Part shown: piece by piece, positions 1 through 64,000 of the stretch
Layout: each line of letters opens with the position of its first letter
Numbering within the stretch: position 1 is the first letter of the stretch
From: a virus
Virus record (IMG/VR): IMGVR_UViG_3300021399_000016
Coordinates: 1,808 to 65,807 of that record
Direction: 5' to 3' (one strand)
DNA length: 64,000 bases
The notes under the pieces: model-generated
Told to the model about the DNA's origin: nothing
What the model saw: the letters and a program-made list of their open reading frames with translations, nothing else
The model's database searches: none
Made by a program: the position numbers and the translations under genes

Positions 1-2060
1 GAATGATTATTAAGAATTTAAAGAAAGAGATCCTTCCTCATACAGTTGAATCGATCGGCTTAATTGACAAGGATCTTAGGAGAGCCTACGATCAGGGACT
101 TAAATTTGACGTTACGGATTTAAGGGGAGATATCCTTGACTTTGCTATGAATTCAACTAATTCCGCAAAGAAGTGTATTGATATTGTGTCAAAGATGAAG
201 TTTAAGTCTGATGAACCTACGGAGAACAAGGAAGCAGAAGACGATAGACCAATCGTGTTCTTTGACGTTGAGGTTTATAAGAATCTTTTCATTGTCTGCT
301 GGAAGTATCTTGGCGTTGATGATGTCGTTAAGATGATTAATCCGAAGATCGATGAAGTCGAGAATTTATTTAAGTTCCGGTTAGTTGGGTTTAACAACAG
401 GCGTTACGACAATCATATTCTCTGGGCTTATACGATGGGCTATAAGAACGAGGCGCTCTATGAGCTTTCACAGTCCATCATAAATAATGAACGGATTGGG
501 ACTTTCAGCGAAGCGTATAACTTAAGCTATACTGATATTTGGGATTACGCTTCAAATAAGCAGAGTCTTAAGAAGTGGGAGATCCAGCTTGGTATTACAC
601 ATATGGAGATGGGTATTCCGTGGGACGAGCCTGCTCCTGAGAATATGTGGAATGATATTGCTGAATACTGTGCTAACGATGTAAGAGCAACTGAGGCGGT
701 TTGGAATGCTACTAAGTCCGACTTTAAAGCTAGAGAGATTCTGGCTGACCTCGCTGGCATGACCGTGAACGACACAACAAATAAACTCACTCTGGCGATT
801 GTCTTTGGTAAAGAGAAGCATCCGAAACTTATCTATACGGATCTGTCTACTCTGTTCCCTGGCTATGAGTTTGTCACGGAGTATGTTACTGACGATAAGG
901 GTAAGCAGAAGATAGTTAAGAAGAATATGTACCGTGGTACTGATGTTGGATTTGGTGGTTATGTTTACGCTGAACCCGGTATGTATACGGATGTTGCTCT
1001 TCTTGATGTTGCTTCGATGCATCCGACGTCAATCATTATGCTTAATAAACTTGGCGAGTATACTGAGAACTATAAGAATCTTAGGGATGCTCGTATTTAT
1101 ATTAAGCATAGAGATTATGACAAGGTTAGGCATATGTTCGATGGAAAGCTCACAAAGTATCTTACGAGTGATAATGATGCCGATGAGCTTTCGAAGGCGT
1201 TAAAGCTTCCTATCAATTCGTTCTACGGTTTATCCAGTGCTGGTTTTGATAACCCGGCAAGAGACTGGAACGATGTGAACAACATCATTGCTCTTAGAGG
1301 AGCTCTCTTTATGAGAACACTTCAGGACGAACTTAAGGAACGTGGATATCCTGCTGTTCATTTTAAGACTGATAGCTGTAAGATTCCAAATGCATCTCCA
1401 GAGATTATTGAGTTTGTTATGGAGTTTGGTAGGAAGTATGGCTATGAGTTTGAACACGAGGCAACATATAAAAAGATGTGCCTTGTAAATGGTTCTACTT
1501 ATATTGCCAAATACGATGATAAAGGGATTCGGAATAAAGGTGGCAAGCACGCAAATGAATGGACTGCTACTGCTGCTCAGTTTCAGGTTCCTTATGTTTT
1601 CAAGACTCTCTTTAGTCATGAGAAGATTGAGTTTGAGGATCTCTGTGAGACGAAGAGCGTTCAGCGTGGAGCATTATATTTGGATTTCAATGAGAACCTT
1701 CCTGAAGGAGAGCATGACTATAGGTTTGTTGGCCGTGTTGGAAGATTCTGTCCGATCAAGAAAGGTTGCGGTGGCGCCGAACTTTTTAGATTTAATGAAG
1801 GGAAGTACTACGCTGCAACTGGAACTAAAGGCTTTAGATGGATGGATGCCGAAGTAATTAAGAATGAGAATCTCGACTATGAGAAAATCGTTGACAGAAC
1901 TTACTACGACATCCAGGTAGATGAAGCTGTTATTGATATTTCAAAGTATGGTGACTTCGAGTGGTTCGTATCTGATGATGACGGTCCTATGCCCGAAGAC
2001 TATAAGTTTGAAGAAGTAACCAATGACCCGTTAGAGGGTCTTATGAACAAACCTGAATAA
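1..2060 (+). CDS. C-terminal part of large replication protein: 3'-5' exonuclease plus family-B-like DNA polymerase (5'-truncated by window)
   Basis: Exo motifs FFDVEVY, GFNNRRYD, YCANDV; PolB motif A LLDVASMHPTSI, motif B KLPINSFYG, motif C variant HFKTDS; frame open from window start. Confidence 0.85.
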   Translation, partial: MIIKNLKKEILPHTVESIGLIDKDLRRAYDQGLKFDVTDLRGDILDFAMNSTNSAKKCIDIVSKMKFKSDEPTENKEAEDDRPIVFFDVEVYKNLFIVCWKYLGVDDVVKMINPKIDEVENLFKFRLVGFNNRRYDNHILWAYTMGYKNEALYELSQSIINNERIGTFSEAYNLSYTDIWDYASNKQSLKKWEIQLGITHMEMGIPWDEPAPENMWNDIAEYCANDVRATEAVWNATKSDFKAREILADLAGMTVNDTTNKLTLAIVFGKEKHPKLIYTDLSTLFPGYEFVTEYVTDDKGKQKIVKKNMYRGTDVGFGGYVYAEPGMYTDVALLDVASMHPTSIIMLNKLGEYTENYKNLRDARIYIKHRDYDKVRHMFDGKLTKYLTSDNDADELSKALKLPINSFYGLSSAGFDNPARDWNDVNNIIALRGALFMRTLQDELKERGYPAVHFKTDSCKIPNASPEIIEFVMEFGRKYGYEFEHEATYKKMCLVNGSTYIAKYDDKGIRNKGGKHANEWTATAAQFQVPYVFKTLFSHEKIEFEDLCETKSVQRGALYLDFNENLPEGEHDYRFVGRVGRFCPIKKGCGGAELFRFNEGKYYAATGTKGFRWMDAEVIKNENLDYEKIVDRTYYDIQVDEAVIDISKYGDFEWFVSDDDGPMPEDYKFEEVTNDPLEGLMNKPE

Positions 2061-2077
2061 GAAAAGGAGAACAAACC

Positions 2078-2557
2078 ATGAATAAACCGAACGGAAACAT
2101 TACTATCGAGAACGCAAGACTTATCTTCAGAGATTTCACTGGTGAAAAGAATAAATACAACAATGACAGAACGTTTGGGGTTGTGCTTGATCCTGAATTT
2201 GCAGATAAACTTGAAAACGATGGATGGAATGTTAAGAGGCTTACACCTAGAGAAGAAGGTGATGAGCCTCTTTGTTTTTTAACAGTAAAGGTTGTGTTCG
2301 GTAAAGTACCTCCGAAGATCGTACTCATCGTTGGGAATAAGAAAGCGCCAATTTCGGAAGACAACGTTGGAATGCTTGATTGGATTACCATTGAGAAGGC
2401 GGATCTCATTATTCGTCCTTACAACTACGACTTTGCTGGTCGCACCGGAACGAAGGCATACCTCAATTCTCTTTATATTACCAAGGACGTTGATTCTCTT
2501 GAAGCTAAATACGCCGATTTGGATGAAGAGGAGGCGATGCCGTTTGATGAGAATTAA
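2078..2557 (+). CDS. single-stranded DNA-binding protein (phage type)
   Basis: Between polymerase and helicase; ARLIFRDFTG...KAYLNSLY pattern; acidic tail ending MPFDEN; RBS AAGGAG. Confidence 0.7.
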   Translation: MNKPNGNITIENARLIFRDFTGEKNKYNNDRTFGVVLDPEFADKLENDGWNVKRLTPREEGDEPLCFLTVKVVFGKVPPKIVLIVGNKKAPISEDNVGMLDWITIEKADLIIRPYNYDFAGRTGTKAYLNSLYITKDVDSLEAKYADLDEEEAMPFDEN

Positions 2558-3752
2558 TGTGTCATTGTATCCTCATCAAATAGAAGCTGTCAATAAGATG
2601 CATAACGGCTGCATTCTTTGTGGCGCGGTTGGTACTGGTAAATCCAGAACTGCTTTGGCTTATTATGCATTGCAGTATGGATTTTCTATAAATCGTGCGA
2701 ACGAGACTGTTGGGGGAGATTATTGCTCCCCCGCACGTCTTTATATTATTACGACCGCAAAGAAAAGAGATAGCTTTGAATGGGAGGACGAATGTCTTAA
2801 TTTTTTAATTAATAAAGACATCATAACTATCGACAGTTGGAACAACATAAAGAAATATAGGAAAGTATACGGCGCATTCTTTATATTCGACGAACAGCGT
2901 GTCATTAGCTATGGCGCATGGACAAAAGCTTTCTTGGACATTGCTAGGAAGAATAAATGGATCATGCTATCGGCAACTCCTGGAGACACATGGTCTGATT
3001 ATATTCCCGTATTCATTGCCAATGGCTTCTATAGACACAAGTCTGAGTTTATAAATAGACATGTTATCTATAGTAGATTCTCTAAGTATCCAAAGATCGA
3101 TAAGTATATTGACACCGGGATACTTAACAAATATCGACATGCTGTTTTAGTAAACATGCCATTTAAGCGAAGGACAACGGCACATTATATTTCGATTCCA
3201 TGTGAGTATAACAAGGAACTGTATAAGAAAACTTGGAGAGATCGTTGGGATCCGTATAAGAATGAACCTGTTACCGATGCTGCAGGTTTGTGCTACTTAC
3301 TCAGGCACATAGTTAATTCCGATAAGTCACGTCTTGAGCCTATCAGTCATTTGATCGACAAGCATCAGAGACTAATTATATTTTATAACTATAATTATGA
3401 GCTTGATGCTTTGAGAGAGTACCTTGCAGGAATAGAAAATTTGGAGGTGAGAGAATGGAACGGACAGAAACATGAAGAAGTACCAGATTGTCCTAGATGG
3501 GTGTACCTAGTACAGTACAATGCTGGTGCTGAAGGTTGGAACTGTGTAACTACAGATGCTATTGTTTTTTATTCTCAGTCTTATAGCTATCGGATGACAG
3601 CGCAGGCTGCCGGTAGAATAGACAGACTGAACACGAAGTATGTAGATCTTTACTATTATATTTTCAGGTCCTTAGCTCCAATAGATCTTGCTATACAGCG
3701 TGCTCTAAAGTCAAAGAAGAATTTCAACGAGAAAGCCTTTGTCGGTAAATAA
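2547..3752 (+). CDS. SF2 (SNF2/DEAD-like) helicase
   Basis: Walker A GAVGTGKS, DEQR, LSATPG, QAAGRIDR; start moved from 2292 to ATG 2547 (GAGGAGG upstream). Confidence 0.85.
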   Translation: MRINVSLYPHQIEAVNKMHNGCILCGAVGTGKSRTALAYYALQYGFSINRANETVGGDYCSPARLYIITTAKKRDSFEWEDECLNFLINKDIITIDSWNNIKKYRKVYGAFFIFDEQRVISYGAWTKAFLDIARKNKWIMLSATPGDTWSDYIPVFIANGFYRHKSEFINRHVIYSRFSKYPKIDKYIDTGILNKYRHAVLVNMPFKRRTTAHYISIPCEYNKELYKKTWRDRWDPYKNEPVTDAAGLCYLLRHIVNSDKSRLEPISHLIDKHQRLIIFYNYNYELDALREYLAGIENLEVREWNGQKHEEVPDCPRWVYLVQYNAGAEGWNCVTTDAIVFYSQSYSYRMTAQAAGRIDRLNTKYVDLYYYIFRSLAPIDLAIQRALKSKKNFNEKAFVGK

Positions 3753-3770
3753 CAAATCCTATGTTTTTGC

Positions 3771-3795
3771 TCGTAGAAAAAACATATCCTATAAT
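3771..3795 (+). promoter_or_regulatory. phage promoter-like motif upstream of nuclease-nuclease-RNAP operon
   Basis: TCGTA GAAAAAA CA TAT C C TATAAT; matches the 22-copy consensus. Confidence 0.7.
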
Positions 3796-3858
3796 AGAAG
3801 GAGATAGAATATGACTTATATTTGTCTCCTATTTATTTTGCCTATTTGGAGACTTGAA

Positions 3859-4182
3859 ATGCGAGAGAGCGAATTTCAGTCCGACTTAAAGAAAGAGATC
3901 TCGGAACGATTTCCTGGATGCATCATTACAAAGAACGATGCCGCTTATATTCAGGGAATTCCGGATCTCTTAATTTTATATGAGGACAAGTGGGCTGCAC
4001 TGGAATGTAAAAAGAATGCGCGAGCCAAACATCGGCCGAATCAAGACTATTACGTTGAGAAAATGAACGAGATGTCATTCTCGGCATTTATATTTCCCGA
4101 GAACAAGGAGGAAGTCTTAAATGAAATGGAACGAGCATTCAAAACTACTGGAAGGCGCTCACGCACCATTCGGAGCAAGTAA
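3859..4182 (+). CDS. VRR-NUC / Holliday-junction-resolvase-like nuclease
   Basis: ESEFQ...GIPDLLIL...LECKK...PNQ pattern; alternative start 3811 lies inside a hairpin. Confidence 0.75.
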   Translation: MRESEFQSDLKKEISERFPGCIITKNDAAYIQGIPDLLILYEDKWAALECKKNARAKHRPNQDYYVEKMNEMSFSAFIFPENKEEVLNEMERAFKTTGRRSRTIRSK

Positions 4183-4684
4183 GTACTTCTGGCTTAACTA
4201 TGACAAGGAGAAAGCCCTTGCTTATTACAAGAGTCTTCTTGCAAAGAAAGCTGGAACTGAGTACCACGAGATTGCGAAGCAGTGCATTGACCATGGTATT
4301 CAGCTTAAAGGACGAAATACGTTAGCACGTTATGTGAACGATGCTATTGGATTCCGTATGCGTACTGAGCAGTTGCTCGTTTATTCAAAGTATTTCTTTG
4401 GTACTGCTGACGCTATTATATTTCAGGAAAAGGATAAGCTTCTTAGAATCCACGACTTGAAGACCGGCACCATCCCTGCTAAGCTCGACCAGTTACTCAT
4501 CTATGACGCGCTGTTCTGTCTTGAGTATCGGATTGATCCTTCAACGATTAATCATGAGCTTCGGATTTATCAGAATAATGAAATCCTTTCTGACAATCCT
4601 GATGCAGATCAGATCGCACCAATTATGGAAAAGATTCAATCTTTTAACCAGTTCATAGAAGAGTATGAAGAGGGCATAGTGTGA
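4121..4684 (+). CDS. PD-(D/E)xK (Cas4/RecB-like) exonuclease
   Basis: GTADAI...IHDLKTG...QLLIY. Confidence 0.7.
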   Translation: MKWNEHSKLLEGAHAPFGASKYFWLNYDKEKALAYYKSLLAKKAGTEYHEIAKQCIDHGIQLKGRNTLARYVNDAIGFRMRTEQLLVYSKYFFGTADAIIFQEKDKLLRIHDLKTGTIPAKLDQLLIYDALFCLEYRIDPSTINHELRIYQNNEILSDNPDADQIAPIMEKIQSFNQFIEEYEEGIV

Positions 4685-7563
4685 TGGACGAATTATATTT
4701 AGACGACTTAGATTTAAGTGAATTAATAATCGAACATTCTGGAGTCGCTCATGATGAGAATCCGCCAGGACGAGGTTCAGGTAGGTATGCGTATGGTTCT
4801 GGCGACAAACCAAACCAGAGAGAGCCGTTTTCTAATCCATACATTGAGAACATGAGAAAGAACGGATCTTCAGACAAAGAGATCTGTGATCTCATGAAGA
4901 AATCTGGCTTCACTGATGTTGATATTTACAAGAAGCTTCATAAGGCGGGCTGGAAAGACACAGAGATTGCTGAAGGTCTTGACATGAAGACAACTAAACT
5001 TCGTGCTAAGATCAGTATTGCAAAGTATGAACAGCAGGCCAATGATACAGCATCAGCAAGAGCAATGCACGAACAAGGTCTTAGCAACTCAGAGATTGGC
5101 AGAAGACTTGGAGTTTCGGAAGGAACAATCAGGAACTACCTTAATCCTGATATTTCACAGAAGAACGATATTCTTAAAACCACGGCCGATTCGCTTAAAG
5201 ATCTTGTCGCAGAAAAGAAATACATTGATATTGGTCCCGGCGCAGACTTAAGTCTTGGCGTTACTTCAACAAAGCTAGCAACAGCTGTAGCAATGCTTGA
5301 AGAAGAAGGTTACAAGAAGTTCTACGTTTACGAAGAACAGCTTGGCACTGGCAAGAAAACCACTATCACTGTGCTTGCACCTCCAGGCACTACCTATCCT
5401 GAACTAATGAACAATCGCGGTCAGATCAAGACCATCGATAATTATATTCAGGAAGGTGGTGAATTAAAGACTCGTCTCGGTATTGAACCACCAACCAGCG
5501 TTGATTCGTCAAGGATCCAGGTACGTTGGGCTGAAGATGGTGGTACAGACAGAGATGGAACTATAGAGATTAGACGAGGAGTCGAGGACTTGAGCCTTGG
5601 CTCCTCTTCTTATGCTCAGGTTCGTATTGCCGTGGATGGCACACATTATTTGAAAGGCATGGCCATCTATGGTAACGATGATGAGTTTGAACCAGGCAAG
5701 GACATTATATTTAATACCAACAAGAAAGAAGGCACACCTTTAATGCTTGATGATCCTGATGCTAAACAGGTATTCAAGCATTTAAAAGATGACCCCGACA
5801 ATCCCTTTGGCGCTTCTATAAAGATCAAAGATGGAAAGGTTGTTGGTCAGAGACACTACACTGGTGAGGATGGAAAAGATCACCTATCACCAGTCAACAT
5901 CATTAGAGAAGAAGGTGACTGGTCCGAATGGAGTAAGACACTTGCTTCTCAGATGCTGTCCAAACAGACGCCAGCATTAGCAACCAAACAGTTGAGGCTT
6001 GCTTATGAACAGAAGAAGGAAGAGTTTGAGGACTACATGTCTCTTACTAATCCAACTGTGAAGAAGAAGCTTCTTGAGGGCTTTGCTGAAGGTTGTGATG
6101 CAGCGGCAGTAAACTTGAAGGCGGCAGCTCTTCCTGGACAGCAGAACTATGTTATCTTACCTGTTCCTTCCATGAAGACAACTGAGATCTATGCACCTCG
6201 TTATGATAACGGTACTGAGTGTGTACTTATTCGTTACCCTCATGCTGGTCAGTTTGAGATCCCAAGACTAATTGTCAACAATAAGAATGCTGAAGCTAAG
6301 TCATTCATGTACAACGCAAAGGATGCCGTTGGTATTGCACCAAAGGTAGCCGAGCAGTTGTCTGGTGCAGACTTTGATGGTGATACTGTTCTTCTCATTC
6401 CTACCGCTAGACCTGATGGTACACGCATCTCTGATGTAAGAAACAAGAAGGCTATTCAGGAACTTGTGGACTTTAACCCCAAGATGTATGAGTATCCTGA
6501 TGGTGTCGAGCATAAGAAGATGAGCGACCACACTAAACAGGTTCAGATGGGTATGGTTTCGAACTTGATCACGGACATGACCATTGGTGGTGCATCACCA
6601 GAGGAGCTTGTGCGTGCAGTTAAGCACTCAATGGTGGTAATTGATGCACAGAAGCATGGTCTGAACTACAAGCAGTCAGAGAAAGACAATCGTATCGATG
6701 AGCTTAGACAGAAGTACCAGGCTAAAGAGAACGGCAAGGCAGGCGGTGCTAGTACTATCATTAGTAGGGCCTCTGCCGAACAAAGAATAGGGGTACGTAA
6801 AAGAAACTGGAAGCCCGATGCCGAAACAGGTGAGGTTACTTACAGAGAAACTCCTGAATACATTACTACAAGAAAAGTAATGCCTGATGGAACTGTCAAG
6901 GAAGAGACCAGGGAGCGTACTATAAAGACTACCCGGATGGCTTATGAAAAGGACGCCCGTAATCTAATGAGCGGCCCCAATCATGAAGGAATGCCAATCG
7001 AGAGGATCTACGCCAAGTATGCCAACGACATGAAGGCACTTGCAAACCAAGCACGTAAGGAAGCTCTGGATACCCCGCTTCTTCAAACCTCCCCCTCTGC
7101 TAAAAAGGTCTATGCTGCAGAAGTAGAGTCCTTGGAGAACAAGCTTAGGGAAGCCAAAAGTAACGCACCTAGAGAAAGACAGGCTCAGATACTAGCAAAT
7201 GAGTTCATGCGAGCTAAGAGAAAAGACGATCCTAATATGGATGCAGATCATCTCAAGAAAGCTAAGTCGTTGGCCCTTGCTAATGCAAGAGACATTGTTG
7301 GTGCTAAGAAGACAAAGATTGAGATAACAGACAAAGAATGGCAAGCTATTCAGTCTGGTGCTATTAGTGACAACAAATTACGTCAGATTCTTAACAATGC
7401 TGATGACAAAGCAATTAAACAGCTTGCTATGCCAAGAACAAACAACGAACTTAGCAATTCAAAACAAAGTTTAATTAAATCTATGAGTAGTTCAGGTTAT
7501 TCAATTGCCGAAATTGCTGAACGTTTAGACGTTTCTAGTTCGACAGTTAGCAAATACCTGTAA
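4681..7563 (+). CDS. putative single-subunit two-barrel RNA polymerase (YonO/cellular RdRP-like) with N- and C-terminal HTH domains
   Basis: DGTIEI, QVR..LKG, RYP, LSGADFDGD (6370-6384), GMVSNL, VIDAQKHG in the order seen in cellular RdRP/YonO; HTHs GLSNSEIGRRLGVSEGTIRNYL and GYSIAEIAERLDVSSSTVSKYL. Confidence 0.75.
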   Translation: MMDELYLDDLDLSELIIEHSGVAHDENPPGRGSGRYAYGSGDKPNQREPFSNPYIENMRKNGSSDKEICDLMKKSGFTDVDIYKKLHKAGWKDTEIAEGLDMKTTKLRAKISIAKYEQQANDTASARAMHEQGLSNSEIGRRLGVSEGTIRNYLNPDISQKNDILKTTADSLKDLVAEKKYIDIGPGADLSLGVTSTKLATAVAMLEEEGYKKFYVYEEQLGTGKKTTITVLAPPGTTYPELMNNRGQIKTIDNYIQEGGELKTRLGIEPPTSVDSSRIQVRWAEDGGTDRDGTIEIRRGVEDLSLGSSSYAQVRIAVDGTHYLKGMAIYGNDDEFEPGKDIIFNTNKKEGTPLMLDDPDAKQVFKHLKDDPDNPFGASIKIKDGKVVGQRHYTGEDGKDHLSPVNIIREEGDWSEWSKTLASQMLSKQTPALATKQLRLAYEQKKEEFEDYMSLTNPTVKKKLLEGFAEGCDAAAVNLKAAALPGQQNYVILPVPSMKTTEIYAPRYDNGTECVLIRYPHAGQFEIPRLIVNNKNAEAKSFMYNAKDAVGIAPKVAEQLSGADFDGDTVLLIPTARPDGTRISDVRNKKAIQELVDFNPKMYEYPDGVEHKKMSDHTKQVQMGMVSNLITDMTIGGASPEELVRAVKHSMVVIDAQKHGLNYKQSEKDNRIDELRQKYQAKENGKAGGASTIISRASAEQRIGVRKRNWKPDAETGEVTYRETPEYITTRKVMPDGTVKEETRERTIKTTRMAYEKDARNLMSGPNHEGMPIERIYAKYANDMKALANQARKEALDTPLLQTSPSAKKVYAAEVESLENKLREAKSNAPRERQAQILANEFMRAKRKDDPNMDADHLKKAKSLALANARDIVGAKKTKIEITDKEWQAIQSGAISDNKLRQILNNADDKAIKQLAMPRTNNELSNSKQSLIKSMSSSGYSIAEIAERLDVSSSTVSKYL

Positions 7564-7575
7564 GAAGGAGGACGT

Positions 7576-7815
7576 ATGGCTAAAGAGTATATGCTCACCA
7601 CGGTCGATAACCCATACGACCCCTTCACTCATTTCGATGAATGGCTTCGTTACGACATTGGAAAAGGCTACAACACATGCAATTACTTAGCAAGAGTTGT
7701 ACAAACATCCAATGAATTGAGTGATGAAATGAATGATCGTGCAATCAATGACGCAATTGATGAGATCTGTGAATACAATTGGCTTGGAATCTATAAGAAA
7801 GTAGCCAAGGACTAA
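7576..7815 (+). CDS. small hypothetical protein (MLTTVDNPYDPF)
   Basis: Strong RBS AAGGAGG directly after RNAP gene. Confidence 0.75.
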   Translation: MAKEYMLTTVDNPYDPFTHFDEWLRYDIGKGYNTCNYLARVVQTSNELSDEMNDRAINDAIDEICEYNWLGIYKKVAKD

Positions 7816-7873
7816 GCCGTTTGTATTCACATAGGGAGGGGGGGGGTCTTTACAAGTCCTCCCCTCTTTCGAT

Positions 7874-7882
7874 CGGCGGCCT
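7874..7882. other. candidate cos site (CGGCGGCCT)
   Basis: GC-rich 9-mer between G/C tracts in the non-coding gap before terminase-small/HNH genes; resembles recalled 9-nt overhangs of syntenic actinophages. Confidence 0.5.
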
Positions 7883-7919
7883 CTTGATATTTTCTCCGGG
7901 GGTGGTTTTTTGGAAATCG

Positions 7920-8032
7920 TTTTGGGAGGGCATAGGCTTAGGTGCCTTCTGGTTTGTGGTGATCCAGGTTCTCCTTTCCTCTGAGATATTCTTCTCAGGG
8001 TGGCTCTTGGCCGGGTCTATGTCCTGCCAAAA
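7920..8032 (+). ncRNA. long structured RNA/leader upstream of packaging genes
   Basis: TTTTGGGAGGGCATAGGCTTAGG pairs with CCGGGTCTATGTCCTGCCAAAA using several G-U pairs; inner hairpin CTGAGA/TCTCAG. Confidence 0.4.
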
Positions 8033-8065
8033 CTATTCCCAAAGTAGTTGAAAGGAGTGATGTTC

Positions 8066-8410
8066 ATGGCTAAAACCACGTCAAAAGGCCAGAGATCCTC
8101 AGGTAAGATACCAGCATTCTCCTCGGAGGAGCAGGAGAGTAGGTTGGTTGCTCTAGCTTGGGATCTTGCTGAGGAAAAATTAAGGGATGGATCTGCATCT
8201 AATCAGCTAATCTGTCAGCTTCTTAAGGCTGGTTCTGCGAAAGAGAAGCTTGAAAAGGATATTCTCCGGCAGCAGAAGGACCTTATGGAGGCTAAGACAG
8301 AGGCAATTAAGTCAGCTAAGCATATTGAGGAACTTTATGCTAATGCGCTTAAGGCAATGCAGTCATATTCTGGTCAGCCGGTTGAGGTAGATGATGAAGA
8401 GTTATTCTGA
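8066..8410 (+). CDS. probable terminase small subunit
   Basis: Helical protein, first gene after candidate cos, upstream of HNH and TerL; RBS AAAGGAG. Confidence 0.45.
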   Translation: MAKTTSKGQRSSGKIPAFSSEEQESRLVALAWDLAEEKLRDGSASNQLICQLLKAGSAKEKLEKDILRQQKDLMEAKTEAIKSAKHIEELYANALKAMQSYSGQPVEVDDEELF

Positions 8411-8816
8411 GATGATGACTCTTCCGACATTTGATGAGCGTTTTAAGTATTTAAAGCTCAACGGAAAGGTGGCAGCGGAGACATTTGGTTGTCACAGATA
8501 TTTGAACCAGGTTTTGTATAGATCTGGCGAGTGGAAGAGGTTTCGGAACAAGATCATCATTAGAGACGATGGTTGTGATCTAGCTGATAAGGATAGACCA
8601 GTCGAGGGGCAGAAGATTCTAATACACCATCTTAATCCTCTGACTATTGATGACGTTGTAAACCGTGATCCGAAGATATTCGATCCAGAGAATGTTGTCT
8701 GTGTTTCGTTTGATACGCATCAGGCGATCCATTACGGCGACGAGAGGTATTTAACATGTAATAAGTTTGCGGACAGGAAACCTAACGATACTTGTCCGTG
8801 GAGGAAGCTCACATGA
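8391..8816 (+). CDS. HNH endonuclease (packaging-associated)
   Basis: RDDGCD...IHHLNP...ENVVCVSFDTHQAIH. Confidence 0.8.
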   Translation: MMKSYSEMMTLPTFDERFKYLKLNGKVAAETFGCHRYLNQVLYRSGEWKRFRNKIIIRDDGCDLADKDRPVEGQKILIHHLNPLTIDDVVNRDPKIFDPENVVCVSFDTHQAIHYGDERYLTCNKFADRKPNDTCPWRKLT

Positions 8817-9178
8817 GTGTAATCACAGACAGCATTCTTCTATCAGTTAAGAAGATGCTAGGACTAGATCAGGACTACGACGTCTTCGATCCAGAGTTAA
8901 CTATCTACATTAACTCTGTATTTGGTACGTTACATCAGCTGGGTGTAGGACCGACCACTCAGTTTAGAATCTCAGACGATACAAGTACTTGGTCTGAGTT
9001 CACAACAAATGAAGTAGAAATCGAAGAAGTAAAGACATACGTTTATTTGCGGGTTCGACTTTTGTTTGACCAACCATCAAGTTCCTTTGTCCTTAGTTCA
9101 TTCCAGGAACAGATAAAAGAATTGGAATGGAGACTAAATGTAAAGTCTGATGAAATAAAGGGGACTGGCGATGAGTAA
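8813..9178 (+). CDS. head-tail connector-like protein
   Basis: SILLSVKKMLG...KTYVYLRVRLLFD...ELEWRL; position in head module. Confidence 0.5.
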   Translation: MSVITDSILLSVKKMLGLDQDYDVFDPELTIYINSVFGTLHQLGVGPTTQFRISDDTSTWSEFTTNEVEIEEVKTYVYLRVRLLFDQPSSSFVLSSFQEQIKELEWRLNVKSDEIKGTGDE

Positions 9179-9479
9179 GACAGAGATCATCATGACAATT
9201 ATTTGTGCAATCTTTTCTTCTGTTGGGTTCTGGACTTTTGTGAATAATGTTTATCAGAACATTAGGGAACGCGAGAGTGCAGAACGAAAAGCTCTTTTAG
9301 GGCTTCTTCATGAGAAGCTAGCTGAGAGAGCCTCAATGTTTATTAGTCGTGGAGCAATTACACGACAAGAGTATGAGGATTTCATAAAGTACATTTATGA
9401 TCCATACGTCGGTCTGGGAGGAAACGGAACTGGCGAGAAGCTTAAGAAAGAAGTAGATGATCTGAGACTAGTTAGTTAA
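9171..9479 (+). CDS. membrane protein, holin-like
   Basis: N-terminal TM segment; YDPYVGLGGNGTG motif. Confidence 0.5.
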   Translation: MSKTEIIMTIICAIFSSVGFWTFVNNVYQNIRERESAERKALLGLLHEKLAERASMFISRGAITRQEYEDFIKYIYDPYVGLGGNGTGEKLKKEVDDLRLVS

Positions 9480-9484
9480 CGGAG

Positions 9485-10777
9485 GTGATAAAAATGCAAG
9501 GTTTGATTTCGGATGAACTTTATCACCACGGTATTCTTGGAATGAAATGGGGCGTAAGGCGTTACCAGAATGAGGACGGTTCCCTCACAGATGCCGGGCG
9601 TAAACGTTATACAAAGCTTACTAACAGAGTTAATAAACTTCGCACGAAAGCTGAGAAATACGATAAGAAAGCTGCTAAGGCCGAGAGAAGTGCTCATCGT
9701 TTTTGGTTTAGAGATGCCGAGGCTGCTTACGCTAAATATTCTAAGTTTAAGTACAAAGCTGAAGCAGCGAGAACCAAGGCCGATAAAATCGAGAAGAAGG
9801 TTAACGAATTAGCTAGAAACACTAGCATGAGAGAAGTTAACGGTATTCCTGATAGTATCAGGCGTGGAGTCTCTATCGTCGATAAAGTAAAGAGTGGATT
9901 GGACGAACGTAATCGTCAGAAAAAGATCGCGGAAGCGGCAGAAAAGCGTAAGGCTACAATAGAGGCTAAGAAGGCACATGCGGCAGAGAAGGAAGAAGCT
10001 CTTAGAAGTGGAGACCCTAATAAGGTTTCAAAATTTCAAAATGAGCTTACTAACGATGAATTAAGAGCTGCAACCGATCGTATTCGATTAACTGAAACTC
10101 TTAGAAGCCAGAGCGAAGCTAGAGTTAAGACAGGACTAGATAAGGCTGAGGAAATTATGGGCAAAGTTTCTAAAGCTAAAGATATTGCTGAACGCGGAAT
10201 TAGTGCATGGAATACGGCTGCGAAGATCCATAACTCTTTTGTTAATGAAAAAGAGAAGTGGCCCGTGATCGATGGAAGCGGAAAGAAGGAAGACAGATCT
10301 GCTATTAAGAAGACCATTGAGAGCGGAGATCCCGAGCAGATTGCTAAACTTAAAGGAAAGCTTTCTGTAAGTGAGACTTCTGATGCTGTCAAGTCGATCA
10401 ACAACTGGAAGAATATTAATGAAAATGCCGATAAGAATAGGCAGGCTAGAGCTGATGCTGAGTACCAAAAGAAGGAATCCGCAAGAGAGGCGGAAAAGCA
10501 GAGAGATCTGAACAGAGAGAAAATGTTTAGTCAGCGTGACTCTTTCGAAAGGAAGGAAGCGTCTAGAAGAGAACAGGAATCATTTGATAAAGAATACGAA
10601 GATGGCGTAAAAGCTGCTAGAGAGGCATTCAAAAGATATAGAGAATCTTCTCGTTCAAATACTACTGTAGAACCGACTTCTAGATTCGATCCCGATGATA
10701 GAGCGACTCCTCAAATGAGAATCGGCCAAGAGATAACTAAACAGTTACTTCTTGAAATGAAGAAAGATAAAAAATGA
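9485..10777 (+). CDS. coiled-coil protein with HHGILGMKWGVRR N-terminal motif (possible internal virion protein)
   Basis: DELYHHGILGMKWGVRRYQNEDGSLT then K/E/A/R-rich helices. Confidence 0.65.
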   Translation: MIKMQGLISDELYHHGILGMKWGVRRYQNEDGSLTDAGRKRYTKLTNRVNKLRTKAEKYDKKAAKAERSAHRFWFRDAEAAYAKYSKFKYKAEAARTKADKIEKKVNELARNTSMREVNGIPDSIRRGVSIVDKVKSGLDERNRQKKIAEAAEKRKATIEAKKAHAAEKEEALRSGDPNKVSKFQNELTNDELRAATDRIRLTETLRSQSEARVKTGLDKAEEIMGKVSKAKDIAERGISAWNTAAKIHNSFVNEKEKWPVIDGSGKKEDRSAIKKTIESGDPEQIAKLKGKLSVSETSDAVKSINNWKNINENADKNRQARADAEYQKKESAREAEKQRDLNREKMFSQRDSFERKEASRREQESFDKEYEDGVKAAREAFKRYRESSRSNTTVEPTSRFDPDDRATPQMRIGQEITKQLLLEMKKDKK

Positions 10778-10786
10778 GGATGAGTA

Positions 10787-12529
10787 ATGCTATCAAACAC
10801 AGCTACTCCTTATTATTATGGTTTGTTTAGAGAATCGGTGATTAGAGGAGAGATTCCTGTTTGCAGAGAAATCTCTATGGAGATGAACCGGATCGATAAA
10901 CTGATTGATGACCCTGGAGTTTGGTATGATAGAGACCCTGTTGAAGGCTGGATTCGTTATTGCGAGAACGAACTGACACTTACAGACGGTGGCGATCTTC
11001 ACCTATTAGATACATTTAAGCTTTGGGGAGAGCAGGTTTTTGGCTGGTACTACTTTATCGAACGATCCGTATACGAACCGAACGAAGATGGTCATGGCGG
11101 TCACTACGTTCGTAAGCTTATAAAGAAGCGACTTATCAATTACCAGTATCTGATAATTGGTCGAGGCGCTTCTAAGTCTATGTACGCTTCCTGCATTCAT
11201 TCTTACTTCTTAAACGTCGACACTTCTACAACAAAGCAAGTCGCTACGGCTCCTACAATGAGTCAGGCTGATGAAACTCTCTATCCGATCAGAACTTCCA
11301 TCGTTCGTGCTCGCGGACCTCTTTTTCAGTTCTTAACTGAAGGCTCACTTCAAAATACGACAGGTTCCAGAGCTAATAGGCAGAAGTTAGCGTCGACTAA
11401 GAAGGGTATCGAGAACTTTCTAACTGGCTCTCTTCTTGAAGTTAGACCTATGTCCATCGATAAGCTTCAGGGTAGAAGAGATAAGGTTGCTTCTGTTGAC
11501 GAGTGGCTTTCTGGAACTATCAGAGAAAACCCGATAAACGCTTTAGCTCAGGGTGCAGCTAAGAATGATGACTGGCTTATCGTCGCGACATCTTCCGAGG
11601 GAACGGTAAGACACGGAATTGGTGATGATATTAAGATGGAGCTAATGGAGATTCTTAAAGGAGAGTATGAGAATCCCCACGTATCTATCTGGTATTACAA
11701 ACTTGACGACATAGAAGAGGTTGGTAATCCTTCTATGTGGAGAAAAGCCAATCCCAATCTCGGAAAGACTGTTACTTATGAAACCTATCAGCTTGAAGTT
11801 GAGAAAGCCGAGAGGGTTCCATCATCCAGGAACGAGATCCTGGCAAAAAGATTCGACATTCCCATGGAAGGTTACACTTTCTTCTTTACTTATGAAGAAA
11901 CACTTCCGCATAGAAGAAGATCTTTTAAGAGACTTCCTTGCGCTCTAGGCGCTGACCTTTCTAGGGGTGACGACTTTTGCGCATTCACATTTCTGTTTCC
12001 GTTATCTGACGGATCGTTTGGCGTTAAGGTTAGATCATACATCACATCCTATACACTCGATCAACTCCCAAGAGCAATGCGAGAAAAGTATAACGATTTC
12101 ATCAATGAAGGTACGCTCATAATTATGGAGGGTACCGTTCTTTCCATGATGGAAGTTTACGAAGATCTTGACGACCACATTGTTCGGATGGATTACGATG
12201 TGCGGACGTTTGGTTTTGACCCTTATAATGCCACAGAATTTGTGGAGCGCTGGTGCAGAGAAAATGGGGAATTTGGAGTTTGTAAAGTGATTCAGGGATC
12301 TAAAACGGAGTCTGTTCCTCTTGGAGAACTTAAGAAGTACGCCGAGCAGCGTATGCTTCTCTTTGATGAAGAGCTTATGACTTTCACTATGGGTAACTCT
12401 GTGGTCCTTGAAGATACGAACGGTAACCGTAAACTTTATAAGGAGCGCAGAGATCAGAAGATCGATAACGTGGCGGCCATGATGGACGCTTATGTTTCGT
12501 ATAAGCTGAATACTGATGCGTTTGAGTGA
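10787..12529 (+). CDS. terL: terminase large subunit
   Basis: IIGRGASKS Walker A, VDEW Walker B, GADLSRGDDF nuclease motif, FDPYNA, KIDNVAA. Confidence 0.92.
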   Translation: MLSNTATPYYYGLFRESVIRGEIPVCREISMEMNRIDKLIDDPGVWYDRDPVEGWIRYCENELTLTDGGDLHLLDTFKLWGEQVFGWYYFIERSVYEPNEDGHGGHYVRKLIKKRLINYQYLIIGRGASKSMYASCIHSYFLNVDTSTTKQVATAPTMSQADETLYPIRTSIVRARGPLFQFLTEGSLQNTTGSRANRQKLASTKKGIENFLTGSLLEVRPMSIDKLQGRRDKVASVDEWLSGTIRENPINALAQGAAKNDDWLIVATSSEGTVRHGIGDDIKMELMEILKGEYENPHVSIWYYKLDDIEEVGNPSMWRKANPNLGKTVTYETYQLEVEKAERVPSSRNEILAKRFDIPMEGYTFFFTYEETLPHRRRSFKRLPCALGADLSRGDDFCAFTFLFPLSDGSFGVKVRSYITSYTLDQLPRAMREKYNDFINEGTLIIMEGTVLSMMEVYEDLDDHIVRMDYDVRTFGFDPYNATEFVERWCRENGEFGVCKVIQGSKTESVPLGELKKYAEQRMLLFDEELMTFTMGNSVVLEDTNGNRKLYKERRDQKIDNVAAMMDAYVSYKLNTDAFE

Positions 12530-12533
12530 AGAC

Positions 12534-13448
12534 ATGAGAGATGATATTTATGTTGGTGCTCTTTTTTCTGAAGAATATTTAATGCACCATGGAATTAAGG
12601 GTCAGAAGTGGGGCGTTAAACATGGACCGCCATATCCTCTTGATTCTAGCGTATCTAAGCGAGTGAAAAGCGGTAAAGATATAAGAGTTGCTAGTGGTAA
12701 GGATAATAAAAAAGATCCGGATTTACATAATAAAAAAGGTAGCAATAGAGAAGCGTATAAAATGGCTCTTAATATTGCGCTTGATGTGGCTACGTTAAAT
12801 CCTATTTGGGCTGTTCAGGATGCTGTTAGATTAGGTCAATATGCGTCTTCAAAAGTGAAGGCTAAAAACATTGCTAAACGTCAGTCTTTCGAAGAAATCG
12901 ATAAGAAAACCGGATTCCATAAAAAGTCAAAAGAAATGACTATGGACGAAGATGTTAAAAACGTGAATCCTAATTTTCATAACTTCAACAGCAATACGAA
13001 GAATAACTGTATGCTTTGTACGGTTACTTATGATATGAGAAGAAGAGGATATGACGTTACTGCTGAATTAGCAGGAAAAGGCTATGACTATAATTCTGTT
13101 AAGCAATGGTATCCAAAAGCTAAGATAGTAGATGTACGAGGCGGAAATCAGTCAGTTGCTAGAACGGCAATGCTTGGCGATAAGCGGTTGATGGATAATA
13201 CTAAGAGCGAAATCGAGAAGCAGCCAAACGGAGCTAGAGGAAATCTTATGGTTCAATGGTCAAATTTTCAGGGCGGTCACTCAATGGCTTATGAAGTGAT
13301 TGACGGAAAGATGCACATATTCGACGGGCAGACAGGAACGCACTATACGAATCCAGATAAAATTCTTAGACAGTGCAGACAAGTTTCTTATGCGAGATTA
13401 GATAATATTGAACCTGATTACAAGAGGGTAAAGGAGTGTTGCAAATGA
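12534..13448 (+). CDS. HHG-motif protein with C-terminal papain-fold (glutamine-deamidase-like) toxin domain
   Basis: YLMHHGIKGQKWGV leader; NNCMLC...GGHSM...IFDGQTG Cys-His-Asp triad. Confidence 0.65.
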   Translation: MRDDIYVGALFSEEYLMHHGIKGQKWGVKHGPPYPLDSSVSKRVKSGKDIRVASGKDNKKDPDLHNKKGSNREAYKMALNIALDVATLNPIWAVQDAVRLGQYASSKVKAKNIAKRQSFEEIDKKTGFHKKSKEMTMDEDVKNVNPNFHNFNSNTKNNCMLCTVTYDMRRRGYDVTAELAGKGYDYNSVKQWYPKAKIVDVRGGNQSVARTAMLGDKRLMDNTKSEIEKQPNGARGNLMVQWSNFQGGHSMAYEVIDGKMHIFDGQTGTHYTNPDKILRQCRQVSYARLDNIEPDYKRVKECCK

Positions 13449-13702
13449 TTACACCGTCAGAGGCTCTGAATAAGCTGAAGAAGAAGGAACCGTTGCTTAC
13501 CATAGTTGGCATGGTTGATTATAGCTCTAAATATTATCTTATTTCGGCAGTAGAAAATCCGAATATGCCGAATTTTAGCGGTAATTATTACGCTGTAGAT
13601 AAGAGGACCGGAGCCATTAGTTATTATACTCCTGGAGCTGATTTCGATAATTTCTTTGATGCCATTAATAATCGTGTCATCGATATCACCAAATTGAGGT
13701 AA
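13445..13702 (+). CDS. putative immunity protein
   Basis: Small ORF overlapping the toxin stop; YYAVDKRTG motif. Confidence 0.45.
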   Translation: MITPSEALNKLKKKEPLLTIVGMVDYSSKYYLISAVENPNMPNFSGNYYAVDKRTGAISYYTPGADFDNFFDAINNRVIDITKLR

Positions 13703-13711
13703 AAATTCAAA

Positions 13712-14980
13712 ATGCCAAAGTTTATGGAGCGTGTCCAGAATGCCTGGAACGCTTTTTTAAGTAGAAGCCCCACCGTTACTTATGATTATGGCGGTTTTGG
13801 CTACAGACCTGACAGAGTTAGGCTAAGCAGAAACAATGAAAGAACAATCGTAGCATCAATCTACAATAGAATCGCTTTGGATTGTGCAATGATTGACCTT
13901 CATCATGTAAATTGCGACGAAGACGGAAACTACAAAGAGATTAGAAAATCTGGACTCGAAAACTGTTTGACTACCAGCGCAAATCTGGATCAGACAGGTC
14001 GAGCTTTTATTATTGATGTGGTTATGTCTATGTTTGATGAAGGCTATGTTGCTGTGTTTCCAACAGATTGTTCTGATAATCCTTACTATACGGCTGACTA
14101 CGAGATCTTGAAGCTTAGAACTGGAAAGGTCATAAGTTGGTTTGCTGATAGGGTTAGGATTGATGTTTACAATGAGCGTCTTGGACGAAGAGAAGAAATC
14201 GTGGTTCCAAAGACTCATGTCGCGATTATTGAGAATCCTCTTTACGCGATCATGAATGAACCGAATGGAACTCTTCAGAGACTTATTAGGAAGCTAAGTC
14301 TCTTGGACTATGTGGACGAACAGACTAGTTCCGGAAAGCTCGACTTAATTATTCAGCTTCCTTACGTTATCAAGACGGAAGCCAGAAGGCAGCAGGCAGA
14401 AGAGCGTCGTAAAGACATTGAACGCCAGCTTTCTGGTTCTAAATACGGTATTGCTTATACTGATGGTACGGAGAGGATCACTCAGCTTAATCGTGCAGTA
14501 GAGAATAACCTCTGGGTGCAGGTAAAAGACTTGACAGCTATGCTCTACAACCAGTTGGGACTCACTGAGTCTATTCTTAATGGCACGGCTAAAGAGGAGG
14601 AAATGATCAACTACTATAACCGAACTGTCGACCCGATTCTTGCAGCAATCGCAGAGGAGATGCAACGAAAGTTTATTTCTCCAACTGCTAGGACTCAGGG
14701 TCAGGCAATTAAGTACTTTAGAGATCCGTTCCGTCTTATTCCGGTTAGCGCTATTGCGGAGATCGCAGATAAGCTTACTAGAAACGAGATTCTTAGCTCC
14801 AACGAGATCAGAACGAAGATCGGCTTTAGACCTTCTAGCGATCCGGCTGCTGATGAACTCCGTAACAGTAACCTTAATCGATCTGATAACGAGAAACCGG
14901 CAGAAGCGCCAGAAGCTAACAGAAAGGCTGCGACGCAGAAAGCTTTGAAGGAGAAAAATCAAAATGGCGAGAAAGTATGA
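13712..14980 (+). CDS. portal protein
   Basis: 422 aa between TerL and capsid; IYNRIALD...NEIRTKIG HK97-like portal pattern. Confidence 0.88.
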   Translation: MPKFMERVQNAWNAFLSRSPTVTYDYGGFGYRPDRVRLSRNNERTIVASIYNRIALDCAMIDLHHVNCDEDGNYKEIRKSGLENCLTTSANLDQTGRAFIIDVVMSMFDEGYVAVFPTDCSDNPYYTADYEILKLRTGKVISWFADRVRIDVYNERLGRREEIVVPKTHVAIIENPLYAIMNEPNGTLQRLIRKLSLLDYVDEQTSSGKLDLIIQLPYVIKTEARRQQAEERRKDIERQLSGSKYGIAYTDGTERITQLNRAVENNLWVQVKDLTAMLYNQLGLTESILNGTAKEEEMINYYNRTVDPILAAIAEEMQRKFISPTARTQGQAIKYFRDPFRLIPVSAIAEIADKLTRNEILSSNEIRTKIGFRPSSDPAADELRNSNLNRSDNEKPAEAPEANRKAATQKALKEKNQNGEKV

Positions 14981-16769
14981 CTTCGCAGGTTGGGCGACAA
15001 AGAACGATCTCCTCTGCACCGACGGACGGACGATCAGAAAAGACGCCTTTAAAGATTGCGATGGGATTACGGTTCCGCTTGTTTACCAGCATGATCATAA
15101 AGATCCTACAAACGTCCTTGGACACTGTCTCTTAGAGAACAGAGCCGAGGGCGTTTATTGTTACGGATATTTTAACGATTCTGAAAAGGCTAGACACGCT
15201 AAGGAGTCTCTTAAGAACAAGGATATTACTAGACTTTCTATTTATGCGAATCACCTTAAGCAGAACGCTGGAGACGTTCTTCACGGAATGATCAGAGAAG
15301 TAAGTCTTGTACTCACCGGAGCAAATCCGGGAGCGAAGATTGAGACTGTTCTCGGTCATGCTGAAGAATTTGACGAGGAGGCCGTAATCACCACAGGAGA
15401 GGAGTTAGTAACCGATATGGAAGACGAGAACATCGTTGTTCATGCAGACGAAGAGGCCGACTCTAAGCCGAAGGAGACAGAAGAGTCTGGTGATTCCGAT
15501 GAGACTATTGAAGATGTGTTTAACACTCTGAACGAGAAGCAGAAGAAAGCCGTTTATGCGCTTATTGGTCTTGCTATTCAGGACAAAGGCAAGAATGACG
15601 GCGAAGCAAAACATTCCGAAGATGAAAATGAAGGAGAAGAAGATATGAAGTACAACGCTTTTGAAGGTGGCGCTCCGAGAAAGACTACTATTTCTCACGA
15701 CGATTTTAAGGTAATCATGGCTGATGCCAAGAGATGCGGTTCCCTTAAGGAAGCGGTCCTTGCGCACATGGAAGATGAAGATGGTGTTCTTGCACATCTT
15801 GATCCTGAAGTTACTGAGGGTATGACCCTTTCCCAGGACAAGCAGAACTACATGGTGAACGATCCGGCTTTCCTGTTCCCGGATTATAAGTCTCTTAACA
15901 ATCCGCCCGAGTACATTAAGCGAGATACCGGATGGGTTTCTAAGGTTATGGGTAAGGTTGGACATACTCCGTTTGCTCGTATTAAGTCCGTGTTTGCCGA
16001 TATCACTGAAGACGAAGCAAGAGCAAAGGGTTACATGAAGACCAATCTTAAGAAAGACGAGGTCTTCAGCCTGCTTAAGAGAACCACCGATCCGCAGACC
16101 GTCTACAAGAGACAGAAGATGGACCGTGATGATATTATCGATATCACCGACTTTGATGTTGTTCGTTGGATCAAGGCTGAGATGAGAGAGATGCTTAATG
16201 AGGAAATCGCTCGTGCCATCCTCATCGGCGATGGTCGTCTCAACTCTTCCGACGATAAGATCTCCGAGGATCACATCCGTCCGGTTGTTTCCGATAAGCC
16301 GCTCTTCACTGTTAAGGTCGATGTTGAGGTTGCTGCTGACGCTAAGCCCTCTGATATCGCAGAAGAGTTCATCGATCAGGCTATCAGAGCTCGTAAGCAG
16401 TATAAGGGTTCTGGTAATCCGGATCTTTATACCACTGAGGACATGCTCACCGAGATGCTCCTTCTTAAGGACGGTATCGGTCACAAGCTTTACAAGACCG
16501 AGCAGGAGCTCTGCACTGCTCTTCGTGTGAATTCTATTATTACCGTTGAGGTCATGGAAGGCTTCAAGCTTGATAATAAGGATTTCCTTGGAGTTATTGT
16601 TAACCTTGCTGACTACAGAGTTGGTGCTGACAAGGGTGGCGCTCTTGAGCTGTTCGATGACTTCGATATTGACTACAACCAGTACAAGTACCTGCTTGAG
16701 ACTCGTATCTCTGGTGCTCTGGTGAAACCGTTCTCTGCGCTGTCCTTCACTGTTAAGAAGACGGCTTGA
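14964..16769 (+). CDS. prohead protease - scaffold - major capsid protein fusion
   Basis: Protease motifs VPLVYQHDH, LSIYA, EVSLVLTGANPGA; acidic linker; HK97-like capsid C-terminus (EEIARAILIGDG, ETRISGAL). Confidence 0.88.
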   Translation: MARKYDFAGWATKNDLLCTDGRTIRKDAFKDCDGITVPLVYQHDHKDPTNVLGHCLLENRAEGVYCYGYFNDSEKARHAKESLKNKDITRLSIYANHLKQNAGDVLHGMIREVSLVLTGANPGAKIETVLGHAEEFDEEAVITTGEELVTDMEDENIVVHADEEADSKPKETEESGDSDETIEDVFNTLNEKQKKAVYALIGLAIQDKGKNDGEAKHSEDENEGEEDMKYNAFEGGAPRKTTISHDDFKVIMADAKRCGSLKEAVLAHMEDEDGVLAHLDPEVTEGMTLSQDKQNYMVNDPAFLFPDYKSLNNPPEYIKRDTGWVSKVMGKVGHTPFARIKSVFADITEDEARAKGYMKTNLKKDEVFSLLKRTTDPQTVYKRQKMDRDDIIDITDFDVVRWIKAEMREMLNEEIARAILIGDGRLNSSDDKISEDHIRPVVSDKPLFTVKVDVEVAADAKPSDIAEEFIDQAIRARKQYKGSGNPDLYTTEDMLTEMLLLKDGIGHKLYKTEQELCTALRVNSIITVEVMEGFKLDNKDFLGVIVNLADYRVGADKGGALELFDDFDIDYNQYKYLLETRISGALVKPFSALSFTVKKTA

Positions 16770-16784
16770 CAAAATCAAAATGAC

Positions 16785-16863
16785 TAATAACAGGTGGCTG
16801 TTGTGCTCTTCAAAAAATCGAAAATTCTTAGTTCATCCTGTTGTAACCAGCTACCTGTTATTA
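16785..16863 (+). promoter_or_regulatory. long hairpin after capsid gene (attenuation/processing site)
   Basis: TAATAACAGGTGGCTG / CAGCTACCTGTTATTA 16-bp stem with one G-U. Confidence 0.55.
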
Positions 16864-16880
16864 AGCATTAGGAGTATTTC

Positions 16881-17213
16881 ATGAGATACTTTGGAAAAGT
16901 CGGATACGTACCTACGGTTGAAATTAGACCCGGAGTGTGGGCGGAAGATCAAGTCGTAGAAAGAAGCTACTACGGAGATGTCATTCGTCGGTCAAGGAAA
17001 TGGCAAGGTTCGGAAAACTTAAACGACAATCTAAACATTAGCAACCAGATTAGTATCCTGGCCGATCCATACGCTTATGAACACTTCGCGGAAATTAAGT
17101 ACGTTATTTGGAACGGAGTCAAATGGAAAGTTCCAACAGTTGACGTAGACTATCCAAGATTAATTCTACATATCGGAGAGGTCTACAAAGAAAATGACGA
17201 TGACGAACCTTGA
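16881..17213 (+). CDS. head closure / head-tail adaptor
   Basis: Position; NISNQISILADPYA...WKV pattern. Confidence 0.6.
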   Translation: MRYFGKVGYVPTVEIRPGVWAEDQVVERSYYGDVIRRSRKWQGSENLNDNLNISNQISILADPYAYEHFAEIKYVIWNGVKWKVPTVDVDYPRLILHIGEVYKENDDDEP

Positions 17214-17514
17214 TAAACGTCTTGAGTTTCATGAGATTCTGTGCGGCATTTTAGGAAATAATCACGTTTATTTCCAGCCGCCAGAGTCCATTAAACTCAA
17301 ATACCCTTGTATTATCTACAAACGCTCTACTGGAAATACTCAGTATGGCGATAATAGGCCGTATACTTTCATGATTTGCTATAACGTAACTTACATCGAT
17401 AAAGATCCAGATTCCGAAGCGATTATGGAACTTGCTAAGTTACCTTATTCCAGAATGGATAGGCACTATACGGCTGAAAATTTAAATCACGACTCATTTA
17501 CAATTTACTACTAA
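17194..17514 (+). CDS. tail terminator
   Basis: VYFQPPES..KYPCIIY; directly before major tail gene. Confidence 0.65.
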   Translation: MTMTNLDKRLEFHEILCGILGNNHVYFQPPESIKLKYPCIIYKRSTGNTQYGDNRPYTFMICYNVTYIDKDPDSEAIMELAKLPYSRMDRHYTAENLNHDSFTIYY

Positions 17515-17528
17515 GGAGGTTTCCTACT

Positions 17529-18197
17529 ATGGCGAAACTTGTATGGGATCAGGTTGGACAGAAGACCTACGAAACCGGTACCGATCATGGCGTACTGTTC
17601 CCGATGCAGGACTCCGGTGCTTATGGCGCTGGTGTTGCGTGGAACGGTCTTACCGCATTTACCGAGAGCCCCTCTGGTGCTGAGAACACCGATCTGTGGG
17701 CAGATAACATTAAGTACGTGTCTCTGCGTTCTGCAGAAGACTATGGAGCAACTATCGAAGCTTACACATATCCGGATGAGTTCAAGCCCTGCATCGGTGA
17801 GGCTGAGGTTGGCGCTGGTGTTAACATTGGACAGCAGAAGAGAAGAGCTTTCGGTTTCTGCTGCAGAACCGTTGTGGGTAACGACACCATGATGGATTCC
17901 TATGGTTACAAGCTTCATATTGTTTACGGCTGCACTGCTTCTCCGTCCGAGAGAGCTTATCAGACCATCAACGATTCTCCGGAAGCGATCACCTTCTCTT
18001 GGGAAGTTACCACGACTCCGGTTCCGATTACTGTTAAGGGCTATGAGAACTTCAAGCCGACTGCTTCCATTATCATCGACTCCACGAAGGCCGATGCTAC
18101 GAAGCTCAAGACTCTTGAGGATATGCTCTACGGTACCGAGAATGCAGAGTCCAAGCTTCCGACTCCGGACGAGATCATCGACCTCTTCAAGGCTTGA
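17529..18197 (+). CDS. major tail protein
   Basis: YETGTDHGVL, GVAWNGL, IEAYTYPDEF, YKLHIVY, SPEAITFSW. Confidence 0.85.
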   Translation: MAKLVWDQVGQKTYETGTDHGVLFPMQDSGAYGAGVAWNGLTAFTESPSGAENTDLWADNIKYVSLRSAEDYGATIEAYTYPDEFKPCIGEAEVGAGVNIGQQKRRAFGFCCRTVVGNDTMMDSYGYKLHIVYGCTASPSERAYQTINDSPEAITFSWEVTTTPVPITVKGYENFKPTASIIIDSTKADATKLKTLEDMLYGTENAESKLPTPDEIIDLFKA

Positions 18198-18222
18198 TCG
18201 TAAAAACAAAATGGTGTTGTTT

Positions 18223-18252
18223 AGAGCCCTGGGATTCCCTGGGGCTCTTTTT
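18223..18252 (+). terminator. intrinsic terminator after major tail gene
   Basis: AGAGCCC..GGGCTCT stem followed by T run. Confidence 0.7.
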
Positions 18253-18275
18253 ATTAAAAGAAAAGGAGAACAAGG

Positions 18276-18710
18276 ATGTATACGACCACTAGAACTTACA
18301 CTGATTGGAACGGTATGGAAAGAACTGAAGAGTTTCGCTTTAACCTTACTAAGGCTGAGCTCATGGAGATGCAGTACTCCCAGAATGGAGGAATGAGAGA
18401 GTATCTCCAGAAGATCATTGACTCCAAGAATCAGAAAGAGATCATGAGACTCTTTAAGGATCTGGTTCTTAAGGCATACGGTGAAAAGTCCGATGACGGT
18501 AAATACTTCATCAAGAATGAGGAAATTAGAGAGAAGTTCGCTTCTACCCCGGTTTACTCCGAGATCTTCATGGAGCTTTCTACCGATGCTGATAAGGCGT
18601 CCGAGTTTGTGAACGGAATCATGCCTGCGGATATTGACAGAGCTGCTATTAACGCCCTTCCCGGTCAGGCTCCGATTCAGGTGACTCCGCCCACCACGCC
18701 TGCTAACTAA
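18276..18710 (+). CDS. tail assembly chaperone
   Basis: FNLTKAEL...KAYGEKSDDG; between major tail and tape measure. Confidence 0.65.
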   Translation: MYTTTRTYTDWNGMERTEEFRFNLTKAELMEMQYSQNGGMREYLQKIIDSKNQKEIMRLFKDLVLKAYGEKSDDGKYFIKNEEIREKFASTPVYSEIFMELSTDADKASEFVNGIMPADIDRAAINALPGQAPIQVTPPTTPAN

Positions 18711-18730
18711 GAATTTAAGGAGAGTAAAGA

Positions 18731-19279
18731 ATGTCTATAAAGATACATATTCCGGAAACGGAACTTTGGGATCCGATTAAGGAAGAGTTCATTAAAGTGA
18801 AGGATCAGACGATCCTTATGGAACATTCTTTACTCTCTGTCGATAAATGGGAATCCAGATGGAAAAAGTCTTATCTTTCTTCCGAGAATAAGTCTGCGGT
18901 TGAGGTTATCGACTATCTTCGGTGCATGACAATAACGAAGGACGTGAATCCCTACGTTTATTATGCCATCCCTGCTGACGAAATTAAGCGAATTAATGCT
19001 TACATAACGGATCCGATGACCGCGACAACTTTTACAGATAGAGAAGAACGACGAGGAAGAAAGAGAGACATCATTACATCTGAAATAATCTACTGGCAGA
19101 TGACTCAGCTTAACATCCCAATGGAGTGGGAAAAGCGGCATCTTAATAAGCTTCTTACATTAATCCACGTTGGAGCAATTAAATCTCAGCCGCCTAAGAA
19201 GATGAAGCCTGGAGAGATTGCCAGACAGAACAAGTCCCTAAATGCAGCAAGAAGGGCCAAGCATCACTCTAGAGGATAA
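18731..19279 (+). CDS. tail assembly chaperone 2-like protein
   Basis: EHSLLSVDKWE...ITSEIIYWQM...HLNKLLTLI; position. Confidence 0.55.
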   Translation: MSIKIHIPETELWDPIKEEFIKVKDQTILMEHSLLSVDKWESRWKKSYLSSENKSAVEVIDYLRCMTITKDVNPYVYYAIPADEIKRINAYITDPMTATTFTDREERRGRKRDIITSEIIYWQMTQLNIPMEWEKRHLNKLLTLIHVGAIKSQPPKKMKPGEIARQNKSLNAARRAKHHSRG

Positions 19280-19292
19280 GGAGAAATTCAAA

Positions 19293-19676
19293 ATGAAGCC
19301 AATTCGCTTTATTCATAGAGGCGATCTTAAAGCCACAATGAAGTTTCTTACTGCAATGAAAGATAGGGACTTTCTTAAGGATTTAGATAAGTATGGGAGA
19401 AAGGGGGTCGAAGCCCTTTCTCTTGCTACGCCTGTTGACACAGGTAAGACCGCTGCTTCGTGGAGTTACGAAATTCACCACTATAAAGGCGGCGCGTCCA
19501 TTGTTTGGACCAACTCTAATGTTAATAAGGGTGAAAACATAGCGGTTCTATTACAGTTCGGCCACGGACTTAAGAATGGAGGCTATGTCGCGGGAAGAGA
19601 TTATATTAATCCTGCACTTCGTCCTATTTTTGATGAAATAGCGGAATCTGCCTGGAGGGAGGTTACTAACGCATGA
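19293..19676 (+). CDS. HK97 gp10-like tail completion protein
   Basis: TPVDTG..LQFGHG..DYINPAL; RBS AAGGAG before ATG 19293. Confidence 0.7.
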   Translation: MKPIRFIHRGDLKATMKFLTAMKDRDFLKDLDKYGRKGVEALSLATPVDTGKTAASWSYEIHHYKGGASIVWTNSNVNKGENIAVLLQFGHGLKNGGYVAGRDYINPALRPIFDEIAESAWREVTNA

Positions 19677-22600
19677 GTTATATTGATGAACGTGTTGTTG
19701 AGATGCAATTTAACAACAAGGATTTCGAGAAAAACGTTGCGACAAGTCTTAACACACTAGATAAACTCCAGGCTGCTCTGAAGTTAGATGGATCTCAAAA
19801 GGGATTGGAGGAGTTACAGAAAACCTCAAATTCTTTTAACTTAGATCCGCTTTTAACCGCTGTTGAAAATGTTAACAATAAGTTTACAGCTATGGGAATA
19901 GTTGGAACAACAGCACTTGTTAACATTACAAATAAAGCTATAAATGCCGGAGAAGCATTAATTAAGTCTCTTTCTGTGGATAATATAGCTGCTGGTTGGG
20001 AAAAATTTGGAGAAAAAACAACGTCCGTTGGAACTCTGGTAAACCAGGGATTCGATCTGTCTGAGGTTGAGCGACAGATGGAAAGACTTAACTGGTTTAC
20101 TGATGAAACTAGCTATAACTTCACCGATATGGTTAGCAACATCAGTAAGTTCACTGCTACTGGCAAAGATCTTGAGGAATCTGTTACGGCAATGGAAGGT
20201 ATTGCTCTTTGGGCAGCGGCTTCCGGACAGAATGCTACAAAAGCTTCCATGGCGATGTATCAGCTTTCTCAGGCAATGGGTAAGGGCGTTCTTAAGTTCG
20301 ACGACTGGAAATCCATTCAGAACGCTTCAATGGATACTGTTGAATTCAGAAAACAAGCAATTGAAGCGGCTAAAGCTCTCGGTAAAGTTAAAGAAGTTGG
20401 CGACGAGGTTTACGAAATTGTTGGTGCTAAGAAACCTCAAAAGTTCTCTCTCGCTGACATGTTTACTTCCGATGCTTTGTCCAAACAGCAGTGGTTCACC
20501 GATGACGTTATGATGAAGGTGTTCCAGCGATACGACCAAGCAAGCGTAAAGATTAAATCGTATATCGATGCTCAGCGAGAACTTGGTAGAGATCTTACGG
20601 CTTCTCAGGCGATTGATGAACTTGGAGATCAGATAGACGAGTTGTCGAAGAAATGGTTTCTTTCTGGTCAGGAAGCACGAACTTGGGGCGATGTTGTATC
20701 TTCGGTCAAGGACGCCGTGTCAACAGGCTGGATGAATACTTTTGAAGCTGTGTTTGGTAACTACGAAGAAGCTACAGAATTATTCTCCAATTTGGCTGAA
20801 ACTTTATATGAGATATTTGCCGAAGGTGGTAACGCCAGAAACCAGGTACTACAGCTTTGGAAAGCCCTTGGCGGAAGAGATATTCTCTTAGAGACGGTCG
20901 CTACATTGTTCAACAATCTTGCCGAGGGTATTGGCGCTCTAAAAGATGGGTTTCACTCGTTCCTTGTTAAAGATAATCCCGAAACAAAAATTAACGAGAC
21001 ATTCAGAGCTCAGGCGATTAGTTTAGCTAATTTTGGGGTAGCTCTACTTGAATTAGTAAGTAAGACTAAGTTTACTGAGACGGCGCTTAAATCGCTTTAC
21101 GAAATCGGCAGAGGTTTATATTCGGCATTCTCTATTGTTAAGACCTTATTTAAAGATCTGTTAGATATTTTCTCTCCGCTAGTTTTACCGCTAAATCTTT
21201 TAGCTGGGTATTTCTTAGAAGTTGTTGGAGCTATTGCTGATGGTGTAACAGCTTTTGATGAGTTCCTAAAGTCTTCTCAGGGCGTTGCTAATGTGGTAAG
21301 CACTCTAAGAAGCGGAGTCGACATATTTGCTAAGGTAATAAGCTATGCTGCGTTTGGCATAGAACTATTCGTTAAGAACTTAGTCAGTATTGCTCGTTTT
21401 GTTTCTCCTATGTCTAAAATTTCAAGTTTGGCCTCAAAGACGGGTAATACTATCAGTTTTATGGCTACAAAATTAGAGTTTGTAAACACCATTACTGCCG
21501 GTCTTCAGAAAGTAATGCTCGGTTTCCTCGCACTTATATATGTCGTCGCAACGAACTTTGCTGAGATGTTTAGTTCGGAGAATGCCGAGAAAGCTTTTGG
21601 CAGATTATCGACTTTAGCTAGCAATACTACGACAAGGATTATTAACATATTAAACCTTTTAGGTTCTAAACTTGGACCGTTGTTTAATATGCTCAGTAAT
21701 CTTGTTGCTGGCTTCTTTTTATCTCTGGCCTATGGGTTTAATAATTTAAAGAGTTTCGACGCTATTGGAGCTCTTGAGACCGTAATTGACGCGTTTCTTT
21801 CCACTGTTGAAAAAGCCATAACTCTTATTGGAGTTTTTGTTAGCGACTTAGATGGAGTTGCGTCTCCGTTAGAATTACTGCAAACTCTTGGAACCAACAC
21901 TATAAACGTTTTAACGGAGATGACAAAAACTCTGGCTAAAATGGTAGGCTTCAAAGACAATATTGAGAGTGCAAAGAAAGGTCTTCAGGGATTCTTCGAA
22001 ACTATATTTGGTTATGCTTCACAGATTGACATAGCTAAGATCGCACTTCTTGGCTTTGGGGCGTCCGTGTCTTACGCGTTGTTTAAAGTTGGCAGCGCTA
22101 TGAGCGGAGCCAAGAAGATGTTTGAATCGTTTTCAAAAATTCCGGATCTTCTTGAGAAAGCTTTTAATGGTTACTTTAAGAATACTCCAACCAAAGCGTT
22201 ACTTGATGTTGCAAAAGCTATAGGAATTTTAGCGGCTTCGCTTGTGGCTTTAAGTCTCGTTGACGCAACAAGACTCGCCGCATCTGTTGCTATTTTGGTG
22301 CTTCTTGGAGCCGGTTTAGCCGCTCTTTCTGTTGGTATTAAGAAATTTGGAAACGATTCCGGTTTCAATAAGAACGCAAAAGGACTGGTTGCCGTTGCTG
22401 GTTCTATGCTCATACTTAGCGCTGCACTTATATTGCTTGATAGCATAGACTTCGATCATCTTCTTCAGGATCTTGTTGTTCTAACTGCTTTTGGAGCCGG
22501 TCTTGTTGTTGTTTCTAAATTCTTGAAGGCTGGTGCAGGGGCTTCTTTAAAATCTGCAATTGTTTTATTTATGTTTGCCGCTTCTATTAATAAGATGGTA

Positions 22601-25600
22601 GGCGCATTTACGAATTTGCAGAACGGTTTAAAAGCTAGTACGGCGGAAGAAACGCTCCAGACTCTTATCACGCTCGTTATGGGTGTGTTGGCGGTGAGTT
22701 ATGCAGCATCCAAGATTTCTCTTGGCAGTGCGTTGATTCTCGTTGCTGTCGTCGGCGTTCTCACAATGGTGCTTAGAGCTGTCCAAGCCCTTATTGAAGC
22801 TAATGTTCCAGCCGGAATGGTGTTTGGCGTCTTCGCTACTATAACGGCTCTTGTTGTGCTGTTTGGTCTTATTGCAAAGCTTATTAGTAAAGGAAATACA
22901 GTTGGTGTTGGCGTTAAAGTTGTACTTAATGTCATTTCTCCTATCTTAGCGTTGGCTGGATCTTTACTTCTGGTTGTTATGGCTTTTGAGAAGCTTGGCG
23001 AATTCGGAATCGGTCCGAATGGAAAGACCATAGGCTCTGTTATCGGAATGATAGCTCTTATGGCCGCTCTTGTCATTCTTCTTAAGAAGACCGAAGGACT
23101 CGAAGGACCTGCTTATAAGGCTGGAATAGCGGCTCTTGCTATTGGTGCGGCTATTTATATTTTGTCTAATGCTGTTCTTAAAATATCAGAAGTGCCAGAA
23201 GATGCGTGGATAAAGACCGCAGTTTTGTTTGGTCTTATAGCGTATGCTTTTTCGAAATTAATGGAGGCTTCCGCCGCAACAGAGAAAGCAAATACGGCCG
23301 CTATTCTTTCCATGGCTGCTGTCATCGGCGTTATATCGATTGCTATAGCTTTACTTACAAATTTGGATGTCGGAAAAGCAATTGGTGTGAGCGTTGGGTT
23401 AGCAGCTGTATTTTGGGGGCTTGGTAAGACGTTCGCCGGAATTTCAGAAGCTACAGATCAGGTTAAACCCGCAGTTGCTGTTGCGTTCTTACTGGTTGTT
23501 GGGTTTATCAGTTCGGCACTGATGGTCCTCGCTAATATGCCGGTTGAAAACGCATTAGCAGCCGGCGTGGTTGTTGGTGGTGTTTTATTCGTTCTAGCTA
23601 AAGCTGTGGAAATCATGGCAGAGGCAGCTGTGAAAGCAAACGATGCGATTAAAGGTGCGGCGTCAATAGCAATTATGGCTGTTTCGCTTATCGCTGCGGC
23701 TGCGTCACTTAGTATGCTTGCGTCTTTTAACCCAGTGAATGTCGTAATATCGGCATTAGCATTGGTCGGAATAATGGCGGCTTTGGTAGCGGCTTCTAAG
23801 TTTGCTCAAGATGCATTAATGGCTGCCGCATCGTTAGTTGTCATGTCTGGGTCTCTTGTTCTCGCGGCAAACGCAATTAAAACCATCGCAGAATTAGATC
23901 CGGATTCGTTAAAACAGGCTGGGATCGCGCTTGGAGCAGTTCTCCTTGCGTTCACTGCATTGTCTCTCGTTGGAATGACTCCACTTGCTGACGGAATGAT
24001 AATTATAGCTGCCGCATTGGTTATATTCGGTTTTGCGTTATTAGAAGTTGCAGCTGCGGCATATTTGTTCTCTTCGGCAGTAATAACAATCACAACCGCG
24101 TTGATGATGCTTTCAAGTATGTCAACCGAATCTGTGCAGCAGCTTGCAGAAAACATCCCGATCATGATGCAGGCTCTTGGTGAAGGCGTTGCTGAAGGTA
24201 TAAGTGCTTTTGTCAGTACAATACTTACTAACGTGATTGGTGCTATTGGCGCTATCTTACAGGCAATACTAGAAAAAGGACCTGAGTTTATAAGCACTGG
24301 TATCGAGCTTATTAAGAATTTCATAATAGGTATGGTTTCTTGTGCTGGGCAGGCCATTCAGGCGGTTGTCGACATTATTGTGTCGATTGTTCAGTTTGTT
24401 ATGAGCTTCGTTAACTCTTTCATTAGCCTTGGAGCCGGTATTATATCTGCGCTTGCTACAGGAATTGCTAATGGTATAACGCTTATAATCAACTGTTTCT
24501 TTACTGTTATGTCCGCTATTGTTCAGGTTGTTGGGGCGTATATCAGCGGCTTCGTTGAGATCGGCAAACAGTTTGTTGAAGGTATTGTAAATGGAATTGT
24601 AGACGGAGCGACCTATTTATTTGAAAAAGCCAAAGAGCTCGCCACTGGTTTGCTTAACGCTGTTAAGGAAACGCTTGGTATCGCTTCTCCTTCAAAAGAA
24701 GGCGAAATAATTGGTAATTTCCTTGACATGGGTATTGGCGATGGCGTTACCGAAATGATTCCTTACGTTAATGCCGCTGGTGCCGACATGGGTAGCAATC
24801 TTCTTAATACCGTTGGACAGTATGTAAATGCTGAAAACGGAGCGGCGCAAGGTGCAGAGTATGCGGGTGCTGTTGCTAATGCGGTTAAAGAAGGTTTAGC
24901 CGGTCTTCCTTCGATTCCTGAAGGCGCACTTGATATTGGCGCCGGGGGAGACATCGTTAAGAAATGGCAGAATCAAATGGCCATAAACGAAATTAACAAC
25001 AAGCGTAAAGCTAAGAAAAAGAGGGATGAGCAAGCTAGAAAAGACGCAAAGAAAGCCCAGGCAAGGAGAGAAAAGAAAAATAAAGATCCGTTAGAAGATC
25101 TTCTTGGCGGAAAGAGTGGAAAAGGCGGAGGCGGAGGTAGTAAGGGCGGAGGCTCTGGATCCGAAAAAGCTGAAAAAGCCGAAAAAGAATTTGATAAGCT
25201 TACAAAGATTATGGATTATGCCGATAAAGAAATTGGTATATTTAATAATCATTGGGCTTTAGGACTCGATACTCTTGGCAACGTGGAACCGATGCAGGCT
25301 TCAAAAGACGCGTTGGAACTCCTAGCGTTACAGCTTTACGAAACATCTCTTGCCGGCGAGACCGCTGACGATAGAGCGAAACGGATGGCAAAGTCTACTC
25401 CTGAGCTCTTGGAAGATGTTAAGAAAGCATATAAAGATTATCGGGACGAGGTTAAGAAAACCATCGACGGTCAGGTTGACATGTTCAAGATGTTCGATTT
25501 CGGTAAGAAAATTAGACCGGAAGAGATGATCGAGAATCAAAAGTCGAATCTTAGAGCTATCACCGAATATTCTCAGAGTATTGAGACGCTGGCTGAAAGA

Positions 25601-26713
25601 GGGCTTAGCAAAGATATTCTTCAGAATTTTGGTAAACGCGGTCTTAATTCTCTTGCTGATATGGGCACTCTTATCCAGATGACAGATGAGCAGTTCAAAC
25701 AGTTTAACGAAGACTGGATGAAGGCTGGAAAGATGATTGACGATGTTACCAATCGTTATATGTCGAGTTTGGCTTTCGTTAACGCTGGTTCTCAGGAGGG
25801 GTTTAAGCAAACTCTTGATCCTGTAACCGGAGAAGAGACTGGTACGCTCTATATGCAATCCGTACTTGATGGTATGAGAAAAACCGCTGGACTTAACTTA
25901 CAGGATGGTTCCGGTGTTTCTGAAGCCACGAAGGAAATTGCCGAAGGACTTTCTAAGGGTGTAACCGAAACTCTTGGCACCTCTGGAGAAAAGGATAAGG
26001 CTGCGTCTGCTGCTGGAGAACTCGGCTCTAAAGTCACCGAAGCAATCGACAACACGGCTTCAGCAGATGCTGGTCGTACTATCGGTGTTAACCTCTGCGA
26101 AGGTATTGCTGAAGGAATCCGTTCTGGTATCGAGGTCGCGACTACTGCGGCTGAAGAACTGGCTCTTAAGTTAGTCGAAACTGTTAAGAATGCTCTCGGT
26201 ATTGCGTCACCTTCTAAGGTATTCGCGGATCTTGGTTACTACTCAGATCTCGGACTGTCAGGTGGTCTTACAAAATACGGCACTATTGTTCGCGAAGCTG
26301 CGGCTGATACGGCTCTTGGTGCTGTAGATGAGATGTCTGGAGTATTTGGTAGGATCGCTGACATTGTTGACGGCACTATCGACTTAGATCCCACAATTCG
26401 TCCGGTTCTTGATCTCACAAATCTTCAGTACGGAGCCACTCAGATTGGGTCTCTATTAGGTCTTAATGACCCGTACGCACTTAATGCTGTAGCTGGCATC
26501 ACGGGAATTCAAAATGACGCTAGTTTGATGGCTAGTCTCACCGGTTCCCTTACCGATGCTATCAACGGAATGAAGAAGGATCAGGAAACCGCACAAGTTA
26601 CTATTAACATTTATCCTCAGGAAGGCCAGTCTGCTGAAGAAATTGCAGAAGAGGTTTCCTGGAGACTTAATCACGACGTTCTTAAACGAAGGGCTGTATA
26701 CGGAGGCACGTAA
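19673..26713 (+). CDS. tape measure protein
   Basis: 2346 aa, Ala/Leu/Gly-rich amphipathic repeats, YQLSQA motif, two LGIASPSK motifs. Confidence 0.92.
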   Translation: MSYIDERVVEMQFNNKDFEKNVATSLNTLDKLQAALKLDGSQKGLEELQKTSNSFNLDPLLTAVENVNNKFTAMGIVGTTALVNITNKAINAGEALIKSLSVDNIAAGWEKFGEKTTSVGTLVNQGFDLSEVERQMERLNWFTDETSYNFTDMVSNISKFTATGKDLEESVTAMEGIALWAAASGQNATKASMAMYQLSQAMGKGVLKFDDWKSIQNASMDTVEFRKQAIEAAKALGKVKEVGDEVYEIVGAKKPQKFSLADMFTSDALSKQQWFTDDVMMKVFQRYDQASVKIKSYIDAQRELGRDLTASQAIDELGDQIDELSKKWFLSGQEARTWGDVVSSVKDAVSTGWMNTFEAVFGNYEEATELFSNLAETLYEIFAEGGNARNQVLQLWKALGGRDILLETVATLFNNLAEGIGALKDGFHSFLVKDNPETKINETFRAQAISLANFGVALLELVSKTKFTETALKSLYEIGRGLYSAFSIVKTLFKDLLDIFSPLVLPLNLLAGYFLEVVGAIADGVTAFDEFLKSSQGVANVVSTLRSGVDIFAKVISYAAFGIELFVKNLVSIARFVSPMSKISSLASKTGNTISFMATKLEFVNTITAGLQKVMLGFLALIYVVATNFAEMFSSENAEKAFGRLSTLASNTTTRIINILNLLGSKLGPLFNMLSNLVAGFFLSLAYGFNNLKSFDAIGALETVIDAFLSTVEKAITLIGVFVSDLDGVASPLELLQTLGTNTINVLTEMTKTLAKMVGFKDNIESAKKGLQGFFETIFGYASQIDIAKIALLGFGASVSYALFKVGSAMSGAKKMFESFSKIPDLLEKAFNGYFKNTPTKALLDVAKAIGILAASLVALSLVDATRLAASVAILVLLGAGLAALSVGIKKFGNDSGFNKNAKGLVAVAGSMLILSAALILLDSIDFDHLLQDLVVLTAFGAGLVVVSKFLKAGAGASLKSAIVLFMFAASINKMVGAFTNLQNGLKASTAEETLQTLITLVMGVLAVSYAASKISLGSALILVAVVGVLTMVLRAVQALIEANVPAGMVFGVFATITALVVLFGLIAKLISKGNTVGVGVKVVLNVISPILALAGSLLLVVMAFEKLGEFGIGPNGKTIGSVIGMIALMAALVILLKKTEGLEGPAYKAGIAALAIGAAIYILSNAVLKISEVPEDAWIKTAVLFGLIAYAFSKLMEASAATEKANTAAILSMAAVIGVISIAIALLTNLDVGKAIGVSVGLAAVFWGLGKTFAGISEATDQVKPAVAVAFLLVVGFISSALMVLANMPVENALAAGVVVGGVLFVLAKAVEIMAEAAVKANDAIKGAASIAIMAVSLIAAAASLSMLASFNPVNVVISALALVGIMAALVAASKFAQDALMAAASLVVMSGSLVLAANAIKTIAELDPDSLKQAGIALGAVLLAFTALSLVGMTPLADGMIIIAAALVIFGFALLEVAAAAYLFSSAVITITTALMMLSSMSTESVQQLAENIPIMMQALGEGVAEGISAFVSTILTNVIGAIGAILQAILEKGPEFISTGIELIKNFIIGMVSCAGQAIQAVVDIIVSIVQFVMSFVNSFISLGAGIISALATGIANGITLIINCFFTVMSAIVQVVGAYISGFVEIGKQFVEGIVNGIVDGATYLFEKAKELATGLLNAVKETLGIASPSKEGEIIGNFLDMGIGDGVTEMIPYVNAAGADMGSNLLNTVGQYVNAENGAAQGAEYAGAVANAVKEGLAGLPSIPEGALDIGAGGDIVKKWQNQMAINEINNKRKAKKKRDEQARKDAKKAQARREKKNKDPLEDLLGGKSGKGGGGGSKGGGSGSEKAEKAEKEFDKLTKIMDYADKEIGIFNNHWALGLDTLGNVEPMQASKDALELLALQLYETSLAGETADDRAKRMAKSTPELLEDVKKAYKDYRDEVKKTIDGQVDMFKMFDFGKKIRPEEMIENQKSNLRAITEYSQSIETLAERGLSKDILQNFGKRGLNSLADMGTLIQMTDEQFKQFNEDWMKAGKMIDDVTNRYMSSLAFVNAGSQEGFKQTLDPVTGEETGTLYMQSVLDGMRKTAGLNLQDGSGVSEATKEIAEGLSKGVTETLGTSGEKDKAASAAGELGSKVTEAIDNTASADAGRTIGVNLCEGIAEGIRSGIEVATTAAEELALKLVETVKNALGIASPSKVFADLGYYSDLGLSGGLTKYGTIVREAAADTALGAVDEMSGVFGRIADIVDGTIDLDPTIRPVLDLTNLQYGATQIGSLLGLNDPYALNAVAGITGIQNDASLMASLTGSLTDAINGMKKDQETAQVTINIYPQEGQSAEEIAEEVSWRLNHDVLKRRAVYGGT

Positions 26714-27501
26714 TGAATCCATTGAACGTAAATGCAAGTTATTACGAAGTCATGAGGCATTACCTCGTAATCGACGGTAAGTCTACTAAAGATTTCGGGG
26801 TGTATCTCTCTGGCGACGGTACGTTCAAGGCCCCCGAGAAAAACGTTGAAGAATTCACTATCCCAGGTCGTAACGGGACTTTCCACTACTCAGTACCTGA
26901 TACGTACAAGAACGTGAAGGTCCCTTACGACTGTTTTATATTTAAAGATTTCAAGCGTAACGTAGCCTCTTTCCGTTCCTTCCTCCTTTCCAGAAAGGGC
27001 TACGTGCGGATCGAAGACACACATCATCCGGACGAATTCAGACTGGGCATGTTCCACGAAGAGTTCGATCCGGAGGTGTTTGTCGATCTTACAGCCGCTC
27101 AGTTTACGATTAACTTTGACTGTAGACCGGAGAGGTGGCTTAAAAGTGGGGAGGAAGCTATTACATATACCGAAAACGGTGAAATTTACAATCCGACTGA
27201 TTTTGTTGCAAAGCCTATACTCAGAATTTATGGAGAAGTAGGAGTTAACTGCGGTATAAATATCGAACCTAAAACCGGTGCTCGTACAGAAATTGCAGTT
27301 ATTATTCCTCCCGAAGGGTATGTGGATGTAGATACAGAGATTATGGAAGTTTATGCCGGCAGTACATCTTACAATGCTAATCTTTCATACCATGGTACTA
27401 ATACAAAAAGAGAATTCCCAGTGATTAACCCTGGTGTGAATGGTGTTCGGTTTTCACATGGAACAAAATTAGAAGTGATTCCACGCTGGTGGATTTTATA
27501 A
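26713..27501 (+). CDS. distal tail protein (Dit)
   Basis: Follows tape measure; IPGRNG...PGVN...PRWW. Confidence 0.75.
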   Translation: MNPLNVNASYYEVMRHYLVIDGKSTKDFGVYLSGDGTFKAPEKNVEEFTIPGRNGTFHYSVPDTYKNVKVPYDCFIFKDFKRNVASFRSFLLSRKGYVRIEDTHHPDEFRLGMFHEEFDPEVFVDLTAAQFTINFDCRPERWLKSGEEAITYTENGEIYNPTDFVAKPILRIYGEVGVNCGINIEPKTGARTEIAVIIPPEGYVDVDTEIMEVYAGSTSYNANLSYHGTNTKREFPVINPGVNGVRFSHGTKLEVIPRWWIL

Positions 27502-27511
27502 GGAGGTAAAG

Positions 27512-30064
27512 ATGATACCCGTTTTGTTTGATCCGTCTACAACTTCCTTTAATTCTAACGGCATTGGATCTTTAATTGACACAATTTCTTGTAAAGTAAT
27601 TGAAGAATTAAATGGCCAATACGAACTAGAAATGACTTATCCGAAGACAGGTAAGTACTTTTCTGAAATTAAGTACTCATCTATTATTTTAGCTAAGCCG
27701 TTTCAAAATGGTGAGTTTCAGGCTTTCCGTATTTATAAAATCAGTAAGCCTATGAAAGGGAATGTACAGATTTACGCTCGTCACATTTCTTATCAACTTA
27801 ACTACATTCCTTGTTCTGCTTTCTCTGGGCAGTCTTGCTCTGAAGTTATGGCGAATATTAAGACTGCTGTGGCAGAGTATTGTCCGTTTAACTTTAGTAC
27901 TGAAATTACAGAGAATCGAACCAAGCAAAGTAAGAATCTTTTAGCTAATCTTAGTACATCAGAAGATCCGGAAGCCAACGTTCCTACTTATGATTCCAGT
28001 ATCCTATATGTTGTCGGTGATTATGTTAAGTATGATGGTAAAACGTACAAGTGCATTCGCGATATAGAAGAAGCTAAACCTTGGGAGGATAATAAAAAGT
28101 TCTTTGAGTTAAGTCCAGTACCTTTCATAGGTTATATTAACGCGTCAATTATTAATGGTGTATTAACAGAAGATAAAAATGCCCTTACTGTTTGGGTCAA
28201 ATGTGAGAAGAGTAAGCGTTATGTCATTACAAAAATGATTAGTAACTTTTTCTCAATAGGAACTATGACTAAAGTACCTTCTGAAGGAAAGACTGTTGAT
28301 AATGTTATAGCGGATCCGACAAAGAGAAAACTAGAGTATACAACGTCTCCTGACGCAGAGTACTTGCTTGTTTACCTATTCCAAAGAACCGCTGATGGCG
28401 ACATAATGGACAGAATTGTTAATTCTGCTGCTATCAGATCTCTCGGCACCTATACCTGGATGCTCTACGAACCTAAAACGATTAGAACTTTTCTTCTTGG
28501 TGAAGATGACAACTCTATTCAGGCTATATATGGTGGAGAGTATGAGTGGGATAACTACAATGTTATCTTACATGAGAATAGAGGTTCTGACAAAGGCGTT
28601 AGGATTCGCTATGGTAAGAATCTAATCGACTTAACTCAGGAAGAAAATATTGAAAATACTATTACCGGTATTTATCCTGTCTGGAAATCAGACGGAACTG
28701 TAGCTGAACTCCCTGAAAAGGTTGTTCACTCTAGTAATGCCGGTAATTTTCCATATTTAAGAACAGTTATTCAAGATTTCTCGGGAGACTTTGATCAAAT
28801 GCCGACGGAAGACGAACTCCGTGATATGGCTAATCTCTACATTCAAAATGAGGGGATCGGAGTTCCTGAGGTTAGTCTTACAGTTAACTTTGTAAATCTA
28901 TCTGAGACCGAAGAGTATAAAAACGTACTGGCGCTTCAAACTGTGAATTTAGGCGATCTTGTTACGGTAGAATTTCCTGATCTCGAAGTAATGACAAAGC
29001 AGAAGGTTTCTAAGACAGAATATGACGTTTTAAACGAAAGATATTTGACTATTACTATTGGAAACCTTGAAAAGAAAATTGATACCACTTTAGAAGATCA
29101 GATGAATGCTCTTTCGCAGAAGGTTTCGGAAGAAGAGGCTCAAAACAAAATTGATCGTGCAACTGGTATCTTAAATGCCGGCACAAGAGGGCACGTCATT
29201 ATTGGAAGAAACGACGATGGTTTTGCTAACGAAACGTTCTATCTTGATAATTCTAACGTTGCTCTTGCTAAAAATGTTTTAAGAATTAACATGAACGGCA
29301 TCGGATTCAGTTCTAATGGATTACGTGGTCCATACTATCAGGCTTGGACTCTCGATGGGCATTTAAGTCTTGGTGGCATCGGAAACAACCATGGAACTCT
29401 TGAAATTTTAGATTCTGACGGAACCCTCATCGGCTCTTGGGATAATAACGGTATTAACTCTCTTAAAGGATCGATACGAAGTACCTCTTTTCATTCATCG
29501 AACGACGAGTTTTATGTTGAAGAAAACGGCGACGAAGCTGTTGAAGTTGGATGGTCTGGCTGGTCTGTTTGGAATCGAATTATGCAGTCCAATCATATGG
29601 GTTGGGAGACTAATTCAGATCCTTCAGCAGAAAAAAATAATCCAGCATCTGATACATCAGCATCAGCAGCTATAAATGGCGGTGATCTCGAAGACGGTGA
29701 TGATTACGAAGTAGAGGATGAAGACGGAAATAAGCAGGGTTGGGCTAGTTCAGGTAACGGATACGCTGGTACTGCTGGATTTAAGGCACTGTGGCTCGAC
29801 AGAAAAGAGTTTTACAAGGGTTCGTCTAATTACTCTTACACACACGAGGGAAGAAGTGACTTTCATTTATGGGACGTCGGCGAACTAATCCTAGATCTTT
29901 ACCGAGAAAACGGCGTTATTTGGGCTGAAATACGTGATATTTGGGAAGCTATAAGAGAAGATGGCGGCGATGAAAATAATGCTAGCGGAAGTCATACTGG
30001 AAGCGGAGACGATCCTGATCCGTCTGGGAACGGCGATGTCGACAACGATTTAGATAATCCTTAA
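27512..30064 (+). CDS. tail spike/Tal-like protein with internal insertion
   Basis: EELNGQYELEMTYP, QAFRIYKI, IRYGKNL; insert YVVGDYVKYDGKTYKC resembles a small carbohydrate-binding module. Confidence 0.75.
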   Translation: MIPVLFDPSTTSFNSNGIGSLIDTISCKVIEELNGQYELEMTYPKTGKYFSEIKYSSIILAKPFQNGEFQAFRIYKISKPMKGNVQIYARHISYQLNYIPCSAFSGQSCSEVMANIKTAVAEYCPFNFSTEITENRTKQSKNLLANLSTSEDPEANVPTYDSSILYVVGDYVKYDGKTYKCIRDIEEAKPWEDNKKFFELSPVPFIGYINASIINGVLTEDKNALTVWVKCEKSKRYVITKMISNFFSIGTMTKVPSEGKTVDNVIADPTKRKLEYTTSPDAEYLLVYLFQRTADGDIMDRIVNSAAIRSLGTYTWMLYEPKTIRTFLLGEDDNSIQAIYGGEYEWDNYNVILHENRGSDKGVRIRYGKNLIDLTQEENIENTITGIYPVWKSDGTVAELPEKVVHSSNAGNFPYLRTVIQDFSGDFDQMPTEDELRDMANLYIQNEGIGVPEVSLTVNFVNLSETEEYKNVLALQTVNLGDLVTVEFPDLEVMTKQKVSKTEYDVLNERYLTITIGNLEKKIDTTLEDQMNALSQKVSEEEAQNKIDRATGILNAGTRGHVIIGRNDDGFANETFYLDNSNVALAKNVLRINMNGIGFSSNGLRGPYYQAWTLDGHLSLGGIGNNHGTLEILDSDGTLIGSWDNNGINSLKGSIRSTSFHSSNDEFYVEENGDEAVEVGWSGWSVWNRIMQSNHMGWETNSDPSAEKNNPASDTSASAAINGGDLEDGDDYEVEDEDGNKQGWASSGNGYAGTAGFKALWLDRKEFYKGSSNYSYTHEGRSDFHLWDVGELILDLYRENGVIWAEIRDIWEAIREDGGDENNASGSHTGSGDDPDPSGNGDVDNDLDNP

Positions 30065-30083
30065 AGAAAGAAGGTAAAGTTGG

Positions 30084-30692
30084 ATGGCCATAACATCTCA
30101 AACGATGAAAATCGATTTAAGACCCGGTAGAACTTTACCGGTCTTGTACGTTAGTCAAAATGATTCAAATCTTGAAACGTTGCACTTTGAACTTTATGAA
30201 GCTACTCAACCGTTTCAAATTCCAGAGAGAGTTACAAATATTTATATTTATGGCTGTAAAGAATCTGGTGAAGTATTTAGCTTGCCATGTACGTGGAATG
30301 GTAACACAGTATCTGTAGACGTCACAAGTGTGATGACAGATACAGCTGGTGCTGTTATTTGCGAATTGTCGCTTCAGGTTGGTTTACAGTCTATACTTGG
30401 GACTGGAAACTTCATCATTAAAGTAGAAAAGTCTCCGTTTGTACAAGCCCATGTGTCTACGAGTTCTTTTGCCCAGATAACAGAAGCTTTGAATACGATA
30501 CAGAAATATTATATGTTGTCAAAATCATGGGCTGTCGGGAATACTGGGGTTAGAACTGGCGAGAACACTAACAATAGTGAATTTTGGTGTGAGCAGGCAA
30601 GAATAGCAAGTTATGGGGGCGAGTATGATGAACCGACGGAAACTATGGCTTTCAGTGCTCATCCTATTAACGAGGAGGTAACTAATGGCTGA
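30084..30692 (+). CDS. BppU-like upper baseplate protein
   Basis: VSQND..LHFEL..GTGNFIIKVE; SKSWAVGNTGVRTGENTNNS. Confidence 0.6.
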   Translation: MAITSQTMKIDLRPGRTLPVLYVSQNDSNLETLHFELYEATQPFQIPERVTNIYIYGCKESGEVFSLPCTWNGNTVSVDVTSVMTDTAGAVICELSLQVGLQSILGTGNFIIKVEKSPFVQAHVSTSSFAQITEALNTIQKYYMLSKSWAVGNTGVRTGENTNNSEFWCEQARIASYGGEYDEPTETMAFSAHPINEEVTNG

Positions 30693-31797
30693 TGTTTCGA
30701 TATTAAAACTTAACGGTACTTCGTACGACATTACTGATAAGTTTGCAAGAAAAGGCAAAAAGAACATAATTTTTATAGGCGATTCGTACGGTAATCATCC
30801 GGACACAACTACGAACAATTATGTGTCATTAATTACGTCATGGTTTTCTGATCAGATAGGGGTATCGTATAGAAATACAGTTTCAGGATCGGCTTTTAAT
30901 CAGAAAGATACATCTAGCGGATATATTTCTTTTAAAACTTGTCTTGAGAATTTATCTTCTAGCGTTACTAATAAAAAAGCGATCACAGATATTATTGTTT
31001 GTGGTGGAATGAACGATTGTCCAGCAGTTCATGGTGGAAGCGATTATAACGGAATTCTTACTGCCATCAACACTTTCGTTTCATATTGTCACACAAATTA
31101 TCCGAATGCGATTGTCAGGATCGGGTTTATTGCTTATTCGAGTGATTTAACCTGCGCAGATCAGCTTAGAAATGTTTATGCTATGTACAAACGTTGTAAT
31201 GAATGTGGAGCCGTTTATTTAAATGGTGTAGAAAACGCTTTCTATACAACGCACATGAATGCAGATATTTATCATCCAACAGCTGAAGGCGCAAAGGCTA
31301 TAGCACTCGCTGTAGGAAACGCTATATTTACAGGGTTCGGAAATGTAACAGATGGCATGACTTATAAGTTTTGTACAATAACGAATTCCAGTACTGTACA
31401 GGAATTTGTACTTGGTGATACATCATGGAACAAGTCAAACTTCGCTATAGCTGTAAGTAGAAACAACAATATATTACATTTCAGAATCGCATACAGAATG
31501 TACTACGATTTTATTCGCTTAGTCAATAATAGTAGTATAAGTGGATGGGGTAAAACTTCATTTACAGCTGGAACGATAGACGCTGGTCCAATTTTTAATA
31601 CTAGCGGTTACACTAATATAATGACAACATGCTATCTTAAAAACGGAACAAGCACCGTTGCGATTACCACAGCAGAAATAAGTATTACAGGAAAAACTTT
31701 ACAAATAAAAGTACACGGAAACGGAAATAGTATCACGTTTAATGGTATCGAGTTTTTCCCGACAACAATTTCGTTCGATACAAAACAGATCCTTTAA
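30685..31797 (+). CDS. SGNH/GDSL hydrolase-domain tail protein
   Basis: FIGDSY, CGGMND, DIYHP catalytic blocks. Confidence 0.75.
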   Translation: MADVSILKLNGTSYDITDKFARKGKKNIIFIGDSYGNHPDTTTNNYVSLITSWFSDQIGVSYRNTVSGSAFNQKDTSSGYISFKTCLENLSSSVTNKKAITDIIVCGGMNDCPAVHGGSDYNGILTAINTFVSYCHTNYPNAIVRIGFIAYSSDLTCADQLRNVYAMYKRCNECGAVYLNGVENAFYTTHMNADIYHPTAEGAKAIALAVGNAIFTGFGNVTDGMTYKFCTITNSSTVQEFVLGDTSWNKSNFAIAVSRNNNILHFRIAYRMYYDFIRLVNNSSISGWGKTSFTAGTIDAGPIFNTSGYTNIMTTCYLKNGTSTVAITTAEISITGKTLQIKVHGNGNSITFNGIEFFPTTISFDTKQIL

Positions 31798-31824
31798 ACA
31801 GTGAACTTTAAGGAGGTGACTCCA

Positions 31825-32206
31825 TTGTTTCATCTTCTTTGATCCAAACCCTTGTGGAAGGACGTCTGGGGACTGCGTTGTAAGAGCTCTTTGTAAAGCA
31901 CTGGATAAATCGTGGGATGAAGTGTACTTAGCGCTTTGTGTCCAAGGTTACATCATGTGCGAATGGGGAAATCATAATGCAGTCTGGCCAGCTTATTTAA
32001 AGACTCAAGGTTTCAGAAAATACACCATACTAGACATAGCCCCTACCTGTTACACGGTTAGAGATTTCTGCCGTGATTACAGAGTAGGGACTTTTGTTTT
32101 ATGTACTGGCGATCATGCAGTTTGTGTTAAAGACGGTGATTACTACGATGCCTGGGATTCGGGTAACGAGTGTCCCGTCTTTTACTTTAAGTACGAACCT
32201 ATGTGA
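31825..32206 (+). CDS. hypothetical protein (NP..GDCVVRA type); start affected by a 1-nt shift
   Basis: Frame FIFFDPNPCGRTSGDCVVRALCKA is open from about 31820; AGGAGG plus TTG at 31825 is out of frame by one T. Confidence 0.55.
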
Positions 32207-32229
32207 ATGCTGAAAGGAGAACTAAAACC

Positions 32230-32649
32230 ATGTATCCATACGATAACTATCCTGGTGTATTGCCGAACTATTATCCGAATCAGTCGACCAGTAGATCAAA
32301 CTACACTGTTCAGCCGCAGACTGCAGTAAATCAAAATACCTCTAATCAGGTCATTTTCTACTATGTGCAGAACAAAACTGCGGCTGACAACTGGTTACTC
32401 GGGAAGAACGAGAGAGTGTACTTAATGGATTCGAATGAGCCGGTTATGTATCTTAAGGCAACAGATCAGGATGGTAGATATTTTCCAATGAGAACTTTCG
32501 ACCTTGTAGAGAGAAAGGCACCAGTTCAGGGCCCGAATGAAGCGTCGAGTATTGACACAACGTCGTTTGTTAAGCGAGATGAGATAAACGCGTTAGTTGC
32601 TAAAGCAGTCGACGAGTATTTGTCGGCTCCTGCAAAGAAGGAGGCTTAA
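32230..32649 (+). CDS. hypothetical protein, Y/N/Q/P-rich N-terminus
   Basis: RBS AAAGGAG; LMDSNEPVMYLKATDQDG. Confidence 0.7.
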   Translation: MYPYDNYPGVLPNYYPNQSTSRSNYTVQPQTAVNQNTSNQVIFYYVQNKTAADNWLLGKNERVYLMDSNEPVMYLKATDQDGRYFPMRTFDLVERKAPVQGPNEASSIDTTSFVKRDEINALVAKAVDEYLSAPAKKEA

Positions 32650-32653
32650 CCCC

Positions 32654-32884
32654 ATGGGAAATCCTTTCTTTAACCAGAATGCACCTCAGCAAATGCCGAA
32701 CAATCCTTTTGGAAACATGATGCAGTTGATGCAGAATTTCCAGCAGTTTGCAAACAATTTCAAAGGGAATCCTGAACAGCGGCTTCAGGAAATGCTTAAT
32801 TCTGGTCAGATGAGTCAGCAGCAATATAACCAATGTTCTCAGCTCGCGCAGCAGTTTCAAAACATGTTTAAGTTTAAACGTTAG
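32654..32884 (+). CDS. small Gln/Asn/Met-rich protein
   Basis: RBS AAGGAGG; NPFF..MMQLMQNFQQF..LNSGQMSQQQYNQ. Confidence 0.7.
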   Translation: MGNPFFNQNAPQQMPNNPFGNMMQLMQNFQQFANNFKGNPEQRLQEMLNSGQMSQQQYNQCSQLAQQFQNMFKFKR

Positions 32885-32898
32885 GAGGTTTTGAATTA

Positions 32899-33672
32899 AT
32901 GGCACTTACGGACAATGGTAATGGACTTAGTGCAGCTGATGTCGCAGCAGTAGTTGGAAATAATGGCGGTGGCATGTTTGGCAACGGCCTTTTCGGAGGC
33001 AACGATCTCGGTACTCTTCTCATTCTGTTTTTCTTCATGATCATTTTTGGAGGAGGATATGGCGGATGGAATAATAACGCAGGAGGAAGTATGCCGTACG
33101 TAGTCAATAACATGGATTCGTCCATTCAGAGAGGTTTCGATCAGCAGGCTGTCATTAGTGGTATTAACGGTATCAACGGTGCTCTTAGTTCTCTTGCTCA
33201 GGGTCAGTGTAATGGCTTTAATGGTGTTACGCAGGCCGTGAACAACGGAACTTATGGTATCACGAACGCTGTTAATAACGGATTCTATGGTGCTGAAATC
33301 GCTAATAACGGCAGGCAGATGAGCCTTATGCAGCAGCTTAACGCTATGCTGATGGCTCAGCAGAATTGCTGCTGCGAGAACAGAGCGGCTGTTGCAGATC
33401 TTAAGTATACCGTTGCTACCGAAGCTTGCGCTGATCGTGCCGCTGTGAACGATGCACTTAATAACCTTACCAATGTTGTTAACGCTGGGTTCCAGGGAAT
33501 TCATAATGAGCTTTGCCAGGATAGACTGGAAGCTAAGGACCTTCGTATCAGGGAACTTGAAAACCAGCTTAACGTTGCTGCTTTCAACACTTCTCAGGTT
33601 GCTCAGACTGCGCAGCTTGAAGCTTTTATTAGAGCAAATCAGACGACTCCGACTACGGCCACTGCAGGTTGA
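32899..33672 (+). CDS. Gly/Asn-rich protein with TM segment and QQNCCCE motif
   Basis: RBS AGGAGG; LLILFFFMIIFGGG; NG repeats; C-terminal coiled coil. Confidence 0.75.
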   Translation: MALTDNGNGLSAADVAAVVGNNGGGMFGNGLFGGNDLGTLLILFFFMIIFGGGYGGWNNNAGGSMPYVVNNMDSSIQRGFDQQAVISGINGINGALSSLAQGQCNGFNGVTQAVNNGTYGITNAVNNGFYGAEIANNGRQMSLMQQLNAMLMAQQNCCCENRAAVADLKYTVATEACADRAAVNDALNNLTNVVNAGFQGIHNELCQDRLEAKDLRIRELENQLNVAAFNTSQVAQTAQLEAFIRANQTTPTTATAG

Positions 33673-33686
33673 TGGAGGTGTGACAG

Positions 33687-34103
33687 ATGGATTACACCAG
33701 AACACACGACAAGGCAAAAGACCTTGTTATGAAGGAAGTTGATAAGCTCGTAGATAAGGGATCTCTTACGCCTCAGGAGCTTCATAGTCTTTATGAAGCA
33801 TATGAGACTGTAGAACACATCTGCAAGGCTAAAGAAGCTGAAGAGATGGAAATGACCGGCTACTCCGAGCGTGGATATTCGAGGAATGGTTACTCTAGCG
33901 GATGGCCTAACGGTCACGACAGATACTACGATATTCACGCCTATAATAATGGTAGTTCCTACAGGAGGGACTCTATGGGTAGATATTCCAATACCGATGG
34001 AAAGAGATATATGGTCGATGATCTCTACTCCATGAAGGAAAGCGTCTCTAATGAGGCTGATAGAGGCGCTATCCAGGAATGCATCAATAAGCTTAAAGCT
34101 TAA
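33687..34103 (+). CDS. hypothetical protein (RRDSMGRYS motif)
   Basis: RBS GGAGG; last gene of the Q/N/G-rich module. Confidence 0.7.
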   Translation: MDYTRTHDKAKDLVMKEVDKLVDKGSLTPQELHSLYEAYETVEHICKAKEAEEMEMTGYSERGYSRNGYSSGWPNGHDRYYDIHAYNNGSSYRRDSMGRYSNTDGKRYMVDDLYSMKESVSNEADRGAIQECINKLKA

Positions 34104-35087
34104 ATGAACGCTTATCAGGCTGGCCAGCAGGTGTTGTGCGGGGACTATTCTCAGTACACACCTACTGGCAAGTCCTATTTCGTAAAAGCTGGACGATATT
34201 ATAAGCAGCCTCTACCGTATGATACTGTCTACTTTTACTCTGATAATTTAGGACGGATCTCTCACGAAGGTTTCGTTAAGAAAGTAATTTGGCACACCGA
34301 TGACGGCTCCTTCGATCTCTGCACTTCTGAGGGTAATACATCCGGAGAAGCTTATGATAGAAACGGTGGAGAGTGGAGAGAGAAGTGGTACTACAGAGTT
34401 AAAAAGGTAGGAAATGGAGCTAGAATCGATGGCTTCGGAAGACCTTTATACTCCACTGAAACTTGCACCGGTGAGGACGTCCTAAAAATTATGGAAGAAT
34501 GGGAAGGGTACGAAGAGAAGCACTCTTGGGAACCGCTTTCCGCAATTTACACAAAGCATGAGAACCCAGGAAAGAATAACATCACGATGATGGGCTACTG
34601 GTATGCTGGTAACAAACGCTATCCTGCTCAGTGGTGCGCTCAGACTGTTTCTTGGGCTGTGTATCAGGCTTGTGTAGAACGAGCTAAGAAAGATATTCAC
34701 TGGAACGGGTGGAGAAAGGCCGATTCAGGAGACTGGTACTACTACTTAGAAGGTGATCCGATCAAGGGTCGTTGGAGCTACATCGATGGAAGATGGTATG
34801 TCTTTGACGAAGCAGGACGGATGATTACCGGATGGTTTAAGCAGAACGGTAACGAGTGGTATTACTTAGGCGCTGACGGTGGAATGATCTCGAACCAGTG
34901 GGCTGAAATAGATGGGAAATACTACTACTTTGACGACACAGGACTAATGGCTAGAAACGCTTATGTTAAGGCTAAAGATCCTAAAGGTCCTGGCGAAAGA
35001 GTATATTACTGGGTTAACAAAGACGGCGTATATGAACCTGAGTGGGATACGTATACACCAGATCTTAAGAAGTATGAAGTAATTTAA
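34104..35087 (+). CDS. endolysin: permuted CHAP-like domain plus cell-wall-binding repeats
   Basis: SHEGFV..EGNT precedes QWCAQTVSW; C-terminal GW..WYY repeats. Confidence 0.75.
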   Translation: MNAYQAGQQVLCGDYSQYTPTGKSYFVKAGRYYKQPLPYDTVYFYSDNLGRISHEGFVKKVIWHTDDGSFDLCTSEGNTSGEAYDRNGGEWREKWYYRVKKVGNGARIDGFGRPLYSTETCTGEDVLKIMEEWEGYEEKHSWEPLSAIYTKHENPGKNNITMMGYWYAGNKRYPAQWCAQTVSWAVYQACVERAKKDIHWNGWRKADSGDWYYYLEGDPIKGRWSYIDGRWYVFDEAGRMITGWFKQNGNEWYYLGADGGMISNQWAEIDGKYYYFDDTGLMARNAYVKAKDPKGPGERVYYWVNKDGVYEPEWDTYTPDLKKYEVI

Positions 35088-35097
35088 GGAGGTATAG

Positions 35098-35430
35098 ATG
35101 GCAGCAACAATCAGCGGAAATACTATATCTCTTACTCGCGGTGATACGCTTTATCTTACAGTTGTCATGACGAAAGATGGAGCGGCTTACACTCCGGTAG
35201 AAGGAGAGAAGGTACGCTTCGCTATGAAAAACAAGATAAGTGACGATGAAGAACCACTTATCTTAAAAGATATTCCGATTGACACTATGACTTTAAAGAT
35301 TGAACCCGAAGATACAAAACCGCTTAAATATGGGGTCTATAAGTATGATATAGAATACACTTCCGTTGATGGTGATGTCGATACTTTCATAGGCCCGGCT
35401 AATTTTAACATCACGGAGGAGGTGTATTAA
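35098..35430 (+). CDS. BppU-N-like small structural protein
   Basis: ISLTRGDT...YKYDIE...DTFI. Confidence 0.55.
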   Translation: MAATISGNTISLTRGDTLYLTVVMTKDGAAYTPVEGEKVRFAMKNKISDDEEPLILKDIPIDTMTLKIEPEDTKPLKYGVYKYDIEYTSVDGDVDTFIGPANFNITEEVY

Positions 35431-36068
35431 TGGCTGGTCTCATTAATCGCCTCGAAATTAACGGAAAACTTCAAGGTACTGATATTGTTGACTCGGGGGC
35501 GCTCCAAACTTTACGGAACGCTTCCGGGTCTTCTCATTTACCAGCAACTATAGACCGTACAGCTATTCACTACGATACTACCGATGAGTGGAATTCAAAA
35601 AGACTTCTTGTCGGTCAAAAATCCCATATCTACGTGTATTCTGATTTTAAGACGGTTGTGGTCGATGGAGAAGAAGTTCAAGTTCCTGGAATCAAAATAG
35701 GCGACGGTAATTCTTATTTAATCGATTTACCGTTTGTATCTAATGCTGAAAGTCAAGCATACATTAAGGTAGACACTACAGCGAACTGGGGTGAGAAAAC
35801 AAGCCTCACTTCAGAAGCTAATACAATTTACGTATACATGGATAAAGACGGAGAAGGGAACGTCACAAGCATTAAGTTTAAAGTAGGCGATGGCTCAAGT
35901 TACTTAGTAGATATTCCGTTTGCGTCTCCGTCTATGTCTGAATTTGAAGATCATATTAATGATAGAACTGTTCATGTAACAACGGAAGAAAAGACCTTCT
36001 GGAACAATAAGTGGAGAGGGTATATGGACGTTGCTGATGGTGAAAATCTCTATTTCACTACTAACTAA
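35430..36068 (+). CDS. tail-fibre-associated protein with duplicated KxGDG..YLxDxPF repeat
   Basis: IKIGDGNSYLIDLPF and FKVGDGSSYLVDIPF. Confidence 0.6.
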   Translation: MAGLINRLEINGKLQGTDIVDSGALQTLRNASGSSHLPATIDRTAIHYDTTDEWNSKRLLVGQKSHIYVYSDFKTVVVDGEEVQVPGIKIGDGNSYLIDLPFVSNAESQAYIKVDTTANWGEKTSLTSEANTIYVYMDKDGEGNVTSIKFKVGDGSSYLVDIPFASPSMSEFEDHINDRTVHVTTEEKTFWNNKWRGYMDVADGENLYFTTN

Positions 36069-36083
36069 GAAAGGAAAATCAAA

Positions 36084-37436
36084 ATGGCAGATATTTCTCA
36101 AATCACATTGCCTTCTGGTACTACTTATAATTTAAAAGATGCCCAGGCAAGGTCTGACATTGAAACCATTCAGTCGTCACTTACTGGTGGTATGCACTAC
36201 ATTGGTGTTACTACTACAGCGATTAGTGATGGCGATACAACGAATCCTGTTAAAATTAATGACGCAGATACCACTGCTAAGAATGGTGATCTTGTTATGT
36301 ACGGAGACCTTGAGTTCGTATGGTCTACTGCTGATAACAAGTGGCACGAGTTTGGTTCTACGGGATCTCTTAAGGCTTTAGCATTTAAGGACACGGCTTC
36401 TGCTAGTTATAAGCCTGCTGGTAGTGTGTCTAAGCCGACGTTTACTGGATCCGAATCTACTGTTACAGTTACTGTAGCAAGCAATACATCTGGTAACTAC
36501 ACACCTGCTGGTACTGTGTCTAAGCCTACCTTTACGGGCGCTTCTATGACGTCGACCGGTGCGTTTACTCCTGCAGGAACGGTATCTGTCAGTACAAAGT
36601 CAACCACTAACGCTACAGCTACAGTCAGTGCGGCATCTTCTGGTACAGCGACTTATACCCCTGCTGGATCTGTTTCGCAGCCGACTTTCACAGGTACTGC
36701 ATTTGATTCGTCTGGTAGCTTTACACCTGCTGGAACGGTTGCATTCACAAACACTAATAAGACTACTACTGTGTCAAAAGCGTCTTCTGGAGACGCGACG
36801 TATACCCCTGCCGGAACGGTTGCAGCCCCTACAATTTCTGTTAAGACTGCCGGAACCACTACAACCGTTCATAATCCTACTTCAGTTACAGTCGCAAAGA
36901 CTGTTGTTGCGGCTGCTCCTGGTGCCACAGCTCCTGCTAACGCTTTGACTTATTATGCTGTATCAGGTGAAGTTCTTAGTCTCTATCAGCTTGGGTACAC
37001 TACTGGTGCGTCTATTACAACCTCTAATGTGACGGTTAAGACTGGAGACGCTGCATATCAGGCTAGTGCTCCTGCCTTCACTGGTACTGGTGCAAGGCTT
37101 GTTACGGGTAACATTCCTGTTCCGACTAGTGCATCGTTTACTGGAACCGAGGGTACTGTGACCGTATCTGGTACTGCTACAGGTACCGTATCTAAGCCTT
37201 CGTTTACTGGTACTGGTGCAAGACTTGTTACTGGTAATATCGCTGTTCCGAGCGCATATACCGCCACATTTACCGGTACAGAGGGAGATGTATCTGTGTC
37301 TGGTACCACGACCGGATCTGTCTCTCAGCCGACCTTCACCGGTACTAAAGTTCTGATTTCTGGTAAGACCACTGCTGCAGGTAGCGTTTCTCAGCCAACC
37401 TTCACTGGCACTCAGGCGACGATCACAGTTTCATAA
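36084..37436 (+). CDS. Thr/Gly/Ser-rich repeat fibre protein
   Basis: Many (Y/F)TPAG(T/S)VSxPTFTG repeats. Confidence 0.7.
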   Translation: MADISQITLPSGTTYNLKDAQARSDIETIQSSLTGGMHYIGVTTTAISDGDTTNPVKINDADTTAKNGDLVMYGDLEFVWSTADNKWHEFGSTGSLKALAFKDTASASYKPAGSVSKPTFTGSESTVTVTVASNTSGNYTPAGTVSKPTFTGASMTSTGAFTPAGTVSVSTKSTTNATATVSAASSGTATYTPAGSVSQPTFTGTAFDSSGSFTPAGTVAFTNTNKTTTVSKASSGDATYTPAGTVAAPTISVKTAGTTTTVHNPTSVTVAKTVVAAAPGATAPANALTYYAVSGEVLSLYQLGYTTGASITTSNVTVKTGDAAYQASAPAFTGTGARLVTGNIPVPTSASFTGTEGTVTVSGTATGTVSKPSFTGTGARLVTGNIAVPSAYTATFTGTEGDVSVSGTTTGSVSQPTFTGTKVLISGKTTAAGSVSQPTFTGTQATITVS

Positions 37437-37451
37437 TAAAGGAGGTATCAG

Positions 37452-38654
37452 ATGGCTGATATTTCCAGTATTAAGTTACCGGATAATTCGACTTATACGC
37501 TAAAAGATGCTACCGGTAGAAAAGAAGCATATCTAGAGTGGGGTGGAAGAAATCTTTCTGCTAGTTACGGACCTATTGACGCAGCGATGGTCCCTGCTCT
37601 AGGCGCTAATCGTTTCGCTTTTCTTAAACTTGCTGGTGTCACGGTCGAATACTCTAGAGACAAAGGTGCAACATGGGTCGATTATGGATCATCTGCCGAA
37701 AATACAGGCAATCTTTTTTGTCCTGGAAAATCCGCTGCTTTAATGATAGGTAAAGCCGATGCCAACAACAAAGCGACTGCTAACGGAGATAAATATCAAC
37801 TTCGTATTTCGATAAATACCTATTTGGCCAATATATATTCAACTCTAAATAAATTTGTCATCTATGTTAGTACTAACGGAAGTAGCAATTGCACCGTTTC
37901 TTTAGAGAAAGCGACACATGGCAATCCAACTGCGTTTACTTCGCACTTCTCTGATGTTCCCATTAGTGGCTGGAGCGGTTTCAATGTTATAAATTGTGCT
38001 GAGATTACAACTTATGGTAATAGTAATTCACAGTATCAATATCTTCGTTTTATATTTAAAGCTAATGGCGGAAGCGCAAATTATATAGGCTTAAATGTAG
38101 CTAGCTTGATGGCTTTTGGAGGCGTTGGCTGGACCACTCCATCCACAATGGCCAGAACTGGTGATGTTTATAATTTGGATTATTTGCAAAACGTTTCGTT
38201 TCCTAATGAAGTGACTGCTACGGAATTTATTGGACCATTAACTGGAAGTGCCACAAAAGTTAACGGTCATACAGTAAACTCCGATGTGCCTTCTGGAGCT
38301 AAGTTCACCGATACCAAATACACCGCTTCGACTAGTAAGTTAGTTACCACAACAGTCCCTAATGTAACAAATAAAGGTACGGTTCCTAGCCTTACTATCA
38401 CGTCAACTGCTTGCGATGATATTACGGGTTGGACCACTAATACGCCAACAAGCGCCTCAGTTTCAGGCGGAATCTTAACTATTAGTATTGGAACGGCTGC
38501 GGATCTTGACTATACGGCGAGATCCGTCGGTTCTGCTTCAGGCTGGAATGCGGGATCAACCCCAACACTTGGTACAGCAATCACAGTAGCTACAGGTTCA
38601 CTTGCTTCAAACGGCGGCGGAGGTACAGTTGCAACAGGAATTACAGCGTCATAA
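37452..38654 (+). CDS. tail fibre / receptor-binding-like protein
   Basis: N-terminus like 36084; VNGHTVNSDVPSGAKFTDT; Thr/Ser-rich C-terminus. Confidence 0.6.
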   Translation: MADISSIKLPDNSTYTLKDATGRKEAYLEWGGRNLSASYGPIDAAMVPALGANRFAFLKLAGVTVEYSRDKGATWVDYGSSAENTGNLFCPGKSAALMIGKADANNKATANGDKYQLRISINTYLANIYSTLNKFVIYVSTNGSSNCTVSLEKATHGNPTAFTSHFSDVPISGWSGFNVINCAEITTYGNSNSQYQYLRFIFKANGGSANYIGLNVASLMAFGGVGWTTPSTMARTGDVYNLDYLQNVSFPNEVTATEFIGPLTGSATKVNGHTVNSDVPSGAKFTDTKYTASTSKLVTTTVPNVTNKGTVPSLTITSTACDDITGWTTNTPTSASVSGGILTISIGTAADLDYTARSVGSASGWNAGSTPTLGTAITVATGSLASNGGGGTVATGITAS

Positions 38655-38665
38655 GGAGGTAGGTT

Positions 38666-39517
38666 ATGGGCTATATTGCTAAAACTAAAATAGGGTCTAC
38701 AACCTACCCTGTAGGCTCCTGTCTGTATGGAACGTGTGCTACAGCGGCCGCAACAACAGAAAAAGACGTGGTGTGTTCAGACTTTGATACTTTGCTTGAA
38801 GGTGTGACTATCCACGTTAAGTTTACGCATCATAATGGTGTAGCGAATCCAACACTTGACGTTAATAGTACCGGAGCCAAAGCCATTAAACGATATGGAA
38901 CTACAGCTCCTTCTACTAGTGCTGGTTCGTCTTGGCAGGATGGATCTGTTGTAAGCTTCACATATGATGGAACGTACTGGCAGATGAATGGGTGGCTTAA
39001 TGATAACTCTAACACTTACGATAGAGAATATCTTAATGCTACCACGAAAGCTGTTAGTGCTATTACTGCTGGTACTCTTATGTGCGGTACTGCAAGCGGC
39101 TATAAGCAGGTAGCTAAGGGTGTTGCATTTGATATTTCATACCCAATATGTTACACGGGTAGCGCGTACGCCGCAAATGGTACGAGATCGGATCCGTATC
39201 CAGCCATACCATTTAGTTTCAAAGCAACTAATGGCGGCACAGCTCCGAACTTTACCGCTTACAAGGCAGTTTACCTTAAGGGCAAGTTAGTTGGGTCTAC
39301 GTTTACAATCGACTCAACAACCATGTGGACTCAGACAGTACCGACAAGTGCTGATGGATTCCAGTATTATTTACTTGGTACTGCATATACTACTGAATCC
39401 ATGAGACTTATTCATGTCCATCCTATCTTTGAGTATAGAGACGGATCTTTTCATAAGCATAATCCAACCAAAGCAACATACACAGCATCTACAGAAACTT
39501 TAGAGATTAATTTCTAA
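38666..39517 (+). CDS. tail fibre-like protein
   Basis: YGTCATAAATTEK...NPTLDVNSTGAK...FTYDGTYW. Confidence 0.6.
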   Translation: MGYIAKTKIGSTTYPVGSCLYGTCATAAATTEKDVVCSDFDTLLEGVTIHVKFTHHNGVANPTLDVNSTGAKAIKRYGTTAPSTSAGSSWQDGSVVSFTYDGTYWQMNGWLNDNSNTYDREYLNATTKAVSAITAGTLMCGTASGYKQVAKGVAFDISYPICYTGSAYAANGTRSDPYPAIPFSFKATNGGTAPNFTAYKAVYLKGKLVGSTFTIDSTTMWTQTVPTSADGFQYYLLGTAYTTESMRLIHVHPIFEYRDGSFHKHNPTKATYTASTETLEINF

Positions 39518-39529
39518 GGAGGTATCAAA

Positions 39530-39709
39530 ATGGCAGCAATTGTTGATAAATTAAAGAAACAGATTAAAGCACAGAACAAATCCACAGCAGGAGTTCAGAC
39601 TATTTCTCAGGCTATCAAGGCTCTTGGTGGCGAGAGAGAAGGAGAGGATATTGCTAAAGCAGTGGATGGCTCTATTATTACCGTAACCAAAGCTTCTGAA
39701 GAGGAGTAA
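39530..39709 (+). CDS. small hypothetical protein (59 aa)
   Basis: RBS AAGGAGG; not in ORF track. Confidence 0.6.
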   Translation: MAAIVDKLKKQIKAQNKSTAGVQTISQAIKALGGEREGEDIAKAVDGSIITVTKASEEE

Positions 39710-39712
39710 ACT

Positions 39713-40051
39713 ATGACTACTAACATCTTCACAAAAGAGTGGCTGATCCCAGCTTTAAATAGAGCCGTTAGAACAATGGTTCAGGTAGCACTCTCTATGT
39801 TCAGTGTGGGTCAGCTTATCACCGATATTGACTGGGTAGCAATTTTATCTTGCGCTGTTGTGGCAGGGATCTATTCTCTCGGAACATCTGTTCTCCTTGG
39901 AATCCCGGAAGGAGACACTGCTGGAACAGTGAATCTCGATAACTATCAGGGCGATGATATTATGTATGTATCTGACTTACGTATTGACCCTGAGAAACTT
40001 AAGACCAGATCTACGGTGACGTTCAACGTAAAAACTGGCAGTAAGGAGTAA
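39713..40051 (+). CDS. holin (r1t-like)
   Basis: RAVRTMVQVAL..IDWVAILS..GTSVLLGIPE, two TM segments. Confidence 0.7.
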   Translation: MTTNIFTKEWLIPALNRAVRTMVQVALSMFSVGQLITDIDWVAILSCAVVAGIYSLGTSVLLGIPEGDTAGTVNLDNYQGDDIMYVSDLRIDPEKLKTRSTVTFNVKTGSKE

Positions 40052-40059
40052 CGCACTTC

Positions 40060-40244
40060 TACATTAATCCTACACTTTAACCCTAAAACACAAGCTTTTA
40101 AGCCGATTTTAAGAATCAATTATGTGGTACTTTTCGCCCAATGCTAATCCTTAGAAAATGGCTTAAAAGCTTATGTTTACGGGGTAGGTAGAGTCAGTTA
40201 AGAGTAGTTAAAATAGGACTGTTCATACATTACTCCTACACTTT
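40060..40244. repeat. attP-like region: 19-bp direct repeats around a ~30-bp inverted repeat
   Basis: TACATTA(A/C)TCCTACACTTT at 40060-40078 and 40226-40244; IR arms 40081-40110 and 40155-40184. Confidence 0.6.
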
Positions 40245-40381
40245 GTTAATCTCCGAACGAAGCCAATCAATGTCACGCTCTGTATACACATTCTCTGTTA
40301 AATCAGAGATTACGTGTCCAATAATCCTCTTAATCGCAAAATCTTCAACGCCTTTCTTTTTTTTGCCATGGTAACGAAGGT
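40236..40381 (-). pseudogene. C-terminal remnant of tyrosine integrase
   Basis: TFVTMAK/KKGVEDFAIKRIIGHVISDLTENVYTERDIDWLRSEINKV*; GH and catalytic Y present; frameshift in A8 run; in-frame stop upstream. Confidence 0.75.
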
Positions 40382-40470
40382 TTATTGGCTTATGAGCTTT
40401 CGGCGGTAGGTCGTAATTTTTTCAATTCGTATAATAGCAAATTAACTTTTTATTCGAAAGGAGAATAAGC

Positions 40471-40803
40471 ATGGAAAATACAATGGTTAATGTTTCTGAA
40501 AAAACCGAAATGGAGAAACTCATCGATTGGCTTAGTGAGAATTTGGATGGCAAATTCCGTCTTAAGCAGCGCTATATTAACGGTGGATCACAGGTGATGA
40601 TCTTCGATAGTAAAGGCGACTATCTTTGGGACGCGATTTGTAACAACATGTCTTACGGACGTGAAGATGGACTTATCGAGGTTATGGAACACACCGTTAA
40701 CAACTATGTGCTCACGGAAGAAGAAAGGAGTTACGACGACGTTTTGGGTTGGCTTACAGCCCAGGATATAATCGACAGATTAGAGGGTAAGAGCTCTGAG
40801 TAA
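40471..40803 (+). CDS. cassette hypothetical protein
   Basis: Own promoter, RBS and terminator; DAIC..SYG.EDGLIEVM..DDVLGWLTA. Confidence 0.75.
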   Translation: MENTMVNVSEKTEMEKLIDWLSENLDGKFRLKQRYINGGSQVMIFDSKGDYLWDAICNNMSYGREDGLIEVMEHTVNNYVLTEEERSYDDVLGWLTAQDIIDRLEGKSSE

Positions 40804-40867
40804 AATCAGGGCTTTTTCTTTTTGCTCGTATATTTTTCAACTCCTTTAATGAAGGAGGTAAAATCAA

Positions 40868-41050
40868 ATGTCTAATGAAGAGTTAGAAGTAAAGGTGCAA
40901 AATCTGGAAAAACGATTAACACAGTTAGAAGGATATTTTAAATCTTTATGTTACAGAATTAGATTTGAGCAAACCGGAAACGAAGAGTTTTTAAAGAAAG
41001 CTAAAGAAGAAACAGAATTAACAGATTGGTTAATAAAGAATTGGCTCTGA
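40868..41050 (+). CDS. cassette small coiled-coil protein
   Basis: Promoter 40826, RBS AAGGAGG, terminator. Confidence 0.7.
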   Translation: MSNEELEVKVQNLEKRLTQLEGYFKSLCYRIRFEQTGNEEFLKKAKEETELTDWLIKNWL

Positions 41051-41128
41051 TTAATTTCAGGGCTCTTTTCTTTTTCGCAAAATTTTCATCTCCTATTATA
41101 GAAAATATATTCAGAAAGGAGATTTGTT

Positions 41129-41323
41129 ATGAGAACATTAAAAGTAGTACCGTATTCGCCTGCGGAGGATAAATTTGTAAACAAGCTTATGCCTGTTTGT
41201 AAAGATAAAGTTGTCTGCAGACTTGGAGCACTTTTTGGATGGCCATATAACGAATACGTTATAACTGAAGAAGATTTTCAACGGATAAAAACAGAAATTT
41301 TAAAAGAAAAGAAGGAGTCCTGA
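41129..41323 (+). CDS. cassette hypothetical protein
   Basis: Promoter 41075, RBS, terminator. Confidence 0.7.
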   Translation: MRTLKVVPYSPAEDKFVNKLMPVCKDKVVCRLGALFGWPYNEYVITEEDFQRIKTEILKEKKES

Positions 41324-41345
41324 ACAAGGGCTTTTCTTTTTGCTC

Positions 41346-41387
41346 TCGAACAAAGTGAGAGGGCCGTTGAGTGTAACGAAACAAAAC
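41346..41387. repeat. 42-bp double-hairpin repeat, copy 1
   Basis: TCGAACAAAGTGAGAGGGCCGTTGAGTGTAACGAAACAAAAC; near-identical at 46328 and 60595. Confidence 0.8.
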
Positions 41388-41409
41388 AACTTTGAAAGGA
41401 GAAAACCAC

Positions 41410-41658
41410 ATGAGAAGTAAGCCAATTTGCCCTGACACAAGAAAATGTTTTGGAAGAAAAGCTACATCTGACGTTTGTAATGTATTAAGATCTGACGAAC
41501 ACGGAAGGTTTTATAAGAAAGACAGAGAGTGTCCTTTTTGTAAGCCCGAGAGAGACAAAACAGACGGAAAGAAGTACCCCATGATGTATGGAGAGAATCC
41601 GGGCTATATCAAAATGCCAAAGGATGATCCGGATTGGAGCAATGATGGAAAGATCTGA
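41410..41658 (+). CDS. Cys-rich hypothetical protein
   Basis: C..CF..C.VL..CPFCK; RBS AAAGGAG. Confidence 0.65.
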   Translation: MRSKPICPDTRKCFGRKATSDVCNVLRSDEHGRFYKKDRECPFCKPERDKTDGKKYPMMYGENPGYIKMPKDDPDWSNDGKI

Positions 41659-41866
41659 AGCTTACAAAATAGTATACGATGATCTTATTAAGTTCAACAT
41701 GTTCAAAGGCGTATACGACGCTAAAAACGGGAATATTTCATTCATGAACGGTATAGCCTGCGTAATGGAAGTTATCGCTAATGACGCCGGATGCTACGAC
41801 GAATTCTGTGAACTTTTCTCAGATAACATTCTGAAATCTGAAAAGAAAGCTAAAACGAAATCCTAA
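41642..41866 (+). CDS. hypothetical protein
   Basis: GVYDAKNGN..FMNGI; overlaps upstream gene. Confidence 0.6.
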   Translation: MMERSEAYKIVYDDLIKFNMFKGVYDAKNGNISFMNGIACVMEVIANDAGCYDEFCELFSDNILKSEKKAKTKS

Positions 41867-41996
41867 AATTTTCCCGGTGGGAGTTTTTAGGAAATGATTT
41901 CAAGCATATGGGTTACAGCTTTCTGTGGTACTTTGGTATTCGTAAAAATTTCACCTCGTATAATGCAAACTGTTGTTTAATTCAAAGGAGGGAACT

Positions 41997-42302
41997 ATGG
42001 AATACTATTCTGTAGCTGGATTTTATTTGGATTTTGGAGCAGACGATGTGGACCAGGACCTGTTTCCTGAAGAAAAATACAGGTCCAAAGAGAACGCTAT
42101 GAAGCGAGCTCTGGAGGAGGTAGCAAAGGTCGAGAAGGAGAAAGGTGTTTCTCTGGAAAGACGCGACTACGACACATGTACCGTGTGGTCGTGGGATAAT
42201 GAGGCTGAATATAAAGCCAATTATCCTTACGGGCCATGGCGGTGCAATGATGGTGTCAAGATCGGCGTCTGGAAGGAGAAACTGGTCCTTCTTGATGACT
42301 GA
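41997..42302 (+). CDS. cassette hypothetical protein
   Basis: Promoter 41940, RBS AAAGGAGG, terminator. Confidence 0.7.
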   Translation: MEYYSVAGFYLDFGADDVDQDLFPEEKYRSKENAMKRALEEVAKVEKEKGVSLERRDYDTCTVWSWDNEAEYKANYPYGPWRCNDGVKIGVWKEKLVLLDD

Positions 42303-42402
42303 TCCAGAGAGGCTTCATAGCCTCTTTTCTTTTGCTCTTGAACGAAACGAAGTCGCAATAAAAACATACCCTCTTATAGAATAATACTAAGGAGGAATAG
42401 AT

Positions 42403-42570
42403 ATGTTTATGCTATTAGCAGCCCTTGGAGTGATATTTACAGTACTGTTCGGTACGCTGCCTGGAGCGGTGTACTTCGGAATAGCGATGTTTTATGACTA
42501 CCGATTTGGACCGGTAGCAATTCTGTTACTATTCTTAAATGCGTGTTATGTAATGCTAAGCTCGGATTGA
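42403..42570 (+). CDS. cassette small membrane protein (55 aa)
   Basis: Promoter 42353, RBS AAGGAGG, hydrophobic. Confidence 0.6.
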   Translation: MFMLLAALGVIFTVLFGTLPGAVYFGIAMFYDYRFGPVAILLLFLNACYVMLSSD

Positions 42571-42692
42571 TATCTGGGCTTAATATTTTTCTCACTCCTT
42601 TCGAACAACAGTTCGTAATTTTTACAATGCATATAATGAAGGACTAAGTAAGATTAATTACAACCGTTGATCGAGCCTGAAAGGAGGACGAC

Positions 42693-42887
42693 ATGACGAA
42701 GCTTTATAGCTGGGTTGCTGCGATGGAAGAAATCGTGAGGATTCTTGGGGGTAACGCTGAAAGTGTTACCTACGAGGGTAAGCGCGAGACTTACCGTCGA
42801 GGCGGAAAGGCGGTGGAGCTGGAGCGTGAGCTTTGGTTCGACGACGAGGAGTATAACTCCTACGTGGTCAAGGAGGTAAGCACTTAA
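42693..42887 (+). CDS. cassette hypothetical protein
   Basis: Promoter 42613, RBS, terminator TAAGCAC-TTAACA-GTGCTTA. Confidence 0.7.
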   Translation: MTKLYSWVAAMEEIVRILGGNAESVTYEGKRETYRRGGKAVELERELWFDDEEYNSYVVKEVST

Positions 42888-42967
42888 CAGTGCTTATTTC
42901 TTTTTCTTTTCGTTCAAAATTTACAACGCCTTTAATGACAATGAAAACAATTTAAAGGAGGTAAAGG

Positions 42968-43300
42968 ATGAGACTTTATGCGGAATGTATTATGAAAGGG
43001 ATCAAGAAACAGTACCGTGACAAAGTTAGGGAAGAGTTTGTTCGCTGTTATTCTGATATTGTAGATGAAAACAATGCGCGGTTCACTGTGTGGAATGACG
43101 AGTATGATCGACTGTACGGAAGTGTCGATGATTCGCATTATAACAGGTGGATCGCGGAAAGGATGCAAAATCAGATCGACAGTAAAGAGAGATCTAAATT
43201 CTTGGTATTTATTGTGAACCCGGATGATGATACCATTCACGCCTATATTAAGGGCTATGCGAAACAAACCGATATTTACTTTGGATTTAATGAGGCTTAA
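42968..43300 (+). CDS. cassette hypothetical protein
   Basis: Variant promoter, RBS, hairpin GAGGC-TTAACAAA-GCCTC. Confidence 0.7.
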   Translation: MRLYAECIMKGIKKQYRDKVREEFVRCYSDIVDENNARFTVWNDEYDRLYGSVDDSHYNRWIAERMQNQIDSKERSKFLVFIVNPDDDTIHAYIKGYAKQTDIYFGFNEA

Positions 43301-43366
43301 CAAAGCCTCGTATTTTTTACAAAGCATATAATGCAAACTAATAATGAGATTTTAAAGGAGGATTTT

Positions 43367-43537
43367 ATGAGTAAATTTAGCATTAAAAAGATTCTTGTCG
43401 GTTTAGGAATCCTGGCAGCCGGTATTGCCGGTTACTTTGGATTAAAGGACGCAAAAAGAAACTACGTTAATGCGAGAAAGGAGGAAGAGACTCCGGACGA
43501 AGATCCGTGTGAGTTTGTGGAAGATGAGGACGCTTAA
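43367..43537 (+). CDS. cassette membrane-anchored protein with acidic tail
   Basis: TM ILVGLGILAAGIAGYFGL; ends EDEDA. Confidence 0.7.
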   Translation: MSKFSIKKILVGLGILAAGIAGYFGLKDAKRNYVNARKEEETPDEDPCEFVEDEDA

Positions 43538-43554
43538 CAGCGTCTTTTTCTTTT
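43529..43554 (+). terminator. repeated terminator GACGC-TTAACA-GCGTC-T tract
   Basis: Same core at about 46071 and 60565; stop codon lies in the loop. Confidence 0.75.
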
Positions 43555-43611
43555 TCGTAATAGATTCAGAGCCTATAATGACACGTTAACTTACTTGAAA
43601 GGAGAACAAGT

Positions 43612-44001
43612 ATGGAAGAAGAGAGAAAAGAAGAAGATGTCCTGGACCTTGCGATTCAGAACGAGTACGAAAACAGCGGTAGTTTTGCTGTTGGAACGGA
43701 GCAGTTGACTAAGTCGAACTCGACTATTGCAGCACTGTACAAGGCAAAAGCTGATATTCTTAAGTCTCAGACCGAGGCTGAAACCGAAGCTAATAAGATC
43801 GAAGCAGAGAAAGAGATCAAGTTGGCCGAAATTGAAGCCGAGGAAAGGAGAGATAAGCGGCAGACCTTGCAGCGTTACGTCGGGGTTGGCGCGATGGTGG
43901 CTGTTGCAGGAGCGGCGCTGTTTGCGGATTCAGACAGCTGGATTGGAAGAGTCAATAAAGGAGTTTTCAACTTGGCAACTAAAGTAATATTTAGAGGCTG
44001 A
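43612..44001 (+). CDS. cassette coiled-coil protein with C-terminal TM
   Basis: Promoter 43555, RBS, terminator. Confidence 0.7.
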   Translation: MEEERKEEDVLDLAIQNEYENSGSFAVGTEQLTKSNSTIAALYKAKADILKSQTEAETEANKIEAEKEIKLAEIEAEERRDKRQTLQRYVGVGAMVAVAGAALFADSDSWIGRVNKGVFNLATKVIFRG

Positions 44002-44097
44002 GTTGACGGTCAAGGCTCTGTAGAAATTACAGGGCCTTTTATTTTTGCCGTTGAACGTAGTGAGAGGGCCTCGTATTTTTTACACACCGTATAATGC

Positions 44098-44213
44098 AAA
44101 ATATAGATACAAGCGGGGCGGGTCCTGTATACGGGGCATGAGGTACCAAGGTAGATGTAGATATTCTACTGAGGGGTGGTAACGACGTGAGTCCACCAGA
44201 TGCTATATTTTTT
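44098..44213 (+). ncRNA. candidate structured small RNA in its own cassette
   Basis: Promoter 44071, no RBS/ORF, 5' AAAATATAG pairs 3' CTATATTTT, three internal hairpins, ends in T run. Confidence 0.55.
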
Positions 44214-44274
44214 TCGAATTTTTTACATTCCCTATTATGGGGTTGAAAATACATTGATATTTGGAGGCGAACTT

Positions 44275-44499
44275 ATGAAAGAGTTTTTACTGAAGCATCC
44301 ATTTTGGGCTTACTGTATGCTCAACTGTATGTGCGTTACTGTAGAAAGTATAGTTAATGGACGCCAGAAGAGAGAAAAGTTTTTAAACCGAATGGTGGAT
44401 ATAGCAGATGAAACAGTAGGAGAACTTAAGGAGAAGTTTGAAAAGAAGAACGACAAAGTAGTACCGATGGGTTTTCACTTCAATAGAGAAGAGGCTTAA
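44275..44499 (+). CDS. cassette protein (KHPF family, paralog of 60908)
   Basis: FLLKHPFW..ESIVNG vs FAVRHPFI..TIVRG. Confidence 0.65.
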   Translation: MKEFLLKHPFWAYCMLNCMCVTVESIVNGRQKREKFLNRMVDIADETVGELKEKFEKKNDKVVPMGFHFNREEA

Positions 44500-44583
44500 C
44501 ATAGCCTCTTAATTTCTCGTAATTTTTACAATACGTATAATGAAATAGTAATACTAAATATTATAAAAACGGAGGATATAGAA

Positions 44584-44883
44584 ATGAGAAAACTTATCGC
44601 TGTTATTATGATGATGGTAGCTATGAGCAATGTGGCTTTTGGAGCCGCAATTGGAGAGTATGAAAAGATGCGAATCTTAGAAGGTACTTATGAGGTATGC
44701 GATAAGTATCCTTCTGTGAAAGGCTTGAATACTGATACTTGGACGGAAGTTGATGCTTTCGGAAACCAGTATAGGATTTATTCCTATATGGAATCCGGAA
44801 AACAGAAACTGGTCTGTCTTAAGCATCATGTATCGAGACAGGAACGGAAGGCGCTTAAAGCAGCAAAGAAAGCTGATAAGTAA
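44584..44883 (+). CDS. cassette secreted protein
   Basis: Signal peptide MRKLIAVIMMMVAMSNVAFG. Confidence 0.7.
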   Translation: MRKLIAVIMMMVAMSNVAFGAAIGEYEKMRILEGTYEVCDKYPSVKGLNTDTWTEVDAFGNQYRIYSYMESGKQKLVCLKHHVSRQERKALKAAKKADK

Positions 44884-44971
44884 CTTCTGAGAAGAAGAGC
44901 GATTTTCATGCTCTTCTTTTTTTTCTCGTAAAATTTTCAACGCCTATAATGAACAGAAAGGAGATATTATT

Positions 44972-45103
44972 ATGGCAAACTTTTTAAGCGGATTTTGGAC
45001 GCCGTCCATGATCATGACTACAGTTATGATGATGGCGTCTATGGCTGCTTTTATAGCAGCTATGGTGTATCTTAATGATGAAGAAGAGAAGGACTCTGAA
45101 TAA
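44972..45103 (+). CDS. cassette small membrane protein (43 aa)
   Basis: Promoter 44926, RBS AAAGGAG, TM plus acidic tail. Confidence 0.6.
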   Translation: MANFLSGFWTPSMIMTTVMMMASMAAFIAAMVYLNDEEEKDSE

Positions 45104-45147
45104 TTTCAGGGTCTTTTCTTTTTCGTAAAATTCTCAATGCATATAAT

Positions 45148-45213
45148 GAAGACTAAGTCGAAATGGTAAGACGCTGGGAAACCAGAGGAATGGGTTCGAT
45201 TCCCATAGTCTTT
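45148..45213 (+). ncRNA. tRNA-like RNA lacking an anticodon loop
   Basis: GAAGACT/AGTCTTT acceptor, GTC-GAAATGGTAA-GAC D arm, CTGG-GAAA-CCAG arm, ATGGG-TTCGATT-CCCAT T arm; promoter 45123; T run. Confidence 0.75.
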
Positions 45214-45393
45214 ATTTTTTTTCTTTTTGAACGAAGTGAGGAATGTAGTGGAGTATGTTTCTGAACTTAGCACTAAAATTGAAAAACTTGAGGAGGCAAA
45301 CGAGAAGTAATAGTAAACGGGGAGTTTAACAGCTCCTCGTATTTTTTTCACTCCCTATAATGCAAACTGAAAACGATTTTAAAGGAGGTAGCA

Positions 45394-45522
45394 ATGAATA
45401 ATCCTTGGGAAGTAATCGGCTTGGTTTTAATTGGAGTAATTTTAACTGGTTGGTTAGGTCCTGTTGGGTTGCTCGCAACCTGCATTGGGATCGCTTACAG
45501 ATTTAAGAAGAAAGGAGAGTGA
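45394..45522 (+). CDS. cassette small membrane protein (42 aa)
   Basis: Promoter 45337, RBS AAAGGAGG. Confidence 0.6.
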   Translation: MNNPWEVIGLVLIGVILTGWLGPVGLLATCIGIAYRFKKKGE

Positions 45523-45525
45523 GAA

Positions 45526-45645
45526 ATGACTGATAAAAAGAGAATAATCAAAATACTTTGGTATTACGCTGTCTTTTACACTGTGGTGTATAAGATGGTT
45601 GATATAGCAATAGAGATTGATGATATTTGGGAGAGGTCTTTTTGA
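45526..45645 (+). CDS. small protein (39 aa)
   Basis: RBS AAAGGAG, followed by terminator. Confidence 0.5.
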   Translation: MTDKKRIIKILWYYAVFYTVVYKMVDIAIEIDDIWERSF

Positions 45646-45728
45646 TCTCTTCTTTTTTTTGAACGCTCATTCGTAATTTTTTCAATCCTTATAATGCAAA
45701 CTTATGATTTCATTTAAGGAGGAAGATT

Positions 45729-46079
45729 ATGGATATTAGAAAACTTTTTGGATTAGAAACCGAGAACGAGAACCTGGTCGGAATGACCGAAGCAATCATG
45801 GACGAATCCGAGAGGATCATGAAGAAAGCATTGGTTGGAACCATGAAGTTCGAAAACATTCAGGACATGAGTTCTGAGGATTTTGAGCTTATACGCGAGA
45901 GCAGTGCTCTTTGGAAAGATTACAAAGATTGCGCCATGAAAGCTGCGGAACGTCTCGACCAGATGGAAGACTTGAAAAAGGAGGTAGAAAAAATGAATAA
46001 GAAGCTTGATTACTATAACGAGCTTCTTAGTGAGATCAAGACAAATCTGCGAGAAATCGCAGAGAAGAAGGACGCTTAA
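45729..46079 (+). CDS. cassette coiled-coil protein
   Basis: Promoter 45671, RBS, shared terminator. Confidence 0.72.
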   Translation: MDIRKLFGLETENENLVGMTEAIMDESERIMKKALVGTMKFENIQDMSSEDFELIRESSALWKDYKDCAMKAAERLDQMEDLKKEVEKMNKKLDYYNELLSEIKTNLREIAEKKDA

Positions 46080-46205
46080 CAGCGTCTTTTTCTTTTAGAT
46101 TCGAAGGCACTGAGAAGCTATATTGCGAATGAAATGAGCTTCGTAAAATTTTCACTCCTTATATTGAAACTGTAATGTGCAGAATAAATTAAGGAGGAAA
46201 TGCTT

Positions 46206-46283
46206 ATGTTTATGTTAGGTATTTGTATGATCTTAATGGGAGTTGCGATATTAATATTTGACAACAAACAAGGTAAAGATTGA
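46206..46283 (+). CDS. cassette micro membrane peptide (25 aa)
   Basis: Promoter 46141, RBS AAGGAGG, terminator GGGAAC..GTTTCCC. Confidence 0.5.
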   Translation: MFMLGICMILMGVAILIFDNKQGKD

Positions 46284-46327
46284 TCCTGATGGGAACTGTA
46301 CATTGCAGTTTCCCTTTATTTTTGCTA

Positions 46328-46369
46328 TCGAACGAAGTGAGAGGGCCGTTGAGCGTAACGAAACAAAAC
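46328..46369. repeat. 42-bp double-hairpin repeat, copy 2
   Basis: TCGAACGAAGTGAGAGGGCCGTTGAGCGTAACGAAACAAAAC. Confidence 0.8.
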
Positions 46370-46388
46370 GAAAGGAGGAAAAACACAT

Positions 46389-46580
46389 TTGTTTATTCAT
46401 GTAAATTTTAAGAATGGAAACAAACCTCTTCTATTTCGTGGTAATGAGTCGATGGTAAATGAAAAAATCGAAGAACTTAAGAAAGACTATTACCTTGAAG
46501 TAGACACGCTCGTATCTGGTGGAATATTTGTTGACGCCGACAGACTTGACATAGAGGAGGATTATACGAATGAAAAATAA
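46389..46580 (+). CDS. hypothetical protein
   Basis: RBS AAAGGAGG, TTG start. Confidence 0.55.
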   Translation: MFIHVNFKNGNKPLLFRGNESMVNEKIEELKKDYYLEVDTLVSGGIFVDADRLDIEEDYTNEK

Positions 46581-47355
46581 GAAACTTGTGATATTTGGAG
46601 CTCTTGCAATCGGCGGACTTGTTGCAACTGCTGTAGCTACTGCGTGGGGGACTGCGAAGGCTACTAGAAAGATCGACGAAGTTAAGCCTGAAACGAAGAA
46701 AGAAACCGTGAAGCTCGTATGGAAGTATTATATTCCGGCTGGTATCGCAATGGGCGTCACGATTATTTCAGATGTGTGTTTCTATCGGATTGGTCTTAAG
46801 GAAATTGCAGCTCTTACTGCTTCTGTATCATACCTTACGGCTAACAGGGATAAGCTTGAAAAGAAGTTTAAAGAGACTGTTGGCGAAGAGAAGTTTAAAG
46901 AAATTAAAGATAATGTTAGAACCGAACTTGCGACCGAATTTGCACCGAAGAAGGGAGAAAAGAACGTCCCTTTCGAATTAATGAAAACGCGGTTTCCAGC
47001 CGAGCCTACAGGTTGTGGAGAGACTCTGTTTCAAGACGGCTGGAGCGGGAGATTCTTCAGATCTGACGTTCCATCTGTTGTTGACGCAATAAAGAAGTTT
47101 AACGATAGATGGGGTAACGGCGAGTACATGTGTTACAACGACCTCTATGATTTGTGGGGAATTACATGCACTCATCAGGGCAATGAGTATGGTTGGCCAA
47201 ATAATGACAACGAACTTGATACTTCCGTAGATATTGAGTTTGAAATTAACAGAATCGGAGAAGAAGAGATGGTCGAAGGGTATAGAAATATTGGTGAAGA
47301 TATTTACGTTATCGAACCTGTAACCTATCCGATGCTGTGCTGGCAGGAATTATAA
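46570..47355 (+). CDS. membrane-associated protein, paralog family A (DUF6353-like)
   Basis: Hydrophobic N-terminal helices; D..SGRFFRS..YNDLY..GW. Confidence 0.7.
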   Translation: MKNKKLVIFGALAIGGLVATAVATAWGTAKATRKIDEVKPETKKETVKLVWKYYIPAGIAMGVTIISDVCFYRIGLKEIAALTASVSYLTANRDKLEKKFKETVGEEKFKEIKDNVRTELATEFAPKKGEKNVPFELMKTRFPAEPTGCGETLFQDGWSGRFFRSDVPSVVDAIKKFNDRWGNGEYMCYNDLYDLWGITCTHQGNEYGWPNNDNELDTSVDIEFEINRIGEEEMVEGYRNIGEDIYVIEPVTYPMLCWQEL

Positions 47356-47367
47356 GGAGGAACAAAA

Positions 47368-48207
47368 ATGAGCATTTTTAAGAAATTTATTAAATCCGCA
47401 ACAACGACGTTCATTAAGAATAAGCCGGCGATTATGACCGGTATTGCACTTGTGTCTCTCGGTACTACTGTTTACGTTGCGCTTAAAGAGGGCGGAAATA
47501 TTAAGGAAGTTCTTGATATTCATAAGGATGAAGTAAATGAAATCGAGAACGATCCTAAGTTAACTGCGGAAGAGAAGACTGAAGAGATTAAGAAAGAGCA
47601 TATGGCAGCTGCTAAGGCTATTGCTCCGTCTATCGGTATGGTTGGTCTTGCAGCTGGCATTACAGCATTTAGTATCTTTGGTATTAACAAAGCTCATACT
47701 GCTAAAGAGATTGCTGCGTCAGCTTTACTTGAAAGTTATAAGGCGCAGGTCTTAAAGTATGAAGAAAAGTTGCCTGACGTTCTTGGTAAAAAGAAAGCGG
47801 AAGAGTTCATGACCGATGTACATATTGCATCGTCAGAAGATTTAAGTAAAAAGGCAGGTACTGATCAGGCGTACACGGCGGTTAAATACACAGATAAGGT
47901 ACCGATGATCGACTCATTTGGTACAAGGTTTATCGCGTCACATAACGAATTGGATAAGGCAATAAATCATCTTGGAAAGGAGCTAGTAGATGACCAACGA
48001 CCAGTTAACTATTCCGACTTCATGTATGAGAACTTCAGTAAAGTCGACATAAACGAGAACGCTGCAGATTTCTTCTTTGATCCGGATGATATTCCGACAA
48101 TTAGAACCGAGGTGTATCAGGATCCGATCTTAGATACGCCCGCTTATCACGTTTATTACAGGTATGGCGGGCCGGTCCCTTCTGGGAAATTAGAGCACAG
48201 GTATTGA
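47368..48207 (+). CDS. membrane-associated protein, paralog family A
   Basis: KNKPAIMTGIALV..TVYVA; DSFGTRF..YSDF. Confidence 0.7.
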   Translation: MSIFKKFIKSATTTFIKNKPAIMTGIALVSLGTTVYVALKEGGNIKEVLDIHKDEVNEIENDPKLTAEEKTEEIKKEHMAAAKAIAPSIGMVGLAAGITAFSIFGINKAHTAKEIAASALLESYKAQVLKYEEKLPDVLGKKKAEEFMTDVHIASSEDLSKKAGTDQAYTAVKYTDKVPMIDSFGTRFIASHNELDKAINHLGKELVDDQRPVNYSDFMYENFSKVDINENAADFFFDPDDIPTIRTEVYQDPILDTPAYHVYYRYGGPVPSGKLEHRY

Positions 48208-48257
48208 TATCCTACTGGGATGCAACGAGCCTCGATGAATTGTGGTAAGTTCTTGTC

Positions 48258-48282
48258 TCGTAATTTTTTCAATGCATATAAT
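48258..48282 (+). promoter_or_regulatory. promoter-like motif copy
   Basis: TCGTA ATTTTTT CA ATG C A TATAAT. Confidence 0.75.
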
Positions 48283-48314
48283 GCAAATGTTGTGTGTATT
48301 GAAAGGAGAAAATC

Positions 48315-48533
48315 ATGTTCGGATACAAACTTGTTAAAGAGGAGAAAACCGAAAACAAAAAAGAGAAGACCTTTACAGTAAAGGGCGCTCTTAAGACGGT
48401 GGGAAAGACGGTTGGCGTCGGACTCGCAGTCGGAGGAGCCTTCCTTGCTGGGAAGGAATTCGACAAACTTGGGTTCGGAAAGGAGGACAAGACCGAAGAA
48501 CCTGATGATCAGCCTGTAGGTACTGACGACTGA
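48315..48533 (+). CDS. cassette membrane-anchored protein with acidic tail
   Basis: VGVGLAVGGAFLAG; terminator at about 48540-48570. Confidence 0.7.
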   Translation: MFGYKLVKEEKTENKKEKTFTVKGALKTVGKTVGVGLAVGGAFLAGKEFDKLGFGKEDKTEEPDDQPVGTDD

Positions 48534-48615
48534 GTAACGAAGAGCTTGTGAGAAATCACAGGCTCTTTTGTTTCTATCCTTATTAAACAGAACAAAATGA
48601 AAAGGAGAACAAACT

Positions 48616-49608
48616 ATGGCAAATACTATCGACACGACCGTATCCAACATCCTTGCTGAGACTGCTCCTAGCGAGGCGAAAGTGAATCCTTTTAGAGGTT
48701 ACAAGGGAAGCGAAATCGGACTTCAGAAAGGTCACGAAACCAGAACAAGGAAACGTCTTGAAAACATCGAACTCTTAAAGAGTATCATAAAAGACGCTAA
48801 GGGTAAGATCTCCAGAAAAGAACTTAAAGAAATAACTGGAATGGCCACATCAAGTCTTGACAGTTATATTAATGCTTTCGATGACTCGCATTATGTAAAA
48901 ACATACGGTTTTATTGAGTATGTTGAAAATCCTAAAGATCAGGAAAAGATCAAGGAAGTTACCGAAAAGGCTGAGAAAGCAGCTAAGGAAACCTTCGAAA
49001 GATACAACCCTATTAAAAAGAACGACGAAGGATACTCCGATCACACAGCGGGAAAGGCGATCCAGATGATTGACGACATTAATGGCTATCAGAAACCTGG
49101 TGAGATCTGGAGAAGCACGTACTCTAACGGAAACAGAGTTAATGTAGTAGTAATCCAGTCCTTTAAGGATGGCTTCTGCACCTGTTTTGAAGTAAAGAAA
49201 GACCCCGCTGGTATGGGTAAACTCTATAACCCGATTTACTGCGTTTGCATAGACCTTTACACGAAGGAATATGTGGACTGCAGAAGAGCTATGAGTAGGC
49301 CAACTAGATATTTGACCGAGAAGGTTGGCGAAGTTAAGAATTTCGCAGCGATTATCAACAAGTATTGCTTCTTACACGAGATGCTTGTTGAAAAGGTTGT
49401 GGAAGTTGAGAAAGTTGTAGAGAAGCCTGTTGAAGTAATTAAAGAAGTTCCTGTCGAGAAGAAAGTCGAAGTTCCTGTTGAAGTCATAAAAGAGGTTCCC
49501 GTTGAAAAGAGCGTAGAGCCAATTGACGTTGCTTTACTTAGACAAAAGGCTGAATTTTTCGAGAAGGCTTATCACGATCTGCTGGATGTTCTGAAGGGGG
49601 TGGAGTGA
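48616..49608 (+). CDS. hypothetical protein with HTH-like segment and VEKPVEV repeats
   Basis: ISRKELKEITGMATSSLDSYI; KNDEGYSDHTA; VEKVVEKPVEVIKEVPVEK repeats. Confidence 0.7.
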   Translation: MANTIDTTVSNILAETAPSEAKVNPFRGYKGSEIGLQKGHETRTRKRLENIELLKSIIKDAKGKISRKELKEITGMATSSLDSYINAFDDSHYVKTYGFIEYVENPKDQEKIKEVTEKAEKAAKETFERYNPIKKNDEGYSDHTAGKAIQMIDDINGYQKPGEIWRSTYSNGNRVNVVVIQSFKDGFCTCFEVKKDPAGMGKLYNPIYCVCIDLYTKEYVDCRRAMSRPTRYLTEKVGEVKNFAAIINKYCFLHEMLVEKVVEVEKVVEKPVEVIKEVPVEKKVEVPVEVIKEVPVEKSVEPIDVALLRQKAEFFEKAYHDLLDVLKGVE

Positions 49609-49841
49609 TGAAAACAGTGTGGGTTCTGTTTAATAATGATGACACTGTATTTCAGATATTTACCACAAAAGAGAAGGCGGAGAAATACCTAAGAGACAAC
49701 TTTAACAAGGAATACACTTACGACGATTGGTTCGAAATGTATTATTTGCCGAGTCTAAACCCTGGTGAATTCACTCCGCCACCTTCCTTCATACAAGGAC
49801 CAATTTATTATATTGTAGAACATCCGGTAGATGAGGAATAG
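49608..49841 (+). CDS. hypothetical protein
   Basis: Coupled ORF; IFTTKEKAEKY. Confidence 0.6.
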   Translation: MKTVWVLFNNDDTVFQIFTTKEKAEKYLRDNFNKEYTYDDWFEMYYLPSLNPGEFTPPPSFIQGPIYYIVEHPVDEE

Positions 49842-49852
49842 GAGGTAGAAAA

Positions 49853-50308
49853 ATGAAAGAGATGATTTACGGAAATAATGGCAGAAAGTCTGAAATTCTT
49901 GTTAATGGCACATACAAGGGTATTCAGTATGTCGTACTTAATATTCGCGGAACGCATCCTTGCTGCTACGTGAATCTGCCTGAAGATCATCCTTGGACGC
50001 GGTACGTTGGAGATAATAGCTATGCTAATTTTAATTGCGGATATGACGAGATCCCTGTAGAGTGCCATGGAGGTCTTACTTTCGCTGATGATCATCTAAA
50101 CTGCAAGACACATTACGAAGGCGATAAGAGGGTAGTTGACGTATCGCTCCCAGGTAACTGGATTGGATGGGACTATGCTCACTGCGAAGATTTCACATGG
50201 TATCCAGGAAGAGAACCTTATAAATTTGAAAAGGTATGGACTATTGCGGAACTAATCGCAGACTGCAAGAAGGTAATCGATCAAGTGATTGAAGTCTATG
50301 AAAAATAA
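49853..50308 (+). CDS. hypothetical protein (HGGLTF..IGWDYAH type)
   Basis: HPCCYV, CHGGLTF, WIGWDYAH. Confidence 0.7.
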   Translation: MKEMIYGNNGRKSEILVNGTYKGIQYVVLNIRGTHPCCYVNLPEDHPWTRYVGDNSYANFNCGYDEIPVECHGGLTFADDHLNCKTHYEGDKRVVDVSLPGNWIGWDYAHCEDFTWYPGREPYKFEKVWTIAELIADCKKVIDQVIEVYEK

Positions 50309-50555
50309 TCATATAGAATACGTGGGTGACCTTAGTAAGCTTATTAGGGTCACCTATAGCAATGGCTTTCATGATGGATTTAAGAAAGGAAGGTGCGTCA
50401 AAATGATCGGAGATAAGAAGATTGTTGAATACGAAAACTGGTGCCCTAAGTGTAAGTACTTAAACGTAGACGAGGTCGAAGAACCTTGTAACGAATGCTT
50501 AACGTATCCGGCCGTAGAGGATAGTCACAAGCCAATTAAATTTGAGGAAAAGTGA
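50298..50555 (+). CDS. Cys-rich hypothetical protein
   Basis: CPKCKY..EPCNECL; possible internal start 50403. Confidence 0.6.
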   Translation: MKNNHIEYVGDLSKLIRVTYSNGFHDGFKKGRCVKMIGDKKIVEYENWCPKCKYLNVDEVEEPCNECLTYPAVEDSHKPIKFEEK

Positions 50556-50758
50556 TGAATAACGTTACAATGTTCTTCGTCTGCGTTGGAGTAATTACAC
50601 TTTATATAGTTGGTGTGGTATTAATCTCTGGAATATTCGCAAACATCTTAACAGACGGTGTTCCAGATGACTACGACTATATTATGTTAGCCGTCGCTTT
50701 ACAGACTTTTATTAGTATTGCGTTAATTTGTGACAAGTTAACAGGAGTATTAAAATGA
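50555..50758 (+). CDS. small two-TM membrane protein
   Basis: Hydrophobic; duplicated with next gene. Confidence 0.6.
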   Translation: MNNVTMFFVCVGVITLYIVGVVLISGIFANILTDGVPDDYDYIMLAVALQTFISIALICDKLTGVLK

Positions 50759-50786
50759 TCGACGGTATTAAGTTTGAGGAAAAGTG

Positions 50787-51002
50787 ATGAATGATTTATT
50801 AATAATTTCTCAATGCATCGGGATATACGTCATGTATTTACTGTTCGTAATTGCTATCACTGGTTTGTTTGCATTTAAGCTTTTTGACTTAAAAGGCATG
50901 GACGATGAAAGTGAAGCTTTAACGTTCTCTACAATAGCGAATGTCGTTCAAGCAGCAGTTGCAATTACGGCGATAGTTCTATATATGAGGAGGTTTCGAT
51001 GA
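50787..51002 (+). CDS. small two-TM membrane protein
   Basis: Hydrophobic; same upstream sequence as 50555. Confidence 0.6.
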   Translation: MNDLLIISQCIGIYVMYLLFVIAITGLFAFKLFDLKGMDDESEALTFSTIANVVQAAVAITAIVLYMRRFR

Positions 51003-51217
51003 TCGACGGTATTTTTCCTGATAACGAAACCGCATTTATGACAGATGAGACATGGATAGATTATTGTATTCTTGTCTGGTGCTGTAATTCATTAAATGCT
51101 AGAGCAGGAGCGCTTCGCTATAAAGATCCATATACAGCAGCTCTGCTTTTTAGAGCGCAACAGGTCATTATGTATTTAAGAGAGAAGGAGAAGAAATGTG
51201 CGTTAAACACAAAGTGA
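50999..51217 (+). CDS. hypothetical protein
   Basis: RBS GAGGAGG; overlapping start. Confidence 0.55.
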   Translation: MIDGIFPDNETAFMTDETWIDYCILVWCCNSLNARAGALRYKDPYTAALLFRAQQVIMYLREKEKKCALNTK

Positions 51218-51423
51218 CGCTTTATATTTGTAAGCGTGGTTTCTGTAAGAACTGCTCAGATCTTTGCAACTTAACCACACACCGGGAAAGAGCAGTCACG
51301 GATTATGGTCCGGACTTCGATCCGGAGACTAGACCCGATCGGTTTAAGAAGGAAGAAACCGACAATAAAATCTGGTATACAGAGCAGGAGGTTAAAAATG
51401 AAAACTATCGGAACAGTAATTAA
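51196..51423 (+). CDS. Cys-rich hypothetical protein
   Basis: YIC...CKNCS.LC.LTTH. Confidence 0.6.
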   Translation: MCVKHKVTLYICKRGFCKNCSDLCNLTTHRERAVTDYGPDFDPETRPDRFKKEETDNKIWYTEQEVKNENYRNSN

Positions 51424-51592
51424 TACATTGATCATCGTTGGCGGTATGGTAGCAGCGTTTGTAACAGGAAGTATATTCGGATATTCTATTGCAAAGTCCG
51501 AAAACAAGTCTAGACCTTATACGTATTACTGGCCGAATTACAATCCTTATAAAAACTACAAAAAGGAGGAAAAAGAAGATGAAGAAAATTAA
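51398..51592 (+). CDS. small membrane protein
   Basis: RBS AGGAGG; TM segment. Confidence 0.6.
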   Translation: MKTIGTVINTLIIVGGMVAAFVTGSIFGYSIAKSENKSRPYTYYWPNYNPYKNYKKEEKEDEEN

Positions 51593-51992
51593 ATATTGTG
51601 CTTATCCGGTCGGGGTGATCCTGGCCTTTTTTCTTGTTATTGAGGCATTGATATTTGCGTTTGCTCCTGTAGACACAAGTGCTTCTGAAATGGAGCATAT
51701 TGGAAAATTCAAAATCACCTTTTATTGTCCATGCCACAAATGCTCTGGAAATTGGGGGCATAAGACAAGTTCTGGAGCAAGAGCAACAGAAGGAAGAACT
51801 GTAGCAGTAGACACAAAAGTAATTCCGTATGGGACACATCTATATATTGAAGGCTATGGTGAGTTTATAGCGGAAGACACTGGTGGTTCGTGGGTTCAGG
51901 GGAAGCATATTGATATTTTCCTTGAGGACCATTCGAGGTGTCTTGATAATGCCCATGGTAAAAAATACAAGGAGGTGTACATAGTTAAATGA
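51579..51992 (+). CDS. membrane-anchored 3D-domain protein (peptidoglycan-active, MltA/Sps-like)
   Basis: ITFYC..TSSG..TVAVD..IPYGT..AEDTGG..HIDIF; N-terminal TM. Confidence 0.82.
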   Translation: MKKIKYCAYPVGVILAFFLVIEALIFAFAPVDTSASEMEHIGKFKITFYCPCHKCSGNWGHKTSSGARATEGRTVAVDTKVIPYGTHLYIEGYGEFIAEDTGGSWVQGKHIDIFLEDHSRCLDNAHGKKYKEVYIVK

Positions 51993-52156
51993 ACTTTATA
52001 GTACTATTTGCACTCTGTATCATCTGTAGTTCGATTGTGTCCGCAGTATTTGCTTCAGGGCTCTTCGAGTTCGAGAGAAAGAATTATGAAGAGCTTAGTA
52101 ACAAGATTAACGAAATCAAAACCGCATTAGAAAGGAGTATCGATGATGGAAAATGA
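51989..52156 (+). CDS. small membrane protein (55 aa)
   Basis: RBS AAGGAGG; TM plus coiled coil. Confidence 0.5.
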   Translation: MNFIVLFALCIICSSIVSAVFASGLFEFERKNYEELSNKINEIKTALERSIDDGK

Positions 52157-52733
52157 AAAAAGAGAAATTAGGAGAGTGATTGATCCTGCGGATAGGGAAA
52201 TTTCCCCGGGTAGGAAAATCCTGAAATCGTTTGTGGAAATTGATCTTAAGAATTTTACTGAATGGCTCTGGGTTGATTACATCGTACCTGGAGCCAAAAA
52301 TTTTGTCCTGGATGCGATTTCAAAAGTCTTCTGGGGAGATAGCACAAGGAGCAGCAGTGGATATTCCAGAAGAAGATCTGACTACAAAGAAGACTATACG
52401 AGGCATTCTAAGTATAGTTATTCATCTTCGTCTGTGTCGTCTGATAGAAGAACCATCGATAAACCCAGAAAAACCGAAGACATTCCAGATTACAGAGATA
52501 TTCCTTCCATGTCAGCTGGCAAGGCGAATGATATTGTAAGCCAGATTAACGACTGGCTTGAAGATTATCCGAATCTTACAGTGACACAGTTCTACTACAT
52601 GTGCGGTTACGACAGCCTTGATCCTATTGATAATAAGTGGGGTTGGACTAAGGAAACTATGAGAGGGCTCGGAACCAAGAGAGCTCCTAGAGGAGAAGTG
52701 TATCTCGTTGTTCCGGAGGCACAGCCGTTATGA
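52143..52733 (+). CDS. hypothetical protein
   Basis: DYIVPGAK...TVTQFYYMCG..DNKWGWT. Confidence 0.7.
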   Translation: MMENEKREIRRVIDPADREISPGRKILKSFVEIDLKNFTEWLWVDYIVPGAKNFVLDAISKVFWGDSTRSSSGYSRRRSDYKEDYTRHSKYSYSSSSVSSDRRTIDKPRKTEDIPDYRDIPSMSAGKANDIVSQINDWLEDYPNLTVTQFYYMCGYDSLDPIDNKWGWTKETMRGLGTKRAPRGEVYLVVPEAQPL

Positions 52734-52927
52734 GTGTTAGTGACATTGCTCCTTGTAAAGGGTGTAAGGATAGATATTTAGGGTGCCATGATAGGTGCCC
52801 TAAGTATCTCACCTTTAAGGATAAAGTTAATGAAATTAAGAAGAAACGGTGTGAGTACTATAGTTCTTTGACACCATATTCAACTAAAACTATATCTAAG
52901 TTTGTGAAAATGAGGGGACAGAAATGA
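52730..52927 (+). CDS. Cys-rich small protein
   Basis: PCKGCKDRYLGCHDRCPKY. Confidence 0.65.
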   Translation: MSVSDIAPCKGCKDRYLGCHDRCPKYLTFKDKVNEIKKKRCEYYSSLTPYSTKTISKFVKMRGQK

Positions 52928-53373
52928 AATACATCATTGAAATTGAAAATGAGTTTAAGGATTCTTATGGTAATAAGCTTTATAAAGCTAAGAGTTTCAA
53001 TAGTCTTGTGTTCGATCAGAATGGGCTCGATAAACTTGAAAAATATGAAGCCTTCCAAACCTATAATAAGGGTTACCAGCAAGGTTATGAGGACGCAAGG
53101 AAACGGTTTGATCCGATGTATTTTGAACCTGGAGACATCGTGGAGGATAAAGAAGGAAATAAGTTTGCCTTTGTAAATATCGATAGCAATGGAGAATATT
53201 ACCGTTTTTCGCGTCTGGGATATCCGGTCAGCAAATTGTTTGGTAGATCATATCTTATTGAAAATAAATTTGTAAAAACAGGAGAAAAAGCTGATTTGAT
53301 TTATATGGACAACAAGTTGTCTTATGTTTCTTACTGTTGTAATTATTGCTGCTGCGATAAACGGGAGGTCTAA
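52924..53373 (+). CDS. hypothetical protein
   Basis: FNSLVFDQNGLDKL..YNKGYQQGYEDA. Confidence 0.65.
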   Translation: MKYIIEIENEFKDSYGNKLYKAKSFNSLVFDQNGLDKLEKYEAFQTYNKGYQQGYEDARKRFDPMYFEPGDIVEDKEGNKFAFVNIDSNGEYYRFSRLGYPVSKLFGRSYLIENKFVKTGEKADLIYMDNKLSYVSYCCNYCCCDKREV

Positions 53374-53374
53374 C

Positions 53375-53671
53375 ATGGAGCATATTTTACAATTTGGTGT
53401 GACTATTGACGATCACGCGATTGAAGAGCGCGCAGTGAGTGCTGCTTCTAATGCTGTTGCAGAAGAGTTAAAGAAGAGAATTTTCGAAAAGTATTATGGC
53501 AGCTATGGTGGACTTACTTCTGGAGTGGAACATCTTGTAGAACGGTTCCTGCAGAATAACAAGGACGAAATTATCGAAAAGGTAGCGGAGGCAATTGTTG
53601 CCAAAATGTACGCTTCGAAAACTATCAGGGAAAAGATTCTTGATACATATAAAAAGGAGGTATCTAAGTGA
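53375..53671 (+). CDS. hypothetical protein
   Basis: RBS GGAGG; MEHILQFGVTIDD. Confidence 0.65.
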   Translation: MEHILQFGVTIDDHAIEERAVSAASNAVAEELKKRIFEKYYGSYGGLTSGVEHLVERFLQNNKDEIIEKVAEAIVAKMYASKTIREKILDTYKKEVSK

Positions 53672-54384
53672 AATTAGTAGAGCAGAGATTTGATATTCTT
53701 ACGCCGATTAGCGTTGGCGGTATTGATGAGCTCCAGAGAATTGAAAAGGCGGGAAGAACCTGCTACAAGTCAGAAGACAAGATTACTGACGATGGGGAAT
53801 CTGCTAAGAAGTTTGTAAAGATGCTTATCGACAAACACCATGAAGCGATGCTTGAACACTCCAGTCTTACCGTCGAATTTACTTGCAGCCGTGGAGTTTC
53901 TCATGAGCTTGTGAGACATCGTTTGTTTAGCTTCGCGCAGGAATCGACCAGGTATTGCAATTACAGTAAGGGAAAGTTTGGTGGGAGTTGCACTTATATT
54001 ATTCCGCCTGAACTTGTTGGAGCTAAAGAAACAGATCCAGGATTTATTGCGTGGAAAGGAGCGCTTCAGAGAGCAGAAGACTACTATTTCGAGCTTCTTG
54101 GATACGGATGGAAGCCTGAGGAAGCGCGTGACGTATTACCTAACGCTTTAAAGACCGAGATTGTTGTGACTGGTAATTACAGGGAGTGGAGACATTTCTT
54201 ACAGCTTCGTTGCGACAAAGCAGCGCATCCACATATTAGAGAGTTAGCGCAGAACTTAGCAATGACTTTAAAGATCTGTATCCCTGTTGTGTTCGATGAT
54301 ATTTGGGTACCAGTGGAGCATACAAACGTTGATATGTGGAGCTCTGTTGGATCAGATGGTGTGAAAAGGATGTGGGATTCATGA
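53668..54384 (+). CDS. thyX: flavin-dependent thymidylate synthase
   Basis: HEAMLEH, HELVRHRLFSFAQESTRY, ARDVLP, NYREWRHF..LR, AHPHIR. Confidence 0.93.
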   Translation: MKLVEQRFDILTPISVGGIDELQRIEKAGRTCYKSEDKITDDGESAKKFVKMLIDKHHEAMLEHSSLTVEFTCSRGVSHELVRHRLFSFAQESTRYCNYSKGKFGGSCTYIIPPELVGAKETDPGFIAWKGALQRAEDYYFELLGYGWKPEEARDVLPNALKTEIVVTGNYREWRHFLQLRCDKAAHPHIRELAQNLAMTLKICIPVVFDDIWVPVEHTNVDMWSSVGSDGVKRMWDS

Positions 54385-54740
54385 ATAAGAATGCATGGGA
54401 ACGTGTCAAAGCTACTGGAACTTTAGCTTGGCGGTATTCTTATGGTGAAAGTGAAAATAAAATTATCTGCGAAGAAATTTACATTATTTTTAGAGATGGC
54501 GAAAACTATGTAAGAGCATGGTCAAAAGAAAAACAAGTACCGTACTTTGTTTATGCCGAGGAAAAAGTACCTCATGGCGGTGCGGTATGGCTTAAAGAAA
54601 AGAATGACAGTCTGGCTGCTGATCTTTTAATCGAATATTTCAAAAATACGATTAAAGCATTACAATCAGAAATACGTTATTTGACTGATAAAATAGACAA
54701 CCTTACCGATTGGAAGGATCAAACGGATGAAGGTCTTTAA
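54381..54740 (+). CDS. hypothetical protein (paralog of 54923)
   Basis: AWRYSY..AWSKE..VWLKEKN..LAADLL. Confidence 0.65.
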   Translation: MNKNAWERVKATGTLAWRYSYGESENKIICEEIYIIFRDGENYVRAWSKEKQVPYFVYAEEKVPHGGAVWLKEKNDSLAADLLIEYFKNTIKALQSEIRYLTDKIDNLTDWKDQTDEGL

Positions 54741-54957
54741 TTTTGATGATATTGTTGTAGACTGTGAACTTTGTAAGAAGGAGATAAGATTACCAGTTAA
54801 CACTGCATATATTCAAGTCGGTAATAGTTGTGTAAATTTTTCGTGCATATGCCCTGAATGCACGAAGAAATTAACTGATGGGATAAACGATCTTATTAAC
54901 TCACTATCAAAGGAGAAGTTTTATGAGAAAAGAACGTTGGAAGGATATTACAACTAG
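54727..54957 (+). CDS. zinc-ribbon small protein
   Basis: CELC..CPEC. Confidence 0.6.
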   Translation: MKVFNFDDIVVDCELCKKEIRLPVNTAYIQVGNSCVNFSCICPECTKKLTDGINDLINSLSKEKFYEKRTLEGYYN

Positions 54958-55276
54958 AGGTATACCAGCGTGGAGATACTCTTACAATAAAAACACCCTT
55001 ATCCGCGAAGAAGTATATGTTGTTGTAAATAACAATGAATTTAGCGACGTAGTAAATGCCTGGTCCAAAGAAACTAAGAAGAAATACACCGTCTCAGCAA
55101 ACGAACAAGAAGTTTATAACGGTATGGTGTGGCTTAAAGAAAAGAACGTTGTGTTAGCCGCTGATCTGTTGATGGAATACTATCAAAATAAACTTAAAGA
55201 AAAGAAACTGGAAGCAGAGAGACTTCTCGACAAGATAGTCGCCATTAATGACTGGTCAAATGGTGTTAAATCATGA
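54923..55276 (+). CDS. hypothetical protein (paralog of 54381)
   Basis: AWRYSY..AWSKE..VWLKEKN..LAADLL. Confidence 0.65.
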   Translation: MRKERWKDITTRGIPAWRYSYNKNTLIREEVYVVVNNNEFSDVVNAWSKETKKKYTVSANEQEVYNGMVWLKEKNVVLAADLLMEYYQNKLKEKKLEAERLLDKIVAINDWSNGVKS

Positions 55277-55461
55277 GACGAATTTACATGATTAAGTGGA
55301 ATAAAGGATGCACCAAGGAACAATACTTAAAATTACGCGGTTTAGTAGTGTGGTTCACAAGAGTTCCAGGAACGAGTAATAATGAGAGAAGATTTAAAGG
55401 AGAGAAGCCTTTCAGATTCAGAGTTATGAAGGACGTCGAGAGGATTTATAAAAGGAGATAG
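55273..55461 (+). CDS. hypothetical protein
   Basis: ATGA overlap with previous gene. Confidence 0.45.
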   Translation: MRRIYMIKWNKGCTKEQYLKLRGLVVWFTRVPGTSNNERRFKGEKPFRFRVMKDVERIYKRR

Positions 55462-55466
55462 TCAAA

Positions 55467-55679
55467 ATGAATAATCCATATTGCGTAGATTGTGCACATG
55501 AAAGTACATGTAAATATGCATACAAACTTGATCAACTGGAGAAAAACTTCGGATACTTCTTAAGCTTCATCTGTAAGTATAGGGAGAAGAAAACAGAGGA
55601 ACCTAAGAAGGAAGTAAAACCCTACAAGATGAAAGATATTTACGAGGGGATGTCGGTTTCAAAATTTGGAGCAGAATAA
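55467..55679 (+). CDS. Cys-rich small protein
   Basis: CVDC.H..CKY; RBS AAGGAG. Confidence 0.6.
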   Translation: MNNPYCVDCAHESTCKYAYKLDQLEKNFGYFLSFICKYREKKTEEPKKEVKPYKMKDIYEGMSVSKFGAE

Positions 55680-56134
55680 TGGAGACAAAATATATACTGA
55701 TTGAGTTTGTTCATCCAGGTATTAGGGCAAAGGATCACCTTTACAGTATTAATGAAGCTGTTGAAAAAGCTAGTGCTAATCTTAAACAGCGCTGTGGAAT
55801 CGTCATTAAACCTCCAAGGTTATCTGGCAATATGGTATATGTTCCCGTTATTATTCCGGATGGGATAGAGTTTTCATATAATCGGTTACGAGGTATAAGT
55901 GCATATTTACTAAAACATCACAAGAATACCTATATGAAATACCGTGTCGGTACGCGGTTATTCTTATATAGATTTTATGAACCGGAGGTTGAAAATAAAG
56001 AAACAATTATATCATCTCTGCATAAAGCTAGATGTCTGGATTACTTGGCTGAATTTACAAATTTACTAAGAAGAAGCGATAAAGAAGCCATTGATAAAGT
56101 AACTAGAATAGTTGATATATTGGAGGAGACTTAG
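55679..56134 (+). CDS. hypothetical protein
   Basis: Coupled 151-aa ORF. Confidence 0.6.
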   Translation: METKYILIEFVHPGIRAKDHLYSINEAVEKASANLKQRCGIVIKPPRLSGNMVYVPVIIPDGIEFSYNRLRGISAYLLKHHKNTYMKYRVGTRLFLYRFYEPEVENKETIISSLHKARCLDYLAEFTNLLRRSDKEAIDKVTRIVDILEET

Positions 56135-56329
56135 ATGGAAGATAAAGATGTAAAGTGCTATTTATGCAATGAAAAGATCTATGGCACTTATGATACTAGA
56201 ATTTTGATTTTGTCTAAGCATAAACATAAAATATGCAGCTATTGTGCCGCAAGACTTAAAGAGAAACCTTTTATGCGTTGTTCTTCTTATAATTATGATA
56301 ATGCGGTTTTTAATGGAGAATGCGAATGA
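56135..56329 (+). CDS. zinc-ribbon small protein
   Basis: CYLC..CSYC. Confidence 0.55.
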   Translation: MEDKDVKCYLCNEKIYGTYDTRILILSKHKHKICSYCAARLKEKPFMRCSSYNYDNAVFNGECE

Positions 56330-56559
56330 TGAGAAGCTTTCATGAACAATACAAACTGACGCTTACACATAGATATGTTTACGAAGACGGATCTGTAAGC
56401 AATATCAACGAACCAGTGGTTATAAGATGCTTTGTATCCGATAACCAAAACGTTGACCGCGAACAAATTCTTAACGAAATGATCGATAAGCTTAAAGAGT
56501 TTGTTAACGCAGGAGATTTTCTTAAGTTGCGAATTGGAGAGGATTATGTCAAATTATGA
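56320..56559 (+). CDS. hypothetical protein
   Basis: Coupled ORF. Confidence 0.55.
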   Translation: MRMMRSFHEQYKLTLTHRYVYEDGSVSNINEPVVIRCFVSDNQNVDREQILNEMIDKLKEFVNAGDFLKLRIGEDYVKL

Positions 56560-56728
56560 AAACTCAGCGTATTCTGATTTAATTAAGCAGTGGAATGACG
56601 AACAAAATGAATCCAGTTTTAAACAGTTGGCTGCGTTAAGAAAACAGATGGAGTCCACAGGCGCTCTTAAAGAAGGTGAATGGGTTAGATTCCTTGCTAT
56701 TTTAACGATGGAGAATTTGAAAAAATGA
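56546..56728 (+). CDS. hypothetical protein
   Basis: RBS GAGG; ATG 56546. Confidence 0.55.
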   Translation: MSNYENSAYSDLIKQWNDEQNESSFKQLAALRKQMESTGALKEGEWVRFLAILTMENLKK

Positions 56729-56898
56729 CAATTGAACACTACTACTGCGACTCTTGTAAAAAAGAAATCAAAAGATTTAATGAAATAAACAAAGTTAAGA
56801 TAACACTTAACACGATGGACGTGAATCTTGACCTATGTGATGATTGTTATGAGAAAGCCTGGAACTTTTTAAAGAAAGACCTTAATTATGATATTTAA
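56725..56898 (+). CDS. zinc-ribbon small protein (57 aa)
   Basis: CDSC..DLCDDC; ATGA overlap. Confidence 0.55.
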   Translation: MTIEHYYCDSCKKEIKRFNEINKVKITLNTMDVNLDLCDDCYEKAWNFLKKDLNYDI

Positions 56899-57055
56899 AG
56901 GTTATGTGGTGCCCTTCGGCTATATGGGATTAGTCGAGGGGCATTATATTTTGTTTGCTACTGAAAACGAATACGTCGAGTATATACGAGACGGAGAGTT
57001 TGCTACTGAAAACGAATACGTCGAATACGTTAGGGCACTGTATGGAGGGAACTGA
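56888..57055 (+). CDS. small protein with internal duplication (55 aa)
   Basis: KGYVVPFGYMGLV..FATENEYVEY twice. Confidence 0.55.
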   Translation: MIFKGYVVPFGYMGLVEGHYILFATENEYVEYIRDGEFATENEYVEYVRALYGGN

Positions 57056-57234
57056 TGGACGAGCTGCTTAACAGTACTAATCCGGGGACATTATATTACT
57101 ACGATAAACCTACAGGAACGTACAAGAAAATTGGAGAAGGGATAACTATCGATTTACCTGTGGACGAAACTTATCCTGCAGATAGATTAGCGGACAGAGA
57201 GGATGTTGATAATGGAAATATTAATAAAACTTAA
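57055..57234 (+). CDS. hypothetical protein (59 aa)
   Basis: TGATG coupling, RBS GGAGG. Confidence 0.45.
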   Translation: MDELLNSTNPGTLYYYDKPTGTYKKIGEGITIDLPVDETYPADRLADREDVDNGNINKT

Positions 57235-57505
57235 AACCGATTGCCCGTATCTAACAGCAGAGGACGTTAAGGAAGATCTTTTAATGTCCGAGGATCAGAT
57301 CGGGTGGAATTATGACTATAAGGTGGTTTCAATAGAAGTTGAAAACGAAACTAATCTCGAAAAACATCTCCGTGGAAAGACATCTGAAGAGCAGTACGAA
57401 TTTTTGTATTGGCTTATGCATGTGTTTGGAAGAGGATATGCCAGCAGTGATCAGGCCATAATTGACTGGATTAGGGGTGATATTAAGGAGGAACCTAATG
57501 GCTAA
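57212..57505 (+). CDS. hypothetical protein
   Basis: ORF in operon. Confidence 0.55.
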   Translation: MEILIKLKTDCPYLTAEDVKEDLLMSEDQIGWNYDYKVVSIEVENETNLEKHLRGKTSEEQYEFLYWLMHVFGRGYASSDQAIIDWIRGDIKEEPNG

Positions 57506-57734
57506 AGGATTTCAAAGCTACTACGATGTTACTTTTTGGATCGGAAGAGGAGAATTCGGGCAGTGCCTTAGATGCGGTCATGAAGGATCATATTCCAATA
57601 TTTGGAGCGGCATTAAGCTTGGAGGAGAAAAGTTCTGCCCTGCTTGCGGAAGAAGGATATTTTTTCCACTAGAAGATAAGAGCATTATTAACTGCATAGA
57701 CGTTACGTTAAAAGAGGAGGATAGTGATGGCTAA
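57498..57734 (+). CDS. zinc-ribbon small protein
   Basis: CLRCG..FCPACG. Confidence 0.6.
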   Translation: MAKGFQSYYDVTFWIGRGEFGQCLRCGHEGSYSNIWSGIKLGGEKFCPACGRRIFFPLEDKSIINCIDVTLKEEDSDG

Positions 57735-57924
57735 CAATTCGCTCGCTGGAGGGTATAAGGATGGCTTCCCTATTGTTTCAAGTATTATATGCGGAAGAAT
57801 AGAATGCAAAGCATGGGCTAACGAAAATTTCGTTTATATTCCAATGTACGATAGCAACATTGGAGCATTTTACTTTGAAGTCGATAAGAAGCTCTTTTCT
57901 AATACATGTGAGGAGGAAATATGA
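57727..57924 (+). CDS. hypothetical protein
   Basis: RBS GAGGAGG. Confidence 0.5.
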   Translation: MANNSLAGGYKDGFPIVSSIICGRIECKAWANENFVYIPMYDSNIGAFYFEVDKKLFSNTCEEEI

Positions 57925-58634
57925 AGTACGATCCTAAAAAGAAATTGTTTTACTACGACGCCCGTTCAGAAGAGTATAAAGAGACTAAATATCCAGCACT
58001 TCATACTATAGTCTATCAGTACGATGATGATTTGAAAGATTTTGAAATAGTTCTTATGAATGAGGAAGAGAAAGTGGACAACGAAGATATGTATAACAAG
58101 TCATGCCACGTATTTTACTTCGATTACAAGACAGAGGAATATAAGGTTGCAGAGGCTAATAAAGATTACAAAAAACTCTACAGATATGATGATGACTTAG
58201 AGCAGTTCGTTGAAATTAAGAAACCGGACCTGTGGTATTATAAAGCTCTTTCCGCAACTAAGAAACATACAGAAAAGGAAGAAGAGAAAGCGGATAACGT
58301 AAACCACCCGAAGCACTATGAGGGATCCTGCTCTATCGAGTGCATTGACGCTATGAGATTTGCTCTCGGAGATGAGGGACTTGCGTTCTTCTGTGCTGGG
58401 AATGCATTCAAGTACCTTTGGCGGTACAAATTTAAGAATGGGCAGGAAGATTTAGATAAAGCTAAATGGTATATGGATAAATTGTCTGAACTTTCATACG
58501 ACAACGATTATAATAGAGACACGGACAAGGTCATAATGAAATTATTCGAAAAAGTTAAACGCTTATATCTAACTGTTACCGGTAAAGAAGAGAATGCAGC
58601 GTTTGAAGATGAGGAGGACAAAGACGATGAATGA
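57921..58634 (+). CDS. DUF3310 (T7 gp1.7-like) domain protein with duplicated N-terminal repeat
   Basis: DNVNHPKHY..IECID..GNAFKYLWR..KNGQEDLDKAKWY; EEYK..YDDDL twice. Confidence 0.75.
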   Translation: MKYDPKKKLFYYDARSEEYKETKYPALHTIVYQYDDDLKDFEIVLMNEEEKVDNEDMYNKSCHVFYFDYKTEEYKVAEANKDYKKLYRYDDDLEQFVEIKKPDLWYYKALSATKKHTEKEEEKADNVNHPKHYEGSCSIECIDAMRFALGDEGLAFFCAGNAFKYLWRYKFKNGQEDLDKAKWYMDKLSELSYDNDYNRDTDKVIMKLFEKVKRLYLTVTGKEENAAFEDEEDKDDE

Positions 58635-58992
58635 CGTTATGGTAAACAGTGTTATTCAAAACCTCTGCGATAAATTTAACGTTGCTGCATCCGAGTTAGT
58701 GCCAAAAATGCAGGCGTATCAGATGGCAATGACGAAACTTGGGATGTGGATTAGTGGAGCGTTTATGGTGCTGTTTCTGATAGCTCTCATTGCCTATATC
58801 GCTCATCTTAATTATAAAAGAGACCACTCTGATTTTGTCTGCAGCGATGAGTATCAATTTGCGGTTTTTATTTATGTAATCGTTAATATTGCACCGGTCA
58901 TTATATGTATAGTTAACGCAGTTGAGTACGTCGGCTGGAAGTATGCTCCTGAGATTAAGTCTATGGAGTACGTCATGAACATGATTAAATAG
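58627..58992 (+). CDS. membrane protein
   Basis: Two TM segments; RBS GAGGAGG. Confidence 0.65.
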   Translation: MNDVMVNSVIQNLCDKFNVAASELVPKMQAYQMAMTKLGMWISGAFMVLFLIALIAYIAHLNYKRDHSDFVCSDEYQFAVFIYVIVNIAPVIICIVNAVEYVGWKYAPEIKSMEYVMNMIK

Positions 58993-59002
58993 TGAGGTTA
59001 GC

Positions 59003-59233
59003 ATGGAGAAAATATTCTGTGATAGATGCGGGAAAATCATAAACCCGAACGAAGAGGCTGAAAAATATATGATAAACGATATGCCGTTCCATAGAATTAC
59101 GAAAATTACATATGATGAACACTATAAGAGGAAAAAAGTACATATCGATTTATGCTATAGTTGTCAGAGTGAATTGACTTATTTCTTATATAGTAAGATG
59201 AAAAACCCATCAAAAGTTATTTTACAGCAATAG
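59003..59233 (+). CDS. zinc-ribbon small protein
   Basis: CDRCG..DLCYSC. Confidence 0.6.
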   Translation: MEKIFCDRCGKIINPNEEAEKYMINDMPFHRITKITYDEHYKRKKVHIDLCYSCQSELTYFLYSKMKNPSKVILQQ

Positions 59234-59252
59234 AAGGAGGTGTTTAGTTGGT

Positions 59253-59534
59253 ATGAAAATTGAAAAAGCCATACAAATTCTTGATCATGCTCTTAAAAAT
59301 GGGTACGAATACCTGCATACTGAAGCTGGTGATATGGCGGTTAGATCTGCGATAGAGGCTCTTAGCAGGCAGGTAGCAAAGAAACCGGATGAGGTATTTA
59401 TTGAAAACGGAGATCAGTCGCAGACCATTGATATTTGTCCGACATGTGGTAGCACTGAGATTTACGAAGAATACGAATTTACGTACTGCCCTGTATGCGG
59501 ACAGAAGATAGATTGGAGTGAAGAGGAATCTTAA
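59253..59534 (+). CDS. zinc-ribbon protein
   Basis: CPTCG..YCPVCGQKIDW. Confidence 0.7.
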   Translation: MKIEKAIQILDHALKNGYEYLHTEAGDMAVRSAIEALSRQVAKKPDEVFIENGDQSQTIDICPTCGSTEIYEEYEFTYCPVCGQKIDWSEEES

Positions 59535-59535
59535 T

Positions 59536-59877
59536 ATGGGTAAACTTACTGAAAGATCCGAACTTTTAATTACTCTTTTTAAAAAAGAAAAAGAAATGAT
59601 GGATCAACTGAAGGATGATTACAATAATTTTTATAAAAAAGGTGAATTCAAAACCATAAAAGACCACTACCAAAGGATGATGATTGGTAAAGTCTGCAAT
59701 CTTCTTGTAAAAATGAAGAAAAATGGTGCCACAGCTGAAGATATTAATCTGATGGAAAGGCTTTTATTTGTTGTAATTAATGCTAAAAAGTACAGTCTAG
59801 ACATTAGAAAGGCCAAGAAAGAGCTTCGTCTTAGTGAACTGGGAAGGAAATATGATGTTGATCACAATTATATTTAA
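59536..59877 (+). CDS. stand-alone paralog of the RNAP post-catalytic helical subdomain
   Basis: 23/68 ungapped identities (hand count) to RNAP residues encoded at 6514-6717. Confidence 0.7.
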   Translation: MGKLTERSELLITLFKKEKEMMDQLKDDYNNFYKKGEFKTIKDHYQRMMIGKVCNLLVKMKKNGATAEDINLMERLLFVVINAKKYSLDIRKAKKELRLSELGRKYDVDHNYI

Positions 59878-60034
59878 AGCATTAATAACCGCTATTGTGC
59901 TGTTTTTAACTTTTAACATAGGAAGGTGCTCTGCAACGCATGATATTTATGATGTAAGAATAGGAAAACGCGATAAAATGCCGGATGATATCATACGATG
60001 GGTAAAATGCTGGGATGAAAAGCGTATTAAATAA
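59852..60034 (+). CDS. small membrane protein
   Basis: N-terminal TM. Confidence 0.5.
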   Translation: MMLITIIFKALITAIVLFLTFNIGRCSATHDIYDVRIGKRDKMPDDIIRWVKCWDEKRIK

Positions 60035-60108
60035 TATTATATCCGCGTAGAAAAAACAAATCCTATAATAGAAACCGAAAATTTGTTTTTGTGAAAGGAG
60101 AAAACACC

Positions 60109-60288
60109 ATGAAAGCAAGAAATGTTTTAGCTATTGGACTTGGCATTGTGGGAGGGATTATCTTTGGTGGCTTAAGTGGGGCCGCTAAGGTAATCCAAGA
60201 CGACGCCTGGGCCGATCTGAAGGACAGTGCGATGAAGTGGAAAGAAGAGCGCGAAAACAAAAAGGAGGAGGAAGACGAGGATGCTTAA
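60109..60288 (+). CDS. cassette membrane-anchored protein with acidic tail
   Basis: LAIGLGIVGGIIFGGL; ends EEEDEDA. Confidence 0.7.
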   Translation: MKARNVLAIGLGIVGGIIFGGLSGAAKVIQDDAWADLKDSAMKWKEERENKKEEEDEDA

Positions 60289-60354
60289 CGGCTCCTCGTA
60301 TTTTTTTCAGCTCTTATAATGCAAACCGTTGGTTTAATTTAAAGGAGGACTGAT

Positions 60355-60573
60355 ATGTGTATTAAAGATTTTACAATTGGTTTTGTGTTGGGAGCATTAG
60401 GAGCTGTTGCCGGTGCTATCGTCGGTTACAAAGTGGCTAAAGAAGAATTTGGTAACCTTGACGACCGACTTGACGGCATCGAGCATTATGCTTCTGATGC
60501 GGCAAACAGTTCAAGTTTAACGTATTATTGGACCCTTGGAAAGAAACCAAAGATGCAGGAAGAGGACGCTTAA
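60355..60573 (+). CDS. cassette membrane-anchored protein
   Basis: IGFVLGALGAVAGAIVG; ends EEDA. Confidence 0.7.
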   Translation: MCIKDFTIGFVLGALGAVAGAIVGYKVAKEEFGNLDDRLDGIEHYASDAANSSSLTYYWTLGKKPKMQEEDA

Positions 60574-60594
60574 CAGCGTCTTTTTCTTTTGTTC

Positions 60595-60636
60595 TCGAAC
60601 TAAGTGAGAGGGCCGTTGAGTGCAACGAAACAAAAC
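60595..60636. repeat. 42-bp double-hairpin repeat, copy 3
   Basis: TCGAACTAAGTGAGAGGGCCGTTGAGTGCAACGAAACAAAAC. Confidence 0.8.
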
Positions 60637-60688
60637 GAAGCTAAAACCATTTATATTTCTAACAAGTGAAAGGAGATTGCATTTAACT

Positions 60689-60856
60689 ATGAGAATTCTG
60701 CCGACTAAAGACGAAGTTAACACGATTTGTATGCTTGTTTCCATTGGTATCTGGGTTAGGATCGGCTGGGATATGGCTGAAGGGACCGGAACTGCTATCA
60801 GGGATTATATTTTAAGACCTGCCAGTAGGAAAATCGTTGATACTTTTAACTCGTAA
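60689..60856 (+). CDS. small membrane protein
   Basis: RBS AAAGGAG; hydrophobic core. Confidence 0.55.
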   Translation: MRILPTKDEVNTICMLVSIGIWVRIGWDMAEGTGTAIRDYILRPASRKIVDTFNS

Positions 60857-60907
60857 TTAATACAAACCGTATAATGCAAACTGTTGATATTTCAAAGGAG
60901 GAGAATT

Positions 60908-61147
60908 ATGGAGAACAAGATGAATGGTTTCACAACGTTCGCAGTAAGGCACCCGTTTATTACGATGTTAATGTTCGGTAAAGCCTGCGAGTCTTTGGTT
61001 ACGATTGTTCGTGGCCACAGGCCTGCGGGTGTGTATAACTTCAACACCAGTGGAACGGAGACTGAGGAAGAAGAGCAGAAGGAGGAACCTGAAGTTGAGA
61101 TCGCTCCGGACGAGATGGTCGAAACAGAAAGCGAGGAGGAGGCTTAA
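60908..61147 (+). CDS. cassette protein (RHPF family) with acidic tail
   Basis: Paralog of 44275; ends ESEEEA. Confidence 0.7.
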   Translation: MENKMNGFTTFAVRHPFITMLMFGKACESLVTIVRGHRPAGVYNFNTSGTETEEEEQKEEPEVEIAPDEMVETESEEEA

Positions 61148-61164
61148 CAAAGCCTCTTCTTTTT

Positions 61165-61229
61165 GCTTTCGAATGAAATGAGAATGCCGTTGAGTGAAAC
61201 GAAACGCTTTCGAACGTAACGAAACAAAC
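61165..61229. repeat. diverged triple-hairpin copy of the GA/GNA repeat
   Basis: GCTTTC-GA-AT-GAA-AT-GA-GAATGC then GTT-GA-GT-GAA-AC-GA-AAC. Confidence 0.7.
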
Positions 61230-61255
61230 TTAAAAGAGCCTAGAAAGGGGAAAAC

Positions 61256-62173
61256 ATGTTTAAAAGCATTGGAAAGAAATTAAGCGTTGCTACTGCCAAA
61301 GTTGGAATGAAGATCGTAAAGCACTCTCCCGAGATTCTCTTTGGTCTCGGTGTAGTTGGATTCGTTGGAACCGTCGTGTATGCTACTGTGAAGGCCGGTC
61401 CTGCTGTAAATAAAGTGCTTGGCGAGCATAATGATAAGCATGACGACCTTGATATTATGCATGATGAAGGTGAAATTGACGATACAGAGCTTAAAAAGGA
61501 AGTAAGAAAGCTTTACGCTAATACTTTCTTCCGTACCGTTAAGGTAACTGCTCCGGTTGTTGCGATGGGTCTAGTGTCTATCGGATGCTTTGGCGGTGCG
61601 CAGTTTATTGTAGTCCGTCGCCTTGGTGCCATGACTACTGAGTATGTGCTCTTACAGAAGACTTTCGACACCTACAGAAGTAACGTGAGAGCTGATGGAG
61701 GTGACACGCTTGATGAAAGATATATGTATGGTCCTGAGAAAAGAGAGATGACCGCTCCTGTTCTTGATGAAGACGGGAATTTGACTGAGGAAACCAGAGA
61801 AGTCACCCAGATCAGGAGTATTCCAGAAAACTCTTATATTTGGGACCACAAATCTCCTACGTTTACCGGCATTGACAGCATGGATGACTATTATGTTGAG
61901 TGTAAGGAGAAGATGCTGCAGCATGAGTTCGAGAGAAAGGGTGTCTTAACGAGAGCAGATTTCCTTGATGCATTTAAGTTAAAAGATGATCTTGATAAAT
62001 CGAGAAAGTCTGGTAACGCGATTATGTTTGGTAGAGTCTGGAGCGATAAGGAAGGCGCTGATAACACGATTAGGATTACCAGATACAGGATCCCTGACTA
62101 TGAAAGTGGGTTCGGCAGATCAAGTAAGGTTGTACTCAGCTGGAATGAAGAGATGATTTATAACGCAATTTAA
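61256..62173 (+). CDS. membrane-associated protein, paralog family A (DUF6353-like)
   Basis: KHSPEILFGLGVVGFVGTVVYA..FDTYRSNV. Confidence 0.72.
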   Translation: MFKSIGKKLSVATAKVGMKIVKHSPEILFGLGVVGFVGTVVYATVKAGPAVNKVLGEHNDKHDDLDIMHDEGEIDDTELKKEVRKLYANTFFRTVKVTAPVVAMGLVSIGCFGGAQFIVVRRLGAMTTEYVLLQKTFDTYRSNVRADGGDTLDERYMYGPEKREMTAPVLDEDGNLTEETREVTQIRSIPENSYIWDHKSPTFTGIDSMDDYYVECKEKMLQHEFERKGVLTRADFLDAFKLKDDLDKSRKSGNAIMFGRVWSDKEGADNTIRITRYRIPDYESGFGRSSKVVLSWNEEMIYNAI

Positions 62174-62189
62174 ATAAAGGAGGGCTAAG

Positions 62190-62333
62190 ATGGTCGAAGC
62201 TATTCTTACTGTTTGGTTACTGTCGTTAGTATGGATATTTGCGACGATTGGACTGATTGTATTTTTAGCTCCGATCATCGTACTCTTTGGATTCTTTTGG
62301 TTACTGTTTAAATTAACGGAGAAGAATAAATGA
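62190..62333 (+). CDS. small membrane protein (47 aa)
   Basis: RBS AAGGAGG; hydrophobic. Confidence 0.5.
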   Translation: MVEAILTVWLLSLVWIFATIGLIVFLAPIIVLFGFFWLLFKLTEKNK

Positions 62334-63091
62334 AGGTAATAGTTTATGTTGGAGCCGGTCTTCTGGCTGGCTCCTTAGCTGGATATTTTACCGGGTGTGT
62401 CTTACAGAAAAAGAAAGACGACAAGGAAAATGAGGCTAAATTTAAAGAGTATTATGAGACCTTCGAGAAGATGCAGAAGGAGATTGACGAACTAAAAAAC
62501 CACATTGAAGACAGTGATATTTCAAGTCTGGATGGGAAAGAGTCGGCCACCGTCATAGAATCGCGTATAAGGCCCCTAGAAGCCTCTAGAACGGACGATA
62601 AGGATTACAGGCATAACTATACCGCCTATTCGGAAAACGGCGTTACAGAGGATCCTATGATGATTATGCGGCAAGTGTCTAGTATCACTGAACCTGAGGA
62701 AAGAGAACTGGAGAGTCTGCACCCTGTTGACTCAGACGAGGATGAGAAGGAGACCGATAGATATTTAGATGGTCTTAGAGACTCGGAAGATCACGCTTTA
62801 AAAAGGCAGGAGAAACCTAGAATCATTAAAGCTTCTGACTTTGGTAATGACGGAACATTAGAGCAGAAGACACTCTACTATTATCAGGACAATGATATTC
62901 TCCTTAATGAAGATGAGGAAGAGATCTTTGATGGAGATAAACTTAGCGATACAAACTGGGTTGTTGGAGATTGTCTTGATAAATTTGATTTCCGTACAAA
63001 TGACGAAGACGTAATCTATGTGAGAAACTATAGGCTTGGATTTGACTACGAGATCATCAAGGTTAGGGACGCGTATACGCCTGCTGAATAA
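62330..63091 (+). CDS. membrane-anchored acidic protein
   Basis: N-terminal TM; TLYYY.D.IL..VIYVRN..DYEI. Confidence 0.7.
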   Translation: MKVIVYVGAGLLAGSLAGYFTGCVLQKKKDDKENEAKFKEYYETFEKMQKEIDELKNHIEDSDISSLDGKESATVIESRIRPLEASRTDDKDYRHNYTAYSENGVTEDPMMIMRQVSSITEPEERELESLHPVDSDEDEKETDRYLDGLRDSEDHALKRQEKPRIIKASDFGNDGTLEQKTLYYYQDNDILLNEDEEEIFDGDKLSDTNWVVGDCLDKFDFRTNDEDVIYVRNYRLGFDYEIIKVRDAYTPAE

Positions 63092-63124
63092 TGATATTTC
63101 TGGCGCGGAGAGGAGGTGATATGA

Positions 63125-63658
63125 ATGGACGTTAGCGTCTACAATGAGTATTATTTTTATCTTCTTGAAAGGGTTGGACTGTATGAAAAAGAGATTCGTG
63201 CGTACAGTTTTCTATTCAGGGAGTTATTCAAAACAGAGTTTAAATGGAGTCTTGACAGAGACGAAAACAGAGCTGCTGATGGGGAAGAATTGAGGAGACA
63301 GTTTGAGGAAGATACCGGTGGTGTTACCGATGACTACGATCCTTGCAACATGCTTGAGATGCTTGTCGCTCTATCACTACGCTGCGAGAATGATATCATG
63401 GGAACGCAGGGTGAGGACAATACCCGTCAGTGGTTCTGGGATATGCTCGATAACATGGGACTCGATTATTATGATAACAGTCGATGGAATCCTACGGCCG
63501 TACAGAGAATTCTTAATAATGTTATATTTAGAAGGTACGACTGGAATGGAAATGGCGGAATGTTTCCTTTAAAGAATCCTCCTGGAGACCAGCGTCGTGT
63601 TGAAATTTGGTATCAGATGGGATCTTGGCTGTCTGAAAACTACGATCTGGTTGGGTAA
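63125..63658 (+). CDS. hypothetical protein
   Basis: DENRAADG.ELR..LEMLVAL..WFW..GGMFPL..EIWYQM. Confidence 0.75.
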   Translation: MDVSVYNEYYFYLLERVGLYEKEIRAYSFLFRELFKTEFKWSLDRDENRAADGEELRRQFEEDTGGVTDDYDPCNMLEMLVALSLRCENDIMGTQGEDNTRQWFWDMLDNMGLDYYDNSRWNPTAVQRILNNVIFRRYDWNGNGGMFPLKNPPGDQRRVEIWYQMGSWLSENYDLVG

Positions 63659-63766
63659 AAACACGATTTCCCGGTTTTTTATACCCTTTTTTATTATTTT
63701 GCATTTTGAAAAAAAATAAAAATAAATATAATAAAAAGGACCGGAAATACCGTGATTATCGTGTTA
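63659..63766. other. AT-rich nested inverted repeat, candidate replication origin
   Basis: AACACGAT/ATCGTGTT, TTCCCGG/CCGGAA and CCTTTTTATTAT/ATAATAAAAAGG around an A/T core, upstream of the replication gene. Confidence 0.45.
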
Positions 63767-63786
63767 GAAAGGAAAAGAAATGTGAA

Positions 63787-64000
63787 ATGGACTTTTTAAG
63801 GGTAAAAAACGTCCCGGTAAATCGTACGGAAATTAACGTTGTCCCGGATTTTATTATCGGGAAGTCAAAAGACCTTATGATACGCGGAAATAATTTTTAT
63901 GCAGTCTGGGATGAAGAGAATAAAGTTTGGTCTAAGGATGAAAATCGCTGTACATTTTTAATTGACAACGAGATTAGAAATGAGACTGAAAAACTGGAGA
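63787..64000 (+). CDS. N-terminus of the large primase/polymerase replication protein (3'-truncated by window)
   Basis: MDFL..PDFIIGKSKDLMIRGNNFYAVWDEE..WSKDE, open to window end; probably continues into ORF 1-2060. Confidence 0.65.
   Translation, partial: MDFLRVKNVPVNRTEINVVPDFIIGKSKDLMIRGNNFYAVWDEENKVWSKDENRCTFLIDNEIRNETEKLE

Follow-up and report, generated by a model that had tools for sequence, protein, structure and literature searches.

An ORF-less cassette of a siphovirus-type phage as a candidate mobile gene for an orphan structured small RNA

Introduction

Phage-encoded small RNAs are, to our knowledge, few and mostly unexplained. The pRNA of phi29 is a phage RNA of about 120 nt that is driven by a strong early promoter, has paired 5' and 3' ends and folds around a multi-helix junction, and Rfam includes a family for it. 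RNAC and RNAD of phage T4 are located in the tRNA gene region of that phage. Both are phage-encoded stand-alone small RNAs of about the same size as the element described here, and one account gives their function as still unexplained (PMC9697503). Small accessory genes of T4-type phages are bounded by promoter-early stem-loop (PeSL) cassettes, each made of a strong promoter that recurs and a terminator stem-loop; modules are inserted, deleted and replaced by recombination at these PeSL borders (Arbiol et al. 2010, PMC2839356). A fourth system is the T-box, in which a bulge pairs with the NCCA end of a tRNA; this bulge has 7 nt, lies between helices A1 and A2, begins with UGGN at the 5' edge and ends in ACC (PMC7583486).

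Here we analyzed a stretch of phage DNA of 64,000 nucleotides, referred to as the window, which comprises bases 1808-65807 of the 65.8-kb IMG/VR virus record IMGVR_UViG_3300021399_000016; direct terminal repeats are on record for this virus. The subject of the analysis was a short promoter-driven segment that an earlier note on this DNA had described as an uncharacterized phage sRNA with several stems.

Results

The phage and its region of small genes

The window belongs to a siphovirus-type phage with a large terminase (phrog_9), a portal (phrog_12), a capsid-protease fusion and a 2346-aa tape measure protein. Its closest database relatives reach at most 50% amino-acid identity and include phages of Arthrobacter, Gordonia, Streptomyces, Lactococcus and Faecalibacterium as well as gut contigs, and the sequencing runs that contain parts of the region were mostly goat, sheep and other gut metagenomes (20 runs listed). 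Beyond about 40 kb the genes are all small and all on the plus strand, each with a terminator hairpin on one side and a copy of a single promoter type on the other, and a terminator scan of 39500-49000 called 30 terminator-like sites where 5.7 were expected. A scan of 29 ORFs for RNA-related Pfam domains found none. The phage also encodes a 960-aa single-chain protein (4681-7563) of PHROG family 4291, for which the PHROGs label is 'RNA-dependent RNA polymerase', and a Pfam scan gave this protein a weak RdRP-fold match together with two sigma-region-4-like helix-turn-helix domains. Judging from these domains, the RdRP-like protein may be the enzyme that reads the repeated promoter.

A promoter copy followed by no gene

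The promoter of this phage consists of TTTTTACA-N5-TATAAT-G. Searching the window with TTTTTACA-N5-TAT[AT]AT and at most one mismatch gave 10 matches, all on the plus strand, compared to 0.15 expected, and a looser pattern gave 21 matches on the plus strand and 1 on the minus strand. Eighteen of the 21 plus-strand sites share an upstream CG(T/C/A)A and T-rich context, with G or A as the base just past TATAAT. At 16 of these 18 copies an AGGAG-type RBS and a start codon follow within about 70 nt. The two without them are the promoter of the ORF-less cassette (site 44082) and, 1 kb downstream of it, the copy at 45134, which leads straight into a tRNA-like RNA. The earlier note had claimed a full promoter copy driving about 115 nt with no RBS or ORF, and both parts of that claim were borne out, the promoter as an exact match to the motif (Table 1). 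The 69.8-kb fecal phage MT835495.1, whose capsid protein has about 49% identity, was searched for the promoter motif and does not have it.

No -35 hexamer was found at a distance of 16-18 nt at the promoter copies. In the window, and likewise in the relative L062 (52.2 bits), the first base of the tRNA-like RNA is the G that adjoins TATAAT, and since the 5' strand of its acceptor stem covaries, that strand must be transcribed. For the promoter copy at 3782 the Shine-Dalgarno sequence lies only 4-8 nt past TATAAT, and two promoter copies in another phage (L056) have theirs 3-9 nt past TATAAT. From the 5' end of the tRNA-like RNA and these spacings we infer that transcription begins at or adjoining the base after TATAAT, a geometry unlike that of sigma-70 promoters. 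If so, the RNA of the ORF-less cassette would begin at G44096, two bases before its closing helix P1. Boxes like the one that precedes this promoter (44046-44076) also precede other cassettes, including the promoter of the tRNA-like RNA in L062.

Between this promoter and the next one lie 118-119 nt that close in a run of seven T (44208-44214). No RBS stands at a usable spacing from the sole ATG frame within the transcript, which spans 14 codons (44138-44182). The cassette itself, from promoter to T-run and with no protein-coding capacity, is real. A consensus terminator scan called no intrinsic terminator at the 7-T run of the element. The helix that abuts the U-run is the AU-rich 9-bp P1, and the last hairpin, arm C, ends 11 nt upstream, so that termination here would be non-canonical; as no canonical GC-rich hairpin precedes the U-run, the termination site in Table 1 is a putative one.

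Table 1. Features of the ORF-less cassette and its surroundings (positions in the window)
Feature	Position	Strand	Evidence or remark
Upstream 129-aa gene	43612-44001	+	
Terminator hairpin and T-run of the 129-aa gene; left border of the putative mobile module	44012-44045	+	12-pair stem 44012-44038, then TTATTTTT (terminator scan); relatives diverge or break at 44046
Pre-promoter box (...TGAACGTAGTGAGAGGGCCTCGTATT)	44046-44076	+	co-inherited with promoter and RNA; together with the promoter 50/50 identical in L031
Full promoter copy of the ORF-less cassette, TTTTTACA-N5-TATAAT	44077-44095	+	exact motif TTTTTACACACCGTATAAT
Putative transcription start, conserved G directly after TATAAT	44096	+	start of tRNA-like RNA; spacing of promoter and Shine-Dalgarno sequence
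Predicted ORF-less RNA, about 115-119 nt	44096-44214	+	promoter upstream, T-run at end
P1 closing helix (predicted), 5' strand AAAAUAUAG	44098-44106	+	pairs with 44203-44211; pair probability 0.73-0.99
Arm A (predicted); core hairpin 44122-44137 GUCCUG-UAUA-CGGGGC, weak extensions, G-rich flanks	44113-44144	+	MFE and ensemble; core p 0.91-0.95
Arm B (predicted); core hairpin 44150-44170 GGUAGA...UCUACU, GUAGAU duplicated in stem and loop	44146-44174	+	p 0.91-0.98
Arm C (predicted); GGUGG/CCACC helix around a 7-nt loop, or 5-nt bulge plus GAC-GUGA-GUC	44175-44197	+	outer helix p 0.84-0.89; inner alternative p 0.11-0.19
3' strand of P1 (CUAUAUUUU) into 7-T run; putative termination site and right border of module	44203-44214	+	sequence; joints in L062 and X10
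Next promoter copy, TATTAT variant, outside the module	44220-44238	+	serves 74-aa gene; in L062 directly 3' of the upstream terminator
74-aa gene downstream of cassette	44275-44499	+	served by promoter copy 44220-44238
Anticodon-less tRNA-shaped RNA	45148-45214	+	Rfam tRNA model, 49 bits

Predicted fold of the RNA

The RNA was predicted to form a four-way junction made of P1 and three hairpins, arms A to C, with G-rich single-stranded linkers. The pairing of the two ends, already proposed in the earlier note, held up: AAAATATAG (44098-44106) pairs with CTATATTTT (44203-44211) at the probabilities given in Table 1. P1 was evaluated by shuffling the element with its first six and last seven bases kept fixed, because these are generic to the transcripts of this phage, and with the GCAAAA start and the T-run end fixed in this way an end helix of at least 9 bp arose in 46 of 20,000 shuffles. 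In P1, four of nine pairs are A-U and join two generic stretches, the A-rich start of the transcript and the U-run. The total folding energy was unremarkable, with an MFE of -30.1 kcal/mol compared to a shuffle mean of -27.65 (sd 3.42; z -0.72) and an energy at least as low in 46 of 200 shuffles; folding of the minus strand gave a z of -0.71.

The internal stems proposed earlier survived in part, and the full structure of the note scored -15.8 kcal/mol compared to the MFE of -30.1. For the proposed ATACA/TGTAT stem the complementarity is present, but it is not the favored pairing, being beaten by the GUCCUG/CGGGGC core of arm A. The proposed GTAGA/TCTAC stem does exist but in another register: as GUAGAU is duplicated, the proposed pairing is one of two registers, and the first GTAGAT copy is the preferred partner (p 0.91-0.98 vs 0.02). 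From the proposed GGTG..CACC hairpin the outer GGUGG/CCACC helix was retained in arm C, whereas the inner GAC/GUC helix with its GUGA loop was a minority form. The two versions of arm C are near-isoenergetic, at -25.4 kcal/mol for the favored core and -24.2 kcal/mol for the version with GAC/GUC.

Several motifs were considered for the element and rejected. Four runs of three or more G are present, but a G-quadruplex would need loops of 10 and 36 nt. A CsrA sponge was rejected as the element contains zero GGA, a TRAP site because of irregular triplet spacing, and a K-turn because tandem G.A is absent. Loop-loop kissing between arms A and B was also rejected, since the substitution seen in the relative L031 would disrupt the pairing.

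Family and homolog searches

Rfam 15 (4227 models, including ribozymes, riboswitches, 6S, Y RNA, tmRNA and phage RNAs) was run on the whole window at the gathering threshold and returned only the tRNA at 45148-45214. At E<=10 no match overlapped the element when 43900-45400 was searched, and a search of 44090-44220 (131 nt) gave only two chance-level minus-strand matches of 10.1 and 8.4 bits. The tRNA model RF00005 had no match on the element, and ARAGORN called no tRNA or tmRNA on it with default settings, with introns or with thresholds lowered to 70-80%. The element matches no described family, in agreement with the earlier note, and the published lists of structured-RNA candidates from IMG/VR (PMC10690425) could include the locus.

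Searches for homologs were made in phage, virus and metagenome collections. Using blastn against 50,697 phage records, no match was found for 43600-44600, for 40001-48000 or for the element alone at E<=10. Exact patterns searched in IMG/VR (the arm C 23-mer, a central 19-mer, the promoter with the element start and two tRNA-like patterns) gave 0 matches, and two patterns gave 0 matches in GTDB genome contigs. IMG/VR was also approached through neighboring proteins: the 129-aa protein had no relative there and no copy of the element was found, the RNA polymerase led to one 10.5-kb contig, and the phrog_2152 protein led to three distant loci without the promoter motif. In the JGI metagenomes the 129-aa protein again had no relative, and the promoter pattern retrieved at least 116 stretches, several of them true relatives. 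When the element was compared to 120 loci by blastn, the metagenome contig L031 was the sole match among the matches listed. A covariance model (R1) made from the window and L031 was run on 19 sources (161,082 bases) and recovered only these two, plus weak window matches at E 0.18 and 0.93; it had no match in the 87-kb record of L007. The relatives of the element found, among the matches listed, were two, L031 and record 3 of the sheep-gut contig X10. A k-mer complement search of the phage for an antisense target gave a longest complement of 10 nt, compared to 9-13 nt in 30 shuffles.

Relatives and module borders

L031 holds 44046-44213 at 167/168 identity with one extra T. Its identity to the window steps at 44046 and at 44214, being about 62% in the upstream gene, about 61% in the terminator of that gene, 50/50 in 44046-44095, 117/118 with the extra T in the element, 85% in the next promoter and 5' UTR, 91% in the 74-aa gene and 70/70 in 44500-44569. 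Between these two sequences the single substitution is T44164G, located in the loop of arm B, and it shortens the 14-codon frame to 8 codons with a stop at codon 9. The near-identity of L031 may reflect recent exchange and not selection, because the separate 70-nt patch at 44500-44569 is also 100% identical.

Record 3 of X10 (488 nt) matches 44070-44209 at 129/140 (92%), with 11 differences and no gaps. Its upstream sequence differs from that of the window, and the element is joined at 44209 straight to the tRNA-like cassette (45119-45226, 5 differences). Conservation in X10 is no higher for the element (92%) than for its neighbors, a protein gene (501/528, 95%) and the tRNA-like cassette (103/108, 95%).

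Other relatives lack the element. In L062 exactly 44047-44201 is missing and the upstream terminator runs directly into the 74-aa gene's own promoter. A further contig (X3) matches the window up to 44046 and has 293 other bases in place of 44046-44513, and contig X4 diverges past 44046. Joints between relatives were found at 44046, 44513, 45107, 45222 and elsewhere in contigs from four ruminant or gut runs. In the sequences compared, 44046-44214 (pre-promoter box, promoter, element and T-run) behaves as a unit: it is present in three contexts, is absent or replaced in other relatives, and has shared T-run and promoter sequences at its borders. With relatives that either lack the element precisely or have other sequence in its place, it is best seen as a self-contained module that moves, and not as a leader for the gene that follows. 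Module behavior does not prove selection on the RNA.

The neighboring tRNA-shaped RNA

Compared with the window, L062 carries compensatory changes in the acceptor, D and T stems of the tRNA-like RNA. In place of an anticodon loop this RNA has a four-base cap, GAAA in the window and GCAA in L062. Its discriminator base is A. The ORF-less cassette resembles this tRNA-shaped cassette in several respects. Both lie behind a promoter of the same family with a putative RNA start at or adjoining the G after TATAAT, both have predicted pairing of the 5' and 3' ends with a U-run directly after, both have the option of a GNRA-capped hairpin, and the two are adjacent in X10. They differ in that the tRNA-shaped RNA scores as a tRNA and has compensatory changes, whereas the element has no T arm and no tRNA score and carries extra linkers of 6 nt and 5 nt at its junction.

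Discussion

An orphan small RNA gene as the favored reading

The explanation that we favor, with confidence that is about evenly balanced, is that 44046-44214 is a self-contained mobile gene cassette for an orphan stand-alone structured small non-coding RNA. This RNA-gene reading draws on a promoter copy without an RBS, an end helix rarer than chance, four helices predicted at p 0.73-0.99, the module behavior, the 14-codon frame cut short in L031, the promoter geometry and the precedent of the tRNA-like RNA. It is weakened by the z of -0.72, by the generic A-U pairs in P1, by the 11 nt between arm C and the U-run, by the possible recent exchange in L031, by an element in X10 that is no better conserved than its neighbors, by the several relatives without the element and by the searches that gave neither a partner protein domain nor an antisense target. 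The uncharacterized phage sRNA of the earlier note is a reasonable but unproven interpretation: the lack of a family, the lack of a credible ORF and the self-contained module all agree with it, whereas its list of stems was right only in part.

If the RNA-gene reading is correct, the repeated early-region promoter would initiate at or adjoining G44096, and the 3' end of the RNA would fall in the U-run 44208-44214, directly after the 9-bp helix that joins the ends. The transcript would fold as the predicted four-way junction of P1 and three hairpins with G-rich linkers, and its paired ends would give a stable stand-alone RNA. Such an RNA is probably a trans-acting binder or decoy. Speculatively, it could act in trans in early infection as a sponge or decoy that holds a host or phage macromolecule on the G-rich linkers and loops exposed by its fold. 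It might also, again speculatively, be part of the same accessory program as the anticodon-less tRNA-shaped RNA. The cassette would have spread by recombination at shared terminator and promoter borders, like the small protein genes around it.

Alternative explanations

It is unlikely, though well above negligible, that the cassette is functionless filler, that is, a promoter-terminator module without a gene that is moved by border recombination and whose RNA, if any, is a by-product. The fold that is no more stable than shuffles, the absence or replacement of the element in several relatives and its conservation in X10 at no more than the level of its neighbors are all compatible with filler, and the identity patch in L031 is explicable by module exchange alone. 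Against filler are the 9-bp end helix (46 of 20,000 shuffles), the lack of any RBS or ORF remnant, the 140 nt of X10 aligned without gaps at 92%, and the retention of the element in three genomic contexts behind a full-strength promoter copy.

We consider it improbable that the segment works as DNA, as a protein-binding or recombination site composed of G-rich boxes, the GTAGAT repeat and the ATACA/TGTAT and GGTACC palindromes. These short repeats and palindromes are present, and recombination takes place at the module border on which the region lies, but chance alone would give a sequence of 118 nt about two 6-nt palindromes. The segment has a complete promoter pointing into it and a T-run at its end, a layout shared with the 16 coding cassettes and the tRNA-like cassette, and the strongest feature, the long-range complementarity of the ends, is sensible only for a single strand.

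A cis-acting leader or attenuator of the 74-aa gene that tunes read-through is quite improbable and is largely refuted by the changes of context. The element is directly upstream of this gene in the window and in L031, and its U-run, which follows a weak helix, could terminate leakily. The 74-aa gene, however, has its own promoter copy (44220-44238), L062 retains both gene and promoter copy but lacks the element, and in X10 the element precedes the tRNA-like cassette instead.

Very improbable is a trans-acting binder of tRNA ends, in which arm C resembles a T-box discriminator and its bulge UGGUAAC offers UGGU to the ACCA of the tRNA-shaped RNA or of host tRNAs. The word GGGUGGUAAC (44174-44183) in arm C occurs once in the 64-kb window, and the arm can be drawn as A1 (GGGG/C.CC), a 7-nt bulge, A2 (GAC/GUC) and a loop, with an RRRxG word (AGAUG) ahead of the preceding stem in the version of the earlier note, in line with the features described for T-boxes (PMC7583486). 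The likeness consists of a stem followed by a helix, a 5'-side bulge, a short helix and a loop, with UGGUAAC resembling UGGN...ACC, while most of the defining features are absent in the element and the cassette regulates no downstream gene. The element does adjoin the tRNA-like cassette in X10, but L062 has the tRNA-like RNA without the element. No T-box was matched by Rfam, even at E<=10 on 131 nt, and the required register, which places a G.A mismatch in A1, costs about 5-6 kcal/mol (-18.9 compared to -24.2 to -25.4). Also missing from 44096-44214 are AGAGA or UGxRA T-loop words, AA after the stem, a G.U at the base of A2 and a competing terminator, and a 4-nt complement is weak evidence. 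The corresponding two-RNA system, with the element as a free-standing trans-acting relative of the T-box discriminator that captures the ACCA of the tRNA mimic or of uncharged host tRNAs, is just as far-fetched; if true, it would mean RNA-only sensing or sequestering of tRNA ends early in infection, for example versus defense toxins that act on acceptor ends.

A micropeptide gene was rejected and its likelihood is next to nil: the ATG-initiated frame at 44138 exists, but its 14 codons have no RBS at a usable distance, whereas 16/16 coding cassettes have AGGAG-type sites, and L031 has a stop at codon 9.

Significance and comparison with known systems

At present the cassette is an orphan with one substitution-level homolog, L031. 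It helps to define the geometry of an unusual promoter whose start would abut TATAAT, and a compact, portable RNA gene that phages of the ruminant gut exchange along with a non-decoding tRNA mimic would offer a way into RNA-based accessory or counter-defense functions in phages of gut Firmicutes. Among the known phage RNAs, the pRNA of phi29 is like the predicted element in size, in paired ends and in a multi-helix junction. It is unlike it in that the element has no Rfam match and is dispensable in relatives, and in that the phage here uses an ordinary large terminase and portal. RNAC and RNAD of T4 lie in a tRNA region and the element lies near a tRNA-shaped RNA. No sequence or Rfam relation to these RNAs was found, the phage group and host are different, and the T4 RNAs are demonstrably expressed whereas the RNA of the element is a predicted one. 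A phage small RNA without an assigned function is a known kind, with RNAC and RNAD as the example (PMC9697503).

In its organization the region matches the principle of the PeSL cassettes (PMC2839356), with some differences. PeSLs are borders and not cargo, while the cargo of the cassette reported here would be an ORF-less RNA, and the promoter is not of the sigma-70 two-hexamer type, with no -35 at 16-18 nt and a start that would abut TATAAT. The likeness is that 18 promoter copies and terminator stem-loops flank small genes here, and that insertions, deletions and replacements fall at the module borders, 44046 and 44202-44214.

Promoter family and candidate polymerase

The promoter copies of the window share the consensus CGTAAtTTTT[T/A]CA-N5-TATAAT-G/A and lack a -35 hexamer at 16-18 nt. 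Transcription seems to start directly abutting TATAAT, because the tRNA-shaped RNA described below has as its first base the G that follows TATAAT and because Shine-Dalgarno sequences begin only 3-4 nt past TATAAT at promoter copy 3782 and at L056, a metagenome locus from another phage contig. The missing -35 hexamer together with the apparent start next to TATAAT suggests that this promoter family is of a non-sigma-70 type. Related versions of the promoter were also found in unrelated-looking phage contigs (L008/L009, L019 and L056).

The repeated promoter may be read by a 960-aa phrog_4291 protein carrying the label 'RNA-dependent RNA polymerase', a candidate for a single-chain phage RNA polymerase. 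It matched the Pfam RdRP family PF05183 weakly (E 1.3e-3) and contains two HTH domains that resemble sigma-70 region 4 (residues about 131-154 and 924-960). The 250 phage records with homologues mostly annotate them only as HTH proteins.

Features of the window
Feature	Window position	Strand	Homologue or further occurrence
Promoter copies	3782, 40422-48282, 60056-60875		
960-aa phrog_4291 protein	4681-7563	+	
Conserved box (…GAACG-A/T-AGTGAGA…CTCGTAA)	44046-44076, 45218-45235		L062 and L031 pre-promoter regions
Second ORF-less cassette, tRNA-shaped RNA	45134-45225		L062:292-358 (-)
Three paralogous membrane-anchored phrog_2152 proteins, early region	46570-47355, 47368-48207, 61256-62173		

ORF-less cassettes

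The RNA of the second ORF-less cassette scored 49 bits on the Rfam tRNA model; ARAGORN called no tRNA for it. Its anticodon loop gives way to the GNRA tetraloop GAAA, which caps a short stem, and a U-run lies 3' of the RNA. The homologue at metagenome locus L062 scored 52.2 bits, has the tetraloop GCAA and, relative to the window copy, shows compensatory changes in three stems (acceptor, D and T). On a contig from sheep gut run X10 the element is followed directly 3' by the tRNA-shaped cassette. A subset of cassettes, both non-coding ones included, carries the conserved box between the T-run and the promoter, and this box may extend the promoter or serve as a site for recombination.

L056 has an ORF-less cassette of its own, about 170 nt long and flanked by two promoters ((-) about 445-640), with no sequence similarity to the element. 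Behind the same promoter type, L019 has a putative tRNA-like sequence ((-) about 1624-1720) whose D-loop region contains an insertion and in which a long stem with a four-base cap takes the expected place of the anticodon arm; it had no Rfam match at gathering score.

Mosaic early region

Comparison of window 42500-46500 with contigs of gut metagenome runs X3, X4, X8 and X10 and with loci L031, L036 and L062 showed a mosaic early region, built of modules bounded by terminators and promoters. Between relatives entire modules are inserted, deleted or replaced at shared borders, as can be seen where 293 nt stand in place of 44046-44513 and 146 nt in place of 45518-46141. This whole-module exchange resembles the shuffling of PeSLs, the promoter-early stem-loop cassettes of T4-type phages.

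Follow-up and report, generated by a model that had tools for sequence, protein, structure and literature searches.

P0002, a 113-residue protein encoded by a gut phage, is homologous to a single subdomain of the two-barrel RNA polymerase encoded by the same genome (P0001). On the basis of its sequence and predicted fold, we read the copied part as the bridge helix and trigger-loop subdomain (BH-TL) of the enzyme, preceded by a short post-barrel segment. Stand-alone ("solo") BH-TL proteins of this kind form a family that is rare and so far undescribed, and their genes are optional for the phages. Sequence comparison identifies P0002 as an intact, selected gene and not a decaying fragment. As for its function, we tentatively favor a putative non-catalytic mimic that modulates the phage polymerase.

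The window, the whole stretch of 64,000 nucleotides that was analyzed, corresponds to bases 1808–65807 of a 65,807-bp virus record bearing direct terminal repeats. Every called gene in it lies on the plus strand, in the order DNA polymerase, helicase, exonuclease, the 960-residue polymerase-like protein, HNH, terminase, portal, head, tail (including a 2346-residue tape measure), and lysis, followed by 24 kb of chiefly small ORFs. P0002 is located in this last region, where its neighbors are small early-region ORFs, among them genes for zinc ribbons and membrane proteins (Table 1). Two small zinc-ribbon ORFs lie immediately 5' of it (59003–59233 and 59253–59534), the second of which has a weak TFIIB-zinc-ribbon match in Pfam, under the cut-off (24.3 versus 29 bits). 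A blastn search with 57000–62000 against phages gave no DNA match. A 97-nt direct repeat with 70% identity was also observed at 54561–54657 and 55103–55199, 542 nt apart and within adjacent small ORFs, which suggests paralogous early genes.

Table 1. Features of the window that bear on P0002 (window numbering)
Feature	Position	Strand	Details
P0001, 960-residue QDE-1/YonO-like two-barrel RNA polymerase	4681..7563	+	HTH domains at both ends
DFDGD catalytic loop of P0001	6370..6384	+	Residues 564–568
Resident BH-TL module of P0001	6517..6720	+	Residues 613–680; M623 G624 M625 N628 D632; I654 D655 K658 H659
Upstream neighbor, 93-residue zinc-ribbon protein (PHROG 10714)	59253..59534	+	Stop 1 nt before the P0002 ATG
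GAGGA ribosome-binding site	59523..59527	+	8 nt 5' of the P0002 ATG; from sequence
Gene-sized stretch missing from related phages	59525..59869	+	Indel
P0002, 113-residue stand-alone BH-TL protein	59536..59877	+	ATG start
P0002 codons 43–62, predicted long helix, counterpart of the bridge helix in the polymerase	59662..59721	+	I50 G51 K52 .. N55; AF2 helix 43–62; alignment with P0001 616–636; match to the QDE-1 motif
P0002 codons 67–106, predicted helices equivalent to the trigger-loop subdomain	59734..59853	+	I81 N82 .. K85 Y86; L88 D89; K105 Y106; AF2 helices 67–81, 83–86, 90–96, 99–106; alignment with P0001 640–679; match to the QDE-1 motif
Downstream neighbor, 60-residue ORF	59852..60034	+	Hydrophobic N-terminal stretch; start overlaps the last 26 nt of P0002

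Residues 39–106 of P0002 align without gaps to residues 612–679 of P0001 with 23 identities in 68 positions, exactly the count given in the first-pass annotation. The BLOSUM62 score of this alignment is 114, whereas the best ungapped scores found anywhere in the polymerase with 300 shuffles of the segment had a mean of 2.8, a standard deviation of 6.1, and a maximum of 23. BLASTP aligned P0002 with P0001 at 27 identities in 80 positions (E 2e-12), and P0002 also matched the polymerase family PHROG 4291 (E 5e-7) at profile positions 552–632 of 909. Reciprocally, a profile built from 25 stand-alone proteins matched the same stretch in five other phage polymerases with E values from 1e-21 to 6e-30. 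A Pfam scan of P0002 returned no family, RdRP included. The copied segment of the polymerase spans residues ~580–685, which take in the post-barrel loop and helix, the bridge helix, and the trigger-loop subdomain. The earlier view that the ORF duplicates helices following the active site and lacks DFDGD was thus borne out and can be refined to a bridge helix and trigger-loop subdomain without the catalytic barrels; no DxDGD is present in P0002. No second two-barrel core was found in the window, the sole D-x-D-G-D in frames of at least 150 residues being that of the polymerase itself at 6370.

P0001 matches PHROG 4291, a family labeled "RNA-dependent RNA polymerase", with an E value of 0, which places it with orf75 of Lactococcus phage 1706, Faecalibacterium phage FP_oengus, and actinophage relatives. 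Pfam detected a weak match to RdRP (PF05183; E 1.3e-3, residues 555–684) and sigma-70-region-4/LuxR-type HTH matches at residues 124–155 and 924–960. An AF2 model of P0001 based on a 34-sequence alignment had a pLDDT of 83.9, and its best Foldseek matches in the PDB were QDE-1 (E 2.6e-9), the Thermus phage polymerases P32 gp64 and P74 gp62, and plant RDR2. VIA-align gave Z scores of 15.9 to RDR2, 13.2 to QDE-1 (model 272–796 equivalent to chain 683–1186), and about 10.7 to Rpb1 of Pol II (for example, model 481–652 equivalent to Rpb1 356–1102). The BH-TL residues listed for P0001 in Table 1 are invariant among 34 polymerases; the predicted helices are 616–636, 640–659, 663–669, and 672–679, with the bridge-helix and trigger-loop motifs in the first two. 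In one of the GenBank records for phage 1706, the P0001 homolog is annotated as "structural protein", so that virion carriage of the polymerase is possible by analogy. In the viral contig L038 (60,591 bp, G018), a related polymerase gene at 1–2602 is interrupted 22 residues past the trigger-loop motif and resumes in another frame (ORF 1712–2602), representing a frameshift or a natural split; the break falls at the same boundary as the C-terminal end of the solo proteins.

The assignment of the copied part rests on comparison with QDE-1. According to PMC9508822, the catalytic aspartates of QDE-1 form the DPBB2 triad, the bridge helix touches the template via L1082, G1083, M1084, N1087, and R1091, and the trigger-loop subdomain (1102–1136) touches the incoming NTP via V1115, D1116, and K1119. 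The polymerase-invariant xGMxxN corresponds to L1082/G1083/M1084/N1087, and IDxxKH to V1115/D1116/K1119, with a Gly-to-Asp spacing of 31 in P0001 and 33 in QDE-1. QDE-1 (PDB 7Y7S, 2J7N) and other two-barrel polymerases carry an xG(M/K)xxN helix followed ~31 residues on by (I/V)-(D/N)-x-x-K, as does P0002. In the latter, G51 and N55 take the places of G1083 and N1087 (Gly, then Asn four residues on), and I81-N82-A-K-K85, with position 82 again 31 residues past the Gly, stands for the (V/I)-D-x-x-K of the enzyme with the Lys retained. P0002 therefore differs from QDE-1 in having Asn for the trigger-loop Asp and Lys for the bridge-helix Met. The AF2 model of P0002 is all-helical, with a pLDDT of 81.9 that rises above 90 across residues 41–80, and its helices (43–62, 67–81/83–86, 90–96, and 99–106) resemble in order and length those of P0001; the helix-hairpin-helix layout is common to P0002 and the BH-TL of QDE-1. 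Our reading of the subdomain as BH-TL is based on these motifs, their spacing, and a structural alignment at the level of ranges and not of residue-level superposition.

Unlike the BH-TL of QDE-1, P0002 is a separate polypeptide, and identification of P0002 as a two-barrel polymerase in its own right was ruled out: the all-helical model contains no double-psi beta-barrels, and DxDGD is missing. Lacking both, P0002 cannot polymerize. Searches with the P0002 model were uninformative, as for a small helical protein: Foldseek found nothing in the PDB at E ≤ 0.001, and the best match of a VIA wide search (Z 6.5) was to designed or generic helical bundles. Among PDB sequences, profiles A1 and A4 matched nothing but repeat proteins of designed origin and one HTH repeat, and a search of the ESM Atlas gave no usable match.

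P0002 is not alone. A phmmer search against 1.84 billion representatives gave 38 matches at E ≤ 1e-3, about 30 of which were small. The small set contains an intact ortholog of equal length (P0003, 113 residues) with 84% identity, about 27 other proteins of 103–131 residues, three tandem duplicates of 181–216 residues, and three proteins of 173–174 residues with a C-terminal extension. In two of the three, the extension is a LuxR/sigma-4-type HTH above the Pfam GerE cut-off; the HTH of P0013 had no significant BLAST match to that of the polymerase. The large matches were eight polymerase-type or otherwise large proteins, six of 859–1049 residues, one of 495, and one of 5153. The last (P0008) carries its BH-TL module at residues 3995–4064, far from the N-terminus, and calls to mind Thermus phage P23-45, whose virion polymerase is fused to the tape measure. 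The solos share the consensus H..(h)(h)GK..NL...M...GAT.EE..RA.KY..V.IDA.KY.LDYK...D.gI.EL..KY and all terminate 2–17 residues past the final K-Y motif; Pfam assigned no family to the 25 solos scanned. In a word-indexed profile search, 32 small proteins came up, in clusters of 1–8 member sequences each, and the solos are accordingly rare next to the polymerase family with its at least 8000 clusters. No close relatives of P0002 were found in viral contigs, nor of P0003 in metagenome contigs. A separate group of proteins, 278–290 residues long, has a degenerate BH-TL-like N-terminus fused to DUF6273 (L127 2158–3000; L232 2920–3786; also G057 and G486). These fusions are flanked by PHROG-2152-like membrane proteins, a membrane family with three members in the window (46570, 47368, and 61256).

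Conservation within the family bears on whether P0002 is functional at all. It is improbable, in our estimate, that P0002 is a neutral remnant, that is, a fragment of a polymerase gene that arose by illegitimate recombination and stays open by chance, though its absence from close relatives, its rarity (1–3 member sequences per cluster), and the lack of any transcript contig over it would fit such an origin. The contigs from the metatranscriptome run X5 map solely to 60084–60251, 60313–60554, 60891–60922, and 60899–61096; the missing cover over P0002 carries no weight in itself. On the other hand, P0002 and the intact P0003 differ at 18 of 113 positions, and the changes are unevenly distributed: 10 fall in residues 1–39 and 7 in residues 40–107, with a single change among the 49 residues 49–97. 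Some 25 diverged solos have kept a length of 103–131 residues and an end close behind K-Y, the fold of P0002 is predicted with confidence, and the gene is tightly packed between its neighbors and preceded by a Shine-Dalgarno sequence of its own. The family-wide conservation disfavors a remnant. The first-pass annotation had named an insignificant alignment, or a decaying fragment absent from relatives, as findings that would speak against its proposal; the alignment is significant and decay is contradicted by the intact ortholog and the conserved family, and only the absence from some relatives was found.

There are signs that the solos are constrained differently from the polymerases. In a tree of 68 modules, which comprises only 97 columns and leaves many forks unresolved, the 34 polymerase modules lie on one side of a branch (SH-aLRT 80) and have short branches. 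End branches are mostly 0.8–4 for solos and mostly under 0.5 for polymerase modules, indicating that the solos evolve faster. P0002 and P0003 do not stand beside the polymerase of their own genome on this tree, so P0002 is not a recent duplicate. Columns were compared between 34 solo-type and 34 polymerase modules. The bridge-helix Gly (G51) is kept in 31 of the 34 solo-type modules; position 82 is Asp in 25 and Asn in 8 of them (Asp in all 34 polymerases); K85 is Lys in 31 and Arg in 3; K105 is found in all 34 and Y106 in 32. L56, G64, A65, I81, Y/H86, L88, D89, I99, and L102 are likewise kept in solos and polymerases. By contrast, other residues invariant in the polymerases have changed in the solo-type modules: M623 is replaced by Val (19) or Thr (7), N628 is retained in only 15 of 34, D632 has become Arg (10) or Lys (6) in 16 of 34 and remains Asp in 4, and T631 and Q680 are not retained. 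A His at position 46, where polymerases have Lys, is specific to the solos (27/34). Net charge was considered as a family trait and rejected, since the median is +2 in solos and polymerase modules alike; only P0002 and P0003 are strongly basic.

P0002 is an optional, strain-variable accessory gene, and the flanks are intact in relatives that do not have it. When public contigs were compared over 57000–61500, a 20,938-nt contig from another sample of the same study (run X3), which tracks the window on both flanks in pieces differing at roughly 2–11% of letters, was found to run from 59524 straight to 59870 across 17 unrelated letters. In a goat-gut study (run X8), a contig of 390 nt, with a depth of just 3.3, links 59524 and 59891 through 38 letters. 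The relatives thus have the zinc-ribbon gene next to the downstream small ORF and lack precisely the gene of P0002. The two contigs show that gene-less genomes exist; contigs of this sort show the presence, not the absence, of variants. The four cultured phage records searched whole (1706, Lewando, LibertyBell, and contig89) and a 10.5-kb fragment each gave one match, inside the polymerase, and no solo.

A wider sample agreed with this picture: no extra BH-TL copy was present in 96 of 100 polymerase-bearing phages and prophages. On the viral side, the best 80 viral-contig loci were all in polymerase frames, and 50 records (contigs of ~25 kb or more), 15 of which are at least 90% complete, were searched whole; 49 had the polymerase match only. 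On the cellular side, 80 genome-contig loci, mostly from Lachnospiraceae, Ruminococcus, and other Clostridia, were again all polymerase frames, and only polymerase-sized matches were seen in 52 of the 55 genomes searched (47 of 50 in the prophage-bearing sample). The four exceptions (G048, G057, G483, and G486) encode the 278–290-residue protein with a degenerate BH-TL-like part and DUF6273, Pfam having been run on two of the four. In a random sample of 400 genomes of the class to which G053 belongs, two had any match, both in long frames. True solos of 112–125 residues with DNA context are those of this phage (G000), a complete 100,880-bp phage (G052/L123), and three metagenome contigs. One of the contigs, L228, has the same local order as the window, with a similar zinc-ribbon ORF preceding the solo gene and small membrane ORFs, together with a DUF3310-like gene like that at 57921–58634. 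In the group of the 100-kb phage, a gene within ~1 kb of the solo (L123 4093–5565; L229 568–2031; L230 1–744) encodes a protein that we take, by eye from its sequence, to be TROVE/Ro60-like and vWA-like.

Both solo-bearing genomes that were searched whole (G000 and G052) encode a complete polymerase, which bears on the possibility that P0002 is a trans-acting catalytic part supplying bridge helix and trigger loop to a core without them. Separate polypeptides do carry the bridge helix and/or trigger loop in split polymerases such as that of cyanobacterial rpoC1/rpoC2. There, the piece is the only copy and essential, whereas P0002 is an optional extra beside a complete enzyme. The interrupted polymerase gene of L038 would suit a split enzyme, but the resident polymerases of G000 and G052 have complete BH-TL motifs, the window offers no second frame with DxDGD, the template-facing invariant residues are lost in the solos, and 49 of 50 and 47 of 50 polymerase-bearing records manage without an extra copy. 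We regard a split enzyme as very improbable.

The retention of the packing core and of the trigger-loop D/N-x-x-K, combined with the loss of the bridge-helix invariants, led us to infer a non-catalytic mimic. P0002 would derive from a two-barrel RNA polymerase of the type that the phage itself encodes, of which residues ~580–685 alone were copied, and may now occupy the groove or partner surface used by the resident BH-TL, for example on newly made or refolding polymerase. It would thereby modulate, most simply damp, transcription by the phage polymerase, and HTH-fused solo relatives could sit on the same DNA as the polymerase. In support, solos lie beside a complete polymerase wherever this could be tested, and some are fused to an HTH of the polymerase's type. 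Since P0002 is missing in close relatives and in most polymerase-bearing phages, it cannot be a core temporal switch, and an accessory device for tuning or competition is the more fitting description. The first-pass annotation had proposed a switch or inhibitor of the phage polymerase or a decoy for a host sensor; of these, an optional modulator or a decoy may still apply. Complex prediction with polymerase residues 160–960 and P0002, each with an alignment and with controls not run, gave scores of 0.04 and 0.02 against a mark of 0.32, which counts neither for nor against binding. Several points speak against the mimic. The resident BH-TL of QDE-1 is described as rigid and tightly packed (PMC9508822), which leaves a free copy without an evident route to take its place in the folded enzyme. 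In addition, the absence of the gene from related phages and most records means that such regulation is dispensable, the co-occurrence with the polymerase may merely reflect the birthplace of the gene, and the conserved D/K and G residues could be structural.

A bolder version of the mimic, which we consider unlikely, is that the solo BH-TL proteins make up a novel class of viral "active-site microproteins", poison or decoy copies that dock into the two-barrel core. Docking would take place while the polymerase folds, or refolds after ejection from the virion, and would yield a dead enzyme because the equivalents of the template-facing M623, N628, and D632 are changed. The phage might in this way shut down its own early transcription or exclude superinfecting relatives that use an injected polymerase of the same family. 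The arms race so implied would explain the fast evolution and patchy distribution.

The same data are open to a reading almost as likely as the mimic, although itself less than an even chance: the BH-TL three-helix bundle was copied once and is now an exapted scaffold, a small helical binding module for a non-polymerase target. A host protein, the membrane neighbors, or nucleic acid may be that target, as for many early-region accessory phage genes. Its standing derives from the fast evolution of the solos, the lost invariant residues, and the DUF6273 fusions, which suggest that BH-TL is usable as a general-purpose helical domain. The divergence of the solos far exceeds that of the polymerase modules (mostly 0.8–4 versus mostly under 0.5), the polymerase-invariant positions are gone and His46 has been gained, the module is joined to unrelated domains (DUF6273 and the LuxR-type HTH), and the gene is optional and has small early-region ORFs, including those for zinc ribbons and membrane proteins, around it. 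A scaffold accounts less readily for the conservation, despite deep divergence, of D/N-x-x-K in the trigger loop, Gly in the bridge helix, and K-Y at the end, or for the higher score of each of two solos against its own resident polymerase than against the other's (50.4 versus 40.0 bits and 33.9 versus 26.9 bits; n = 2).

A promoter-like element, TCGTA(W5)TWCA(N5)TATAAT, occurs in 19 same-strand copies in the window against 0.04 expected by chance, at 3771, at 16 sites within 40411–48282, at 60296, and at 60851; most copies lie 30–40 nt upstream of a Shine-Dalgarno sequence and ATG. The gap between TCGTAA and TATAAT is only 13 nt, and the element is therefore not a canonical sigma-70 −35/−10 pair; it may be a candidate promoter of the phage's own polymerase. 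With no copy between 48.3 and 60.3 kb, P0002 is at the far end of a 12-kb site-free block. A further unit of ~68 nt, present in five copies (41320, 44025, 46302, 60569, and 61143), consists of a terminator-like hairpin stem and T-run followed by ~40 conserved nucleotides (TCGAAC..GTGAGAGGGCCGTTGAGTG.AACGAAAC); it may represent another class of promoter, or else an element of RNA.

The position of P0002, which is not directly behind a promoter-like site and hence gives no indication of very early expression, counts against another function, that of a decoy. A free module might titrate a host defense sensor or an inhibitor, whether protein or small molecule, that recognizes the BH-TL of the incoming polymerase; we think this quite unlikely. 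Strain-variable presence, fast evolution, and a retained exposed face are typical of anti-defense accessory genes, and P0002 has a strain-variable, gene-sized distribution, belongs to fast-evolving solos, and retains the most exposed catalytic-face residues, D/N and K. The annotation of the phage 1706 polymerase as a structural protein implies, moreover, that the enzyme could be an early, exposed target. Nevertheless, we know of no defense system or inhibitor that targets this two-barrel polymerase family, and none was found here. In solved relatives (PMC9508822), BH-TL also lies deep in the active-site cleft.

The polymerase family of P0001 is already known, and its members in phage 1706 (orf75), FP_oengus, and the actinophage supercluster have been described as putative YonO/RdRP-like polymerases with HTH at both ends (bioRxiv 10.1101/842583; PMC2919709). 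These two sources cover the full-length enzyme only, in contrast to the stand-alone P0002. YonO of SPbeta, a single-chain two-barrel phage polymerase that transcribes DNA, provides a functional precedent for P0001; it is reported to have no detectable trigger-loop homology (PMC5467207). Unlike YonO, P0001 has a clear trigger-loop motif, the very part duplicated in P0002. Full-text literature searches turned up no description of stand-alone phage BH-TL copies, and neither they nor Pfam gave a precedent for a separately encoded, extra, non-catalytic copy of BH-TL.

A parallel in kind is provided by MicroProteins and Id-type dominant-negative regulators, small single-domain paralogs that lack the active part and act via a dimerization domain. 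P0002 is likewise a small paralog of one domain of a larger protein of the same genome, and its proposed mode of action is alike. BH-TL is not known, to our knowledge, to mediate dimerization; P0002 differs from the MicroProteins in being a copy of BH-TL and not of a dimerization domain, and its binding to P0001 is proposed by analogy only.

In every two-barrel RNA polymerase, the bridge helix and trigger loop are the mobile elements at the center of the enzyme. If P0002 acts on the polymerase, it would represent a new and very compact means to regulate or sabotage transcription, and would offer a handle on the folding and working of a poorly characterized family of gut-phage polymerases. If it does not, the solos would be a clean case of a catalytic element recycled as a general helical module, which occurs solo, in tandem, fused to HTH, and fused to DUF6273.
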